Shown here one piece after another: positions 1 through 64,000 of a DNA stretch of 64,000 bases. A program made the position numbers and the translations under genes. The DNA is taken from the NCBI GenBank assembly GCA_964187785.1, contig OZ076409.1, forward strand, positions 20,710,001 through 20,774,000, in the 5' to 3' direction. Below the pieces are notes generated by a model. That model saw only the letters and a list, made by a program, of their open reading frames with translations. It was not told where the DNA came from and searched no databases. Each line of letters begins with the position of its first letter. Within the stretch, counting starts at the first letter, position 1. This DNA comes from Amphiscolops sp. MND2022. Lineage: Eukaryota.

Positions 1-1440
1 GTGAAATTGGAAACTCATATCAAGTGCTAACTGATGCTAATTTGATATCAGCAAGTTCAGTTCACGGCTCAAAGAGCGTCTCAGTGAAATTGATAACACA
101 TTGATTTCTCTGATATTGGCCATTAACACTATTACACCAAAAGAACGTTGAATCAACTAAGCTGTATCAAAACCAAGTTAATGCGGAACTGTTTATTGAG
201 AAACAGTAATTGCCAACAAAACAAAATTGATGGAGTGTAATCAATGCGGAGTTATAAAACTTGGGTACGGCGGAGTCTACTACACATTTTATACAGTCAT
301 AAAAAGTGGAATGACTTCTTGGCGATGATCTGGCAGGATGCATAAGTGTTGTATGTTAGAATTGAAATGAGGGCCCAAAGGTTGACATAATAGGAACAAA
401 CAGTGTCTAATGTCGAGGTTAGTAATTTCAAACAACTTGAAAACTAATTTCAAAAGCAACTAGAGACAAATCCTTCCCAAGAGAGTACTCCTTTGATGAG
501 AACGTTCAGGGTATCTGCGAAGTAACGTCTGTAAAGTTAACACATTTTACCTTGAAATCTGAGAACCAGAAACACAGGATGTTCTGTCCATTTTTCGATT
601 GCGAGCACCAGTACATTTAATTGTAACCTAAAATTCAGGTTTATATCATACTTCATAATTGAACGTAGCACCACCAAGAAAGGAATATAACAAGCATAAC
701 ATAATTTTCTCTATTTGTAACGTCAACCACCTAGCAGAGTACATCATAGAAGTGGGACAATGCCTAGATTGCTTGAACAGGAGACCAGTGTCTTACTACA
801 ACCTAGACATTAGTTTTTAATCCCAAAATGGTCTCCTAAAAGGGACTTTTCCTATACGCCTAAGGAGTCTCCTCAGTTAGAGCTCCGAGGCGACGTGCCG
901 GCTCTCTCAAAGTCCGGACACGTCCCACAAGCCTGTAAAAACAATTCCTAATGTTCCTGCGTGTTCCTACATACCTCCGAGGTCCAAAAACAAGGGTTTA
1001 GCCAAAGTGTATTCAATTAGTGAATAACGTCTAAACTGGGTGAAATAAGGGGTAAAACATCACCAAACATCTACAAAAACCGCAAATATGGTACAATAGA
1101 TTCAGAAAACATCAGGCGTCAGTGTCAGCGAGCCTTGGTCTTGGACCTACTAGGTGGCACACGCAAAATATGCGAACTTCTGAGTTTCTTCATCTCTTGG
1201 GCCATTCTTCGGGTTCTGCTGGCAGCTGGGACGTCTTCCGAGGGAGATGGCACAACACGGCGATTTCGGGGATACTTCTGTGACGGTGTGTTCTCTCTCG
1301 GGTAGGGTGGGGGTGGTTTGCACTTTTTTTCATCATCCTTTTCAATTTTCAGTACCTGTCAGGTCGGCCATCTTGATTTAGAAATTTTGCTATCGCACTT
1401 TTCATCGAATTTTTGTGACGTCTTTTTGCTGGACGTTACA
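1..1440. repeat. Copy 1 of a ~1.4 kb near-identical direct repeat (copy 2 at 5100-6495); begins before the window
   Basis: GTGAAATTGGAAACTCATATC at 1 and 5100; copies match to ...GGACGTTACA; ORFs at 1318 and 6373 nearly identical; copy 2 has a 44-bp deletion (offset 5099 becomes 5055). Confidence 0.95.
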
Positions 1441-4400
1441 TCCTCCCCGGGCCGTAGTTTGTCGTCCTCGACAAACGAAAGTGGATGTTCACGTCTTGGT
1501 TGCCATCATCCAGTGATCCAGTGATGCTGTTGTGACATAGTACTTCAGGAATCTAAATGGAAGTCATTGCCCAAGAACATGTTATTGCCCAAAAACACTA
1601 GTTTTTGCCAGCCTAGCAGGTTTCCTTGGATTCCACACCAACAATGGGTTCTAGCGCTGGAATAGCGTTAGCAACTTTAGACACTTAGCCTTTTATTCAA
1701 AACATTTTCAAACTTTTAATTTCGCACCAAGATTTCAAAATTTCTAGCACCTTATTGCACCTGCATAAAAAGCACTAATCACAACAGGTTTGGCACTGGC
1801 CAGGGGCCCACCTGATAGGTTAGGTTTTACAAAATGCACGATAGCACTTGAAAAGCGAAAAATTAAAGTAACGGCTGTGGTCTTGCAAAAGTGTCGTAGT
1901 TCATAGCCAACAGAGACTGCACAATAAAAAGCACAAATAGAGAAATAGATCCCAAAAAATCAAAAATATCACCAAAAGCGAGGACCCATTCAATCTATTG
2001 AGTTAGCAGTGTACTGTACGCTCAGATAAAGGTGTTGTGTAGGTAATATAGGCACAAGTGTATATGTAAAAGATGGAAATAAACTGCTTTTCAAGAGGAT
2101 GATTATGTCGATAGCGATGATAGACTATGACCGAGGGAAGTTAAAAAATCAGGTATAGTGGATCATTAAAACAATGAAAACAGTCTTTGGCATTGAAAAC
2201 AAGTTTCAGAGCAATCATTCGAGTTCTAAAAGCACGGCCGCAGGCCAAGCAGTTCTCAGAGCTTCGAAGCTCTAGGTGTTTCATCATGCTTGGTGTTGAT
2301 TCCTTTCGGCAGAGTACTGGTGCTCCCCGGGCCAATCTCTTGTCCGGTGTTTTCACATCGATATGGTTCATGCAACTGTGGTACCGAGTACCGATGTTCA
2401 CCTTAGGCATGAATCGAGCAACGAACATTGATTTTTGAGAAGCCTGCTTGGCTACAGATGTTAGATTGTCTGAAAACTCCGTTTGTCACTCATGCTGCGA
2501 TGTTTCTGGAGGGCACAAGTAATAACAAAAATGTGATTAGAGACTACGGGTAGTCTTTGGGGTGAGTAGGAGGAGAGACACTGAGTTTGAAGTGGTTTTT
2601 TGCCTTACGATCGTAGTACGATCAGAAAAAACGTTCTTTTTCAACTATGGTAGTCACTTGTGTACTTGTTGTTCTGTTTTGAGACGCACTGCGTTCAAAG
2701 ACCAAACCTCTAAAAGTGCCTATAAACGTGCTCCAGCACCCACGGGGTACACAAAACATCGAGCATGCATGTTCACAATGGATAGATTGCACTTGGGTGA
2801 CTTTGATAGCAGTCAGGAAGCGAGTTTCCATTTTCGGTTTTTCACCTCTATGTCTCGTAGACCGGTTTTCTCAGAGACCCGACATCTTAGGGTCAGCTTA
2901 GCACTAAACAAAGTAATTCAAGAAGATGTCCTGAGGGCGCTTGGTATGCTAATCGGGTCGTCTTGGCCCTCACTGGTACGTACACTGAGAAAAACTTTGT
3001 GATTTTTTGCAAAATTTCCCAAAATCAACAATTTTTTCGTCAACATGCACCTCCGGGGAAGGTGAAAATCACTTCTAGCGCTGCTAGCGACCTGAAAATT
3101 TCACACCATCTAATACACTGACTGAATCGTGGGGAACAAACCTCCGATTGCGCTAAAATTGACCCTGTGTGTGTCGCGGTCTTTTGACAATGTTCACTGA
3201 AAATTTGACTATGTCGTGAAGTTCACAAAAAGTGGTCAAACTCGCCTTCTAGGCGTCCCAGCTACCTGAAATTTTGCAGGTGAGCGTAACTTTTGCCCAC
3301 GTAACAGAAAAACACGGCGTCGAGGTGCCTGAATTAGTATCTGGCGATTTGAAGTGACAAAACCTTGATGTACCAGAGGTACCACTTTTTCGGGTCAAAA
3401 ATCTCAAAAATGTCAATTTCTCAGCTTTGGCTAGTAGCCGGCTGCTCAAATTGCACAAATCGTCGTGATCTAGTGCCGTGCACACGAAAATGCAAGAATT
3501 TCAGTGTTGGGATACCTGCGAGGTATTGCACTATGCTCAACTAAAATTCAAATTTTTCGACATTTTCACACGATTTTTGAGCAAAACTTCGGCTAAGATT
3601 TCTCGATCACTAGTAATGCTAGCGCTACGAAAATTACACCACTATCGTAACTTTTTATGGTCTACACGCTGGTGCAATCCGTTTGAGGCTGCTCCTACTA
3701 GGAGAGATTTCGACCTGTGCTGGAAGCACAACTACATGGTTCCCAAAATGTCGCAAAAATAACGCGTTTTCGGCTATTTCTCAATAACCACTGGTTGGAA
3801 TCACTCGCGGTTTTCTGCGTTTGTGACGTTGCACTCTATAATAACAGAAAATAGGCAAGCGAAACCTGGTAGGTTCCAAATAAGGTCTCTCAAAAAATTC
3901 TCAAGTTACACCTTTTACATTCTGGGAACAATGTGAAATATACGTATTTTCCCTAGCAACTTTTCATTTCTCGGTTCCCAGATGTTCGGGATAGTTCTAA
4001 ACGTAACGTATTAAGGTGTAATAACTTTATTCACGGGACTGGGATTGTTTCAATTATTAGTTTTGATGTTATAACTCTCAGGTCTATGGGGTCCTCTACT
4101 CAGGTCTATGTATATCGAAGAAAATCAGAAGTTAAAGTGTCAATTTATATTGGGGAATGCTAACAATCGTCTTGGCAGTAGTGTTTTGTACTACCAAGCT
4201 TGGGAACAACGTTTTTGGGCTGATCTCAAAGCTTGGGAACAAGTGCCCAAGGCTTCGCCCTCACCAATTTTGGTCTTTTAGGCCAAAATTGATGTTTTCT
4301 CTATAAAAATCGCTAATTTTCTCAATGTTTTAACAATTTAGCCCAAGCAATTTTTCGGTTCCTGACCTAGCAGGTCTGATGGAACGTTTTTTTTTATTCC

Positions 4401-5000
4401 CACTGGCCGTATCCTTTTCCACTAGATTTCAACTTTCAACACCTCAAAAATCGGTATTTGAGCTATATATGGTGTTATTTTCAAGGTTTTCGCGCTCAAA
4501 TTTTTAATCAACTGGTCTAAACACCCACAGGGTATTTTCCCCAGTTAATTTTAGTGAAAACAGGCCTGGGAGTATGCTTTTTGGGCCGATTATTAGCAAG
4601 AATTAGCAATATAACCCGATTGACGTGGGTATACGGCAACTGCAGGGGTGCTGGAGGTGTGATGTCGGAGGTGCTCACACACTGTCGTCAGCTAATTGGG
4701 GCCTTCAGCACTCGTCCTCCCGGTCCCCATACATTGCTAATTTACTGAAACGGAGCTACAAAACCCTTTATAACCAGTTCCGGATAGGCCGGATTAGCAT
4801 TTTCAACAGGTATTATCAAAATACAAGGGGTACGCTGTCTGAAATCGTCGATTTTCGGTTTCAGACCTCGGAAATACGCAGGACACGCAAAACAAACACT
4901 AGTACAGGGCCCACAGGGCTAGAATAAGGCAATAAAAACAATCTAGGACTCTCCTACCAGTTTTCCTAGATCCAGACCTAGCAGGGCCGGAAAGCAGGAA

Positions 5001-5097
5001 AATTCATATCATGCGAAAATTCATATCATGCGACAATTCATATCATGCGACAATCATATCATGCGACAATTCATATCATGCGACAATTCATATCATA
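5001..5097. repeat. 17-bp tandem array (AATTCATATCATGCGAC) x ~6
   Basis: Units directly visible, just upstream of repeat copy 2; could be a subterminal array of a DNA transposon (inference). Confidence 0.9.
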
Positions 5098-5099
5098 TA

Positions 5100-6495
5100 G
5101 TGAAATTGGAAACTCATATCAAGTGCTAACTGATGCTAATTTGATATCAGCAAGTTCAGTTCACGGCTCAAAGAGCGTCTCAGTGAAATTGATAACACAT
5201 TGATTTCTCTGATATTGGCCATTAACACTATTACACCAAAAGAACGTTGAATCAACTAAGCTGTATCAAAACCAAGTTAATGCGGAACTGTTTATTGAGA
5301 AACAGTAATTGCCAACAAAACAAAATTGATGGAGTGTAATCAATGCGGAGTTATAAAACTTGGGTACGGCGGAGTCTACTACACATTTTATACAGTCATA
5401 AAAAGTGGAATGACTTCTTGGCGATGATCTGGCAGGATGCATAAGTGTTGTATGTTAGAATTGAAGTGAGGGCCCAAAGGTTGACATAATAGGAACAAAC
5501 AGTGTCTAATGTCGAGGTTAGTAATTTCAAACAACTTGAAAACTAATTTCAAAAGCAACTAGAGACAAATCCTTCCCAAGAGAGTACTCCTTTGATGAGA
5601 ACGTTCAGGGTATCTGCGAAGTAACGTCTGTAAAGTTAACACATTTTACCTTGAAATCTGAGAACCAGAAACACAGGATGTTCTGTCCATTTTTCGATTG
5701 CGAGCACCAGTACATTTAATTGTAACCTAAAATTCAGGTTTATATCATACTTCATAATTGAACGTAGCACCACCAAGAAAGGAATATAACAAGCATAACA
5801 TAATTTTCTCTATTTGTAACGTCAACCACCTAGCAGAGTACATCATAGAAGTGGGACAATGCCTAGATTGCTTGAACAGGAGACCAGTGTCTTACTACAA
5901 CCTAGACATTAGTTTTTAATCCCAAAATGGTCTCCTAAAAGGGACTTTTCCTATACGCCTAAGGAGTCTCCTCAGTTAGAGCTCCGAGGCGACGTGCCGG
6001 CTCTCTCAAAGTCCGGACACGTCCCACAAGCCTGTAAAAACAATTCCTAATGTTCCTGCGTGTTCCTACATACCTCCGAGGTCCAAAAACAGGGGTGAAA
6101 TAAGGGGTAAAACATCACCAAACATCTACAAAAACCGCAAATATGGTACAATAGATTCAGAAAACATCAGGCGTCAGTGTCAGCGAGCCTTGGTCTTGGA
6201 CCTACTAGGTGGCACACGCAAAATATGCGAACTTCTGAGTTTCTTCATCTCTTGGGCCATTCTTCGGGTTCTGCTGGCAGCTGGGACGTCTTCCGAGGGA
6301 GATGGCACAACACGGCGATTTCGGGGATACTTCTGTGACGGTGTGTTCTCTCTCGGGTAGGGTGGGGGTGGTTTGCACTTTTTTTCATCATCCTTTTCAA
6401 TTTTCAGTGCCTGTCAGGTCGGCCATCTTGATTTAGAAATTTTGCTATCGCACATTTCATCGAGTTTTTGTGACGTCTTTTTGCTGGACGTTACA
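5100..6495. repeat. Copy 2 of the ~1.4 kb direct repeat
   Basis: Near identity to 1-1440; similarity ends abruptly at 6495. Confidence 0.95.
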
Positions 6496-7929
6496 ATTAT
6501 TGGTAAGTTTTATCACCCAGGTGTTGCCAACACGAGGTTTATCAGGTTGCTAATTTTCAAAACCTTACCAAGGTGATTGCTGCGATAAACTTAAATGTAC
6601 TGAGAAACTAGTGACCCTGTTCTGCACTGAGAGGGCGCCTAAAAACGGTGGATAAAAAATGTGACACCGACAAAGAGTTTGAGAAAATCAAAAGATCCGA
6701 AAACAGTTTGGACTGATTCCATGGATGAAGCACTGGTCTCAAGATCGAAAAATTGGATCTACCTGGAGCTATCAGAGGATGCAAAGGGTTTGGTAACAAG
6801 CCTTAATCTCAATGGAACAAAACAATTTTTTAAACGAAAAAAGCCATGTTGTAACTCCTCACTCGCCTATAATAAGTTCCAAAAACTACACAGCGAAACA
6901 AAAAATCTTTTCAAAGATTCACAAAAGCCACAAATGAGAATCATCTCAAAAGCAGAAGTGACATGGGGTTCAAAGAGACGTACTTGAAGACTTAGATCTC
7001 ACAGAATCAAAAAAGGAGTGGTGAAACTTATTCAAACAAGCAGATAAAACTATGACATTTATCGATTTAACATTTGATAAACATCATTGATACAGCTTTC
7101 ACAAACTCCAAGTCCTACAACAACACCAAAAAAATACTTTTGGATTACATTTTGGGACCAATCCAACTATTAGATGGTGTAGATTTGAAAGATATGCCAC
7201 ACTGCAACAAGAAAAACGAATCAAAAGACAATCTCACAACGACATTGTTCGGCACAATGGGAATGGTTTCTTTATTCGCTGCAATGAATGGTTACCGGGT
7301 AAATGTACTTGCTATAAAGTACTTTTTGCACATTTACGGCAGTTTTACTAGATTCTAGTTGGTTGTTTTTTAGTTATGTTCAACTCTGTCGGTCCACTGG
7401 ATGATTAGTGGCTGGCAGGCACGAGTAGAAAGTCTTTCATTATGCCATCTCCCCCAGATATGATGCCTACCATGGCACAAGATTAGTAATGACGATCACA
7501 GTCATCTGAGCGGGAAAAATTTAACTACTGAACTTATTTTGACCGAATGATGTACTATAGTAACGTTTTTGAAAGTAAGTTTGTAGAATTCCTCAAACTT
7601 TTATATGTGAGTAAGCCTGAAGAAGTTTTCTGTACATTTTATTAGCACTTTTTTCAAGACAAAACTTGCTCTGGATTCAAAAACGAGAAATTCAGCTCAT
7701 AATTGACTGAAGAGGGCATACTTGCTGTATACAAGCTTTCGATCACCGTCGGAAAGTACATATCCCGCTCAAGCGCTTTGCAATTTTCGCCTCCGCTATG
7801 CCTCTACTTCAGCTCGACCTCACTGAGCAAGATGTCTGTTGGCGGCTGCAAACGACAGCGGGCCCTGTATATGTGGAAATGTGGTCTCAAGGTTATTTTT
7901 TTTAAAAAGAAAACACAGAAACAAAAATA

Positions 7930-10900
7930 AAACAATCTATTTAAAATAGGTAGTGTACATACGATTTGAGAAAATTGAGAAAGTTAAAAAGAAGAGCGAC
8001 ACACAATATTAAATTTAGTAACTCTCGCCAACATTTTTAAATTAGTTCTGCTGAAAATTTCCGCTTACTAGGCAAGGTGTTCCACAAGACAGGTGCTTTA
8101 ATGAAAAACGATTGTTTCATGAAGTCAACTTGGGCTCTTAGGCCGAGGGCGAGTTTTTTTCTTGTTTCATTTTCGGTTATTTTGTTAGATAAAAATGTTT
8201 GATTTCCGGTTTAGGCGTGAACAAAGTGGTTTTTCCATTTGCAAAAATAGCAGTTCATTTTCAAGTCGAAAAATAATTGCACTTATATAAATTTGTGTTC
8301 AATTTTAGATAACTTGAAGATTCAATTTTATTCTTGTAGAAAACTGCTTTTATTCCCCAGTTCAGTTGTCTTTCTACGGTGGTCTTCCAATTTCGGCCAA
8401 TTCCATTGAGTAAAATAGATGAGTACTGAAGTTGACTTACTACAAGTTCATTGAGAACTAAAATTGTGATTCTTCTCAGGAAAAAGACCTCTGATCGAAC
8501 AAAGAGTTCCTATGTTGCAAGGTAATTTCTTGAGAATATTCTTAACTTCAATTTGGTAGGTGAGCGTTTCATCTAATAGGATTCCAAGATGCTTAATTGT
8601 TTTGCTGTGGCTGACTATTTGATTTGAAACAGTTAATTCATTTTATTCTGATTCTTCAATTTTTTGGAGAGAACGATGAATTGAATTTTATTAGCATTTC
8701 AATTCAATTGAAAACTCCTTTCATAAAATATCACTAAGTTTCCTATGACAATTTCCATCTGAACAATTCCGACTTCTATGTCTCCATTGGAAGCGAATCA
8801 AAAAGTATCGCATGTGTATTGAACAATTTTCACTGGCTCTGTTTAATGCACTGAGATGACATATTGAACAACAGAGGAACTAAAATTGTCCCTTGTGGCA
8901 CACCTTCACACAAATTTATCCAATCTGAGCAAACAGTTTTAAGAAATTTTCTGGTTCCTGTATGTCAAAAGTATTCAGATCATTAAAATTGAATTCCTTC
9001 AAATTTGAGTTTTCTAGCTTGTGCAGCAAAAGTTCGTGGGAAATCGAATCGAACACATGCAGCTGCTACAATTTTTTTGTCGTCTTTTTGCTCCAAATAT
9101 TTTCAGCGCATGAATTAAAGCATCAGCTGTTGGCATTTTTTCTGAAACCGAACTGACTGGGACAATATATGTTATTTCTGTTGAGATATTCAGTAATGTG
9201 CCCTTTCTATCTTTTCTTGAAGGTTTTGCTAATGCTGACGGATTTGATGTGTGTCGGTAAATTTCTGGATCTTCTGCATCACCACTCTTGAAATTTGGTG
9301 GTTAATGGGATATTTTCAATTGTTGTAGGAAAGATGCTTCAAAAATAAAAACACTGATAAGAAACTGGAGCGGTTCCGCAATTTTCATACAATCTTTCAG
9401 CGCTCAAACTGGAATGTTAGACGTCCCCAGAGGTTGATTTGAGTTCAATTCCTCAAATGCTTTTTTACACAAAAAAGCTTATGGGTTGAAACCTGAAAGA
9501 TGTCGATGCAAGCAAAAACATAGGAGTAGGTATAGTTCTCTTCGATAATAGTCGCCCAATTTGGAAAAGTGGTAATTTATTAGATTGGCAACCCGCTTTT
9601 AGTCGATAATGATAGCTCCGAATCTCTTTTTCAATGTTTTTTTTGGATGTTTTAGTTTTCTTCGAATTTCTAACTACTGAAACGAATTTTCATCTTTTTC
9701 TATACGTTTGTTGATCCTCAAAAATTGATTTTCAATAGCTTTTCCAATCAAAATTGTACTTTTCCCAACATTTGCTGTATATCACCTTGTATGAAGGCTT
9801 TTCAATGTCTGGATCTTTTCCTATTCGGTAGTGAAGACGCTTTGTTTCCTGTTTGAACCACTTTGATTAGCTGTCATTTAGCTCTTATCAATTCGGATAA
9901 AACTTTCGTTTTCGGAGTAATTTTTTAAATTGCATTTTCAAAAAACGCTAACAAAAACAGTGTACGTATCTTATGCACAAGATTGTTCATCAAAACAACT
10001 TCAGTTGCTGTTTTCTATAAAAAGACGTAAGTTGTCTTCACAATTACTAGTAGGAAAACCTTTGGAGGCTCCGAAATGTAGGTCACAAACTGTACACCTT
10101 CCGAGTGATCTGTTGCAAGGAAGCCAATTAGGTCTGAGAATTATCCTTGTTTGCATTGCGGTATTCAAAATTTCCCATCGATTGGGTACCATCATACTAT
10201 CCAAAAAATCTTTTTCATTTTAAGTAAACTAGTTTCTTTTATAGTCTTCCAGAAGAATATTTGGTTTGTTTTCAGTAATTGCACGGTCTATACTAGGGGA
10301 CAGCTCTTCCAAAAACCAAGCGGTCAGGCTTTTTTAGAGTTGTAACTGATGTTAATCATTTACTTCTGCTTCCTTTATGTATCAGTTGCCAGATTGCTTT
10401 CGATCCTAAAACTTTCGAACCTACTTGCATCAATGCAATTCAGATCTTTTCCAAGTTTTGAATTGAGAGATTTTGGCACTAGTAAGATATCCCCGCCTCC
10501 TCAATCCTTCTGCGATAAGTGTTATGACATCGGTTCAATTTGAGATGATCACTGTTGAAATTCCCAAGTGTTTCGTCATCTCAGGATCCTAGTAAGGATT
10601 CTGAAAGACCATAAATAGTATTTGTTCCTAAATTGTTCAGAATTTAATGCATTGTAGTTTTCTTTCTTATGAGGTTTTGACTGCTCACGTGGAAAACTGT
10701 CAACTTTTTCTAAATTCGTTGAAAATTGATTCGAGATCTATGTACACAATTGCAGATCCAGGGTTTAATTCCGCATCGCCTGATATCAAAAGACTTTCAG
10801 AATTATCTGGTTTCTTTTGTGGTACAAAAAAAAGCATTAGAGATATTCCTAAATAGCTTATGTTTGAACCAATGAAGCGAAGAACGAAAAAAAATGAAAT

Positions 10901-11950
10901 GTCATTTGGATGATGTTATTCAAAGAAATGCGTTATTTCTTGTAGTCATATTTTTTCTCAATTCTTCTATTCATGTAGAAGTAGGTGTTCTCTGGGTGGT
11001 ATCGACAAGCAGATTGAGTTCTATAGTTTTAGTAGTTCGTATAGTTAATGTGAAATTGGCTGCAAAATGGTTGTTTCCGCGGCAAACAGTTGTTATAGGT
11101 GGTATACATGCTGTGAAAACTGCTCCGAGTTGGGTGACTCCACGGTATGTTGGAGTAATGGAGAAGTACACATCTTTTCACAATGTTGCAATGAAAAGGT
11201 AGTCCAAATTGATAATGAAAATGAATAATATCAAAATAGAGATTTTTCATCCTTTTGGAGTTTTTGATTTCTTTGCATTACAGCACAAGTTCTGCATTAG
11301 GAACTTCATGGAATAAAATTTGTAATTGTGAATTCACCTCAACAATCTTTCCATTGACGTCGGAACTTTCCGATGCTTGACTTGAGAGGAGGATTTTAAC
11401 ACCTGAGTTTTTTCTCAGGTCCAAAAGTTTGTGAGATAGAGTAAAAAAACTTTGTTGCCCTTTGATACTTTGATCGCCTGTTTTCCCCTCTCCTTCAAAA
11501 TTGTTTTTTTTCCATCTTGTGAAACTAAGGAAACGTTACTTTTTTGAACGCTTCAAATGCTTAAATTGACAAGGAAGGCTTCATTGAATCATTGATTTGA
11601 ACAAATTTATCTTCAGTTTTGCTCCCAGGGTAAGCATGGAGACATCTTCCCGAAACGTATCCGAGTTCATGCGTTTCAGAATACCGGAAACCAGAAAGAG
11701 GTTTTTCGTAACAGATGACAAGACGTAGGGTTTTCGTACGTTCGGGTATCTTACTCGTTGTTCTTTCGTATTGTCCGTTTTGTTTTGTTTGGGTTCTGCT
11801 TTATCAGAAAAAAAGAAAACGTTCGACAAACAGTTTTGTAGTATCTTTCGTTGACGACAAAAATTCCAAAAGAGGGTCTTTCATGAGGGCGTTTTGTTGG
11901 GAGTTGTTGTGATACTCTTCATAAACACGATATTTTTATTCTTTCGTAAA
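7930..11950 (-). mobile_element. Degenerate CR1/L2-group LINE: APE endonuclease + RT, probable SGNH/esterase-type ORF1
   Basis: Minus-strand motifs: IYGLSES (~10610), LATDHS (~10110), GVPQGTIL (~8890), degenerate YADD (~8810), C-terminal KAPVLWNTLP (~8090); ORF1 remnants (HAYPGSKT; YFDIIHF as DxxH); many stops and frameshifts; ends approximate. Confidence 0.8.
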
Positions 11951-12559
11951 CTTCTTGAATGATTCAAATGCTACAATTGGCTTCTTTGAATCATTGATTT
12001 AAACAGTTTGAGCTTTTTAGGTAACGCAGTTCAATGTTTAAAAGCTGAAGCGAAGTTTTAATACGAGATCTGTTTGTAAACACGACCAATTCGTGAGGCT
12101 GTTGTGTGTTGTGATGATTGGCCTTTTTAGGCGCTATTTTCTTGAAATAATTCTACAAACCTAGTTACGTTTTCCATAGGTTTGCCTTCTACAACAATGA
12201 TAAGTTTGTAAAAGTTTTTTCTAAAATTTTACTGCCGCTTTCTGCAAAGTTGCAATCATCACACTAGTCTCTGCAAACATCACATACACCGAACTTTGGC
12301 AAAAAGTCCTGCAATTAGATACAGATAACACATACCTTCTTTCAAATGACTTCCAACAGATTGAAAAACGATTTCTTCAATGAACGTTTTGTCCACATTT
12401 TTCAATTGTACAATGAACACACAGACTGTAAAATAGAAACAATACTGCATTAAAAGCAAGACACAGGAGGCTATACTACCAGCACCAAAAATAGCCGACA
12501 AGACTTATGTAACAAAATACAACGAGAAAGTCGAAACCACAAACAAAATGTTTAACTCT

Positions 12560-13550
12560 GTACCCACAAATAAGATTCCAATGTGTAAAGCCATCGAAGA
12601 GCATTCACAAATAATCAGATAACCTTTGCTTCACCACTAAATCAGTTTTGAAAAATTAGCAGCGCTTGACACAACGAAAGCTCTTGTTCCTGAAACCTTA
12701 TACAGTCGGGTTCTTTATGAAACACAGAATGAAATTGCAATGACACTGAGCTCTATATTCCAGAATTCATGGGTCATTATTCAAACTCCAAAAGATTGGA
12801 ATTATGCAACGATTTTTGGCAATGAATTGGCAACATCGTACTTCACCTACCACTTCACGAGCTACTTAGAATACTAGCCAAAGCTTTTGATTGCATACGA
12901 GACTTCCTATGCTAAAGAAAACAGCGAATTGTAATTAACGAAAGTTGCTCGAAGTGGTCAACACGTAGAACTGGTGTTCGCCAGGGTTCAGCCATAGGAC
13001 CTGTGCTCTCCACTTTTCTCATAAAGTTGTTTTGTTTGACTCCGTCTCCTCAAAAATGTTACTCCAGGTTTATGATGCGCCATACTTTAAAGGGCCGAAA
13101 TGAAAGATTAGGTGGCACCACAACTTCAGAACGAACTGGATGAACTTTAAACTCTGTCATATCGCATCGCGTTATGTATAGATGTAGTTTTGAAACATCA
13201 TTTCATTACACAGGATCATTTCATGAAATAAGTGTTCTGTATAACACTTTCTACAAAGAGATTTTCAATATGAACTGGACCAAAGGTAGTTTCCTGAAAT
13301 TCAACATGTCGAAGTGTGTCATCAGCATTCGGTAACAGGAAGATCTACGCAACCAGCGGTAAGCTACAGAATAATCGATGATAAACCTTTGACAAGTTTG
13401 CGAAATCAGAAACACCTCGTAATAAGCTTTGATTAACGACTATTCTTCAACGAGCATACTGCAAAGAAAACCAAGATAGCAAGCAGCGTAGTTGCAATAA
13501 GCGAACACAATACTTAAATTACTCTGTCAGAGCATTTGTCAGGACGCACC
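12560..13550 (+). mobile_element. Highly degenerate non-LTR (CR1-like) RT relic
   Basis: PKDWNYA (~12790), GVRQGSAIGPVL (~12975), LKFNMSKC (~13295), thumb-like FD..L.FNEH (~13430). Confidence 0.65.
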
Positions 13551-14085
13551 TAGTGTCTGAAATGGTTATTCGCTATTTCTCGGCACCCAGAAATTGGATC
13601 GATACCAAAATTGGCATGGATCCAGATAATTTTACCGCTGACTCAGCGCCCATAAAAACCCTTACTTTCTATTGAGGTTTAGACTATTGGCTCCGAGCCC
13701 TCAAAGTAACACCCTATCTCAATACATGGGGTTTCAGCAATCTACAGTAAAAACGCAAGATTCAAACTCCTTGTGTTTTTTGCCTGTATAACTTCTGGAC
13801 TTCATACTCTACGTGTACACAGTAATTTGGAACTGTTCCTGTTATTAAACAGAAATTTTTGACAAGTACAAAAATGGTATTTTCGACATTTTTTGGGTAA
13901 AAGGGCGAAGTAATGATTTGAGCAGAAAATGGTGATCACAAGGAAATTTTCAACAAACATCATACATCACTCAACAAGTCAAATTACTGAAGAAAGGCCT
14001 AAATTGAGCATGTTTAATCATTTTTAGACTCTACTAATGATTACTACAGTAAATAGACTGCATATTTGTTGAGATTGTTTGTATC

Positions 14086-14631
14086 TGTTGGCGCATGACA
14101 TCAAAATGATCGCGCAGTAATTATTAGTCCACTTAGCACAGTGGATCAGTCTTTGCCTTCAAACAGGTCTGCGCGAGTTCGAATCTGCGACAGTGCTCTT
14201 TTTAGTTTCTCTGTCCATTTATTCTTTCACCTTTAAATTTGATCAATCATTTTGCTTGACAACAATTACTTTGCTCATTTCATGTACAATATTTACCACC
14301 CATTGCTCACTATTGTAAACGTTGTTTTTACATACATGTAAACAACCAGTTGAGACTTTTTTGTTGCCCCTTTGGCTTTAAATGCCTAATTTGCTGGTTA
14401 ACAAGCTGCTAACAACCAGTTCCTCACTATTGTCTCTAACCTCACTCATTTATATTCATACCGTTACCGTGATAAGAAATCGTCAATAAACGTTATCAAT
14501 CTTAGTCTTCTTGTTTGAGAACAAGACCTCAATCTTTAGCTTGAACTCTATCTTTGAGTTCCCTCAATCTATCTAGTTTGAACTCTATCTTTGAGTTTCT
14601 CCGTATTAGCTTGAGAGCTACCCCCAAAACA
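14086..14631 (+). repeat. 5' LTR of young BEL/Pao element
   Basis: TG...CA termini; direct repeat of 19740-20285; followed by PBS. Confidence 0.97.
14128..14203 (+). promoter_or_regulatory. tRNA-like Pol III cassette in LTR (second copy ~19782-19857)
   Basis: A-box-like TAGCACAGTGG, B-box GAGTTCGAATC (14175-14185), followed by TTTTT; not a canonical cloverleaf. Confidence 0.6.
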
Positions 14632-14632
14632 T

Positions 14633-14650
14633 TGGAGACCTCGACGTGAT
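14633..14650 (+). promoter_or_regulatory. Primer binding site, tRNA-Trp-like
   Basis: TGGAGACCTCGACGTGAT 1 nt after the LTR; 16/18 match to the recalled tRNA-Trp PBS TGGTGACCCCGACGTGAT. Confidence 0.75.
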
Positions 14651-17600
14651 GTCAACAGCAGATGGATCAGGAGGTTCAGACGGCTCTGGTGGTGAGATGA
14701 AGTTGCCTCAGCTCAAACGATCAAGAGGGGCTCATCGCGGCGTCTTCACAAGACGGGCAGCAGCAATCCGGCAAGCTGGTGGACCGCTCGAGGATGTTCA
14801 AGCCACATTGGAGTTCCTGATTGATCGTCGCAAGATGCTGACAGAGTTGGATTCGCAGATCCAACAACTCATTGATGACGACGATGAACTAGTAGCCGAT
14901 ATGGAGGAAGCGGCTGACGTGTTCATGGCAGCCAAAAGGGCTGTGAAGTTGTGTCAGGGCAAGATAAAAGAGATGCAGCCTCCAAGCATAAGCGGCGCGG
15001 CGGCTCCATCAAGTGGCAGTCTGACGACCAAGCTCCCCAAGCTGACCCTTCCTTCATTCAGCGGTGAATATACAGATTGGGTCTCTTTCTGGGACCAATT
15101 TACAACCTTGGTTGACAGCAAACGTTACATGACCAATGTTGAGAAGCTATCTTACCTCAAGCTGGCACTGAAGGGTGATGCAGCTCAGATAGTTTCATCT
15201 TTGTTGGTCACTGATACCAATTACGACATCGCCAAGCGTAAGTTAGAGGAGCGCTACAACAACAAGCGATCAATCGTGAAGGCGCACTTGGCGGCAATTC
15301 ATGCCCTACCAGCCATCAAGAAGGAGTCAAGTGTCGAACTGCGCAAGTTACTGGAGTCGACCAATGAACATGTGCAAGCACTAGAAGCCTTAGGGCTTCC
15401 TGTCGATCAATGGCATGCAATACTTGTGTACTGGCTGCTGGAGAAACTTGATGCTGAGTCGAGGAAGCAATTTGAATTGGCTCATCCTGGCACAGATATG
15501 TTAACATTCAAGGAGTTAACTACATTCATGGATAGACGAAGCCGTGCATTGGAATCAAGCGGCGACCAGCATGAGGCTTCCGTCCCCAAGACGACGCCTA
15601 AGAAGGTGCTTCAAGAAGCATACTCCTCAACTGTTGAGCACTCAACGAGTTTTCAGATGAAAGAATGCAGTGGGTCACACTCAATCTCTCAGTGTGATCG
15701 CTACAAGCAGCTGGGCACGCGTGAGAAGAAGGCAGTCGTGAGGAAGCTCAAATTGTGCATGAATTGTCTGGGGCGGCATTTCGTGGCTGATTGTCCATCG
15801 AAATTCAGCTGCCGCACTTGCAACGGGAGGCATCACACATCGCTGCATTTTGATCGTGCTGTCGAGCAGCAAAGTGGTGTGACAAGTGGTGCAACGTTCA
15901 GTGGTCCATCTGTGCTTCTCTCAACAGCAATGGTTGGCATAGACGACACAGCTGGAAAGACATTGATGTTCCGAGCCCTGCTGGACTCTGGGTCTCAAAC
16001 ATCCTTCATCACCGCAGACGCTGCATCAAAACTCAATCTTGCACGTTCAACAGTAGACGTGAAGATCTCTGGGATTGGTGGACGGCAACAAGCAGCCAAG
16101 GAGTCTGTCAGTCTCCTAGTGGGTCCACAAAAGTTGCCTGTTACAGCACTAGTGCTGAACTCAATTGCAGGTAATATACCGTCTCAATCAATTAACTTAA
16201 AACAACTAAAATCAATGAAAAGTGTAGCACTAGCAGACAAAAACTTCCATCAACCTGGCCCCGTTCAATTGCTGTTGGGCGCAGATGTGTACGAAGATCT
16301 CTTTCTGGGCGAGAGGAAGAAGGATCATGGGCTTCACTATCGCAAGTCTATCTTTGGCTGGGTGGTCACTGGAGTGTTGTCCCAAGTGCGTGCCTACCAA
16401 TGTCAATCCTTTCAAGTTGCAGTGGAACTGGACCTTGCTCGCTTCTGGGAAGTTGAAGAGATTCCTCGAGTAAAGCCGATGTCTAAAGAAAATCGTCAAT
16501 GTGAGGAACATTACGATACCACGACATATGTGGCAGATGACGACCGCATCACTGTTCTTCTGCCTTTCAAGTCTCAGGCACGTCCCTCAAACAACTTCCA
16601 AACAGTAAAGCAGAGATTGTTCGCTTTGGAGCGAAAACTCAAGGACCACGGTGATGTGAAGCAACAGTATCGCGACTTCATCAAGGAATTTGTAGACATG
16701 GGTCACTTGGAAGAAGCTCCTCAGACTTCAGGCTTGTGTTACTACTTACCCCATCACTGTGTGTTGAAGGATAGTACAACAACAAAGCTCTGTGTCGTGT
16801 TCGATGCTAGCAGCAAGTCCCCAAATGGCTATTCTCTCAATGACTGCTTGCTGCTTGGACCCCGCTTACAAGACGATGTATTCGACATCCTCATCCGCTT
16901 TCGCCTACACCAATATGCCTTGTCGGCCGATGTCGCAAAAATGTACCGACAAGTGGCTCTAGACGAATCAGATCGTAACTTTCATCGAATTCGGTGGCGT
17001 GACTACGTGACAGATGAGATCCGAGAATTGCGTATGACCCGTGTGACGTACGGTGTTGCCAGCTCCTCCTACCATTCAACCCGAGCACTTCAAGAAAGTG
17101 GCAAAAATCATGGACCCAACCTGAATACAGTGAATGTGATTCTCAATGACTTCTGGGTTGACGATCTACTTAGTGGAGCAGATACATTAGATGAAGCATG
17201 CGTGCTTCAAGACGATCTGATTGAAACCCTCAACAAGAACTGTCTTCCACTACGCAAGTGGAGCAGCAATGAACCCCAATTGGTCACCCGTCTTCCGAAA
17301 GATCTTCAGGAAGCTGGTAAGGCCTATGAAATCAACGACAAAACCCATCAAATCAAAACACTTGGACTGACGTGCCACCCTACAGAGGATCACTTTGTGT
17401 ACGCATGTAGTAGTGAGTATGTTTCAACCATTACAAAACGAACTTTACTCAGTGATTTTTCAAAGCATTTTGATCCAATTGGCCTCATAGCTCCAGTTCT
17501 CGTAGTAGCCAAGACCATCATTCAATCGTGCTGGAAGTTGGATCTCGAGTGGAACGATGCAGTTCCAAATGATGTGTCACGGGCATACACAAACTGGAAA

Positions 17601-18236
17601 GATGACATGGTCTCGCTATCACAACTCAAGATACCCCGGAAGGTGCTACCAATCCACTTGTACGACGAAGCATCCTTGCAAGTCTTTTGTGATGCCTCGG
17701 AAAAGGCATATGGTGCCTGTGTCTATTTGGTGTCAGTAAAAGATGACATCGTCTCCTCAACCCTCATCTCCTCCAAATGCAAGGTGGCTCCGATCAAACC
17801 CTCAACTCTCCCTCGACTCGAGCTCTTGGCAATTCACACTGGTGCCAAACTTGCAACAGCAGTCAAGGGGGCACTATCAAAATCGAAGCACGCATTGAAC
17901 ATCTCTGTGCTGTACTCAGACTCAACAATCGCCCTCGCATGGATCAAGGCAGACCCTGCTCGATGGCATACATTTGTGTCAAACCGCGTGTCCCAAATTC
18001 AGTCAATGCTCCCAACAACTGAATTCATTCATGTACCCTCAGAGAAAAACTCAGCAGATCTGTGCTCACGGGGACTGCTAGCAACGCAATTGGTGGCTCA
18101 GCAGACGTTCTGGTTTCAAGGGCCATCGTGGTTGGGATCATCATTTCCTGACCAACCTCAGACTCTCCTCACAAAGGAGGAAGCCCGCCAAGAAGGCAAA
18201 ACATTGACAGTGCTAACTTCGCCTGTAATTCGTTAG
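14649..18236 (+). CDS. BEL/Pao gag-pol polyprotein (Gag, zinc knuckles, aspartic protease, RT, RNase H)
   Basis: ~1195-aa ORF: KLPKLTLPSFSGEYTDW, CMNC...H...C...CRTC...HH, LLDSGSQ, YYLPHHCV, FWVDDL, FCDASEKAYG, YSDS, NSADLCSRG. Confidence 0.95.
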   Translation: MSTADGSGGSDGSGGEMKLPQLKRSRGAHRGVFTRRAAAIRQAGGPLEDVQATLEFLIDRRKMLTELDSQIQQLIDDDDELVADMEEAADVFMAAKRAVKLCQGKIKEMQPPSISGAAAPSSGSLTTKLPKLTLPSFSGEYTDWVSFWDQFTTLVDSKRYMTNVEKLSYLKLALKGDAAQIVSSLLVTDTNYDIAKRKLEERYNNKRSIVKAHLAAIHALPAIKKESSVELRKLLESTNEHVQALEALGLPVDQWHAILVYWLLEKLDAESRKQFELAHPGTDMLTFKELTTFMDRRSRALESSGDQHEASVPKTTPKKVLQEAYSSTVEHSTSFQMKECSGSHSISQCDRYKQLGTREKKAVVRKLKLCMNCLGRHFVADCPSKFSCRTCNGRHHTSLHFDRAVEQQSGVTSGATFSGPSVLLSTAMVGIDDTAGKTLMFRALLDSGSQTSFITADAASKLNLARSTVDVKISGIGGRQQAAKESVSLLVGPQKLPVTALVLNSIAGNIPSQSINLKQLKSMKSVALADKNFHQPGPVQLLLGADVYEDLFLGERKKDHGLHYRKSIFGWVVTGVLSQVRAYQCQSFQVAVELDLARFWEVEEIPRVKPMSKENRQCEEHYDTTTYVADDDRITVLLPFKSQARPSNNFQTVKQRLFALERKLKDHGDVKQQYRDFIKEFVDMGHLEEAPQTSGLCYYLPHHCVLKDSTTTKLCVVFDASSKSPNGYSLNDCLLLGPRLQDDVFDILIRFRLHQYALSADVAKMYRQVALDESDRNFHRIRWRDYVTDEIRELRMTRVTYGVASSSYHSTRALQESGKNHGPNLNTVNVILNDFWVDDLLSGADTLDEACVLQDDLIETLNKNCLPLRKWSSNEPQLVTRLPKDLQEAGKAYEINDKTHQIKTLGLTCHPTEDHFVYACSSEYVSTITKRTLLSDFSKHFDPIGLIAPVLVVAKTIIQSCWKLDLEWNDAVPNDVSRAYTNWKDDMVSLSQLKIPRKVLPIHLYDEASLQVFCDASEKAYGACVYLVSVKDDIVSSTLISSKCKVAPIKPSTLPRLELLAIHTGAKLATAVKGALSKSKHALNISVLYSDSTIALAWIKADPARWHTFVSNRVSQIQSMLPTTEFIHVPSEKNSADLCSRGLLATQLVAQQTFWFQGPSWLGSSFPDQPQTLLTKEEARQEGKTLTVLTSPVIR

Positions 18237-18241
18237 TAGAC

Positions 18242-19390
18242 TTGGACAATTTCAACTCACTAGTGAAGTTGTTAAGAACACTGTGCATTTGCAAAGTAGC
18301 ATTCAAGGATGATCTCAAGACGATCTTTGGCCGGGAGGAAATGGCTCTCGCCTTGTATGCAGTGGTCAAAGCAGATCAGATGGTACACTTCGAAGCCGAG
18401 TTCAAAGCCCTCTCAAATGGTGACTCGATCAACCCGAAGAGCTCAATAGCACCCCTCTATCCATTCATGGACAACGGCGTCATCAGGGTCGGCGGCAGAT
18501 TGGCCCACGGGTATTCAATGACTGACGATCAGCGGTTCCCTTTACTGGTGTCTCACCGAAGCAAACTGGCCACACTTGCAATCAACGATGCCCACAAACG
18601 AACCCTTCATGGTGGTCCCACAGCAACAGTGGCAGAAATGAGACGGCAAATCTGGGTGACTCAGGCAATGAAGAGGGCGTCAGCGTGCATCAACAAGTGC
18701 GTTACGTGCTTCCGCTTCAACTCAGGGCCAACGCAGCAGCTCATGGGTTACTTGCCCTCAAGTCGCATTGAGGCTCCCGAACGTGCCTTCTCCTGTGTAG
18801 GCCTAGATGTGGAAATGACAGCGTCAAAGGCTATGTAGCTGTTTTTGTATGTTTTGCATCAAAGGCTGTTCACTTAGAAGCAGTATCATCACTGACGTCA
18901 GATGCGATGGTGGCAGCTCTGAGACGATTCATTGCAAGACGAGGCATCCCCGGTCAAATTGTGTCCGACAACGCAACAAACTTCGTGGGTGCAAGGCGTG
19001 ACCTCAACGAATTGGAGAAGATGGCCAAGGCTGGGGCACAATCATACAGCAGCATTGAATGGCTCTTCATTCCTCCTCACTCACCCAACTTCGGCGGACT
19101 ATGGGAAGCAGCGGTGAAGTCGATGAAGCACCACTTGCGTAGAGTCATGGGCAATTCCATTCTCACTTACGAGGAGATAACAACCATTCTATGCCAAATA
19201 GAACAAGTCTTGAACAATCGTCCCTTGATGGCTCTCACAAACAACCCGGATGACATCTTTGCACTGACCCCGTCAATGCTAGTCAATGGCAGCCGATTGG
19301 ATGCTATCCCACAGCCCTGTTTGCAGACGATGGATGCCCGCGGGCATCCAGCAAAACGATTTCGCGCTCTTCAACAGCTACTCTCTCAAG
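18242..19390 (+). pseudogene. Disrupted BEL/Pao integrase
   Basis: Frameshift at ~18235; HHCC (HKRTLH...CVTC); deletion/frameshift after GLD (~18810); VSDNATNF and GLWEAAVK; C-terminus lost after QQLLSQ. Confidence 0.9.
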
Positions 19391-19739
19391 GGGCGAGGGA
19401 GGAGGTTTAGTGTGTAACGAGAAGAATAAAGAAGCCAGCCAATTTTTTAAATTTTTCTGCAGCTGCACACACCCAACTCAATTACCCGAAGTATACCCAA
19501 TCCCTTTATGGACGATGATGGTGCAGTGGTGATTTCAATATTCCCATATTCCCTCATCAGAAGGTCTGGAGTTCGAATCCCCAAAACACAAAATTTTTAT
19601 TTGTCTTCTTTAAACTCAAATTCATGATATTTACTATTTGTATTATTATCGAGTGGTAGCTATTCATATTTATTCAAACTGTATTAGCACGAGTGCTAAC
19701 CATATACTCAATGAAGCTGATACTTCATGGCCGGTGGGA

Positions 19740-20285
19740 TGTTGGCGCATGACATCAAAAAGATCGCGCAGTAATTATTAGTCCACTTAGCACAGTGGAT
19801 CAGTCTTTGCCTTCGAACCGGTCTGTGCGAGTTCGAATCTGCGACAGTGCTCTTTTTAGTTTCTTTGTCTATTTGTTCTTTCACCTTTAAATTTGATCAA
19901 TCACTTTGCTTGACAGCAATTACATTGCTCATTTCATGTACAATATTTACCACCCATTGCTCACTATTGTAAACGTTGTTTTTACATACATGTAAACAAC
20001 CAGTTGAGAGCTTTTTGTTGCCCCTTTGGCTTTAAATGCCTAATTTTCTGGTCAACAACCTGCTAACAACCAGTTCCCCACTATTGTCTCTAAACTCACT
20101 CATATATATTCATACCGTTACCGTGATAAGAAATCGTCAATAAACGTTATCAATCTTAGTCTTCTTGTTTGAGAACAAGACTTCAATCTTTAGCTTGTAC
20201 TCTATCTTTGAGTTCCCTCAATCTATCTAGTTTGAACTCTATCTTTGAGTTTCTCCGTATTAGCTTGAGAGCTACCCCCAAAACA
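19740..20285 (+). repeat. 3' LTR of young BEL/Pao element
   Basis: Matches 14086-14631; preceded by G-rich PPT-like GGCCGGTGGGA. Confidence 0.97.
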
Positions 20286-23200
20286 GTATCGATAAGTTAG
20301 CCATTTCTGTCAAATTCAAACCTGTCAATCAGATTGCGCCATGTGTGATCAGGGTCATGATTGAATTTCTCCATTGAAGTCTCAAACTACCAACTTCCAA
20401 GTTTCAGTGGCTCATAAACAGAATGAAATTCCTTTCGAGATCTCTTCAACACATCAGCAGATTCCAACACACAACTCAGTGCTTCGGAGAAGCTGAACTA
20501 CTTTCGTGCTTGCGTCAAAGGTGCTTCTGCAAAATTATTCAGGTCAATCTTTATCACTGATGCCAACTACAGTATTGTCCAGTGTTCACTGACTGAGAGG
20601 TATGACAATAACTGTAGCATTGTCCACGCCCATCTGAAGGCCACCTGGTCCCAGCCTTTTATCAAGGGACAATCAGCAAGTGGTCTAAGAAAACAAGTGG
20701 AAACAACAAATGAAACTATACGAGCACTCGAGCAGTTAGTGCAAGTGACCAAGACTTGGGACCCTCTTTTGGTCTTCTGTTCTCGGAATTCAGAAAAACA
20801 GTGAGAAATGGACAACCCTGGAACAGAGCCTTTATCATGGATGAAGATGTCAAAAATCCTCCGCACCAGAAGTCAAGCACTTGAGCCCACCGGAGTCGAG
20901 ATGATTTCCACTACCAATTAAACAGAGCCACCTCTCGAAAAGCGAGCTCAAGTCTAAAATGCCTCAACAGTGAGTAGTCAGAAATCCACTCTTGTCCACA
21001 GTTCAAGGGCCAATTCCATATCGATACCGCAGTGTAACATAACAATCGGGCGTGCTTCAGTTGTCTCCAATCTGGGCATAGCGCCTCAAAATGCTCATTC
21101 CAATTCATTTGTCGCGAGTGCAGACAACGACACCACACGTTTCTCCACCGACCCTTGAAGTAAAATCAGGACAAAAAGGAACGTGAAAGGAATATTCAGT
21201 CATCTTCCAGAATCGGCGTCAGCAGACATCTCAGAACCTGAACAGACAGCAGATCAAGTTACATCGACACATGGCAATGCGTGTCCCAATCAAAAATGTG
21301 CTCTTTTTGAATGCTCTTGTGTCAATCAAGGACTCCACTGGCAAAATTGTGAAGCCTCAAGCTTTGCTTGAATCAGGTTTTCAAGCCAGTGTTTTTACAG
21401 AAAAAATGGCCGCAGCTCTGATGATCAAAGTCAAATAAAATCAAGTCGCAATCAACACTTTGTCCGCATCAGGTACGGAAAGACGGAAGATTTTTTCAGT
21501 AACGAGGCTTAACAACACTGTGTGTCGACCTTCACGTCATCCGGATAATAACGAATCAAGTGCCCTCATGTAAAGTCGAAGTCTCTCAATGGCGTCACAT
21601 TCGCAATCTGAAGCTTGTTGATCCAGCATTCAACATTCCTAAAAAATTGATGTACTGCTTGAAGTTGACATCCTCGACGATGCAATGATGGAATTCACAC
21701 ACAAAGATGTTGGTCTATCGGTTTGCCACTCGATCTCGAGTTGGGTAGTGTGGGTCCAGTGAAACCTCTTCAAGAAATTATCATCACCGCTCTTCATATT
21801 GCATTTGAATCCAACTTTGACCATGATCAACTGTTGTATCGTCTTTGGGAAACAGAGAAAATGCCTAAAACGACGTATGTCCTCAGACGAAAGATCATGC
21901 GACGACGAAGAACTCTTCGATCGCACGATTAAAAGAAAGGATGACAGACGTTTCATTGTAGAAATGCCTTTCAAGATGTTCTGCTCACAGCTTGGGCACA
22001 GCAAAACTTCGTCCAGGCGTCGTTTCCTGAAACTTGAACAAAATGTAGTGCGTGATCAATCCCTCAATCAGCCCTTCCATGCATTCATCAAAGATTTCAT
22101 TGATTCAGGTCATCTTGAAAAGGTATCCAATCTAGAAGTGGAGACATCTCGTTATTACTACATTCCTCATCATTGCGTCAGAGGAAAGCATTTCGACAAC
22201 AAAACTTCGAGTTGTCTTTGACACTGGTGCTAACACTAGAAGTGGATTGTCTGTCAATGACTGTTTGCTAGTGGGGTGAAAATCGCAGTATGGCTTGTTC
22301 CACATTCTAACACTGTTTCGTTTTTTTTTCAATGTGGCGAAGTCTGCTGACGTTGCTGAGAAGCACAGACAAGTGGAATTCTGCCCCAAGGACAAAGACA
22401 CACACACACACACTTCTGTGGCGATTTTAGTAACTGGAGCTAATTGACACGTACAGAAAGACACGAGTGACGTATGGTGGGGCTAGCTCTTCATACTACT
22501 TCATTCGCAGCCTCACAGAGGGCGCCAAGTTTGAAGACACTCAGGAATCCGTTAAAGATGCACTCAGAAAAGATTTATATGTGGATGACATCCTGACCGG
22601 TGCCAGTTTGAAGACAGAAGTAGTAGACTGGGAAGGACTCATCAAGACGCTCATTTTGACCTGCGAAAATGGATCAGTGTTTACAAGATCTTGTTTTGAG
22701 ACTCCCACCAGAATACCGTGACATGAATGAAGAATTGAAAATTGTTGATGAGACTCACATATTCGAGACGTTGGGAGTCGTTTGGAATCCTTCCAGCGAT
22801 AAATTTACGTTCACCATATCTCATCTTACAAACGATTTAGATGAAACAAGTATTACCAAGGGAACGATGTTGGGTGAAATTGTCTAAATCTCACCTGGTT
22901 AACCCACTCTGTTGGCTGTCACCAGTTCCACTAGAATCAAAGCACTTGATGCAACAAGTGTGACATTATTGAGTTGATTGTGATCAACAACTTCCAAACG
23001 AAAGGACAACAACCTATATTGATTGGAGCTTTGTGGTGCACTTTTAGGGCAACGATTGCATTCCTCAGTTCGTTCTCCATGGCTACGCTAAACTGAACCT
23101 AGCAACTCTGGAGAGATTTGCCTGGACCGATTCGACCATTGTACTAAGCCAGCTAATGCAGGAACCCAATCACTGGGCAACGTTCGTAGCAACTCGTGTG

Positions 23201-25884
23201 TCGGAGATTCAACAGATTCAGGAATTCTGCTGGAGACATGTCTCAACGCAAGAAAGTTCAGCTGATAGTCTCTCGTGTGCTGAACCTTTCTTTCTTGGCA
23301 GAAAACGAAGTTTGGTTGCTGGCCCCAAATGGCTAACAAATGGACAAACTACAGAGCCTTTTCAACCCCTCGAAACGAAGGAAGAATGTAAGATGACAGC
23401 ATCCTCTACACAAGACTTCAATGCAAACAATTTTCCTGTTAGAAACGTCCGAAGACGTCATCGACTTATCTAGACAGAGTTCATTCAAGAAGGCTTCTCG
23501 AGTCGTCGCTTACAACCCGAGACACTTTAATCAGTCATCAGAAGCTCTCATGAGTCTCTTTCGACAAGAACAGCAGAAATTCTTTGTGGAGGAGATTAAA
23601 ACGTTTGAAACTAATGTCAAAGTGAGAAAGACTAGCAGACTTGTGCAATTCTACATTTTTCTTCATGAAGGTTTCTTGTGTGTGGGAGAACGACCAGGTT
23701 CACGCCACGCTGGAAGATGAAGCTAAATATCCAAGAACTGTTCCCTCAGAGAGTCATCTGACAGAGTTAATCGTTTAAAACTCTCAAAGATTCACCCTTC
23801 ATGGCGGCACGAACCAAGTTTATTCCTATATTAGACAGCACTTTTGGATTCCTGCATCAAAAAAGCTAGTGCGAAAGACACCTATGAATTGTACTAAATG
23901 CTCACGATTCACTTCCAAACCGTCTCATTCTCTCATTGAGATCTCCCAAAACAGCGAGTGGATTTTTACAACCGGGCGTCTCCAAACGTAGGCTTGCGAT
24001 TGCCGGAAGCTCTTTTCATATGCATCACAGGCAGTGCTGTGCATATAGAGGCCTTGTCCGACTTATTAGCTCGAGCTTTGTGCCGATATGTGTCACTATA
24101 AGGAAGTCCTGATACAATATACTCTGCTAATGGCCGTATTTTTGTCGGAGCTCAATCTGAGATCAAGACATTGCAACACTTGCTTCAGAGCGAACATGAG
24201 GATTCTCTACAAGCAGCAGCAGCCGACTTGCAGTAAAAATGGTCTTTCATTCCCCATCGTGCCCCACATTTTGGAGGACTTTGAAGGCGGCAGTCAAGAG
24301 CGCAAAGAAGTATCTGCGTCAAACAATAGGTAAACAAGTCCTTAGCTTCGAAGAACTCTTTACATTGTTCTACGAAATCGGAAACGTACTCAATTCCAGA
24401 CTCATTAGAACAATCTCGGAAGATCCCAAAGATGAAATGCCGATAACACTTGCAGATTTGTGTAGTGTTGGAAAATTGGATTACATTCCCTTGCAAAGCA
24501 GCAGAACGCCATCGAATACAGAAATGTGCTTCCCCATGAAACGATGGGCATTTAGGCAAAATCTATCTTGTGGTTCCTGGACCGCTGGTCTGACAAATAC
24601 GTATCATGTCTTCAAGAAAGACTAAAAAGGAAGTCAGAGAAAGAGATTCCTAAATTCGGGGATATTGTATGCATTACAGTTAACAATACAACGCCATTGC
24701 AATGGCCCATGGGATGTGCAATATATGTGTACAATGGACCTGACAGATTTTTGATATGGAGAATTCAAGGCACGTGGTATGTCTGAAATGGTTTTTAGCT
24801 ACTTCTCGGCACGGAGAAATCGAATCGATACCAAAATTGGCACGGAAACAGATGACTTACCCCTGACTCAGCGCCCATAAAACCTTCACCTATTATTGAG
24901 GTTTAGACAACCGGGTCCGAGCCCCCAAAGTTACGTCCTCTCATAATTCGTGGGGTTTTCGCACACTCAACACTACAATTCGTCCCCCAGAAAAACTTAA
25001 GGTGCGAATTCTCTGTGTGTTTTGACTGTATAACTTGTGGACGTCATACTCTACGTGTACACAGTAATTTGGAACTCTTCCTGTTCTTGAACAGAATTTG
25101 ATGGCAGATACAAAAATGGCTTGTCGACTGTTTAGGCTACAATTGACAAGTAATGATTTCAGCAGATGGTTTTAGCAACTAAAAATTCACCAATACATCA
25201 TTCAACAAGTCAAATTAGTGAAGAAAGGCCTCAATTAAGCATGCTTAATCAATTTAACCTCTCTACTATTGACTACTACTGTGAATTTGTTAACAGACAT
25301 CATTTTTATTGAGATTGGCCATTTCTATCAAAATCAAACCAGCCAATCAGATCGCGTTATGTGTGATCAGTGACTTGGTTGACTTCTCCTTTATCTTGTT
25401 TCATTCTTTGTGCTTGCTTTGACCTCTGAATAGTTGCTTCCGCTCTTTTTTTCCGAAGAAATTCACCGCTTTAAAATTGAAGGTGTCTGGTTTGTCTGGA
25501 ACTTTTTGAGTGGTCCCCCATTGGACGACAGCCAAGGACGTAAATTACGTCTACACATGTCGTCAAACCCACATAAAGCGTCGGCGCGTACACCTAGGAA
25601 ATGCTAATCATTTTTGGTAAACCAATTTGGAGAAGCACGAATCTTCAACTGAAAGAAAACAACGTGGAAAAACAAAGCATATTCCACATCTGACATTTAG
25701 GAATTACAGAAATTGACTCGAGTTGTTGAATTTGTCAACTCTGGAATACAGCAGACGACGTCAAAGGTTGATCGAACTCTTTCAAAATGTCAAGCGACTT
25801 TATGCTTTATGACCCAGCAAATACCGTAGAACTTCCGAGTCAATGAAGATGTAGTAGATGACATTTTTGTAAAATGAGAAGTAG

Positions 25885-26475
25885 ATATGGAACCAGCTTG
25901 TAGAAAACCAGTTTGTAGAATCCAGTTTTTAGAAAAGTGAGGTTCACTTTGTAGATTTTGTTTCTACAAACTGGACAATGGTATTTTTTACGACCAGTTT
26001 GTAGGAAAACCGATCAGTTTGTAAAAAACAGTTTGTAGAATCGAGTTTGTAAATCTTCATTTCAAGAAGAAAACGATAAGACCGATAATGTATGAATGAT
26101 GCAAAGTATCACCCGTATCTGTCCCTACTTCCGCCAGTGCCCCGCGGCCTCTTGGGGCCCTTATGCTTTTCCTTGCTAAGCGAGGTCGATCAGGAGCCAA
26201 GACCCAGCGGGAACGGAGATCGTGAAGCGAACGTAGTGGGAGCTGGCCTTTGCGACGGTCAGGGCGAGCGTGCATACATCGGAAATGCCCCAAATTTGTT
26301 TTTTCATCTTATTTCTTCAGATCTTAGGCGGTGGAGCTCTCGTGATCTTGTGTGAAGGATGTTCAGTTTGTAGAATACAATGATCCAATCTGTAGAAAAC
26401 AATGTACAAACTGGATCACCTAGCACCAGCTTGTAGAATTCTACAAATAGGTATTTCACAAACTGGACCCAATTT
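25885..26475. mobile_element. MITE with CCAGTTTGTAGAA arrays and GC-rich core (duplicate at ~28510-29103)
   Basis: Repeated CCAGTTTGTAGAA / TTCTACAAACTGG motifs flanking a core shared with 39105, 48123 and 63112. Confidence 0.75.
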
Positions 26476-26479
26476 GAAA

Positions 26480-27631
26480 GAAGAAGAACAAGAGGAAGAA
26501 TTTAATTTACTTTGGTGTAGTATGTATAATACAATATAGTATTTACTAAGCTCTCGACTTTCGCATATCTCGTAATGAGGAGGCAAATGTTTTTTTCCTT
26601 GGATGGTGACTTAGTAGTAACGTTTCTCGATACTTCAGAGACTGTCGATGAACTTCCAAACGTATTTGCGGTACATGAAAGATAATCGTTCTATTACTTC
26701 GTGTGAAAATTGATGAGCTCTTATGAGAGAAAAGACTTTCTACATTTTTATCAATTTTGCCTCTTGTTGAATGAACCTCATATTTCAATCGTTTACAAAC
26801 ATAGAGGTCATAAGCATTCATTATACAGCTTCGTTCGAACAGCTCATCGGACGGATAACTTCGGTGTTTGAAAAAGATAATTCGCAGTACTTTCGTTTGC
26901 AGCAGAGTTTGTCCTTCGATTTGTTTTTTATCATGCAACCGCATACTAGAAGACCGAACTGGATCATAGGTTTCATGTATTTGTTATAATACCTGACCAC
27001 TATTGAACTTTTACATATATATTTTAACCGCATGCATTATCACTGATACATGTTTAGCCATTTTACCAAGTACACTTTGAACATGGGCTCCGAAGGTTAG
27101 ATTTTTATCTAGGTGAACGCCCAGATATTTCATGGATTTGATTGGAGATATGGTACTCTTTCCCATTTTCACACATTCATCCCGACAGCTCAAGAAGTGC
27201 ACAAGCTCTGTCTTTCCAATGTGAAGGCTCATTTGATTTTTTTGCTATCTCATCCACAACGTATATGCTCAACTTTATCTTGAAAAGACGAAGTAGCATT
27301 TTTCGGTCGAATATACACACAGTTAGTATCATCTGCGTACAAGAATGGTACGATATCATCACAAGAGCTTAGGTTGGAAAATCTTTGACGAATATTAGGA
27401 ACAATAGCGGGCCTATAATAGATTCTTGTGGTACAGCACACTCAACAGCTAGGGTGCTTGAATACTGATGATTAAGAGCAACGCATTGGGTACGATCATT
27501 GATTTACGACCTGAACCATTCTAAGCCAATACTTCTCACACCATAGCTCTCTTATTTGAACAGTAAGATTTCATGATTCATAGTATCAATATTTTTTCTT
27601 AGGTCTAATAGAATACAGGATACATCAAGAT
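26480..27631 (-). mobile_element. Duplicated 3' part of the LINE at 29105-32750
   Basis: FLYADDT, YLGVHLDKNLTF; part of the tandem duplication. Confidence 0.85.
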
Positions 27632-29104
27632 ACATGAGTGTTTTGACTGTATAACTTGTGGACGTCATACTCTACGTGTACACAGTAATTTGGAACTCTT
27701 CCTGTTCTTGATCAGAATTTGATGGCAGATACAAAAATGGTATTTTCGACTGTTCCGGCTACAATTGCCAAGTAATGATTTCAGCAGATGGTTTTAGCAA
27801 CTAAAATTTCACCAATACATCATTCAACAAGTCAAATTAGTAAAGAAAGGCCTCAATTAAGCATGCTTAATCAATTTATTATCTCTACTATTGACAACTA
27901 CTGCAAATTTGTTAACAGACATCATTTTTATTGAGATTGGCCATTTCTGTCAAAATCAAACCAGCCAATCAGATCGCGTTAAGTGTGATCAGTGAGTGAC
28001 TTGGCTGACTTCTCCTTTATCTTGTTTCATTCTTTGTGCTTGCTTTGACCTCTGAATAGTTGCTTCCGCTCTTTTTTTTCCGAAGAAATTCACCGCTTTA
28101 TTATTGAAGGTATCTGGTTTGTCTGGAACATTTTGAGTGGTCCCCCATTGGACGACAGCCAAGGACGTAAATTACCTCTACACCTGTCGTCAAACCCACA
28201 TAAAGCGTCGGCGCGTACACCTAGAAAACGCTAATCATTTTTGGTAAACCTACTTGGAGAAGCACGAATCTTCAACTGAAAGAATACAACGTGGAAATAC
28301 CAAGCATATTCCACATCTGAATTTTAGGAATTACAGAAATTGACTCGAGTTGTTGAATTTGTCAACTCTGGAATACAGCAGACGACGTCAAAGGTTGATC
28401 GAACTCTTTCAAAATGTCAAGCGACTTTATGCTTTATGACCCAGCAAATACCGTAGACCTTCCGAGTCAATGAAGATGTAGTAGATGACATTTTTGTAAA
28501 ATGAGAAGTAGATATGGAACCAGCTTGTAGAAAACCAGTTTGTAGAATCCAGTTTTTAGAAAAGTGAGGTTCACTTTGAAGATTTTGTTTCTACAAACTG
28601 GACCATGGTATTTTTTACGACCAGTTTGTAGGAAAACCGATCATTTTGTAAAAAACAGTTTGTAGAATCCAGTTTGTGAATCGTCATTTCAAGAAGAAAA
28701 CAATAAGACCGATAATGTATGAATGATGCAAAGTACCACTCGAATCTGTCCTTACTTCCTCCAGTGCCCCGCGGCCCCTTGGGGCCGCTTATATTTTTTC
28801 TTGCTAAGCGAGGTCGAACAGGAGCCAAGACCCAGCGGAAACGGAGATCGTGAAGCGAACGTAGTGGGAGCTGGCCTTTGCAACGGTGAGGGCGAGCGTG
28901 CATACATCGGAAATGCCCCAAATTTCTGTTTTTTGATCATATTTCTTCAGATCTTAGGCGATGGAGCTCTCGGGATCTTGTGTGAAAGATGTCCAGTTTG
29001 TAGAATACAATGATCCAATCTGTAGAAAACAATCTACAAACTGGATCACCTAGCACCAGCTTGTAGAATTCTACAAATAGGTATTTCACAAACTGGACCC
29101 AATT

Positions 29105-32100
29105 CGAAAGAAGAACAAGAGGAAGAATTTAATTTGCTTTGGTGTAGTATGTATAATACAATATAGTATTTACTAAGCTCTCGACTTTCGCATTTCTCGT
29201 AATGAGGAGGCAAATATTTTTTCCTTGGATGGTAATTTAGTAGTAACGTTCCACGATACTTCAGAGACTGTCGATGAACTTCCAAACGTAGTTGCGGTAC
29301 ATGAAAGATATTCGTTCTATTACTTCGTGTGAAAATTGATGAGCTCTTATGAGAGAAAAGAGTTTCTACATTTTTATCAATTTTGCCTCTTGTTGAATGA
29401 ACCGCATATATCAATCGTTCACAAACATAGAAGTCATAAGCATTCATTATACAGCTTCGTTCGAACAGCTCATCGGACGGATAACTTCGGTTATTGAAAA
29501 AGATAATTCGCAGTACTTTCGTTTGCAGCAGAGTTTGTCCTTCGATTTGTTTTTCATCATGCAACTGCATACTATAAGACCGAACTGGATCATAGGTTTC
29601 ATGTAACTGTTATAATATCTGACCCATATTGAACTTTTACATATATGTTTCAACCGCAGGCATTACCACTGATACATGTTCAGCCATTTTACCAAGTACA
29701 CTTTGAACATGGGCTCCGAAGGTCAGATTTTTATCCAGGTGAACGCCCAGATATTTCATGGATTTGATGGGAGATGTGGTACTCTTTCCCATTTTCACAC
29801 AGTCATCCCGACAGCTCAAGAAGTGCACAAGCTCTGTCTTTCCAATGTGAAGGCTCATTTGATTTTTTTGCTATCTCATCCACAACGTATATGCTCAACT
29901 TTATCTTGAAAAGACGAAGTAGCATTTTTCGGTCGAATATACACACAGTTAGTATCATCTGCGTACAAGAATGGTACGATATCATCACAAGAGCTTAGCT
30001 TGGAAAATCATTGACGAATATTAGGAACAATAGCGGGCCTATAATCGATTCTTGTGGTACAGCACACTCAATAGCTAGGGTGCTTGAATACTGATGATTA
30101 AGAGCATCGCATTGGGTACGATCATTGATATACGACCTGAACCATTCTAAGCAAATACTTCTCACACCATAGCTCTCTTATTTGAACAGTAAGATTTCAT
30201 GATTCATAGTATCAATATTTTTTCTTAGGTCTAATAGAGTACAGGATACATCAAGATGAATATTATTCCGGATCAGTTCCGTTATGTCCGCTAGTGCTTG
30301 CAATGTACTCAATTTTGATCAGAATCCGAATGGACGAAAACAGAAAACAATTGACGACAGTCTCTCAAAAACTACCCGCTCAAAGACGTTGCTCAGAACC
30401 GATACAATTGATATTGGTTTATAACTCTCACAATTGCTTTTTTTCTCAGATTTAACGATTGGAACAACTTTCGCAGTTTTCAAAAGCTTCGGGAAGACAC
30501 CACTTGATAACGATTCGCTGACAAGGTAGGTCAGTCTATCACAGATCACATCAAGGCTAACCTTTGAAATTTCAACAGTTAGCCCATCTAATCCGGCCGC
30601 TTTATGGTTTCTAATGTTCCGTATATTTTTGGAGGTTTCCAGGGAACCCGTTGAATAGAAAAAAGAGACTTCTCATTATTAGCTAATCCTTCAGTAGCAA
30701 TTGGGACAGTGGGAATTGAAGCGGTTAAAATTTTGCATATCTAAAGGGACTTCTCAGTGAACAAGTTTGACACGGCAAAAAGATCTGTTTTTAAACTTTT
30801 ATAGTTCTTCATCTGACTATCAGTTAGTCGAATCAATTCATTGAAAAAACTTTTAGGCGAGTTCAAGAACCTGGTAAGTCGATCATTAATGTATTCGCAT
30901 TTCTTCGACCGCAGGCGTTCGCAGACGCGATTTCTCATTTTTGTGTAATTCGTTTGGTTAAACGGAATGCGATATCGGTTGTATCTGTTAAGCGCGATAT
31001 TTCGTCGTGTTATGCTTTTCTTTAAATGTTTGTCGAACCAAGTTTCATTTGATTTTGCGAGCGTTTTCTTTGAAAGTGAAAACGTTGACGGCTGTTGTGA
31101 GTGCATCATCCAGACTTTCAGTTAACCTACCTATCGATGTCCTGTTCTAAATTCCACAGTTCCAGACAATGCCCTAAGTAGTTCAAGTATTTCTCTTTAT
31201 GATACTCATATCGACGAAATGGCTTTGTTGCCCTGTTTTGTTAAAAACGAATGGATTGAGATTTTGTTATATCCAAATGACCATAAGTTGCATTATGATG
31301 TGTAATATTGGTTTTGATGACACCAAACTCAAGATTGCTTAGGCAATCATTGTGTTATATGTGATCAAGAAGTGACTTTGAGGTAGGGGTAACACGCGTA
31401 GGTTCTTCAATACCATGATAACACCCATTCAATTTCAAAGAGTTTAAATATTTTTTAACAATTGCAGATAATTCAAGTAGATCGATATTGATGTCACCAA
31501 CAAGAAAACAGTTGCTCATGTGACAACAAGTTTCAAGAAGAACTTCGAAGTGCTCCAAGAAGTACTGTTTATAGACCGAGGGGGAATTGTATAAACAAAG
31601 TAAATTAGTGTTTTCGTTTTTTAGTTTGGTACAACTAAATGCAATGTAATTCAAATCAATTTCAGTGCCAATTATTCTTATTTCAAAATAGTGTGGATTC
31701 ATGAACGTATATTGCCACACCTTCATTTCTATTTTTTCCTGGTTGAAACTTCATTGGTGCATAATTATCTATGTCATAAAGGTCTTCAGCGGGTGATTCA
31801 ACCATCCACGTTTCGGAGCAGCAAGTTAGAGATGGTTTATTCACTCCAAAAGATTCTATCATTGTGTCCAATTCCTCGAAATCGAGGTCGATTGATCTCA
31901 CATTCAGGTCCAGAATCCATTTGTTTTCAACATTATCAGAGGTAACAATTTTGCAAATTTCTTCACGTTTACGCTGTATTTTATTTACGTTTAAATGTAT
32001 AAGTGAGAAGGCCCCGTAACAAAAATGTAAGCTCGTCTTGCAAACAGGATGTATGAAATCTGGATTCCATTCGAAAAATTTTGAACAGATTCTCAGTAGA

Positions 32101-32750
32101 CGAATTTCAGTTTCTCCAGTTTTATAAATGACCACTATCTCATTTAAAATGACAACAGAGTTGACATCGGATCGCAATCTTAACGCTTTGCCTAATCGAG
32201 ACCTCAACAGAGTGATTCCGTCGTTGATAAAGAGTTTTTCTTCACAATCTTTTGTTGAGTTTTTGTTAGCCATCAGCCCCTTTTTGCTGGTCTGCGTACA
32301 ATTTTCACAATGATAGGCGCCCTACATCTTTTTTCAAGTTTCTGCTAGGTACACGGTGACATGCTGGTATCTATTTTTGAAATTTGGTGTCCCACTTTCA
32401 TTGCAACGTCAACAACACCCTCGTCGACTCCTTCTTCACTCCTAATATTCTGACATTATCTCGCCTTCCATACTGCTCGTTAGAATCAGCGTTGAATAGG
32501 CTCCAAAGTTCACCAGTAATTGGGGATTGCTCAGGGTCTTTGGACTGCTTCTCATGAAGCTCCGAAACCTCAGAAGCTGCACAGAAGCCACACAAACAAG
32601 GACGATTCATGAACCCTTTGGGTGTTTTTTGGGAGCCAGGTTTTTTTGGGAGCCAATTCACGCCACACAGCCCTTTCCGTTCTGCCCTTTTCCTATGCGT
32701 TCAATCAGGTATGACGAGCCCTCATCTTCATTTTGACTGGATGATGCAAT
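29105..32750 (-). mobile_element. Near full-length degenerate APE-type LINE (CR1/Jockey group) with RRM-type ORF1
   Basis: ORF1 EQYGRRDNVRILGV and LFINDGIT; endonuclease LNVRS, CSETW, GVAIYV, VGDINID, PTRVT...LLDHI; RT KTAKVVPI, YKPIS, YADD region, YLGVHLD. Confidence 0.9.
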
Positions 32751-33099
32751 TCTAGTAGAAAACATGTTTCTCCGAAACTCTTTATTAAGTTTATCACAAC
32801 ATTTAGGCTACATCAAAGACAAGTTAGGCTACTTCGAAAAGTGAGGATTCGAAAAGATATCACCAGTGAGAGCATCAATAAAATCTAGACATGCTAGACG
32901 AACATTGGGAAGACTTCATGTCAAGAATAGTGAAGATGTCACCAGAGAAAGCAGCAATGTATTCATTAGACTCGAGCGGAACCTGTACATGGTTGATAAA
33001 ATGAAAGTATTCCTTATATGATTCGCAAAAACATTTTTGATTTTTGACTTTTCTCTCCGTCTGTAAATCGATATCTCTGCGTCAACTACCCAAAGGGCT

Positions 33100-33540
33100 A
33101 ATTGGAGAACGCTGCATGAACAAATTGAGATTCAAAATCATTTTCTTACTTGTGAAAAAGTGATCACCACTTAAAATGGCTCTGCAAAATTAACTTGCAC
33201 CATTTCGTTATCCTAGGAAGAATGATTCGAGGCCATCAAAAAAAGTAAATATGAAGAACGCGTCATCAATGTCAAGAAGAGCTCTTTCTGTCCACCGATT
33301 TTTTTCATGCGCCTGAGGCGCAGGCCCATCAGCGACCAAAGCGATGAGAGGAGAAGCTCGCTTCAACAGCGACAAGAGAAACGAGCCTTACGCTGATGCT
33401 GTTTCATACACCAAAACGAAACTGAGTTCCCCCTACTGAGGAGCAGTATTCTCTGCATAAAGGGTTGCATATCACTAAATTCAAAGAGAATACAAGACAT
33501 TGAATGAACACCCTCTATGATTGTAGAAGGGAAGCCATCA
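33100..33540 (+). mobile_element. Degenerate C-terminal RLE fragment of a CRE-like retrotransposon
   Basis: KKSKYEERVINVKKSSFCP...GAGPSATKAM resembles CRE restriction-like endonuclease C-termini. Confidence 0.5.
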
Positions 33541-34317
33541 GCTAATAATTGATGTCTGTATTGAGACCAAAATACAAATGTGTTGAGAAACTTTTCGATC
33601 ATTAGAACATCATCAGTCAAACCTAAACTTAAAAACTTAACACAGAGCTAAAGTTAGCATAGGTTCGTAAAACGAGGTGTAAAGAGAGATACTATCAGAC
33701 AAAGAGACACCATGTGTGAGAGAGAGAGGTGGCTACTGTTTTGAAACGTGAGTTTAGATGTCTGTATTGCTCGGAAACTCAAGAACGCCGTGGTAAAAAT
33801 TGAAAACCTCACAAATTTTTTCACATCCTCTCACATTCTTTTCTATTGTCACTGAATCGTTGCCAAGCACGTCAAGATTAATCTTAATCTTCGTAATTTC
33901 TATGTTTAAATATTTTTGGAACCTTTTTAGTATAGACGAAGTATAGATTTTTATACCGATACTGAATTCAAGTTAACAATATTTCGTTCGAAAATAAAAC
34001 CTACTTCGGCTTTACAAAGGCGCTTGAGAATTGGCTGAGTTTGACAAATGAACTGGAAAGTCCTCTCGATGGAACCCAGAAAAAAATGGACACAACCTGT
34101 GTTCGTCGAAACCGCCTAAAATTTGATTTCTAGAATAAACAACAAACATTCGAAAATTTCTAACGCTCATCAAGGCAGATTTGGGTCTCACTGGCCAAAT
34201 TTCGTTCCTTTCAAGAACCTAGGCCTGAAACTTGATGTTCAGCAGCTTCGAATTTCAATTGGTTTCTTTCTCGGAGCCAACATATGTGTAGCGCATACGT
34301 GCCACTGTGGTAAAAGA

Positions 34318-37300
34318 TCTCAAATACATGATGCAGTGATTAATAATTGAATTGATTGTTGGGATGATACAAATGAAAATGCAAGTGATATATATATATC
34401 AGACCAGTGCCAGACAAGGAATGGAGTCGCTAAGCGTAGTTGTTTGTTTCGTCTCGGCAATGCATTCCAGGATCCCTTACAAGTGAAGTGCTTCCTTGGC
34501 CGCTTTGCTCAGTGCGTGAAATTCTGCTTCTGTCGTTGATGTGGCTACGCATGTCTGTTTCTTCGCTGACCACGAGATTGCGCCACTGCCGTAGCTGAAA
34601 CAGTATCCACTCACGCTTTTGCGGTCGTCCTCCAGCTCGCGTAGTCCGCGTCTGAGTACCCTGTCAAGTGTGCCTCGCAGTTCCGCCAGTATGTGATGAC
34701 CACGTATTCAGTGCCCCTGATGTACCGCAACACATGTTTCGCTGCCTGCCAGTGAACCAGACCAGGTTTTTTCAGGAACATCGGCAAAAAAGATGAGCTG
34801 CAAAGACTAGGTCAGGTCTCGTCGTCATCGCCAGGTAGGAAATGCTCCCCACTGGTCCTGGGTAGTCGCATCCAGCCATCCTAGAAGCATCCTCTGAGCC
34901 GTCTTCCAGCTGGTCGTCTTTGCTGAGTGGACATTTCTCTGGTAAGGCAGTTGAAGCGATCTTGCAGTTGTGCATTACGTACTACGCAGCAAGTTTGATA
35001 TGTACAGCTTGTTGCTCGATTTCAAAACGTCTTGCTCTGCTTTGAATGCACTGCCCAGGAACCACGCAAGGACGCCAAAGTCACCAAATGTGAACTGTTT
35101 GCCGACCTGCGCCTCAAACCATTGTCCAAAGACCTCGTTCGTTGAACCGTAAACGATATCGTCAACCCACACCAGTGCCCAGCAGTGATGGTCGCCCCTC
35201 TTTTGTGTCCATGCTGAAAAGAGTGAAAACCCAGCTGCTCCATTCGATGCGCTAGACACTCGTACCAGTTACAGCGTGACTCTTTGAGCCCGTAAATAAC
35301 CTGTTCAATTTACAGACCATGTCGCCGTCGCCCTGCTTGAACCCTTGTGGCTGCTCTAGAAAAATCTCTTCGTCTATGGGTGCATTGAGGTATGCTGTCC
35401 TTATGTCCTTTTGCCGGAACTTGATGCTGTCTCACGCCGCACGCTACCACCGTCCTCAATGTTGACAGTCTGACCGTTGGTGTGTACGTCTCGTGGTGGT
35501 CTAAGCCAGGTGACTGCGTGAAGCCCCGTGCCACAAAACGTGCCTTGTACTTTCTCACTTTGCCGTCTTCGTTGACTTTCAACGCAAAGTGCCACTTCCC
35601 AGTGATTGGCTGTCGCTGCGTAGGCCGTGAAACCAGAGACCACACCTCGTTTGTCATTAAAGATTTGTACTCTCGCTGCATCGCTGCTTTCCAGTTAGGG
35701 TCAGCCAGAGCCTCAGCCGCGGACCATGGACAATCGATGTTACCAATGCATCGCTGTGTAGTGTCTGGTTCTCGAGCTCGTCCCGCATCACGAAGTCATC
35801 GAATCGTCGAGATTGTATGACAACCCTCCGTTGTCGCCCTGGATCGCTCCTATGCGGCTCTGTGTTTTCGTCCTCGTCTTTCAAGTGTCCAGTGTTTGGA
35901 ACAGTTTCGTCGGCAACTTCTGCTTGCTCAACATCTGGTGAAACCTTCACGTTTTGTAGACCAGTGTCATAATCGCATCCATTGTGAGCCATGTCTGTGT
36001 CGACGGATGTAACGGTTCCTGGGAAGCAGTCCATGTTGAACGTCACGTTCCTTGATGTCCACATTTTGCTCGGCTTTCGCTCGGGAGTTCCACTTCAGTG
36101 CACACGAAGAAACACTTGTTCCTGCTGGAGTAGCCCAGAAGGATCCCCGTCTGGGCCTGGCTGTCCAGTTTCTTCCTGTCATCGGTGAGTACGAACGCTC
36201 GACATCCACAATGCTGCATTTTGCTCAAACTGAAAGAATTTTTCATACGGCCTACTGTTGTGCGCAGAGTGAAAACCTCAGTTTTTGACACACAAAGAGG
36301 TAGCCAAAGCAAAAGACCAGAGGTGGTTTGGCAAACCCGCCGTCTCGAGCATGCACCTCGCTATTGATGTGACAGTGCCCCACACGCGCACGATTTTGCC
36401 ATTCTCTTGTGGAGTGTAAGGCGCTGAGTACTGTTGCTGAATGCCATTCGTGCGACAGACCTCGTTGCAACCCCTTGTTTTGTACTCTTGTGCCCCGTCT
36501 GAGACAAGGGTTCCCGGTGAGGCCACATCCGGAATGAAGAGTTCCAGCTTCTCAACGACCTCGTCTCGTGTATATCGAGAGTGGCTGTCAATGAACCTGA
36601 TTGCATATCGGAAACCCTCGTATTGTATTGGCCCTGATGTATTGGCCCCAGCACATCAGTGTGAACAATGTCCAGCTTCTTCTTCTTCGCTCTCGTGCCC
36701 GATGCCTTGTTCACAGGTACACGCAAGGCCTTTTCTTCCGCGCATGTGTCACAATGCCCTGCTGCTCCCTTCTTTCGGATGAGCATGCCATCGACTAGTC
36801 CCGTCTTGTTTCCAGATTTTGGCTTCCTTCCCGAAGCTGACCATTGCACCCTGCTGGGCTAGCTTCTTCACTGAAATCAGGTTGCTGGTGTAGAAGGCCT
36901 GCTTCAGCTCGAGCTCACACATCCTGCCCTTGCTGTCCAGCACCCACAGAATGCTGTGCCTCCACCTTCTACTCGTGTTCGACTCATTTCGGCATTGCCC
37001 ATATCGGTGATGATTGCCTCGTCGAGGACCTTGAAGAGAGCCCTGTTCTTCAGCATGAACCCGTTGCAACCCGAGTCCACCAATAGCTTAAGTCCTTCCT
37101 TCTCTGAAGCCCGGTCAAAACTTCCGAAGTTGAAGAAGCTTTGCTTTTTTGAATCCAGCTGGTGCCACTGGACTGCCCCTTCTTGCTCTTGCAAGCCCTT
37201 GCAAGATGGCCCTTCGTATTGCACTTGAAGCACGCCCTGCTTTGATTTGACCTGCAGTCCCTCGCTATGTGCCCCACTTTTTAGCACTTGAAGCACCTGA

Positions 37301-38554
37301 TCTTCCTGCTGCTGTTGCCCCCGCTTGAGTGGAAAGCAGTTGAAGCCACGTCAGTGCCAGGCTGTGCTCTCGTGGTGGCGAAGTTGATGAGGTCCTGCTT
37401 CATCTCTTCGTAGCCCTTTAGTGGTCCGAACTTTAGAACCGTGGCGATGCTCTCAAAAGTTGGAGGGAGGCCCTTCAACACCATTGCGCTGAACATCGCA
37501 TTGGAGTTATCTCGTCTGCTTCTTGAAGGTCCAGACGTGTTCCCTCAGCCCTGGTGAGGTAGTCGGTCGCTTTCTCCCCTTGTGCCATCTTCAATCCAGC
37601 CAGCTCAGTGAGCAACGTCTGAATGCAGTGTCTCGCGGTGCTGTGGGTTTTCCAGGCTTCAACCCCGTCTAGTTTGTGAAGGCGGATAATGTTGATTAAA
37701 GCCTTGCCCAAGCACTGAACAAGATCGCACCAGACCAAGAATCGCTGCTTCTTCCGCTCGTCCTCTGCTTTGACCCTGGCAGTTTCTTCTCCCCTCGTCT
37801 CGTCTTTTTTGAAGGCAGGCACAGTCAGCTTGTCCTCGAGGCACTTTCCCAGGTTGAGCATGTGCATCCTCGCCTCGAACTGCTCACTGAACGTCGCAAA
37901 ATCCTCGTCTTTGCCAGAAAAGGAGAGCTTCTCCAACCTCGATTGGGTGGCTGTCATCTCAGCTGCTGAATGCTTGGCTCCACGTCAACTGGTTGATCTG
38001 GGCTGGTTGGGCTGTGATCGTCAAGTTGGTATCGGTCGTCGTCGTTGTATGTCAGTTTGTTTCTTGGCCCATAACCTCTCAAAAAGTAATGCAGTGATTA
38101 TTAATTGAATTAATTGTTGGGGTGATACAATTGAAAATGCAAGCGATATATATCAGACCAGTGCCAGATAAGATGGGAGTCGCTAAGAACAGTTGTTTAT
38201 TTCGTCTCGGCAGGCAGTGCACTCCAGGATCCCTTGAAAGTGAAGTACTTCCTTGGCCGCTTCGCTCAGGGCGTGAAACTCTGCTTCTGTCGTTGATGTG
38301 GCTTCGCATGTCTGTTTCTTCGCGGACCACGAGATTGCGCCACTGCCGTAGCTGAAACAGTATCCACTCACACTTCTGCGGTCGTCCATATATATGTCCT
38401 AACGTTTACAGGTCACAGCAGGTGCCAAAAGAAACAATTCAGTTCACTGTGTGGCAGGTACCTGTCAATTCTGTTATACATTTTGTCCCCCATCCTTTCA
38501 TCGGCTTTCGATCAGCTTGTCAGCTCGTCGACTTCCAGTAATATAATCCCGACA
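34318..38554 (-). mobile_element. Ty1/Copia LTR retrotransposon, degenerate, 5-bp TSD AAAGA
   Basis: TSD 34313-34317 and 38555-38559; 5' LTR 38077-38554 starts TG; gag with two CCHC knuckles, protease LVDSG, integrase HTDVLGP/VSDGAQEY/PQENG, RT YKARFVARGFTQ/VWVDD, RNase H SWSAKKQ...TEAE. Confidence 0.92.
38063..38076 (-). promoter_or_regulatory. Copia PBS (half initiator-tRNA-Met type)
   Basis: Minus strand GGTTATGGGCCAAG directly after the LTR, matching Drosophila copia-type GGTTATGGGCCCAG. Confidence 0.85.
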
Positions 38555-39049
38555 AAAGAGTTGAACGGGACGGCTTACACGGTTTTTCCTGCACCAAGAG
38601 TTCTGGTCTCTTCTCACGTCATGCTAATGTCAATTCTCCCATAAAGCAGACGTTGGGATCTCTCGACTTGCCTTCAATGCTCGAACTGCGTGGACTGTAC
38701 CTAACCGTATGGAACCAGTTTGTAGAAAAACAGTTTGTAGAATCCAGTTTGTAGAAAAGTGAGGTCCAGTTTGTAAAATTTTTTCTACAAACTTGATTCT
38801 ACAAACTGGTTTTCTACAAACTGGTTCCATACCGTTCGGTACAGTCCACGCGGTTCGAGCATTGAAGGCAAGTCGAGAGATTCCGACGTCTGCTTTATGG
38901 GAGCATTGACAGTAGCATGACGTGAGAAGAAACCAGTACTATTGGTGCAAGAAAGACCCCTGTAAGCCGTCCCGTTCAACTATTTTGTCAGGATTATATT
39001 GCTGGAAGCCGACCAGCTGACCAGCTGATCGACAGCCGATGAAACGATG
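38491..39049. repeat. ~560-bp imperfect palindrome (inverted duplication)
   Basis: ~38780-39049 is the reverse complement of 38491-~38760. Confidence 0.9.
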
Positions 39050-39440
39050 TTCGTACAATTCTTGAATTGAAGAAAAACAATAAGACCAATTTTGTGTGAA
39101 TGTTGCAAAGTATGAACCGTGCCTCGGATATGTCCCTATTTCCTCTAGTGCCCCGCGGCCCCTTGGGGCCGCTTATGTCCCCATCTTGATAAGCGAGGTC
39201 GAACAGGAGCAAAGACCTAGCGGGAACGGAGATCGCGAAGCAAACGTAGTGGGAACTGGCCTTTGCGACGATGAGGGCTAGCGTGCATACACCGGAGTGG
39301 CCTTTCATTCCAGTTTATAAATCTCATTCGTTCAAGCGGTGGAGCTCTCAGGATCTTGTGTGAAGGATGTCCAGTTTGTAGAATTTGAATACCAGTTTGT
39401 AGATTTTCTACAAACTGATATTCTACAAACTCGGATTAAG
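38705..39440. mobile_element. MITE (CCAGTTTGTAGAA arms, GC-rich core) with degenerate ~9-bp TSD
   Basis: Host sequence GTACCGAAC (intact at ~43691) appears degenerate on both sides (GTACCTAAC / CTACCGATC). Confidence 0.7.
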
Positions 39441-42400
39441 TCTACCGATCTGATGGCAAACGCCCAGACGGTGTTAATACTTCCTTGGGAAATGGGTAAA
39501 CAGCTGGTGTGGGATGTCACGGTTGTGGATGCTCTTGCACACAGTCGCCGGAATCAAGGCTCTTTATGCAACCCGAGAACCACCGCCACCGAGGCTGAAG
39601 CGCCTAAAATTGAGAAGTATTGCGAATTAATAGACAATGGATACATTTTTCAACCGGTGGTCTTGGAAGTACGGGGTTCTTTAGGAGAGAACAGTGAAAT
39701 TTTCATCACGCGTCTCTGTAATTTGCTCTGTCCTTCGCACGACAATCAACGAGCTGACAGCTTTTCGAAACAAAGGATTTCAATAGCTCTTCAGATCGGC
39801 AATGCGGTCTGTGTTCTAGGAACTGTGAGCGACAGAAATGCGTTCGAAGAAATACAATAAATATAGCTTATTCTCTTAAACCTCTATATCGTTGCAGCTG
39901 TTCAAAAATTTTCTACTGGTCTACTGAGATAGTGGCTGGTATGAGTAGCTTGTTGGTTGTTTTTTCTTCGTCACTTGTCTACTGGGATAGGGTTCCCTAC
40001 TTTCGTTGCAGACCACGGGTGTGTGTCTTCTCCAAAACATGATGATACACATGGCACTTGATGAATAAAGAAGACCCATATCTGACAGTGGAAAAAAATT
40101 GGGACACTAAAAATCCAATTTTAGCCTAATTGTTGTAATACACTTGTTAAATAGCTTCAGAGATGGCAATGATTTGAATTTGAGACAACTGGACAACATA
40201 TCTGACGCTGTTTTGTTGGTTTGTCGCTGCACTTGGGCTGAAAGAACCATCACAACCCGGTAAAATGATTCCATTTTTTTTCATTTTAACAATTCAAGGT
40301 TTTGTTCTTTATACGGATTGCTTCACGGTTGTGATTGTTTTTTGGGGAGATTGGCACTCACCCAAATGTGGCATTCCTGCAATTGGTTAGGTTTCGAGGT
40401 TGAGTTGTGATGAAAAACAACAAAAACTGCAACGCTCCGATGTGTCTGAAGCCCTCAGGGTTGATAGACTGGATACATTGTAGGCTTTGCAACGGATGTG
40501 TTCAGAAAAACTTCGCCAATTTATCAAGAACGGAAGCCCGGAATCTTGCCGAATTTAAATGTAGTAGGTGCACTTTAGTGAACACAGTCCCTCAGTGTCA
40601 GGATGATAACCTTAGACCAGACACCCTTTTCAATTCAGGCGTTGTCCACTTGAAAAAAGTTCCTAAATATTCACAGATCCCTCTAGCTGAAAATTTGACA
40701 ACCAAAATTATTGATATTTGTAAAACCCTGTAAATCATTGCCTTGTGGTGCTTACTGCTCTCCTCTCCAAGCTATTTTTTGGAAAAACCACCTCGAGGAG
40801 GTAAACGTCAGAGGTCATCACTTAGTGCAATTATCAACAAGCGTATTCGAGATGGTGTCATTGAGAAAAAACCGAAACGCGACAGAAAACCGCAGCAAAA
40901 AAGCGAGTTAGATCAACGACTGCGTTCGATTTGCACTAAATTAGACGAAGGTAATGTTAAGGCCGGAATCCGAATGGCAGTAGGCGACGACAAGATTGCA
41001 GATTTCACGGTCGACAACTACGCTGCCCTTAAGCTGAAACATCCGCAGAGGGAAACTTGCTCTGTTCCGGACCCCATAGATATCGATTGTTTTTCAACCT
41101 CGGAGTTTTTCGTCCACAAGGCTATTATGTTCTTCCCTAACGGCTCTAGAGCAGGGTTGGATTGCATTTCGCTTATGTCTTCCCTAACGGCTCTAGAGCA
41201 GAGTTGGATGGCATTTCGCCCCAAATTTTGAAAGATTTGACTGCCACGTCGAACGGGCAAACTGGACTGAATTTTCTCAGAGCCTTAACAAATCTTGTGA
41301 ATGTGATTCTCGAAGGAAAAGTACATTTCGAACTTCGGCCGTACTTCTTTGGTGCGAAACTAATTGCGCTAAAAAGCTCAATGGAGGACTTCGTCCTATT
41401 GCTATATGCAATACTTTCCGCCGATTGTCCGCAAAATGTGCCGGATACCACGTCTTCGAATCACGTCAAGCAAGATATGGAAATTGACAAGTAGGTGTAG
41501 GTACGGAAAGGGGCGCTGAATTGGCCTCACATGTTTTCCGTTGTTTGATAAAAATGTGATTCTCGAAGGAAAAGTACATTTCGAACTTCGGCCGTACTTC
41601 TTTGGTGCGAAACTAATTGCGCTAAAAAGCCCAATGGAGGACTTCGTCCTATTGCTATATGCAATACTTTCCGCCGATTGTCCGCAAAATGTGCCGGATA
41701 CCACGTCTTCGAATCACGTCAAGCAAGATATGGAAATTGACAAGTAGGTGTAGGTACGAAAAGGGGGGCGCTGAATTGGCCTCACATGTTTTCCGTTGTT
41801 TGATAAAAAGCCCTCAGCCCAAAGAAAACGTAATTTTGAAAATTGACTTTGAAAACGCTTTCAATTTGATAAACCGACAATTCATGCTAGAGAAAGTTTT
41901 TGAAAGACACCCTGAAGTGTTTAAGTATTCACTTTCGGCGTACAGTCAGCCAAGTTTTCTTTTTTACGGTGATTCAGAAATAAAATCTTGTGAAGGGACC
42001 CAGCAAGGAGATCCTGAGTCTCCAGCTTTGTTTTCGGATTCCATTCAGGATCTGATTGACAGTTTGGAGTCAAAAATAAACTTATGGTACCTTGACGATA
42101 GAAATTTAAGTGATGATTACCGAAAAGTTTTGAAAGATCTCAAAAAATTGTTGAAACGGAAAGAACGATGGGACTCAAAATTATACCCAGGAAGTGTGAA
42201 ATTTTTTTCCCTGGTGACATCACTGAAAAACGACGATCGACAATCTTAGCAACTTTCCAAAAACTTTGCTCCGGGATCAAAACATCAAAGAAAGATGAAC
42301 TTATTGTTCTTGGTTCACCGCTCGGTCCGAAATCACAAGCAGACCTATTGGAAAAAAATTAATGAACTGGAAAAAGTTAACGGTATTGTTGAAAAACTAG

Positions 42401-43055
42401 ATGCGCACTATGGTTTTTTTATGTTGAAAAATTGCTTCAGTTTGCTGAAGTTGTTGTACTTCCTGAGAACCAGTACATGTCTTAATCATCCAGCTCTGTT
42501 GGATAAATATGACAAAACCGTGCGCCACGGACTTTCGAAAGTGTGTAACGTGAATTTCGACGATATTTCGAGTACTCACCTGGCTCTGCTTGCTGAGATG
42601 GGTGGTCTTGGGGTTTTCTCCGCATCATTATTAGCACTTCCCGCCTTTTTGGCATCAGCTTTTGGTGCGAGTGACTTTCTCACGATGATTTTCTCGGAAA
42701 CATACGAAGATGTTTCGTTTACAAAAGTGCTTGCGAAGTAGTTGAGTTTGACGAATGAACAGGAAAGTCCTCTCGATGGAACTCAGAAGAATTGGACACA
42801 ACCTGTCTACGTCAAAACCGCCCAAGATTTGATTTCTAGAATGGATGACAAACGTTTGAAAGTTTTCAACGCTCATCAAGGCAAATTCGGGTCTAATGGC
42901 TGAACGTCGTTCCTTGCAAGACCCTAGGCCTGAAACTTGATGATCAGCAACTTCGAGTTTCAATTGGTTTGCGTCTAGGTGCCAACATCTGCGTTGCACA
43001 TACGTGCCACTGTGGTAAAAGAGTTGAACGGGACGGTTTACACGGTCTTTCTTGC

Positions 43056-43577
43056 GGAGTGTACGCCTTTAATCTAATTGCTTGGGTCTAATGGAATTAG
43101 ATCTAACTGTTAGGTCTAACTTTCAGATCTACTTTTATCTAAAATATTTAGGTCTAACCCGTTTATGATCTCATATTTGTTCTGAAAGCGAAAATATAAT
43201 GTGGGGCATATGCGATGTATGCACGCTCGCGCTCACCGCGTTCGTTTTGATCGAATTGCAGCGATCGAATGGAATGCGGTCGAATTTTATTGTCTTTGTT
43301 GTATGGCTCGGTCGCTTCGCTCCCTTCGCCAAGTAGCAACATTGAGGCATGGCCATATGGCACGTCGCTCCGCGTAGCTTCGCTCGTGCATTCAGGGCAC
43401 TAGGGGTATGTGAACATATCTGACTACGTTATAAAAATTTCGATCCGAGTTGTTTCGATCCCATTCAAAAATTTGGTATGTCGACCTGAGGACTAACTCT
43501 GATTTTCGATCCCGTTCCTTCGACCTATTTCCGCCCACCCCTCTTAGATCTATTTCATTAGACCTGATTCCACGTAG
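43056..43577. mobile_element. MITE with GGTCTAA/TAGATCT inverted arrays, 9-bp TSD (1 mismatch)
   Basis: CTTTCTTGC 43047-43055 vs CTTTTTTGC 43578-43586; partial reverse-complement shared core at ~43198-43240. Confidence 0.75.
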
Positions 43578-44112
43578 CTTTTTTGCACCAAGAGAGCTGG
43601 TCGCTTCTCACTTCATGCTACTCTCAAATTTCTCGTAAAGCAGACGTTGGGATCTCTCGACTTGCCTTCAATGCTCGAACCGCGTGGACTGTACCGAACT
43701 GATGGCAAACGCCAATAAGGTTTTAACATGATTCCTTGGGAAACGGGTAATCAGCTGGTGTGGGATGTCACGGTTGTGGATGCTCTTGCACTCAGTCGCC
43801 TGAATCAAGGCTCTTTATGCAACCCGGGAACCACCGCCACCGAGGCTGAAGCGCGTAAAATTGAGAACTATCGCGAATTAAGAGATAATGGATACATTTT
43901 TCAGCCAGTGGCCTTGGAAGTACAGGGTCCTTTAGGCGAGAGCAGTGAAATTTTCATCACGCGTCTCTGTAAAGTGCTCTGTCGTTCGCACGAAGATCAA
44001 CGAGCTGGCAGCTTTTTGAAGCAACGGGTTGCAATGGCTCTTCAGATCGGCAATGCGGCCTGTGTTCTAGGAACTGTGAACGACAGAGATGCGTTCGAAG
44101 AAATTTTTTTTT

Positions 44113-44286
44113 TGCACATGACGAAGTCAATGTGCATTGCAGTCCAGCTAAGGAAGTTTTTTTTTCACTATAGACAACTTCATAATGAGCGCCTTTTAGA
44201 AAAAAGCCAAAACCCCAGAGAGATTCGAACCTGCAGCCTCCCGATTGCACGGCATAAGTGTTGACCACTGTGCCATAGGGACGTTT
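44113..44286 (-). mobile_element. tRNA-derived repeat (second copy 57828-58005)
   Basis: Minus strand TGGCACAGTGG A box and GGTTCGAATC B box followed by T-run; near identity between the copies. Confidence 0.75.
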
Positions 44287-45138
44287 TTTACCTTTATATC
44301 AAAGCAGCTTTTAAAAAATTCCACCTGTTGACTGCATATTGGCTGGGTTGAATAGTTTGTTGGTTGTTTTTTTTGTTACTGGTATAGTGGCTGGTATGGG
44401 GTTCCCTACTTTCCACTGCTGAAACTTGTATGTGTTGATGTGGTGTTCTCTACCCATCAAGGTTACTTCAAACAAGTGTACGGTGTAGCTATGGGCAGCC
44501 CCTCAGGTCCCCTTCTCGCAAATGTGTTCATGTCAAAATTTGACAAGGATCTAGGCTTCTTCAGTCCCTTCTATTATAGATATGTGGACGACATACTGAG
44601 AACTATGTTGGTAGGAGGAGGAGAAAACCTGTTGAATTTTGCGAACACAATGCATCCAAATCTCAAGTTTACATTGGAAAGTGAGGATAATGAAGGTGCA
44701 CTATCATTTTTAGACATGCGTGTGGAGCATGTTGGGAACAAAATCGAAGCCTTATGGTACACCAAAAAAACGGACACTGGTGTTGTTCTCAACTACAACA
44801 GCGAAGCAACAAACATTTTCAAGTCTGGCATCGTATCAGGTTTCGTACATCGCATATTCAATACATGCTCTTCGTGGCCTAGATTTCACGATGGACTGAT
44901 GAAAGCACAGAAGATTTTACGTGACAATCAATATCCCACTGGTTTTATTGAAAAAATTACCAGTCACACCTTGGACAACATTTTGGCACCGGTGAAGAGT
45001 GGTCTTCCTGCGAAGCTGAATTGTCCGAAGGCTGATTTGAACATCGGTTTAAAGTTAATGTACAATGGGCCGTCATCAATTACCCTTGCCAAGAATCTGA
45101 AGAAGACCCTAGAACCATTGGCATCACTCAATGTCTTC

Positions 45139-45305
45139 TATAACAACCCAAGCTCGACATGATTGTGAGAAAATAGCCATTACAGGACTCGAACCTGCAT
45201 CTCAAGACAGATCTAGCTAGCAGTCAAGTGCCTTAACCCTTAGACCAAATGACTTATTTAATCTCACCAATCATTCGACTTATCACTAACAACGCTGTTG
45301 TTATA
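45139..45305. mobile_element. 167-bp solo-LTR-like insertion with 4-bp TSD CTTC and an internal tRNA-like cassette (minus strand)
   Basis: Terminal IR TATAACAAC/GTTGTTATA; removing it and the hAT restores the PLE frame NVFFTTTKL; minus-strand TGGTCTAAGGG and GGTTCGAGTCC boxes. Confidence 0.75.
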
Positions 45306-46812
45306 CTTCTTTACAGGGTTTCCAAGTACTTAGTTTAACGACGAATTGGTATTTGTATATTTGGTCTAGCAGTTAATTGTATTTGGAATTGGTCCGAAAA
45401 TAAAAATTGTATTTGTATTTGCTGTTTGGGCAATTACAAGATTTGAAAATTGTATTTGAAATTGGTATTTTCAATTGACAAAAATCGACATTTTTTCGAT
45501 TTTTTTTCAAAAATGCGACAAAAAAATGACATTGTAACGTTTTAATTTTTCAAAATCTGCACATTGAGTTTGAAATTGCGGGAGTGCGTGTAGTGAGAAA
45601 AAACAAGGAAACCAACAGCGACCATCTAATCTAAAAAAATTTTCATGATTTCTGAACGCGCGGTCGATCATATAACGGGGGCATAAACTGTATATGGATG
45701 GGCTGCCTGGTGAAAACAACATAGATGGTACGTACATTGAATTAAATGACAAAACAGGATTTTAAATAACAAACCTTAACAACTTCAAACCTCAACAACA
45801 AGAAACTGAACTAAACTCAAGAGTATGGCAATTAAGGGGAGAAGAATAGAAAGCTCAGTTGAATAGCAGCTTGTTCTTAGCAATAAATACGTTTCGCTCG
45901 TGTATCTGGGGGCTCATACGCCTTTGCAAATAGTTTTTTGATAGACGACCCAGTGAAAACAACCTTTCAGCGTCCACAGTTGACGGTTTGAAATTCGTGA
46001 GATAAGGCAGTATGTCAAAGTCAGATTCTTCGTTTGACTCGCTGTGGTTCAATTGGTTTTCAAGGTCTTTGAAAGTAGAAAGAGACATAACTTCAGATGG
46101 CGTATAGTCATGCCCTGAAAAAACTGTTGTGATTTGCTCTGGTTCAGGCAGACAGGTTTGTTTGACAAACTCATAGAATGGACCATTTCGGAATAAAATG
46201 CCCGTCGCTACTGGATTAGAAGAAAGATGTTTCATGAAAAGCTCATTTATTGGTGACTAAAGAGACTTCTCTGCTCTTGAATTCAAAAGCAAAATGAGTT
46301 TGTCAACGATAAAATGGTACTCCTCCTCAAGACAATTATTCAAAGAATCGAATGAAACCTCGGTAATCCCCAATCTGCGATAGAAATACTGCAAAGTTTC
46401 AGGGTTCCATGGTTATTAGCCGTAACAATAGTTTGACACTTTATACACTTCCGTCGTTGTGTTTTCCGTCCATTTCGGAACTCACACAAGAAAAACTTTT
46501 GTTTCAGTATGTTCCACTGGGTATTGTCAGCTACGCAAAGGTTTTCGGATTCCGGCTCCACCGATGCCTCAGGCTCAGACGACAACTCTACCACCGAATC
46601 AGACATCAACTGAAAAAACATAAAATCATGCTAACCAGAAAAACAGCATGAGAAAGTTTCTTTTAAAAAAGAAACTTCAAAAAATAGTAGTCTAAAAAAC
46701 AACACAACATTTTTATACAACAAATCTAAGCGTGTACCTAACCCAGCTGAAAATTCGAATTTTGATTTCTAAAATCGTAATTGGAATTGGGTTTGCTATT
46801 TGGAGGGGGTAC

Positions 46813-48631
46813 CTCAACACTGAGTACCCGCACGCTCCGACGTTTTTCGGCGAGGCATGTAAGGTCGCCAGAAGCACAAAAATCCTGGGATTGATTGTGG
46901 ACGACAAACTGAATTTCAACGAACACCTACAGCAGGTAGAAGGGAAAGTTGCTAAACAGCTGAACATATTTGAAAAGTTTTGCGGCTCTAATTGGGGTCT
47001 AAGGCAAGCAACGCTCATAAAGCTTTACAAAACTCTAGTGCTCCCCCGACTTCTGTACGCGGCCCCTGTGTGGGCCAGGAAACACGTTCAAGCACTGAGC
47101 CGTTTTCAATACACCGCGCTCAAACTTATCATAGGTACAAGTACGAAATTCGACCAGTTGGCAGCAGAAATACTGTGCGGTCTCCCGCCTATGCAATTAC
47201 AAATTGACATAATCACTATTAATTTTGGAATCAAGCTCTCTCAACAGCAGGACATATTCTGGAAACTGTACCGGAAATGTCAATTGCCGGAAATAAAAAG
47301 CGATAAAAACCTCATTAACAATTTTTATAAAGTCACAGGAGCAATAAATTGTTACACGGTGTCAACTTGCAATGAGTACCTGAGAAGTAGATGGAACAGA
47401 ATATTCAAGAACGCGCTCACGACTACCCCACTGGATTGGTCAATCACTCAAATTGAATTGGAAGGGATTGCCTATCCAAAAACGACAAGCAGACACCTAG
47501 AAAGAACTATCAACAAGCTCCTTTTGAATTGCAACGTGGAACTGGCAGAGTATGCGTACAAAATTTGGCGAGCGGAGACTCCGCTCTGCCCTTGTCGAGA
47601 AGAGGCAGAATCAGTCACGCACTACTTATTCTTCTGCCCCCTGTACGAGCAGTTTCGTGCGCCCGATTTTGTCGCAGGAAACATCTATTCACTTACCTGG
47701 ACCACGAACCTGAAAAATTTCATCATAGATTCTGGACGTTTCGAAAGAAGCACAGAAAGGAAGCGACACTTTCAAGAGAGTACTCGACTACTAAAGACTC
47801 ATAATTTTTGAGGCTATGACTAACAGACCTTCAACTTTTACTTTATTTACTCAGAACTGATACCAAGTGGGTGACACGAAACGGGTCGAAATAATCCGGT
47901 CGAATTGCAAGGGCGAAACTGTGATCGAACGAAATTGATCGAAGTAAAATGATCGAAGAAAATGGTCGAAAGTTTGCAAAAAACGGACCTATACCGAATA
48001 GAAAAATAGGAAAAGCGTCGAACAACTAGAAAGTGGTCAGAATTGCTCAAAAATGTCAAAACGTTCAGAAATGCGATTTTTTGCATAATGGACGAACTTT
48101 AACGCGGTTTTTTTTTAGTACAAAACGTGCCTCGGATATGTCCCCATTTCCTCTAGTGCCCCGCGGCCCCTTGGGGCTGCTTATATTCCCATCTTGCTAA
48201 GCGAGGTCGAACAGGAGCAAAGACATAGCGGGAACGGAGATCGCGAAGCGATCGTAGTGGGAGCTGGTCTTTGCGACGGTGAGGGCGAGCGTGCATACAT
48301 CGCATATGCCCCACATTATATAAACTAAAAGTCTCTGCCATTTGATGTGTTCACGACCGCGGTCACCCATAACCAAACCTGAAATTAGATTAAATAAGAT
48401 TGTTGGTTAATTTTTTCGACTAAATTCTATCTTGAAAAGCAGTTCGACCTTAATCGTTCGATCAAAAAATGCTACATATTCAATTTCGACCCAATTATTT
48501 TTCGACCAGTTTCGACCTCAGTTTTTTCGACCAAACTTTTTCGACCTGGTTATACGTCGCCATACCAAGTGCCTAAAACATAATTGTTAGATTAACCCGC
48601 AATTTAGGGGTTGTGTAGATTCTATATATAT
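46813..48631 (+). mobile_element. 5'-truncated LINE (RT thumb + CCHC C-terminus) with (TA)n tail and 9-bp TSD AGGGGGTAC
   Basis: KILGLIVDDKLNFNEH, YKTLVLPRLLYAAPVW, CPC...E..THYLFFC in ORF ending 47811; TSD 46804-46812 and 48632-48640. Confidence 0.88.
47870..48561. mobile_element. MULE-like MITE with GGTCGAA/TTCGACC inverted arrays and GC-rich core, 10-bp TSD ATACCAAGTG
   Basis: TSD 47860-47869 and 48562-48571; imperfect TIR GGTGAC.../...GTCGCC. Confidence 0.88.
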
Positions 48632-49209
48632 AGGGGGTACAAGTACTTGGAATTGGGTATTTGGTTTTCGACAAAAATAGTATTTGAAATTGTATTTGGG
48701 TCCGATTTTCTCCTAATTACTTGGTATTTGGGCAATTACTTGATTTGCTATTTGAAAACCCTGCTTCTTTACCACCACGAAATTGATGTCAAACTTGCCT
48801 AGCCTGAAAGCAGTTGTTCCTAAACCTATTCGGAGTCGTCTTGTATACGAAATAAGTTGTTCTGCTTGCTGTGGAACCTATGTTGGACAAACCATCCGAC
48901 ATTTAGACGTCCGAATACGCGAACACAATAACAAAAGCACGCCAGTGGGCCAACACTTCTCCAATTGCGGATTGGAATTGAGCTTGGAAGACGTGCGAAT
49001 ACTGACAACTGAAAAGCATCCCAAAACCCTATTGGCACTTGAAGCTGTACTCATTCGTAGAAAGAAGCCCATCCTCAACACGCGCGACGAATTTGGAAGC
49101 CACACGCTGAACTATGTTTTTTTAATGTGGCAGTAGTTCTGCCCTGTAATCATTTAGTGATTGTACAAAACCTGGTTTTGCAACTAAATGTTTTTATTTT
49201 AGATACAAT

Positions 49210-49253
49210 GTTAACTGATGATGAATGATGTTACATTCGAAAAGCTTTTTAAT
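49210..49253 (+). ncRNA. Minimal type I hammerhead ribozyme in the PLE 3' region
   Basis: GTTAA-CTGATGA-T-GAATG(atgtta)CATTC-GAA-AAGCTT-T-TTAAT: core motifs, 5-bp stem II, palindromic stem III. Confidence 0.8.
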
Positions 49254-49558
49254 TCAACACTTGTTTTTTAATTCCTCAATTCCCTACTTTCGTTGCAGAC
49301 CACGGGTGTGTGTCTTCTCCCCCCAACATGATGATACACATGGCACTTGATTGATGACGAAGATCCATGATATCTGATAGAGGAAAAAAAGTTTTTTATG
49401 GGAGGGGGGTTTAGCAAACAGGATCCAATCGTCCTGTTCAAGTAACTACCACTTGCGTAATGTTGAAATCTTTCAAGACCTATTAAATATATCGCTGTGT
49501 ATAAAAATAATAAGTGCTAAAATAATATCAGCGCCTTGAGATTGTTGTTCTCTTTCAG

Positions 49559-51004
49559 AGTATACAATGGAAAAATCACATCATTGTACGGTGGACAACT
49601 GTTCCCGGGTTTTCACGAAGAAAAGTAAATTGCGGCAACATTTAGCTTCGACTCATAAAATCTCTACTGATTACATCTGTAAAAAATGCGATGCAGTTTT
49701 TGACTCACAAACTAATTTAACTCGTCATAACAAAGTCCACGTTGGGTACAACTGTGAGAAGTGTTCGTGTTCTTTCTCTACGTGGTCAGAGCTGACAAAA
49801 CATTGCAAAAGCGAACATCGAGTGGTTGCAATCAAATGTGGTGGCTGTCGAAAAAAGGTCATGTCGAAGGAGGATCTGGTAAAGCACTACCCTGAGTGCC
49901 CAAAGCTTAGCGAGCTGACATGCAAGTTTTGTTCTCGGCAGTTCTCCAGGAAAGGACTCCGAAAAACTAATAAAGCTATAATTAACTTCCACCAATTGAC
50001 GTAAGGCAGAAAGTTTCCATCAAATAAGTTCTGCCATATCTGAAATTTCGAGGAACAACGTAAGTGTAGCTATTTTTGCATCTACCTGGTGATACCTTAT
50101 TTATATTTTTGCTCAGCTTCATTTGAGTTCACGTGTCCTTGGGACACATGTGCATAAAAATTCTATAGAAGAGGGTTCTATGTAGGAAAAATTATGAAAT
50201 CAAACAAGGCGGGAACATCACAAGTCGGCGCCCGCCCAAAATTCAAAACAACAGCCCCAAAAAATGAAAAGAGAATTTGGGTTTCTAACTTTTTTTAATT
50301 CTTTCTCTTTTTATTCTAACTTTCAATTACGATAGCAGGCTGTTTTTGAAACTGATTCCTACTCGTCATGTCAGTAGTTGTAGAAAATGGGAGGTTGGCG
50401 TAATAATTTCTTTTTGATACGACTTTTTCCTCTCGCTTGATCAATTTCGTGATACGCTGAATAAAAATAGTTTTTCGGAAGCCTCGTCTCCAGGCCAATG
50501 AATGTGCGAATACATATACGAACAGTTCATGAGAAACAACGCGAATTCGTTTGTTACATCTGCAACAAAGCATTCCTTCATGCACACAATCACACAAGTC
50601 ACTTGGCAAATTGTATTTCTGCTCAAGAACGAGGTGAACCATTGAACAAAGCACCCACCTCTGATGGTATTACTTGTTCAGGGTGTGGGAAATATCTTTG
50701 TTACAAACGTAGTTGGTGGCGACATAAAAAGCGATGTGTCATGTTGAAGGACGCATCTAATAAAACTGAAGACTTTGGGGCTGCTTTGGGCTTTGACGAA
50801 TCTTTATTACATGGAGCGTCTTCTGAAGCCGCTGAAACTGTTCCCGGATGTCAAGCTCTAACTACTGACGCGTTGATGAGCGAACACGAGTCAGTATCGT
50901 CAGAAATGGAAACAGACTCAGACAGTGATGAACATTTATTTTCAATTGAATTAAATTATTTTAAAAAATTGTTATACCTGAATAGTTCAAATTCTTGTGC
51001 ATAA
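49559..51004 (+). CDS. TFIIIA/p43-like C2H2 zinc-finger protein (fingers ~4-9 plus an extra atypical finger); exons ~49559-49949 and 50494-~51004; upstream exons not located
   Basis: Acceptor TTTCAG ending 49558; HVGYNC..C...STWSELTKH resembles TFIIIA finger 6; joined frame CSRQFSR|PMNVRIHIRTVHEKQREFVC resembles fingers 8-9; acidic tail. Confidence 0.75.
49951..50486. mobile_element. MITE with 8-bp TSD TCTCCAGG inside a zinc-finger coding segment
   Basis: TIR AAAGGACTCCGAAAAACTA / TAGTTTTTCGGAAGCCTCG; TSD 49943-49950 and 50487-50494. Confidence 0.9.
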
Positions 51005-51110
51005 AATAGGACCCAATCCGAAGTAATAGTGCTTTTCTTCAAAGAGTTTATTTTGAATTGATTTTGCAAACTTGGGGCATGAAAAATTCCTCCGAAAACT
51101 AAATTTTCAG

Positions 51111-51517
51111 CCACAAAACGACCGTGTCACATACTCGACAGGAATATTAAATTTCATTTTGTATTCCGATCATAAATGTACATCACTGAATGCAGATGCC
51201 TCTGTACTGTCGAATACATTACCTCAACGACAACCAAGAAATGCTCCTGATTCCCAAACTGTCATCATTGACCAGGGTACCAATGAAAGTGAATCCCCGC
51301 TGGTGTCTGAAACGAAATCTGGTTTACTCAGTGAAAAACAAAAAGATGACATTGGCAGCAGTAAACTCGTCAACTCAGAACCGAATCTTGAGAAGGACAC
51401 GTCGTTTGAAATCAGCCTTCCTCCTGCTTTGAAGTTTCCATCAAAAGGTGTCCATAAATCTCGAAAGTTCACCATTGGACCGAAGAAAAAAATGAAAATT
51501 GAACATTCACTCATTAC
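51111..51517 (+). CDS. Possible downstream exon (Ser-rich, NLS-like PKKKMK)
   Basis: Open frame after TTTTCAG acceptor at 51110; no recognised domain and link to the zinc-finger gene unproven. Confidence 0.3.
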
Positions 51518-52068
51518 TAGGGGGAACCAAATGCTATAAATGCTATTAATGCTATAAATGCTATTTTCTCTTACATTTTGAACTTAATTGCTATTTTGTC
51601 TGTCGCCTGAAAACCAATATTATTTCACACGATAAATAAACATACACTTACTTACTACTTATTTTGTTGGACACCTTGAATGCATAAAGCAAATAAATAT
51701 AACACGCCTACTCATCTTTGTTGTATTTTAAGATCAACTATGCCTAAAATACCGCTTACTAAGCATGAGAAATCTTCAATTTATGCTCAAAAATATCCAT
51801 CGGAATTCCGTGTTTTACCAAACGGAGAATTAATTTGTAAATTATGCGACAAGCCCGTTAACTCGGACAAAAAGTTTGCTATCGACAACCACCGTTAATT
51901 GTAATTAACAATATGCATCCAAGTAATTGTTTTTTCAATAGTTTTTGGGCGAGTAAAATACAAAAAAATCAATTTTAAGTGCTATTTTTAGTGCTATTTT
52001 AAAGTTTTTTGAGTGCTATTTAATAGCGCTATAAAAACGTTTGTTAGTGCTATTGTTGGTCCCCCCTA
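51518..52068 (+). mobile_element. Internally deleted hAT-like element, 8-bp TSD CTCATTAC
   Basis: TIR TAGGGGGAACC / GGTCCCCCCTA; TGCTAT subterminal repeats; N-terminal zinc-finger remnant LICKLCDKPV...KKFAIDNH. Confidence 0.88.
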
Positions 52069-52348
52069 CTCATTACAACGACAACAATTAACACGATCAA
52101 CGTTTAGTCGAGTAATTCTTAATTCTTGATATCTTAATGATAAAGTGGCTGAGGATTTGTTTTGTTTTGGTGACTTGATAGATTCGATATATAAAGTTTT
52201 TTAAAAAAAACATTGTGATGTAACTTTTTCCACAGCAGAAGGTGTCAGTTGCTGAACAATTCTCAATATGTGTAGATGCAAAATAGGCAATGCTGTAGGT
52301 GTGAAAATCTGAAGTTTAGATCCTACTGATCTGCATTTCCATCTTTCT

Positions 52349-52544
52349 CAGGGGTGGTTTTAGGATTTTCTCAACGGGTGGGCGGATTTTCCAAATGTGG
52401 GGCACACAGTAACGAGAGCACCAGTTGAATACTTGAAAGTAGGAAAACTCGGTTCATTTTACCGGCTGTGTCATCAATTCATTTTATGCATCTCCAAAGG
52501 GGCAGGCTGCCGCCTTCCCAGCACCCCCCTTAAAACCGCCCCTG
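52349..52544. mobile_element. hAT-type MITE, 8-bp TSD ATCTTTCT
   Basis: TIR CAGGGGTGGTTTTAGG / CCTTAAAACCGCCCCTG; TSD 52341-52348 and 52545-52552. Confidence 0.9.
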
Positions 52545-55500
52545 ATCTTTCTTGCCTGAAATGTGAAACCCTATGTTGGAAAGAGGCTCTTCCAGAGCAC
52601 GAATAGTGGTAGTGAGGATTACAAGAAGCGATTGGCTAATAGCTACGAAATACAAGCAGCCAAATTTTGAAAACATTTTTTATAGTTTAATAAAACTACA
52701 CGCAAGCAGCTAGACAGTTTCCTCTTTGGTTTTCACCGATCAAAAATAGTGATTATATGCTCTGGGTCTTTTTACCCCAGTTTTTCGTAACCATTTTTCA
52801 AACCAAAATATATTTAACCGACCTAACCAAGTTTTGGATCGAAAACAATATTACCCAATTAATCGAAAGCTTCTTTGATGATCAGGTGTTAAAAACCACT
52901 GATGAGTGAGTCAAAATTCGAAAAGGTGAGGAAACTTGAGAAGGCTTTAGGCTTTTCAACTTTATACTTCTGTAATAATATAAAATGAGTTCTATTCGGT
53001 GGTGTTCCTTCGTACAGTTCTTGTATAAAATTTGCAATTTACAGTTGCTGAGTGGTCCAGAATGGTTAAATTGGACGGACATCAATAGTGCAAGTCGCAA
53101 CTCAATATCAGCTCTTTCTTTGGTTCTCATACGGAATAGTGATCAACCCCAGAAATTACCAATCAGGTCCTGAGATATGGACCTGATGATTTCAAGAGTG
53201 ATATATTGTCCCATTTTAGTCATAAATTATATGATCATGCTTAGGAGTGGCCAAAAAAGTCGACATAGTTCGCAAAATACTTTTTTCTCGAAATAGTGTG
53301 CCTTGGAAACAATTGTTCGTATCGAAGACCATTCCTGTGTGTTCTAATTTATTTATTATACGGTTTATTATACACCTTAGTCAGGATTTTAGCCGTTCTG
53401 ACACAGCGTCAACAAGAGCAGGATGGGCGTGAACTTCGGGACATCAATTGGACCCTTCATGGGAATTTTAATCTTAAGTAAGACCCTTTGGACTTGCTAG
53501 TGTGACCACATTCGAAGCTGCGTATGTGTAGCTGTTTTATATCTTAAAGTGTACCTGTTAAAATGTATCTGCTCAAATTCCAGATATAAGCGGAATTTTT
53601 CGCAACAACCACAAGATTATGTTGCACATGAATTCTTTCCAATACCAGCAACTTTGTAATTTGGTGTTTACAGAATGCGGGATATCCGAGGTTAGTTTAA
53701 TCTGTTTGATTTAACTACAATAACAGTTTTCGAATGCTTGCTTGTTCCCAAACAACGGGATCTTTTGTAGCTTCAACTGACATTTGTTATGAGTTAGCGT
53801 CGTCGGTGCATTGTACCGACTTATATCAGTGAAAGGCGACGTCAAATATTTGTTCACAATGTTCGTTGCAGACATTGACCAATATTCGAAAGCCAAATTT
53901 GGTCGTATCGACCTTAGTCGCAAGATAAAATCCGTCAGCTCTCGTTAATTGTACTTGGATAGCTACATGTATACATGGTACATTGTGACTAAATGCATTG
54001 TATCTTCATTTTGGCATGAAGTTATTTTTGTGTCAGACCTTGTGATATACAACATTTGCTCGAACTGCATCTCCGTGCATAGTTTAGAATACAGCAACAG
54101 CATTTACTGGAGGTGCAACTCTCAGCATATCTTAGTCTACAACATTGCTACAACTGCATCTTGGTGCATTGTTTGGTGGTCCATCTACATAAAAGTTTAA
54201 ACTACATCAAGCGTCTCTTTCGAGTAAGTTTTTTCTTGGAATTTCAATTGATATATATTTCTGAGGTGCAGTATTAACGCTAATTTTCAAAGGCTGCACA
54301 CATTTAAGGTTATGAAATCTATTCGAACAACATTTTAAAGGATTTTTTTATATTAAAGGATCGGCCTTAAAATTTAAAGGATTCGAAAAAACACATTTCA
54401 AATACTTTAAGGGGAACGTCATACAAGACAAGACAAATTTCTCAAGAACTGTTCATACGATTTTCTATAATATTTAGCACAGTCATCATACACTCAAAGG
54501 TGCTCCTGCGTGCGCAAAGGCATCAAAATCGTATGATTGGGATGTGAGAAACATAGCCAAAAATAGCCCAAAAAATGGCCATTTTTCGATTTTCTCAAAA
54601 ACTCCATACGATTCGAACGAAATTTTCTACAGTCATTCTACACCATATTAGATATCTTGCTTGGATTAATACGTGTCGCACCAAAAAACATCAGCAAAAA
54701 ATCAAATCTATTGGTTCGACCCATTATGGTAAGCACCTGCACCGAAAAATCCAGAATAATTTTCAGCGAATTATAAGATTCAGCGAATAATTTTCTCACC
54801 CTGCTATTCGTATTTATAATTGCTGTCAAATTTCTTTTTTATTTTGTTTAAAGGAAAAAGGATCCTTTAAAGGAAAATCCTTTTAAAGGATCGATGTTTA
54901 AAGCAAGGATTTTTTAAAGGATCCTTTATAGGATCCTTTAAAGGAAAATAAAAAGGGACATCACTGCGAACATCAAATGGCGATGTATCAAGATTAGGAA
55001 AAGCCCAAAGCAACCTTTCAGATGTCAATTGCAGACCCAAGTTGTCGTTTTCAGCCGAATCGACATTCCTTCAGGCAGCTATAAGTAGTCTAACCAGAAT
55101 TTTTTTGGACAATTTTTTATCTCCTTGGTGATCTGAGAACAGAAAAATCGTTATTTTTGACTGATTTTCAGTATCGACACTCCGAAGCGGGTCCCTATAA
55201 TTTATAAATCTGTCTTTCTCTTAATGCCGAAAAGTTCTTCATAGTTGGAAAATCTTTTTTTCTTCTTTAGAATGTTACCAGCTTGTTTTATTACTCTAAT
55301 CTAGGGGTGTACCGGGCATCAAGTCCGGTCCGCTATCCGGTCGGACTTCAGAAAAATGTCCAGTCCGGTATCCGGTCAGTCTTCTGACAGAATTCGGCCG
55401 GAAAAATATCTTCGCAAATGATCGCATATCTCAGATGAAAATTGTTTGAAACGGTCAAAATTCAATTATTTTGTTGAAAATTTCCGGCATTTACTTTGTT

Positions 55501-56657
55501 TTTCATTATACTTCTTGTCCAATTCCAAAAGCAGTCTGTCGTCACTTATAATTGAGGATCATGGCCAGTATCCGGCTTTGATGAGTCCTGTCCGGCAGAA
55601 CGGAAATTTTCCTGTCTATTGCATCTCTACTATAGCCGATATACATGCTGTCAGCACCGTCTATAGTGAAGTTTCTCAACGTACAGTAGTGTTTGAAAAG
55701 AATGAGAGATTGACTACATAAAACCGCCAACTTTGACATCCAATATCTCAATCAATTACAAGTTAACAATTTTGTTTGAAAGTTTTGTTTCAAAATTGAA
55801 TCTAGATTACAGATGTCATTGTTTGGAAAATCTTTGACAATTAATTAGAAAATTAAAGAGGACCCTTTATTTGTTTTTATAATTATTTTAAATTTAAACC
55901 TATACAATTATATATTTTCCATTCAATGAAAATTGATTTTGAGCGCAATTTTCGTATGAGTTCAAAAAGTATCGTTGGTTTAGGAAGTGCGAAACCTTTT
56001 GATTGAATGTATCTTTCGGCTTCATATCAGCCAATAATATTGCAGATTTTAAGTAAATGAGCGTTATCATTCATTGCACGTTATCAAACAGGGCACTAAA
56101 AGCTCCATTCTTTTTTAAACACTACGCATGTTGTAGTTATCTGGTTCTTTCTTTCGCAATGAAAAACCATCCAGCGTAACGTTCAATTCAGGCACCAACT
56201 GGTCTCTTGTGCATCATCGCTGTATTCGAATTTATTCTGGTGCTTACCACGTGTGGCAGTTTTATGCGGTAAGAATGTAAAAGATGCGTTTCGTAATGTT
56301 GTAAAAATGTCATTTTATTGCTTTTCACGTGGAGGAACACGTTTCCAGGCATCAAATTAAGACGTCAATAATCGGCGTTATCTGAAAACAACTCACTGTA
56401 ACATGAGAAAGTTCATTCAACATTGAACGTCTCATCTGGCCTTTTGTCTACGATGATGCAATATTTTGGACGCGAAATTTGATTGGTTGCCGAAAATGCG
56501 GAAAACATGCAAGAATGTGTAAGCGCAAAAAACTGCCGTGTCTGCCTGCTGTTGACGCACTATACGCGATGCTGACTGTATACTAATGCAATCGAGTGGA
56601 GGAAAAAAAGTTCTGTGAATTGGTATTGGCTTTGGTTCTGAATCTCACCTTTTAGAC

Positions 56658-59600
56658 ATGTCTTACCGAGTGGTTGTGGCCGGAGGTGGAACTGCGGGAC
56701 TCACCATGGCTATCAGGATGGCACGGGCCATAGGCAAACAGAACGTGGCCCTCATCGAAACCAAGGACACACATTATTACCAGGGATCATCTGCTTATTC
56801 AACACCAAATACCTACTCAATTTCCTACAATTTTTTTATATTTTGCAAGAACAATCCTATCGCGTGCGAATACCGAGCAAAAACATTCATTTCAAGAAAT
56901 ATTGCTGATACACGTGCGTACATTGTTTTCACGACCGAGTATTAGATAATGCTCGTCATTCGTTTCCTCCAACGATTTGCCTAAGATAGTTGGACAGTTT
57001 TAAAAAAGCCCAAAAGCGTTTCTCTTATTCTAATCTCTTCCGTTTTGGTTTCAATCAAAAGTTTTTCACCTTCAGATTGGTTCGAATGGAGACAATTTTC
57101 AAAAGTTTGTTTCCTGGCTGATTTTGGAAGTAGCTAGAATTGTCAATTTTCGACTACTTCGATTATCATTTTTATCAAATTTTTGCATTCAATTCTCTTC
57201 GATTAGACCTTACTCGATAATTGATTTCAAGTAAGTATAACCAAGGGCCCCTCGCGGGCTACCTTGGTGCTAGAGTTTTTACTGCTGGGATCAGTTTTAT
57301 ACTTTTGAATTCCCAAGAAACTAGCGCCCAATTAAATGGGATTTTTAATTTTTTGTTTTGTTCAAAGATTTCTTGAGTCATCAATCTATTAGTTATCGGA
57401 CGTATGCTCAACCATTGTATTCCTAGCTTTACTTTTTTGAATAATTTAATGATTTTCGGAGGTCAATACAATTAAGGTACAAGCAAATTTTTGTCAGGAA
57501 TTGAGTTTGGAACAAGATCAAATTTTTCCTAATGAAATTAGTATGATAATACACAATCAATTACTTTTCTAAAACTGAGGAGGTTGATTATCCCTGGTTA
57601 CCTCTAGCCTATGTGGACTTTAGTGGGCGGGGGTTTGAAGAACTTTGACAAGTGTCACCGACCAATGAGCAGTTTGGTACCCAAAGGACTGCATTGGGAG
57701 AAGCAGAAAGTCAGCCAATTTCAGCCTGCTGAAAACTGCGTTACGCTAACCAATGGAGCTAAGGTTAAATTAATATTCACTCGTTTATGCATTCTTTACT
57801 GAATTCAATTGGTGTCGTCTTTAATTATTGCACATGACGAAGTCAATGTGCATTGCAGTCCAGCTAAGAAAGTTTTTTTTTTCCACAATAGCCAACTTCA
57901 TAATAAGCGCCTTTTAGAGAAAAGCCAAAACCCCAGAGAGATTCGAACCTGCAGCCTCCCGATTGCGCGGCATAAGTGTTAACCACTGTGCCATAAGGAC
58001 GTTATTGAATGAAGTTGAACTGTTGAATATATACGCATGCGATTAAAATAATATATATACGCATATTAAAATAATCGATGTCTTCGTCATGTGTTGCGAA
58101 GCACCGCTTCGCCTCTGTGTTACACTTGCGATAAGCAAGTGTTATGGGAAAGTGCGGGTGCTTTTTTTTCCGCGCGACAACTCGTTTCAGCCCGCAAGTC
58201 GCATAGTTCAGGCGTTCGTGGTCTAGTTGTAAGATGCTTGCTTTTCAACCCAGAGGGCTCGTGTTCGAACCCGTGCATATGCGCTAATTTTTTTACAAGT
58301 ATTCCGAAGCAGAAGATTCTCACTTTTTCGGCACTATGAGATCCCCTTTTCGGCTTTGAGACTTTTTTTCGAAATTTTTCAAATATCCCCAGAGGTTCCT
58401 CCCTTCAATTTTTCTTGGTTTATTTGCAACAGAACGAATGTTAGAAAATCCCAAAGGGTCCCGTTTTTCAGATTTTTCGGCACTATGAGACTGTTAAAAA
58501 TTCTCATTTTTTTTCTAAAACTTTTCAAAGTCTCCAAAAGGTCCCCCTTCATTTTTTTTTGAAATTTCGCAAAACGATGGATATTTAAAAATCTCAAAGA
58601 GCCCCCTTTTACAGTTTTCGGCTTTGTGAGATTTTTAAAAATAATAATTTTTGTCTTAAAATTAGGTTTTCTCAGGCCCAGCACTCTATATCCGATTTTT
58701 TTGTAAAGACCGGTTTTTTTTCTAATTTGTTTTCATCGAACCCCCCCCTCCCGCAATTTTTACCAGAAACGAAACGTTTTGCGAGCATTAAGGACTGCTC
58801 AAGGTTTTCGGCACTATGCGACTTACCGGAGACCAAAAATTTCGAAAAAAATCCTCAATTTTCTGATTTTTGAAAGGTTTTCGTTTGAGAATGATGGGTT
58901 TTTGCTGTTTCCAGTTGGGGTAGAATGGTTTTCGAAAATTTATGCGTATCCCTTTGGGTATTTTTTGGCGCTGTAAAATTGATGAAATTGTAACAATGTC
59001 CGTTTACCCTTGCCTCTCCGTATGATGTTGCTTATTTGGTTTTCTTCAAAAGTTCGCAACTTTCTTCGCAAGTGTTTGCGAAGCACGGCTTCGCCTCTGT
59101 GTATAAATCTGTAAAAGCAGATCTATCAAGTGTTGTATACTTGTTAAACATCGGTTTTCGAGAATTTAGGTTCGTTTGTGACCAGTGTTTGGTTGATTTG
59201 TTCATTGCATCGCCCATTGTGTTATCATTTTAGCTGCATTATGAATATCTGATAGTTGCTCTGGGCTTGGAACTTCAGTACTCGAAGGTGCCCGGCGTGT
59301 TGGAAGGAATGGAAGAAAGCGCCAATGTTTGCAGTAATTATCACTCACTGTATTGTCAGAAAACTTTCAAGGCCATTGAGAACCTGAAAAGTGGACTCGC
59401 TCTTTTCACTCACCCTAACACCCCTATCAAGTGTGCTGGTGCATCTCAGAAGATTTTGTACCTCGCTGAGGAAAGGTTACGTGAGAGAGGGGAGCGACAG
59501 AACGTGGACTTCGCATTCGCGACTCCTGGGCCCGCTATCTTTGGAGTAGAATTGTATGCAAAGGCTCTTCAGCAGATTGTAAAAGAAAGAAATATCAAGA

Positions 59601-60437
59601 CATATTTCAAACACAATCTTGTGAAGCTCGACCACAAGAGAAATCTAGCTGTTTTCAACTCCACGCAAGATGCCGTAAGCTATCTATTTCCCTAATTTCG
59701 TGGGTTCCTTTTCACTGATGTATTGACTGTGTACTGAGTTTGCTAGTTGCACGCAATTTACTCAAGTTCTTACCAGAGTCAGCATTTAGGACAGTTAGCA
59801 TTTACTAGAGTTATCATTTACCAAAGTTTTAGTTTTAAAGATTTATCAGCCTTTCATTTCCGGAAAAAGTTGTCCCTATGGTGTTGTCCAAAGTTTCATT
59901 TTTTTGCAGGAAAATCCTCGAGAAGTTGAAATTGAATACAGCATGATCCACGTCACGCCTCCCATGGCGGCACCTGTTGCTATTCGAGAGAATGTTGACC
60001 TGGCTGCTAAGGATACGGGATACTTGGACATTGACCTATTGACTCTTCAGCACAAAAAGTACCCCAACGTTTTTGGCATTGGCGATAACATCAACATCGG
60101 GGCCACCAAAACAGCTGCAGCAGTAGCCAGTCAGACTGGTGTTGTGGAAGCCAATCTGAGAAGTTTGATGAAAAACCGCAGCATGAAAAGACAATATGAT
60201 GGCTATACAAGTTGTCCCTTGGTTACAGGCAAAGGAAAAGGCCTCTTGGCCGAGTTTGATAAGAATGGGGTGCCTCTGGAAACATTTCCCCTGATAAGAC
60301 AAGATAAAGAAACCTGGTACTGGTATCACCTTAAAGCCACCATGATGCCTCTTCTATACTGGCACGGATTCATAAAGGGACCTTGGAGAGGTCCTGGATT
60401 TTATCGCAAACTCCTACGACTTGGTTTTTCTTCATAG
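56658..60437 (+). CDS. SQOR: Sulfide:quinone oxidoreductase; exons 56658-56783, 57608-57763, 59234-59674, 59910-60437 (~416 aa)
   Basis: FAD motif VVVAGGGTAG, HYYQ|PMWTLVGGG, catalytic PIKCAGASQK and YDGYTSCPLVTG, FGIGD; all introns phase 0; introns 2-3 GT-AG, intron 1 GG-AG. Confidence 0.93.
56781..57596. mobile_element. Old TIR element coextensive with SQOR intron 1
   Basis: CAGGGATCATC (56781) vs GATTATCCCTG (ends 57596), 10/11 inverted match; putative TSD only 4/8. Confidence 0.55.
57828..59102. mobile_element. Composite repeat in SQOR intron 2: TIR-flanked tRNA-like unit (57831-58094) plus Helitron-like unit with terminal hairpins
   Basis: IR CACATGACGAAG/CTTCGTCATGTG; direct repeat TTGCGAAGCAC.GCTTCGCCTCTGTGT at 58095 and ~59077; tRNA-like 58210-58283; TTTTCGGCACTATGAGA subrepeats shared with ~63560-63620. 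Confidence 0.6.
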
Positions 60438-61034
60438 AACCGATTTTTTAATTGCTTATTTTTTGGGACTTTTTCTGATTTTGTTTGTCCGAATAATTGA
60501 AACATGGTGCTTCTCTTTTTGTTGAATTCAAAATCTATACATCATTTGTTTTAAATACATAGAAAGGGTTAGTGCAGTGGTTTTCTAGGATACATATGAG
60601 TGTTAAGAATGAGAGTAAAAACTCTTTGCAATGAGCTCATTCGTTTGATGAATATTTTTTCCATCACTTGGATCTATCGCTAGTATTAAGATTTGATTTC
60701 CAGTGTCGGGGTTGCTAATGCTAATTCGATTGAAATCACACAGGGAAGACATTTTACATTTTCACCAGAGACTGGAAAGATGCTACTCTACATAGTTCGT
60801 GCAGGAGCCTTTACTGTTAAAAATCACTCTGGGCTCAGTTTTTCATGATGAGAAAATCTAGAATGTGGTCTTATGCAGGTACTGTTCACTGAGAGTGGCC
60901 TCTATAGAGCCGAATTAATTAGAATCAAATTTGCAACCGATATTTTTAGACGACAATTATGCACGCTTCCGTTATACAGGATACAAAATGGTAATTTCAA
61001 TATAACTCAAACAAAAATTGGTTGTATGACTCGA

Positions 61035-61964
61035 AGTTAACATGTTTTCGGAAACTTTCTCACCAGCGAGCTCCAACTGCTTACTCACATACTCCGCTCG
61101 AGTCAGGTAGTCAACCATGCTCTCCGTGGGCTCCAAGCGCAGGGTTGTGAACTTCTCCAATAGGTTCATCAACCTCGGTGTTTCGGTGCTGTTGAAGTGG
61201 TCCCGCAGTAGTTGCCATGCCTTCGGACCATCACCCTTGCAGTCGTTCGTCAGCATCAGGATACTGCGGCTGTCATGACACTGTACCAAGTACGCCCAAA
61301 TTTCGTACTTCTTGTCATTCGTGCCAGCATCTGTTCCATTCAGCACGTTCAGTAGCTTCTTCGTGAAACAGAACCCCTCGAATCGCTCCTGCCACACAGC
61401 GAAGTCTTCTTCCTTGCCAGAGAACTGGAGATACTGCAAAGGTCGATCCATCCCTCACAAACTCCAACAAAAGCCCGAAACAGGCAGAAAGAAGTAACTG
61501 AAACAAAAATGAGGGCAGCAAAACAGGGATTCCCACGAAGATAAGCTACAAAGTTAGCGAAAGCGAAACGGCGGGTAACGGACGGCATAAATAGCAAAAA
61601 TTGTGGATATCCGAGACGCAAAAAGGAAAAATGGAGAGCGAAAAATAAGATCAGACGAGCATAGTCAAAGTGAGCAGAAAAAGTTTTTTTAAGGAAAAAG
61701 GCAAACTCACCAAATTGCTGGGCCCATAACCTATTAGGGCCTGAGCTCCTTCTGGTCGTAGCTGGGTTGTCGGAAGATTGGTGAAGAGTGGTTATTGTCA
61801 ATACTTTATTTTGTGTTGTGAGTTGATAAAGTGATTCAGTCAAGTGAAGATAAAATAACAGGTACATGTTTACAAACAACAATAATATACTAAATTAGTT
61901 CAGTCTGGCATAGTCTGAGATGGTTGACCTTTAATGGTCCTATGACCTTCATCGATCTCTAACA
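61035..61964 (-). mobile_element. Truncated Copia: 5' LTR (61732-61964), PBS (61718-61731), gag N-terminus
   Basis: LTR TGTTAG...CTAATA; PBS GGTTATGGGCCCAG; gag FSGKEEDFAVWQERF...DGPKAW...ESMVDYLTRAE. Confidence 0.88.
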
Positions 61965-62954
61965 CTTTTTGATCCTACACAATTCGACTCTGCACAGCAA
62001 TCCTGTCTCTCAATCTATTTTTTCGTCAGTACTGTTGAAAAACCAAATTTTGAATATTTTTCAATTTCTGATCATTATTTCCACTTCCATTGTCTCACTT
62101 CACAGTGGTTTATACATGTAATGTTTTTTTGTAAAAATTGCGGAATGTAAACCAGACAAAAGTCGGAAACGTTTTGAGAAATCCGTAAAATTATTAGGCG
62201 TTCGAAACTTCATAACTAAACAGGTTCCATTCTTTTACCACAATACTGTAGAGAAGAGATCGCAGAAATTCAAGGCATGTAATAATCGTGACACTTGTGT
62301 GAAAAACTGGATTCTCAGAAATCTGTGACATTTGCGTGTAATCGACAATCGAAAATGATTTTGAAGGCTTTTTGTCGAAATTGTTTAACCGTTTGCCCAA
62401 TGACAACTTCATTTTCACCAGTGTGTACGCATATTTTTGCCCAATTAAATTCTTTGATTTCGAGAAGTAAATGCCAATAAACTCTCTCCAAAATGTTTCA
62501 TTAAAGCAGGTAAATGTAGATGCTGGAAAAATTGTAATAAAATTGCTGTTACTTGAAAATGTATGTACAAAAAAATAAGGTTTTTGTCCATGAAAACCCG
62601 TGATTTTCAAGGTTTTCGGTGAATTTCAGCGTGAAATTGGACTTTTTTCGTCATGAAATGCTCGGTGATATTGATGAAAATTCTCCATGAATTTCTTACA
62701 TCCATGAAGTAGAGATAAACCAGTGCGTTGTGAATGAATTGATATTCATGATGATTCAATAGACTGCAGTGCTCCTAAAATGCTTTGTTTGTTGCATCAA
62801 TTAGTTTTTACTGGTTTTAGAACAAATCCAACTCAAGAGATTCTCAAGTACCGTATCTATTCAAAAAAGGGTCTCTTTGACTTTTTGCATCAAATCCCTT
62901 TACGTTTAGGGTGTTGGCACAAACTGCGATCTATGGAATAATATGAAACGCACT

Positions 62955-63797
62955 TCTGTAACTAAGATCTAAAGAACTATTATCTAAATGTCATTTTTCG
63001 TAACTAGGATGTAGAGAATGCCTGCGCTCCCGAATCGAAACGAAGGTCTAAATTTTAGACGTTATTCCCGTTTTTAGATGTTATTCCCGATTTGGAAATG
63101 ATTTAAAGTTTAAAACGTGCCTCAGATATGTCCCCATTTCCTCTAGTGTCCCGCGACCCCTTGGGGCCGCTTATATTCCCATCTTGCTCAGCGAGGTCGA
63201 GCAGGAGCAAATACCTAGCGGGAACGGAGATCGCGAAACAATCGTAGTGGGAGCTGGTCTTTGCGACGGTGAGGTCGAGCGTGCATACACGTATATGACC
63301 CCACATTATTCCTTAGACGTAATTCCTGTCCTTTTTAGACCTTAGTTACGGTGCATGATTTTTTAGTCGGCACTTTTCTTTAGAAAAGAGTCGACTATAG
63401 TCATGGCTTTTCGTCAGTGTTTTTTTAAGACCACCTGAACTGACCAAAATAGTTTTACAAAAGTTCTACAAAATATTATTGCACCATTTGGCCTAGCGAA
63501 CTGAACCAAAAAGGTTTTTCCTGTTTTCCCGCGTAACATACCATACCGAGCGAGACCAAAGGGTCCCCCCTTTCAGTTTTTTTTCGGCATTGTGAGACTT
63601 TTTTCCAAAAAATTTTTTTCATAAAAGGGTCCCCAACTCACCAATACTTTGACATATTGAAGTCCTTTTGCTATTTTTGAGCCTTAGATATGGCGCCGAC
63701 TTGGGCCGTTCCCGGCTTGTTAGATCTTAGTTCTTCTTTAGATCTCAGTTACGAAATTCATTTAGATCTTAATCCTTAGACCTTAGTTATGGTCCCC
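62955..63797. mobile_element. MITE with TAACTAAG/CTTAGTTA inverted arrays and shared GC-rich core, with a nested repeat (~63370-63720)
   Basis: Core at 63112-63308; inverted arrays on both sides; ends approximate, no TSD found. Confidence 0.6.
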
Positions 63798-64000
63798 ATT
63801 TAGGGTCACCTTTATCAGGCGAGATGCCAGTCATAGCTCTTGAAAGGATCGAAATTGACGACACTTGTTCATACACTGTCAATTCTAATAGTTGAGTTGG
63901 ACGATGAGCTGTTAATTGTAATAATTGGTGCCAGTGATGGACAAAAACTTGTTTTTAAGCTCGAGATAATGTTGAACTTTCTGCCAGAACACATATTGCG

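Follow-up and report, generated by a model that had tools for sequence, protein, structure and literature searches.

The window, a stretch of 64,000 nucleotides of contig OZ076409.1 (assembly GCA_964187785.1, positions 20,710,001 to 20,774,000) from Amphiscolops sp. MND2022, holds a TFIIIA-type zinc-finger gene and a sulfide:quinone oxidoreductase (SQR) gene, each interrupted by a MITE. The features are as follows (positions within the window; carets mark splice junctions; the MITEs have no assigned strand).

49559..49949, + strand: TFIIIA-type exon with fingers 4-7 and the first half of finger 8 (ATG at 49567; PF22110 match; alignment to 1tf6)
49943..49950, + strand: left 8-bp target duplication TCTCCAGG, predicted to give the exon AG and the +1 G of the donor
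49950..50493, + strand: predicted GA..AG intron of 544 nt, CAG^GAAAGG..CTCCAG^G, the only AG-ending exact removal, restoring C-x2-C-x12-H spacing
49951..50486: MITE of 536 nt inside zinc finger 8, whose inverted ends, now decayed, resemble those of the related CAGGGGCTCCGAAAAA family
50487..50494, + strand: right 8-bp target duplication TCTCCAGG, predicted to give the acceptor AG
50494..50962, + strand: downstream exon completing finger 8 and carrying finger 9, another finger, and an acidic tail
51518..52068: further MITE of this type, an ordinary copy lying outside both genes, with TAGGGGGAACC ends and an exact CTCATTAC duplication
52349..52544: another ordinary MITE of this type, with CAGGGGTGGTT ends and an exact ATCTTTCT duplication
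56658..56783, + strand: SQR coding exon 1 with the FAD-binding motif, ending HYYQ; the closing CAG of the exon (3 nt) is the element terminus
56773..56780, + strand: left target duplication ATTATTAC, matching 57597-57604 at 4/8 positions
56781..57596: MITE of 816 nt with inverted ends CAGGGAT(C/A)ATC, matching at 10/12 positions
56784..57607, + strand: predicted GG..AG intron of 824 nt, CAG^GGATCA..CTCTAG^CCT, with the acceptor TAG at 57605-57607, 11 nt past the element
57608..57763, + strand: SQR exon 2 (PMWTLVGGG...), from homologue alignment
59234..59674, + strand: SQR exon 3, whose flanking introns are GT..AG and common to the paralogue
59910..60437, + strand: SQR exon 4 with the stop, completing a frame of 416 aa

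Of 66 candidates scored in the genome, the zinc-finger gene alone matched PF22110, and its exon upstream of the insert aligns to residues 106-188 of the TFIIIA chain 1tf6. It carries the TFIIIA-specific finger 6 and fingers 4-9. Fingers 1-3 were not found in the 99.5 kb upstream with a profile built from the gene's own fingers, which weakens the view of this gene as an essential single copy, and a homologue search with the exon gave nothing at E≤0.001. The element, with ends AAAGGACTCCGAAAAACTA and CGAGGCTTCCGAAAAACTA and termini decayed to AAAGG and CGAGG, has a unique interior save for a nested 50-nt repeat. Its duplication is exact, and an exact 8-nt repeat in that register occurred in 0 of the 154 GT introns of the survey described below. 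Left unspliced, the frame meets a stop after 18 codons. There are nine equivalent ways to remove the insert plus one repeat, and the only one ending in AG, 49950..50493, starts with GA.

The genome has exactly two SQR matches. In the window copy, the insert splits the motif YYQ^P, present in 117 of 121 SQR homologues, none of which has a residue between Q and P, and the junction 56783^57608 scored best against all three homologues compared, 13 points over the best GT or GC join. No second copy of the interior of this MITE was found in a search of the genome DNA. In the second SQR copy the site of the 816-nt insert is empty, and a GG..AG intron of its own lies elsewhere, fitting neither geometry A nor B (see below) cleanly. 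Both frames are intact (dN 0.17, dS saturated), with 20-23 versus 23-28 private changes. The original prediction that a conserved motif is exactly split by an insert with inverted ends thus held in both genes, at zinc finger 8 and at YYQ^P. The 8-bp duplication is exact in the zinc-finger gene and decayed in SQR. Its claim that only AG^G(non-T)..AG splicing restores the frame is right for the motifs but not for the frame itself, since in-frame GT or GC joins exist in both genes. The two inserts use different geometries, B in the zinc-finger gene and A in SQR.

Across the genome, intact CAGGGATG elements of 457-487 nt numbered 68, versus 1 in the control, and 24 of the 50 copies examined had an 8/8 target duplication. 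The CAGGGGCTCCGAAAAA family had 19 intact copies (0 in the control), with an exact 8-bp duplication in 13 of the 15 CAGGGGCTC copies examined. CAGGG termini are common to the SQR element and both families; hAT-type MITE termini start with (C/T)A(A/G)NG. After scoring 150 PF05699 matches in search of a hAT transposase partner, no clear matching end was found in 30 loci (ca. 1.3 kb downstream). Most MITE copies are ordinary noncoding insertions. About 9 of 39 independent sites look exonic. An AG at +11 was not enriched among intact copies (5 of 100 ends, similar to neighboring offsets), so that the families do not seek genes. Among the 100 ends of 50 CAGGGATG copies, long frames lay on both sides in 4/5 with an AG at +11 versus 11/95 without (p=0.0016, with both ends counted and flanks shared by 11 of the 50 loci). 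The few exonic MITEs (in cadherin, FYVE, Dopey, ABCB, Vps10, and other genes) have a frame-keeping AG 5-15 nt beyond the element, and domains continue across the insert at L258 (profile 2-46 on one side and 53-130 on the other), L200, L235, L211, L243, and L237; a homologue search with the Vps10-type exon gave nothing at E≤0.001. The predicted introns at L223, L243, and L244 belong to one 28-copy family, while a search of the genome DNA with three intron interiors found no full-length copy of any.

Searching with the right-end pattern alone gave 33 matches, mostly chance; among the 30 examined, an intact partner end was present at 4, all of which lie in long frames. Matches to a looser two-end pattern came predominantly from a family with its true ends beyond the CAG, used as a negative set; 3 of 30 loci were added as candidates (L354, L360, and L361), none with a Pfam match, and SQR-type termini are present at L360 and L361. 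The context AG^G-N-A was found at 18/18 candidate loci and a G at +5 at 16/18, 11 of the 18 having been found by patterns that fix part of it.

We then surveyed 255 intron junctions in tubulin and dynein genes, of which 166 were confidently placed and kept while 89 failed the filter. The confident set comprised 154 GT, 7 GC, 4 GG, and 1 GA donors, i.e., a GG/GA share of 3% (CI 1-7%) with GT-AG at 93%. All five GG/GA introns read AG^G(G/A)A, and four had inverted ends matching at at least 8/12 positions in geometry A, compared with 9/154 GT introns (p=1.3e-4). Four of the five lie at positions unique among paralogues; one GG intron interrupts the dynein Walker A motif, scoring 62 points above any GT or GC join, and at the position of the dynein GA intron, one paralogue carries a GT intron. 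The eight GA/GG calls among the 89 filtered-out junctions are probably misalignments for the most part. All 10 AT-AC calls were low-scoring and were discarded.

The sequences, the empty paralogous site, the intact frames, and the source families are direct observations. Judging from these, short inverted-end transposons with 8-bp target duplications, located inside intact coding genes, very likely serve as new introns, with GG, GA, or GC donors, that the major spliceosome excises; removal by splicing at these loci is what we infer. The three elements of the original prediction, i.e., an acceptor AG derived from the target, a transposon origin, and tolerance of GG/GA donors, were borne out in sequence at about 20 further loci. 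The relaxed 5' splice-site rule that it invoked to turn 8-bp-duplication MITEs into introns is likewise supported but is narrow, always AG^G-G/A-A and mostly with +5 G.

The insertions would have become introns by three routes. In geometry A (SQR and most cases), an element starting CAG^GGA(T)G would land just before an exonic NAG; its CAG would substitute for that NAG, leaving protein length unchanged. GG would then be the donor, and the NAG shifted to 11 nt beyond the element would be the acceptor. In geometry B (the TFIIIA-type gene), the duplication ends in AGG, and the donor would combine its last G with the first base of the element, which is C in the family, so that the donor was probably GC originally and is GA now; the AG of the second duplication copy would be the acceptor. 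In geometry C, the duplication contains AG^GT and a normal intron would result. The sequence CAG^GGATGT may work through matches to U1, U5, and U6 at -3 to +1, +3, +5, and +6, offsetting the wrong +2. Selection presumably retained only insertions with a usable AG, and the +2 base may later drift among G, A, and C.

The narrow tolerance seems to require no visible change in U1, U5, or U6. Of 42 U1 candidates scored, 21 were full matches, none with a change opposite +2, the variants present being A at position 6 and U at position 9; ACAGAGA is intact in 10 full U6, and loop 1 is intact in the 6 U5 read, of 48. The inspection for U1 and U6 variants suggested at the outset turned up ordinary-looking snRNAs. 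The U1-C zinc finger is ordinary as well. Separately, we observed a Ser-to-Gly change in the Prp8 alpha-finger (human position 1524), a possible candidate for the donor tolerance; with AAG acceptors only 7/155, this change has no obvious 3' effect.

Splicing from nearby ordinary GT or GC donors, giving slightly altered proteins, is improbable. In-frame canonical joins are available, namely TCT^GC at +9 nt in SQR, GAC^GTAAGG (a good donor) at +51 nt and GCA^GT at -9 nt in the zinc-finger gene, and GT at +9 nt in one tubulin, but they break invariant motifs: the SQR join inserts three extra residues, found in 0 of 117 homologues, and in the zinc-finger gene 3-4 residues are deleted or 17 added within the finger, with loss of its spacing. 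At 9/18 loci the nearest canonical join shifts by at least 18 nt and up to 45, and at no locus is the GT at +5 in the terminal repeat of the element itself in frame with the nearest AG. That the insertions killed these gene copies is more improbable still. Tubulins and SQR are duplicated, and the TFIIIA-like fingers 1-3 were not found; however, both SQR copies would then be dead, yet their frames are intact and their rates equal. At 10% neutral divergence, 5.9 stops would be expected in SQR (P(0)=0.003). The exons have stayed free of the decay seen in the element ends and duplications, and the dynein, Dopey, and ABCB cases agree with intact genes.

Also improbable is removal by anything other than the major spliceosome, whether somatic DNA excision, an RNA cut guided by a hairpin, or the minor spliceosome. 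The element ends could form a paired structure (about -21 to -23 kcal/mol), DNA-level loss of the element and one repeat would restore the zinc-finger gene, and branch-point motifs are weak. Against this, the terminal bases of elements are mutated, the element CAG remains in the exon in geometry A, the 3' end follows an AG at 5, 9, 11, or 15 nt, and +1 G and AG are retained at all sites. U12-type introns have an RTATCC donor and a TCCTTAAC branch, which is absent at both window acceptors, so these do not fit that type, and U12 and U6atac had no genome match, although this does not prove their absence. The features instead fit a U2-type intron with a noncanonical +2 (+1 G, 3' AG, and a U1/U5/U6-type context). 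Assembly or base-calling errors turning GT into GG/GA can be practically dismissed: the pattern recurs at about 20 independent loci and in 68 intact family copies, and the GG is mirrored as CC in the opposite inverted end, which base-call errors would not produce.

Excision by the major spliceosome has parallels elsewhere. Maize Ds, a hAT family element, is spliced from pre-mRNA with a host acceptor; Ds uses GT donors and gives imprecise products, whereas here removal is predicted to be both exact and fixed in conserved genes. Introners and MITE-derived introns, as described in PMC9860276, PMC12130899, and PMC11282704, share with our cases the inverted ends, the target duplication, one splice site each from element and target, and protein length kept or altered by a few codons. 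They differ from ours in that here the donor is GG/GA, the 8-bp duplication accompanies hAT-type ends, 3 nt of the element stay in the exon, sister copies are missing for most intron interiors, and only a minority of family copies are introns. With so few of the independent sites exonic, the gene-enriched intronic copies typical of introners were not seen; gain at new positions was, at the empty SQR paralogue site and the four unique survey positions. The main text of PMC12130899 mentions neither "acoel" nor "hAT".

In the copepod Eurytemora affinis, the AG^G-N-A donor pattern has been RNA-verified (PMC5714493). This species and Oikopleura dioica (PMC7072748) resemble our case in the obligatory AG of the exon, A at +3, lineage-specific positions, and unchanged U1, but the prevailing noncanonical donor in those species is GA (about 10-12% of sampled introns), for which no origin from transposons is proposed, while here GG prevails (ca. 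3%) and source elements are visible. Fritillaria borealis (PMC11282704 and PMC13326754) also combines MITE origin, an animal host, and recent gain; however, ca. 95% of its introns depart from GT-AG, with the 3' AG lost and changes in U2AF and m6A, whereas here +1 G and 3' AG are kept.

Transposon introns and GA/GG donors were thus already known separately. Our literature search, with introner-paper supplements and most subscription papers outside its scope, found no animal report linking the two and none of noncanonical donors in acoels. In animals, intron gain can seldom be traced clearly to a visible source; PMC9860276, covering 835 genomes of animals and plants, gives two animal groups. Here a single genome holds the source elements together with their products, both fresh and decayed, as well as three geometries and an empty paralogous site, offering a candidate, testable origin for the GA/GG donors of the copepod and larvacean and a natural substrate set for studying how the spliceosome reads the +2 base. 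A much more speculative extension, which we regard as doubtful, is that hAT ends beginning CAGGGA act here as a running intron factory that has made GG introns in the order of a thousand, with young families still active and GG drifting to GA/GC, that the same route lies behind the AG^GA-A donors of Eurytemora and Oikopleura, and that spliceosome proteins rather than snRNAs set the tolerance. In practice, gene finders that demand GT or GC donors will truncate such genes, the TFIIIA-type gene and the two SQR copies among them.

In the window, transposon-generated introns with GG or GA donors had been proposed for two genes, and both loci, a survey of tubulin and dynein introns, and exonic element sites elsewhere indicate that the observation is real and genome-wide. 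Judged from sequence, the following are very probably spliced introns of transposon origin, like their counterparts described below:

49950 to 50493, predicted GA..AG intron in a TFIIIA-type C2H2 zinc-finger gene
56784 to 57607, predicted GG..AG intron in a sulfide:quinone oxidoreductase (SQR) gene

SQR has two matches in the genome, the window gene and a copy on contig C2, with frames of 416 and 414 amino acids and 74% identity (dN 0.17, dS saturated, no faster-evolving copy). Of the relatives listed for the window gene, the top-scoring one belongs to Symsagittifera roscoffensis, an acoel (218 bits at 57%; best named non-acoel, 203). The host of this 1.07-Gb animal genome is thus probably an acoel too, on slender evidence. 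It is interrupted at YYQ|P by CAG|GGATCATC..GATTATCCCTG GTTACCTC TAG|, a junction position agreed by three homologues and 13 points over the best canonical join, and the C2 copy is uninterrupted at this site. The C2 copy has its own intron (AAG|GGATCT..TTGCAG), absent from the window copy, and the remaining two introns are GT and common to both. Without GG splicing, the animal would be left without any SQR bearing its FAD-binding exon.

The zinc-finger gene carries a 536-nt insert mid-finger, flanked by two exact copies of TCTCCAGG. Insert plus one repeat can be removed in nine registers, only one of which ends in AG, and that one begins with GA. The predicted GA..AG removal restores CKFCSRQFSRPMNVRIHIRTVH; the closest GT/GC joins lose 3 to 4 residues or gain 17. 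The insert ends resemble a family with 8-bp duplications (CAGGGGCTCCGAAAAA), a likeness spanning only ~20 nt. Since the first C of this family would give a GC donor, the GA is probably a later change; the GC state is seen in a tubulin intron, cag|GCAGGGTTTCC..GGAAACCCTG TAAATAG|g. TFIIIA is essential. The gene was the only match to PF22110, the TFIIIA-specific finger family, among 66 candidates scored and aligns to TFIIIA fingers 4 to 6, but because an upstream search did not find fingers 1 to 3, the name TFIIIA is likely rather than certain. The acceptor before the zinc-finger exon (window 49550-49567) is 8 nt from an ATG, with no fingers found upstream, and may be a trans-splice site yielding a TFIIIA-like protein without fingers 1 to 3. 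A Penelope-like element GIY-YIG frame (48756-49130) lies directly upstream of the exon, and retroelement remnants make up much of 14000-49000.

For the survey, introns were placed in 35 tubulin and 18 dynein loci, scoring all joins against homologues with any G..AG or AT-AC allowed; the filter, fixed before element ends were inspected, retained 166 of 255 junctions. These comprised 154 GT, 7 GC, 4 GG, and 1 GA (GG/GA 3.0%, CI 1.0 to 6.9%), and those filtered out 67 GT, 10 AT-AC, 5 GA, 4 GC, and 3 GG. All five GG/GA introns read CAG|G(G/A)A, one GG intron splitting the dynein P-loop GPAGTGKT; four lie at positions common to no paralogue, and one GA position is also occupied by a GT intron. Inverted ends (at least 8/12) in the SQR geometry, where the element's CAG stays in the exon, were found in 4/5 GG/GA introns versus 9/154 GT introns (p=1.3e-4). 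Extrapolating 1 to 7% to ~94,000 introns (yardstick, a related acoel with 29,351 genes and 3.2 introns each) would give roughly 1,000 to 6,000 GG/GA introns, from a sample biased to two gene families and short-intron genes. The same inverted ends are present on some GC and GT introns. Such GT/GC introns with partial 8-bp duplications as well occur at L162-L163 (291 nt), L155-L156 (377 nt), and L166:833-1575, loci elsewhere in the genome; therefore, some canonical introns here are also transposon-made.

The pair CAGGGATG..CATCCCTG, spanning 457 to 487 nt, occurs 68 times in the genome versus once in the control. The first-listed 50, representing 39 independent sites, split into three families (28, 6, and 2 copies) and 14 singletons; exact 8-bp duplications flank 24, and the majority lie outside open frames. 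AG at +11 was not enriched among their ends (5/100), and long frames on both sides accompanied 4/5 ends with this AG versus 11/95 others (p=0.0016, ends not independent). Insertions in recognisable exons were in:

a cadherin repeat
a FYVE protein
Dopey
an ABCB transporter
a Vps10-type protein (28-copy family member, 7/8 duplication, predicted splice adding two codons)
an S-Me-THD domain

At each site a frame-keeping AG lies 5 to 15 nt beyond the element, and canonical alternatives alter 12 to 42 nt. Open frames are the sole basis for eight further candidates (L201, L212, L223, L240, L244, L354, L360, and L361). In one GLTP case, the element sits in a pre-existing intron. Some MITEs are carried within other repeats (L227, L232, L239, and others; L293-L306), with identical flanks in 9 and ~11 copies.

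Anatomy, gain, intact genes, and source families are established here. The element's CAG|GGATGT, fitting the donor consensus at 7/9 positions, would act as donor. Eighteen GG/GA donors have 5 to 9 matches to an 11-letter consensus, versus a GT-donor mean of 6.8. Joint U5 and U6 pairing is proposed in one study to offset +2C in GC donors (PMC11732430), a logic that would extend to +2G and +2A. Replacing the current acceptor triplet by CAG leaves the protein unchanged or alters one residue in 5/6 checked cases; the SQR acceptor must have been CAG originally, later turned TAG.

Introners have the same working mode, but here the elements are not enriched in genes; because of this, and because splicing is predicted from sequence only, the class is filed as MITE-derived introns and not as an introner family. 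Donors of GA/GG preceded by AG with A at +3 are known, with no transposon source given, from Eurytemora (PMC5714493) and, in the text available, Oikopleura (PMC7072748). Fritillaria also has MITE introns, but of a different kind as far as the accessible portions describe (PMC11282704; PMC13326754). GG/GA donors are not mentioned in the accessible sections of PMC9911081 or of two preprints, one on Hofstenia and one on annotation, and our search of main texts outside subscription found no report of hAT-type ends creating GG donors.

The original prediction of a possibly relaxed 5' splice-site rule named U1/U6 variants as a check, and U1, U5, and U6 show no compensating change. A search of the whole genome gave no match to U12 or U6atac, and the minor spliceosome has possibly been lost. 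Prp8 is near-identical to human across the 303 residues read. It has Gly in place of Ser1524, an alpha-finger residue that lies two positions away from yeast Q1594; since Q1594 is linked, in the part of the source available, to the 3' site and not to +2 (PMC12707134), this change is only a lead to the cause of +2 tolerance. This Prp8 (L312:93-392, G000:C4:84164092-84164391) also has P1720R, P1724V, and Q1766H. Among GT donors here, +3 T is the most frequent base (37% of 144). Some U1 variants (L030, L036, L037; L026) carry either an A at position 6, predicted to pair with U at +3, or a U at position 9. One foreign 5' flank is common to three U1 genes, each of a different type (L024, L038, and L031, on C13, C3, and C12); in two of them it is 99.7% identical over 1500 nt and encodes a zf-RVT-containing reverse transcriptase. 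This flank probably represents a young non-LTR retroelement targeting U1 snRNA genes. More than 30 U5 genes form a tandem array at ~680-nt spacing (G000:C6:35069340-35133981), and the U6 genes on C3 are arranged as inverted pairs.

Follow-up and report, generated by a model that had tools for sequence, protein, structure and literature searches.

A transposable element inside a coding exon of a zinc-finger gene of the acoel Amphiscolops may be removed exactly as an intron that starts with GA and ends with AG. The explanation that we favor, with a probability of roughly 0.55, is precise splicing of a GA-AG intron in a lineage whose donor position +2 is relaxed. A hAT-like miniature inverted-repeat element (MITE) lies within a coding exon and is flanked by two copies of TCTCCAGG, its target-site duplication (TSD). 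According to the favored explanation, the spliceosome would cut exactly, using CAG/GA of the left TSD as donor and CAG of the right TSD as acceptor (the slash marks the cut), because in this acoel host +2 probably need not be T or C. The element would have begun with C or T, the intron would have been born GC-AG or GT-AG with the donor CAG/GYAAGG, and this donor would have drifted to GA later while keeping its function. The paired inverted ends may bring the two splice sites together and hide competing AGs. All coordinates (Table 1) refer to the window, i.e., the whole stretch of 64,000 nucleotides that was analyzed.

Table 1. Features of the zinc-finger gene, its inserted elements, and the neighboring SQOR gene (positions in the window).
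Feature	Position	Strand	Details
Exon 1, four fingers and the first half of the next, resembling TFIIIA fingers 4-8	49559..49949	+	PF22110, 38.9 bits
Left TSD TCTCCAGG	49943..49950	+	gives exon-end CAG and intron +1 G
Proposed GA-AG intron of 544 nt, removed exactly (predicted)	49950..50493	+	frame restoration
Element 1, non-coding hAT-like MITE, 536 bp	49951..50486	.	TIR 15/19 (49951-49969 / 50468-50486)
Competing canonical donor GAC/GTAAGG inside element 1	50001..50006	+	in open frame
Second internal donor AAC/GTAAGT	50060..50065	+	past in-frame TAA 50002-50004, non-productive
Right TSD TCTCCAGG	50487..50494	+	gives acceptor CTCCAG/G
Exon 2, rest of split finger, next finger, Cys/His cluster, acidic linker	50494..50924	+	P0150 alignment
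Element 2, 266-bp MITE	50923..51188	.	inverted repeat 16/17 starting CAGTG; flanks 5/8 alike, both end CAGA
Exon 3, C-terminal motif common to P0150	51196..51539	+	P0150 alignment
Element 3, 551-bp hAT-like	51518..52068	.	TAGGGG ends 12/13; TSD CTCATTAC 8/8
SQOR, four coding exons	56658..60437	+	56658-56783, 57608-57763, 59234-59674, 59910-60437
SQOR intron 1, apparently GG-AG (CAG/GGATCA...CTCTAG)	56784..57607	+	inverted repeat 12/13

The element and the exon that it splits

The first-pass annotation of this DNA had described a perfect 8-bp TSD containing CAG/G around a MITE, and this description is accurate. The two flanking copies of TCTCCAGG are identical in 8/8 positions, and the terminal inverted repeats (TIRs) of the element between them (element 1) differ only at positions 1, 2, 6, and 7; a repeat search of the ends recovered a 17-nt arm at 88%. 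When the whole window was screened for exact 8-mers 80-3000 nt apart with at least 15/19 inverted ends, element 1 was the sole such pair among 8288 exact pairs, and 20 shuffled windows yielded none. The region is predicted to fold into a closed hairpin with its ends paired (z -3.3), a stability reached by 0 of 100 shuffles. The termini read AAAGG and CGAGG, each one base off the YA start of hAT-type elements, no ORF of at least 60 aa lies wholly inside, and no second copy was found in the 64-kb window. At least 2 of the 38 terminal-repeat bases have changed while the TSD is unchanged, and the terminal-repeat changes suggest a divergence of about 5%. Within the element, the 34 bp at 50199-50232 show 85% similarity to the end of a repeat at 63692-63725 on the opposite strand; element 1 may contain nested DNA or DNA that it has captured.

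An uninterrupted version of the exon is found in P0150, a 381-aa single ORF on another ENA contig that was recovered from 1.84 billion representatives. This protein is colinear with three segments of the window and reads FVRPMNV, unbroken, across the insertion site. Judged from this homologue, element 1 is thus an insertion into a previously continuous coding exon, and its exact removal returns the shared state. P0150 is 45% identical over all matched stretches, compared with 28-38% for generic poly-finger matches, with 72/126 identical residues before the site and 65/80 directly after it, 84/142 in exon 2, and 37/106 in exon 3, where the C-terminal motif is kept. Exons 2 and 3 are open, both halves of the split finger are intact, and 11 of the 12 residues of the downstream half are as in P0150. 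Among the 2198 candidates of a query with P0150, the sole match besides P0150 itself was one distant protein, leaving one uninterrupted homologue known; the JGI metagenomes held no relative of P0150 among 66 pattern matches or of P0274 among 137, and the ESM Atlas gave generic C2H2 clusters only, at low recognition.

By definition, TFIIIA has nine zinc fingers, including the DNA-binding fingers 1-3. The TFIIIA-specific finger 6 (PF22110, cutoff 27) is recognized both in exon 1 and in P0150 (39.7 bits), and exon 1 aligns in one stretch to Xenopus TFIIIA residues 106-188, i.e., fingers 4-6 (E 2e-13), as P0150 likewise aligns to these fingers. The interrupted unit is presumably TFIIIA finger 8, with the numbering beyond finger 6 assumed on our part. 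While the finger 4-6 array is common to TFIIIA (Xenopus 1tf6, yeast 8ffz; PF22110), exon 1, and P0150, the protein encoded in the window differs from TFIIIA by an extra Cys/His cluster, a different conserved C-terminal motif, and the apparent lack of fingers 1-3, and generic poly-finger proteins outscored TFIIIA in a PDB search. No further C2H2 pattern occurs in the 49.5 kb of window upstream, though fingers could lie in exons outside the window or in finely split ones; P0150 has no finger in the 33 residues that precede its own first one, and a Met stands there at the matching place. Of the TFIIIA-like character first ascribed to the split finger, the match to TFIIIA fingers 4-9 and the passed PF22110 cutoff stand, but fingers 1-3 were found neither in the window nor in the P0150 ORF. 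Consequently, the gene need not be an essential TFIIIA, and an argument from an essential TFIIIA is not established; by its fingers, which are like 4-9, the gene probably encodes a TFIIIA-related protein and not TFIIIA proper.

The acceptor of exon 1, CTCTTTCAG, ends at 49558, followed by an ATG at 49567. In the segment 49549-49569, this acceptor is strong and lies 8 nt ahead of the ATG, and P0150 has a corresponding Ser-Glu-x-x-Met; about 170 nt further upstream is the end of a Penelope-like repeat. The acceptor could be a spliced-leader trans-splice site, a form of splicing that is described for 30% of the genes of Symsagittifera roscoffensis (PMC9911081).

Proposed splice sites at the ends of element 1 and their competitors

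Removal of 49950-50493 (GAAAGG...CTCCAG) joins the flanks in a single open frame that reads FSR/PMNVRIH across the junction, with no scar. The geometry noticed at first pass, with FSR-PMNVRIH rebuilt without a footprint between two open frames, is therefore real, and the splicing itself is predicted from DNA. The GA donor (CAG/GAAAGG) matches 7 of 9 consensus positions. The annotation had also deduced an ancestral C at +2, which the right TIR does imply, but the terminal base of hAT elements is C or T (PMC3260210) and the donor may thus have been born GT, not GC. Other hAT-like elements in the window start with CAGGG or TAGGG, and YAGGG-type ends are present on three with an 8-bp TSD. The ancestral donor may have been CAG/GTAAGG, which is near-perfect, and, whether born GC or GT, its +2 base likely changed to A after the insertion.

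The A at 49951 might instead be an assembly error or a rare allele, in which case the true intron would be an ordinary GT-AG or GC-AG intron made by the transposon. This base lies within a G/A run, and C or T would be expected here from the opposite end of the element and from the usual start of hAT elements. However, an identical read-through protein for which the A is required is found on two contigs (which may share reads), and the nearby SQOR gene has a second non-GY donor, so that we give a base error hardly any weight. CAG stands at positions 5-7 of the TSD, as it does in 37 of the 2354 8-mers taken from coding sequence here (1.6%, with YAGG anywhere in 30/2354), a figure open to ascertainment because the finding was picked for its CAG/G.

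The exact GA-AG intron first proposed is supported by this geometry and by the uninterrupted homologue, but the proposal had missed the competing signals. Two AGs, at 50470 and 50481, stand before the proposed acceptor AG at 50493, and element 1 contains a canonical donor at 50001. Splicing from GT 50001 to the TSD AG at 50493 would exonize 51 nt, and the predicted in-frame product would survive with 17 additional residues and a broken finger. Such an intron has GT-AG borders, the first 17 element codons are open, and the 17 residues are identical on both contigs. However, this donor matches 6/9 consensus positions where the GA donor matches 7/9, the added residues would interrupt the protein where it is most conserved, next to the half-finger that is nearly unchanged in P0150, an open in-frame path of this length is estimated to arise by chance about once in ten, and the GT dinucleotide is predicted to be paired in 4/4 folds (probability of being unpaired at most 0.1). 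We therefore consider use of GT 50001 distinctly unlikely. The second internal donor at 50060 is stronger than GT 50001, and both of these GTs as well as AG 50470 fall mostly within stems in the fold predictions. The core stem of element 1 has a probability of 0.95-0.98 in an 850-nt context but of 0.03-0.13 in a 1370-nt context, and since the terminal stem depends on context in this way, masking of competing sites is a candidate explanation only. We rejected the other in-frame GT or GC donors upstream of the TSD, as all remove or change finger residues and are weak, except CAT/GCAAGT at 49922, with which 20 residues would be lost.

Pairing of inverted ends could also set off spliceosome-independent SOS splicing, whose substrate is an exonic DNA transposon with inverted ends that pair in RNA and whose junctions are heterogeneous and AKAP17A-dependent (PMC12779559). 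Only some products of this process would be in frame. SOS splicing is described as cutting at several sites, leaving indels, and rescuing only poorly conserved regions (PMC12779559), whereas element 1 interrupts a conserved finger, its inverted repeat is short and has mismatches (15/19), and its boundaries look spliceosomal (CAG/G-A on one side and a pyrimidine-rich CAG/G on the other). We regard this route as very improbable.

Two further insertions and the case for a working gene

Element 2 could be removed in frame from GT 50925 to AG 51195 at the cost of one added codon, and several other GT-AG pairs would serve as well. The donor GT comes from the element's own CAGTG end and the acceptor AG from the right flank, a decayed TSD, and element 2 is thus predicted to be a canonical intron made by a transposon. 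Element 3 lies directly after the last conserved residues and replaces only a non-conserved tail of about nine codons; its TSD, CTCATTAC, contains no splice signal. Spliceable insertions in the body of the gene and an unspliceable one at its dispensable end would be the mark of selection on a working gene. Inside element 3, a 52-aa ORF at 51740-51898 has a Cys/His pattern and no Pfam match, and we take it to resemble a transposase N-terminal finger.

In the simplest alternative, the insertion killed or truncated this copy, with transcripts that run into the stop TAA at 50002-50004 and give a 145-aa four-finger fragment or decay, and CAG/G would be chance or the remnant of a GY donor that mutation has since destroyed. 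GA donors make up a mere 0.006% of human introns (PMC5714493), the region is dense in transposons with three insertions in this ORF, and without fingers 1-3 the gene need not be an essential TFIIIA. Moreover, the perfect TSD permits a young insertion, in which case open flanks say little about whether the gene is alive: in simulations, a dead frame stayed without stops and frameshifts in 42% of cases at 1% divergence, 19% at 2%, and 1.3% at 5%. Against a dead copy speak the 1.6% chance of CAG at TSD positions 5-7, the tolerable places of the other two insertions, the need for a GG donor in SQOR nearby, and the presence of the insertion on two contigs that differ from each other but not in their exon residues.

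Behind this last point is the read-through ORF of 145 aa, with 17 codons from the element (a Lys codon contains the +2 A), which is found on two database contigs. On a second contig, of 21 kb, exon 2 is identical over 140 residues in an ORF that starts two residues later, and the 26 read-through codons of element 2 show two differences. The contrast of two differences against none gives a Fisher p of 0.024, or about 0.16 if both changes, which lie in one T/A run, count as one event. We infer that the 21-kb contig is the bearer of the second P0123 copy. A longer protein (225-2000 aa) from an empty allele was not present among eight candidates. Taken together, we consider a dead copy unlikely, and the indirect evidence favors a gene that is alive and a host in which non-GT donors are tolerated.

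The surroundings are rich in other insertions and repeats. Exact 8-bp flanks combined with inverted ends occur five times in the window including element 3, compared with once in ten shuffles; the others (45314-48763, 52349-52544, 43214-48301, and 4969-9815) have 11-13/13 inverted ends, and two start with CAGGG. The first of these splits a Penelope-like element (RT 44356-45159, GIY-YIG 48756-49133), which also contains a tRNA-like Rfam match at 45174-45254 on the minus strand (43.6 bits), probably a SINE head; Rfam found nothing else in 45000-64000. Further upstream are a 1.4-kb LTR-like pair (1-6495, 96.6%), an open 1208-aa Pao/BEL polyprotein frame (14610-18233), a tandem 2.6-kb duplication (25014-30257, 95.5%), and a near-perfect foldback of about 560 bp (38491-39049, 88%) with retroelement pieces around an array of CTACAAACTG repeats.

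The neighboring SQOR gene and known transposon-made introns

About 6 kb from the zinc-finger gene, SQOR is open in 4/4 exons and shares 57-63% of its residues with the Symsagittifera protein; in an exon search with 297 matches, S. roscoffensis was best at 59%, followed by molluscs at 54-55%. Exon 1 ends with HYYQ and exon 2 starts with PMW, while H[YF]YQP is contiguous in 5/5 aligned homologues, so that intron 1 appears to have a GG donor. Its acceptor cannot shift upstream because an in-frame TAG directly precedes exon 2, and other phase-matching donors were rejected since they would lose 12-13 conserved residues or, like TCT/GCTTAT, match 2/9 of the consensus. A strong CAA/GTAAGT is present at 57231 inside the intron. 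The shorter S. roscoffensis SQOR isoform X2 (P0002/P0122) lacks the N-terminus through the HYYQP region, which X1 has. In an exact look-up, five SQOR ORF pieces and one retroelement ORF were absent from the protein collection, in which 2/8 queries were present.

The SQOR intron also bears an inverted repeat (56779-56791 / 57586-57598), the left copy of which overlaps the exon-end CAG, though it lacks a clean TSD (4/8, or 3/3 if read differently). This repeat starts with CAGGGAT, and the first seven bases of the maize Ac TIR match these ends (PMC3260210). Altogether, TIRs are found in 3/5 inferred internal introns of the two host genes, or in 2/4 without the focal intron, with a TIR score reached in 18, 3, and 2 of 2000 shuffles for these three and in 160 and 1992 for the other two. 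The three TIR-bounded introns are unrelated to one another. Non-GY donors are seen in 2/5 inferred introns of the two genes, and both of them (CAG/GAA in the zinc-finger gene, CAG/GGA in SQOR) have an exon-end AG, +1 G, and +3 A.

Introners derived from DNA transposons with TIRs are known, e.g., Micromonas IE1 (PMC11282704, PMC9860276). They share with element 1 a short TIR element in a coding exon, a TSD at the junctions with the acceptor AG taken from it, a donor formed wholly or partly by the TSD together with the element end, and removal that is exact or adds a few codons. The zinc-finger insertion would work in the same way, with predicted splicing that takes the acceptor from the TSD and the donor from the TSD plus the element end: the exon is uninterrupted in a relative (P0150, one homologue), and splice sites made of TSD and element restore the frame, here with a non-canonical donor. 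It differs from described introners by its 8-bp hAT-type TSD, its GA donor (and GG in SQOR), its acoel host, and the involvement of three unrelated elements in place of a multi-copy family.

In animals, GA and GG donors with RNA support are reported genome-wide for the copepod Eurytemora affinis, where they make up about 10-12% of sampled introns (PMC5714493), and RNA-supported GA-AG introns are likewise reported genome-wide for Oikopleura dioica (PMC7072748). The introns described here share with them a non-GY donor, an exon-end AG, the +3 A, and a normal AG acceptor (PMC5714493, PMC7072748). However, the donors of Eurytemora and Oikopleura are, in the accessible text of these reports, not tied to a visible TSD or TIR, whereas both introns described here bear inverted ends and are predicted from DNA. 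The MITE-derived introns of Fritillaria borealis are similar in that an animal spliceosome has adapted to odd boundaries of elements with TIR and TSD, but AG-AC and AG-AT dominate there (PMC11282704), while the introns described here retain the +1 G and the final AG and deviate at +2 alone. Maize Ac/Ds elements of the hAT group, including Ds1, which is spliced from exons, resemble the elements described here in their 8-bp TSD and short TIRs with a C/T-AGG start (PMC3260210). This likeness concerns end structure. Ds1 splicing is usually imprecise.

Transposon-made introns and GA or GG donors are already known from a copepod, Oikopleura, and protists, and an acoel case may be new. The literature searched, which is mostly open and includes PMC9911081 and PMC10565955, reports no GA or GG donors or introners for acoels, and five acoel names gave 0 matches in 12 of the 14 supplement files of PMC12130899. 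Tentatively, and at somewhat less than even odds, we propose that the acoel lineage independently relaxed donor position +2, with GT, GC, GA, and GG all usable after an exon-end AG and with many unrelated hAT MITEs being turned into introns throughout the genome. It would then be the third animal lineage with GA and GG donors and the first in Xenacoelomorpha. hAT ends of the (C/T)AGG type together with 8-bp duplications would supply AG/G-N-A donors and CAG acceptors for free.

If the zinc-finger copy is nothing but a dead gene, there is nothing unusual in the finding. Otherwise it bears on the origin of new animal introns and on whether relaxation comes before or after transposon invasion, which are open questions with few animal examples. 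Within 6 kb of each other, the window holds one donor that seemingly drifted from GY to GA and one that was seemingly born GG from an element end, both with transposon ends that are still readable. In such a genome, gene models restricted to GT and GC donors would cut genes short or overlook them, and this matters for reports that acoels have lost genes.

Follow-up and report, generated by a model that had tools for sequence, protein, structure and literature searches.

GG donors account for about 0.014% of human introns, and a high frequency of them has been described for a single copepod only (PMC5714493). In this species, Eurytemora affinis, 31 GA and 5 GG donors were found among 297 introns, with RNA-confirmed GA/GG donors making up 10–12% (Robertson 2017, PMC5714493). 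These donors are constitutive and located in lineage-specific introns, and the report gives neither an origin nor an inverted repeat for them (PMC5714493).

Introners, including hAT-classified families, are DNA transposons with terminal inverted repeats (TIRs) that turned into introns, according to the parts of these studies covered here (Gozashti 2022, PMC9860276; 2025, PMC12130899). Among the first 32 of 63 mentions of hAT introners, the donors are gt, gc, ga or NC, mostly with the entry 'co-opt both', and the supplementary files covered (12 of 14) name no acoel genus and list Eurytemora with 0 families (PMC9860276, PMC12130899). Non-canonical introns derived from MITEs, with traces of TIRs and target duplications and with conserved snRNA motifs, are described for Fritillaria borealis in the covered portions of two further reports (PMC11282704, PMC13326754). 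The maize Ac/Ds elements possess the TIR C/TAGGGATGAAA and generate an 8-bp target duplication, as stated in the part of the source considered (PMC3260210). Unusual splice sites are not mentioned in the searchable portions of two acoelomorph genome papers in which a word search was made (PMC10565955, PMC9911081). Literature on acoel non-canonical splicing, acoel introners and hAT intron gain yielded nothing relevant; transposon-derived introns and GG donors are each known, and no report was found that links both or describes either in acoels, within a literature in which few subscription journals were covered.

Here we analysed intron 1 of an SQOR gene in the acoel Amphiscolops sp. MND2022, contained in a 64,000-nt stretch of contig OZ076409.1 (assembly GCA_964187785.1, positions 20,710,001 to 20,774,000; from here: the window). 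This intron resembles an introner product combined with a Eurytemora-type donor, outside any recognisable introner family. Frequent non-GY donors, an obligate exon-end AG and +3 A and a canonical U1 5′ end are common to this acoel and E. affinis (PMC5714493). In the copepod GA dominates, whereas in the acoel GG outnumbers GA and its invariable GGA(T/C) start matches hAT TIRs, and the acoel junctions come from homology alone. As in introners, the element carries one splice site and the other is recruited at or close to the target duplication but, while introners are defined by multi-copy similarity, the acoel introns are single copy (0 copies for the 2 of 2 GG introns searched), as far as the covered parts of these papers allow the comparison (PMC9860276, PMC12130899). 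In F. borealis most introns are dominated by AG-AC/AG-AT borders, judged from the portions covered, whereas in the acoel about 95% are GT/GC-AG and the acceptor is always AG (PMC11282704, PMC13326754). With maize Ac/Ds, again by the part of the source considered, the acoel elements have in common the superfamily, the C/TAGGGATG end and the 8-bp duplication (PMC3260210). Euglenid nonconventional introns have variable borders without spliceosomal signals, in contrast to the invariant AG|G...AG borders of the acoel, so that the pairing of the ends alone is common to both. In the portion of the maize Ac/Ds literature that was examined, no case was found in which the AG|GG of the TIR itself acts as donor. 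The maize Ac/Ds introns attributed to Dennis (1988) and Giroux (1994) reportedly have GT donors located inside the element or the target.

The gene model and the features of intron 1 are compiled in Table 1.

Table 1. Features of the SQOR gene and of its first intron (window positions)
Feature	Position	Strand	Remark
SQOR gene	56658–60437	+	four exons, ATG at 56658, 416-aa ORF intact with stop
Coding exon 1	56658–56783	+	42 codons, last codons TAC CAG; from homology
Intron 1	56784–57607	+	824 nt, GG-AG, phase 0; homology-best junction; single copy in the genome
Exon 2	57608–57763	+	begins CCT ATG TGG
Intron 2	57764–59233	+	GT-AG; position same as in the paralog
Exon 3	59234–59674	+	from homology
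Intron 3	59675–59909	+	GT-AG; boundary set by hand, none given by the caller
Exon 4	59910–60437	+	includes the stop
Left inverted-repeat arm	56781–56791	+	nt 1–3 form the Gln codon, nt 4 is intron +1 of the GG donor
Right inverted-repeat arm	57586–57596	+	10/11 complementary to the left arm; predicted pairing with the donor region
Putative left copy of 8-bp target duplication	56773–56780	+	now coding; 4/8 match to the right copy
Putative right copy of 8-bp target duplication	57597–57604	+	decayed
Acceptor TAG	57605–57607	+	presumed to descend from the original Gln codon

The first-pass annotation of this DNA had proposed that the conserved YQP.W motif requires the joining of TAC CAG (ending at 56783) to CCT ATG TGG (from 57608) across an intron starting with GGATCA. 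Sequence and homology agree with this junction, which gave the best alignment to six homologs among the 46 in-frame donor-acceptor pairs enumerated and exceeded every GT/GC option by a large margin; YQP.W was present in 118 of the 120 homologs compared, and of the two without it, one is an N-truncated isoform. The placing of the read-through stop (56943–56945) and of a GTAAGT at 57231 was likewise correct. Judged from homology, the GG donor at 56784 is very probably in use. That a nearby canonical donor is used instead, or that the assembly has a G in place of a true T at 56785, appears very unlikely. The one sequencing run found, with a share of 0.05, gave no coverage of the junction. The next-best donor, TCT|GC at 56793, keeps the frame when joined to this acceptor, but its score of −4.8 is lower than those of all 274 GT donors (minimum 0.3) and all 13 GC donors (4.3–10.7) sampled, and it would place GSS into the otherwise uninterrupted motif; no good in-frame GT/GC donor exists at this intron. 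A base-call error at 56785 is improbable because a complementary CC is present in the right arm, and because the GGA(T/C) start recurs in 11 other introns. Hallmarks of U12-type introns are an RTATCCTT-type donor and a strong branch site. Assignment to this type was rejected: the donor reads GGATCATC, and sliding of the junction never yields AT-AC or GT-AG.

The coincidence of the intron with a CAGGG...CCCTG inverted repeat was confirmed, the arms matching at 10 of 11 positions and the right arm ending 11 nt before the acceptor. The start of the left arm is the same as in intact hAT TIRs of this genome, and the minimum free energy fold of the intron closes the TIR-TIR stem. The arm pair is absent from the 25 longest repeats returned by a generic repeat finder. 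The proposed geometry, in which the CAG of the TIR serves as the Gln codon, the target duplication is 8 bp long and the original NAG is turned into the acceptor, agrees with this intron and is matched exactly in 5 of the 12 GG introns collected below. The 8 nt followed by TAG after the right arm stand as described, and so does the 4/8 match between the putative duplication copies; for the SQOR intron alone, however, this match is not significant, as 4/8 or better was also reached in 37 of 274 GT introns. The recommended search for other genomic copies returned only the locus itself in the 1.07-Gb genome, and no interior similarity was detected between the intron and the hAT transposase families with TAGGGATG ends.

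We compared the position of the intron with a second SQOR paralog of the genome, 74% identical to the window copy, and with metagenome loci. The paralog lacks an intron at YQ|P and the site is continuous in 49/49 metagenome loci, therefore SQOR intron 1 was most likely gained. Nine of the 49 loci break into non-coding sequence five codons upstream, at a widespread intron position from which the YQ^P site differs. The paralog has its own phase-1 intron elsewhere, starting AAG|GGATCT; the GG model was the best of 18 in-frame options, less decisively than in the window copy, and an alternative GC donor scores 5.5 but would damage a helix. Exon 1 of the two copies is 83% identical at the amino acid level (pS 0.93, pN 0.11), similar to the remainder of the gene (overall pS 0.82, pN 0.15); by these ratios the window copy is under purifying selection relative to the paralog. 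The closest named homolog is from Symsagittifera roscoffensis, with which both copies are placed in the tree. An ACTL6 protein of the genome is 79% and 77% identical to clusters with Convolutriloba macropyga and S. roscoffensis, compared with about 53% for other animals, which places the genome with an acoel other than these two; the ACTL6 of a close relative is 93% identical.

A hAT insertion that is spliced poorly or not at all, leaving the window copy dead or dying and its function to the paralog, would be suggested by the existence of a second SQOR and by the scores of the donor (3.5) and acceptor (2.9), which are among the weakest of the GG class, with 5 U1 matches and an acceptor below the 5th percentile of GT introns (3.6). 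We consider this quite improbable: the insertion is old by its 4/8 duplication match and the lack of copies, yet the remaining gene is intact, as first annotated, with 416 codons without stop or frameshift, the best model of the paralog also needs a GG donor, and further GG introns lie in otherwise open exon chains of actin, tubulin and dynein genes.

These further introns come from a sample located by protein homology alone in actin, tubulin, HSP70 and dynein genes, that is five gene families together with SQOR. GT/GC-AG junctions were taken if within 9 points of the best junction, whereas GG/GA donors required a margin of at least 10; the paralog SQOR GG intron was added by hand. Before counting, 63 junctions were left out (31 for low identity, 27 for gaps, 5 unresolved), and in dynein 139 per-reference gaps and 150 clusters (143 whose references were too few or too weak, 4 that stayed unresolved and 3 lacking a common candidate). 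Among the 303 introns kept, the donors were GT in 274, GC in 13, GG in 12 and GA in 4, a GG share of about 4% (95% CI 2.1–6.8%), with GG rarer in dynein (3/198) than in the other families (9/105). All 12 GG donors read AG|GGA(T/C), and G at +1 and an AG acceptor were present throughout. The exon-end AG, invariant here, occurs in 164 of 274 GT introns, and +3 A, again in 12/12, in 113 of 274.

At the 3′ end, RTCCCT, complementary to the GG donor start, was found within the last 30 nt of 6/12 GG introns but of 0/264 GT introns (p = 2e-9) and was absent from a control window further upstream in the GG introns; ATCCCTG with at most one mismatch occurred in 9/12 versus 6/262. The spacer between right arm and acceptor has its mode at 11 nt (5/12), the others being 8, 9, 9, 14 and 16 nt, with two ambiguous; later indels are therefore needed for the seven that are not 11. 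Across the 12 GG introns, exon bases −11 to −4 matched the intron at the predicted offset in 35 of 96 comparisons (permutation null 24.6, p = 0.004). Of 13 offsets compared with GT introns, only 11 gave p < 0.05, and this p = 0.037 fails a 13-fold correction, though 11 was the offset predicted beforehand. In one GA and one GC donor (d11 q1350, d10 q1475) the right arm mismatches the +2 base. Four of the 13 GC-AG introns start with GCACG and two end with the same TGACGTCAT motif (GC introns in L060, L071, L079, d6, d10 and d11), perhaps representing a second element family.

GG/GA introns were not significantly more often unique in position than GT introns (p = 0.17). Two of 10 GG positions are common to another paralog, and one of these matches two GT introns in actin: at position 116.7 (L059, L061, L085) one paralog has a GG donor and an inverted repeat while two others have GT donors, through either GG-to-GT normalisation or parallel gain.

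Potential source elements exist in the same genome, with at least 150 matches to the hAT dimerisation domain. Young transposase-bearing families carry TAGGGATG ends, the TIRs of paired young copies start with TAGGGATGG, TAGGGATGTG, TAGAGC, TAAGCC or TAGTGC, and 8-bp duplications were present wherever both ends were in view. In 2.06 Mb of partly redundant DNA there were 16 intact elements that have YAGG ends and an exact 8-bp duplication, and 0 with one of 7 or 9 bp; their median length is 456 bp, and one begins with CAGGGATGG. Three of the 16, all ending in YAGGG, lie in the window itself (45314–48763, 51518–52068 and 52349–52544). GG is found at the would-be intron positions +1/+2 in 32/32 element ends, but +3 A in only 9/32 compared with 12/12 introns (p = 1e-5), an enrichment that matches a filter by U1 reading. 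T at target position 2 occurs in 13/16 intact elements but in 3/12 GG introns. A genome-wide copy search with the best-preserved GG intron, in tubulin, returned only its own locus, as for the SQOR intron, and local BLAST of the non-GT introns detected nested interior repeats only. The pattern of right TIR, 8 nt and YAG had 121 matches versus 60 for the reversed control, an excess inflated by one repeat family; none of 30 pattern loci examined was a young, perfectly duplicated insertion within an exon that could be recognised, and Pfam gave no match for two candidates.

GG starts occur together with paired hAT-type ends, and such introns are therefore likely old transposon insertions; we regard a hAT origin as quite probable. 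SQOR intron 1 is probably an old, decayed hAT (Ac/Ds-type) miniature transposon with the left TIR CAG|GGAT as donor. The initial proposal of an inverted-repeat element as intron is supported, with the amendment that the intron is one member of a genome-wide class and not a lone oddity. In the mechanism that we propose, a hAT element with (C/T)AGGGA(T/C) ends would insert into an exon and duplicate 8 bp. Where an NAG follows the target, splicing could proceed from TIR base 4 to that AG, 8 + 3 = 11 nt beyond the right TIR, with the CAG of the element replacing the original codon and the frame restored exactly. The canonical U2 spliceosome would take G at +2 given an exon-end AG and +3 A, so that only AG|GGA TIRs would persist as introns. 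Predicted TIR-TIR pairing in the pre-mRNA may bring the weak donor beside the T-poor acceptor. The interior would then drift until copies become unrecognisable, and some donors would drift to GA or GC, with the right arm retaining the old GG complement.

Pairing of the 24-nt 5′ segment with the 3′ end had a median of −17.4 kcal/mol in GG introns and −7.7 in GT introns (p = 3e-8), and about half of the 13 GC introns pair end to end as strongly as the GG introns. Pairing is also stronger within each GG intron than between its 5′ segment and the 3′ ends of other GG introns (−12.6 kcal/mol, p = 3e-4). A TIR-TIR stem could hold the ends together and mask AGs located 22–25 nt upstream of the SQOR acceptor, or may have persisted as a passive relic. 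Because TIRs differ between families, the intron-specific pairing is compatible with both. That the hairpin is required for splicing is, in our estimate, a nearly balanced question with a slight leaning against it.

This intron-specific pairing would also suit an explanation that needs no transposon, in which the GT of ordinary introns mutated to GG and the right arm evolved later or was selected for splicing rescue. The actin position common to GG and GT introns and the lack of element copies for the two GG introns searched point in the same direction. We nevertheless judge it unlikely, for it does not lead one to expect that all GG donors start GGA(T/C) just as local hAT TIRs do, that the spacer is most often 11 nt long, that a trace of a duplication is present or that GA/GC donors are mismatched to their right arm, and the specificity of pairing could equally be inherited from family-specific TIRs.

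Among at least 23 U1 matches (42 of 17,560 candidates scored) no U1 5′ end complementary to AG|GG was found. The U1 copy L108 was considered as a GG-adapted U1, as wobble pairing would be possible, and was rejected as a pseudogene because it scores 36 bits, is present as a single copy and has broken stems. U6 was without adaptation to GG, with the usual ACAGAGA box in ten full-length copies among the 12 of 19 loci viewed. Removal by a non-spliceosomal, structure-guided route resembling that of euglenid nonconventional introns is hardly credible: the stable end-to-end stem and the T-poor acceptor region of the GG introns (0.37 vs 0.53, p = 1e-5), which also have weak acceptor scores, would suit it, but 12/12 keep the +1 G, exon-end AG, +3 A and terminal AG, the features read by U1, U5 and U6, and their mean U1 complementarity is near that of GT introns (6.7 vs 7.0).

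If the hAT origin holds, the GG donors of this genome carry a readable origin in which the donor is a transposon TIR and the geometry predicts the position of the acceptor, which offers a concrete and testable path by which an animal could gain introns exactly. They also form a natural experiment on the tolerance of a +2 G by a spliceosome whose U1 and U6 are canonical. About 5% of introns (GG + GA, 16/303) would escape standard annotation in this genome, and introns missed in this way would truncate a sizeable share of acoel gene models in early-bilaterian phylogenomics. A more far-reaching possibility, which we put forward tentatively and with more doubt than confidence, is that in an acoel lineage the reading of the universal hAT end (C/T)AG|GGA as a 5′ splice site became a standing route of exact intron gain, in which the hairpin is required and replaces the polypyrimidine tract and on which thousands of introns depend; it may also explain the GA/GG donors of Eurytemora.

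Some minor observations concern the spliceosomal RNA genes and the surroundings of the SQOR gene. The U1 genes L098, L104 and L105 begin with ATACTAACC, for which GTTAG donors would be pairing partners; GTTAG is the commonest GT start in the sample (43/274). In the U1 copies L092, L099 and L106, which belong to different subtypes, a common upstream sequence replaces the first bases, as if a single element had inserted at the 5′ end of U1. A divergent U6-like match (L309) on a small contig (C439) is unlike the ten chromosomal copies and possibly belongs to another organism. In the window, LTR retrotransposon ORFs were noted at 14610–18236 (Pao-type), 44356–45162 (RT-bearing) and 60972–61454 (Copia gag). 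In S. roscoffensis 30% of genes are SL trans-spliced, according to the searched part of its genome paper (PMC9911081). A TTTTAG ends 2 nt upstream of the SQOR ATG (56650–56657), and the SQOR protein is without a mitochondrial presequence; from its sequence, this TTTTAG could be a trans-splice acceptor or the acceptor of an upstream exon.
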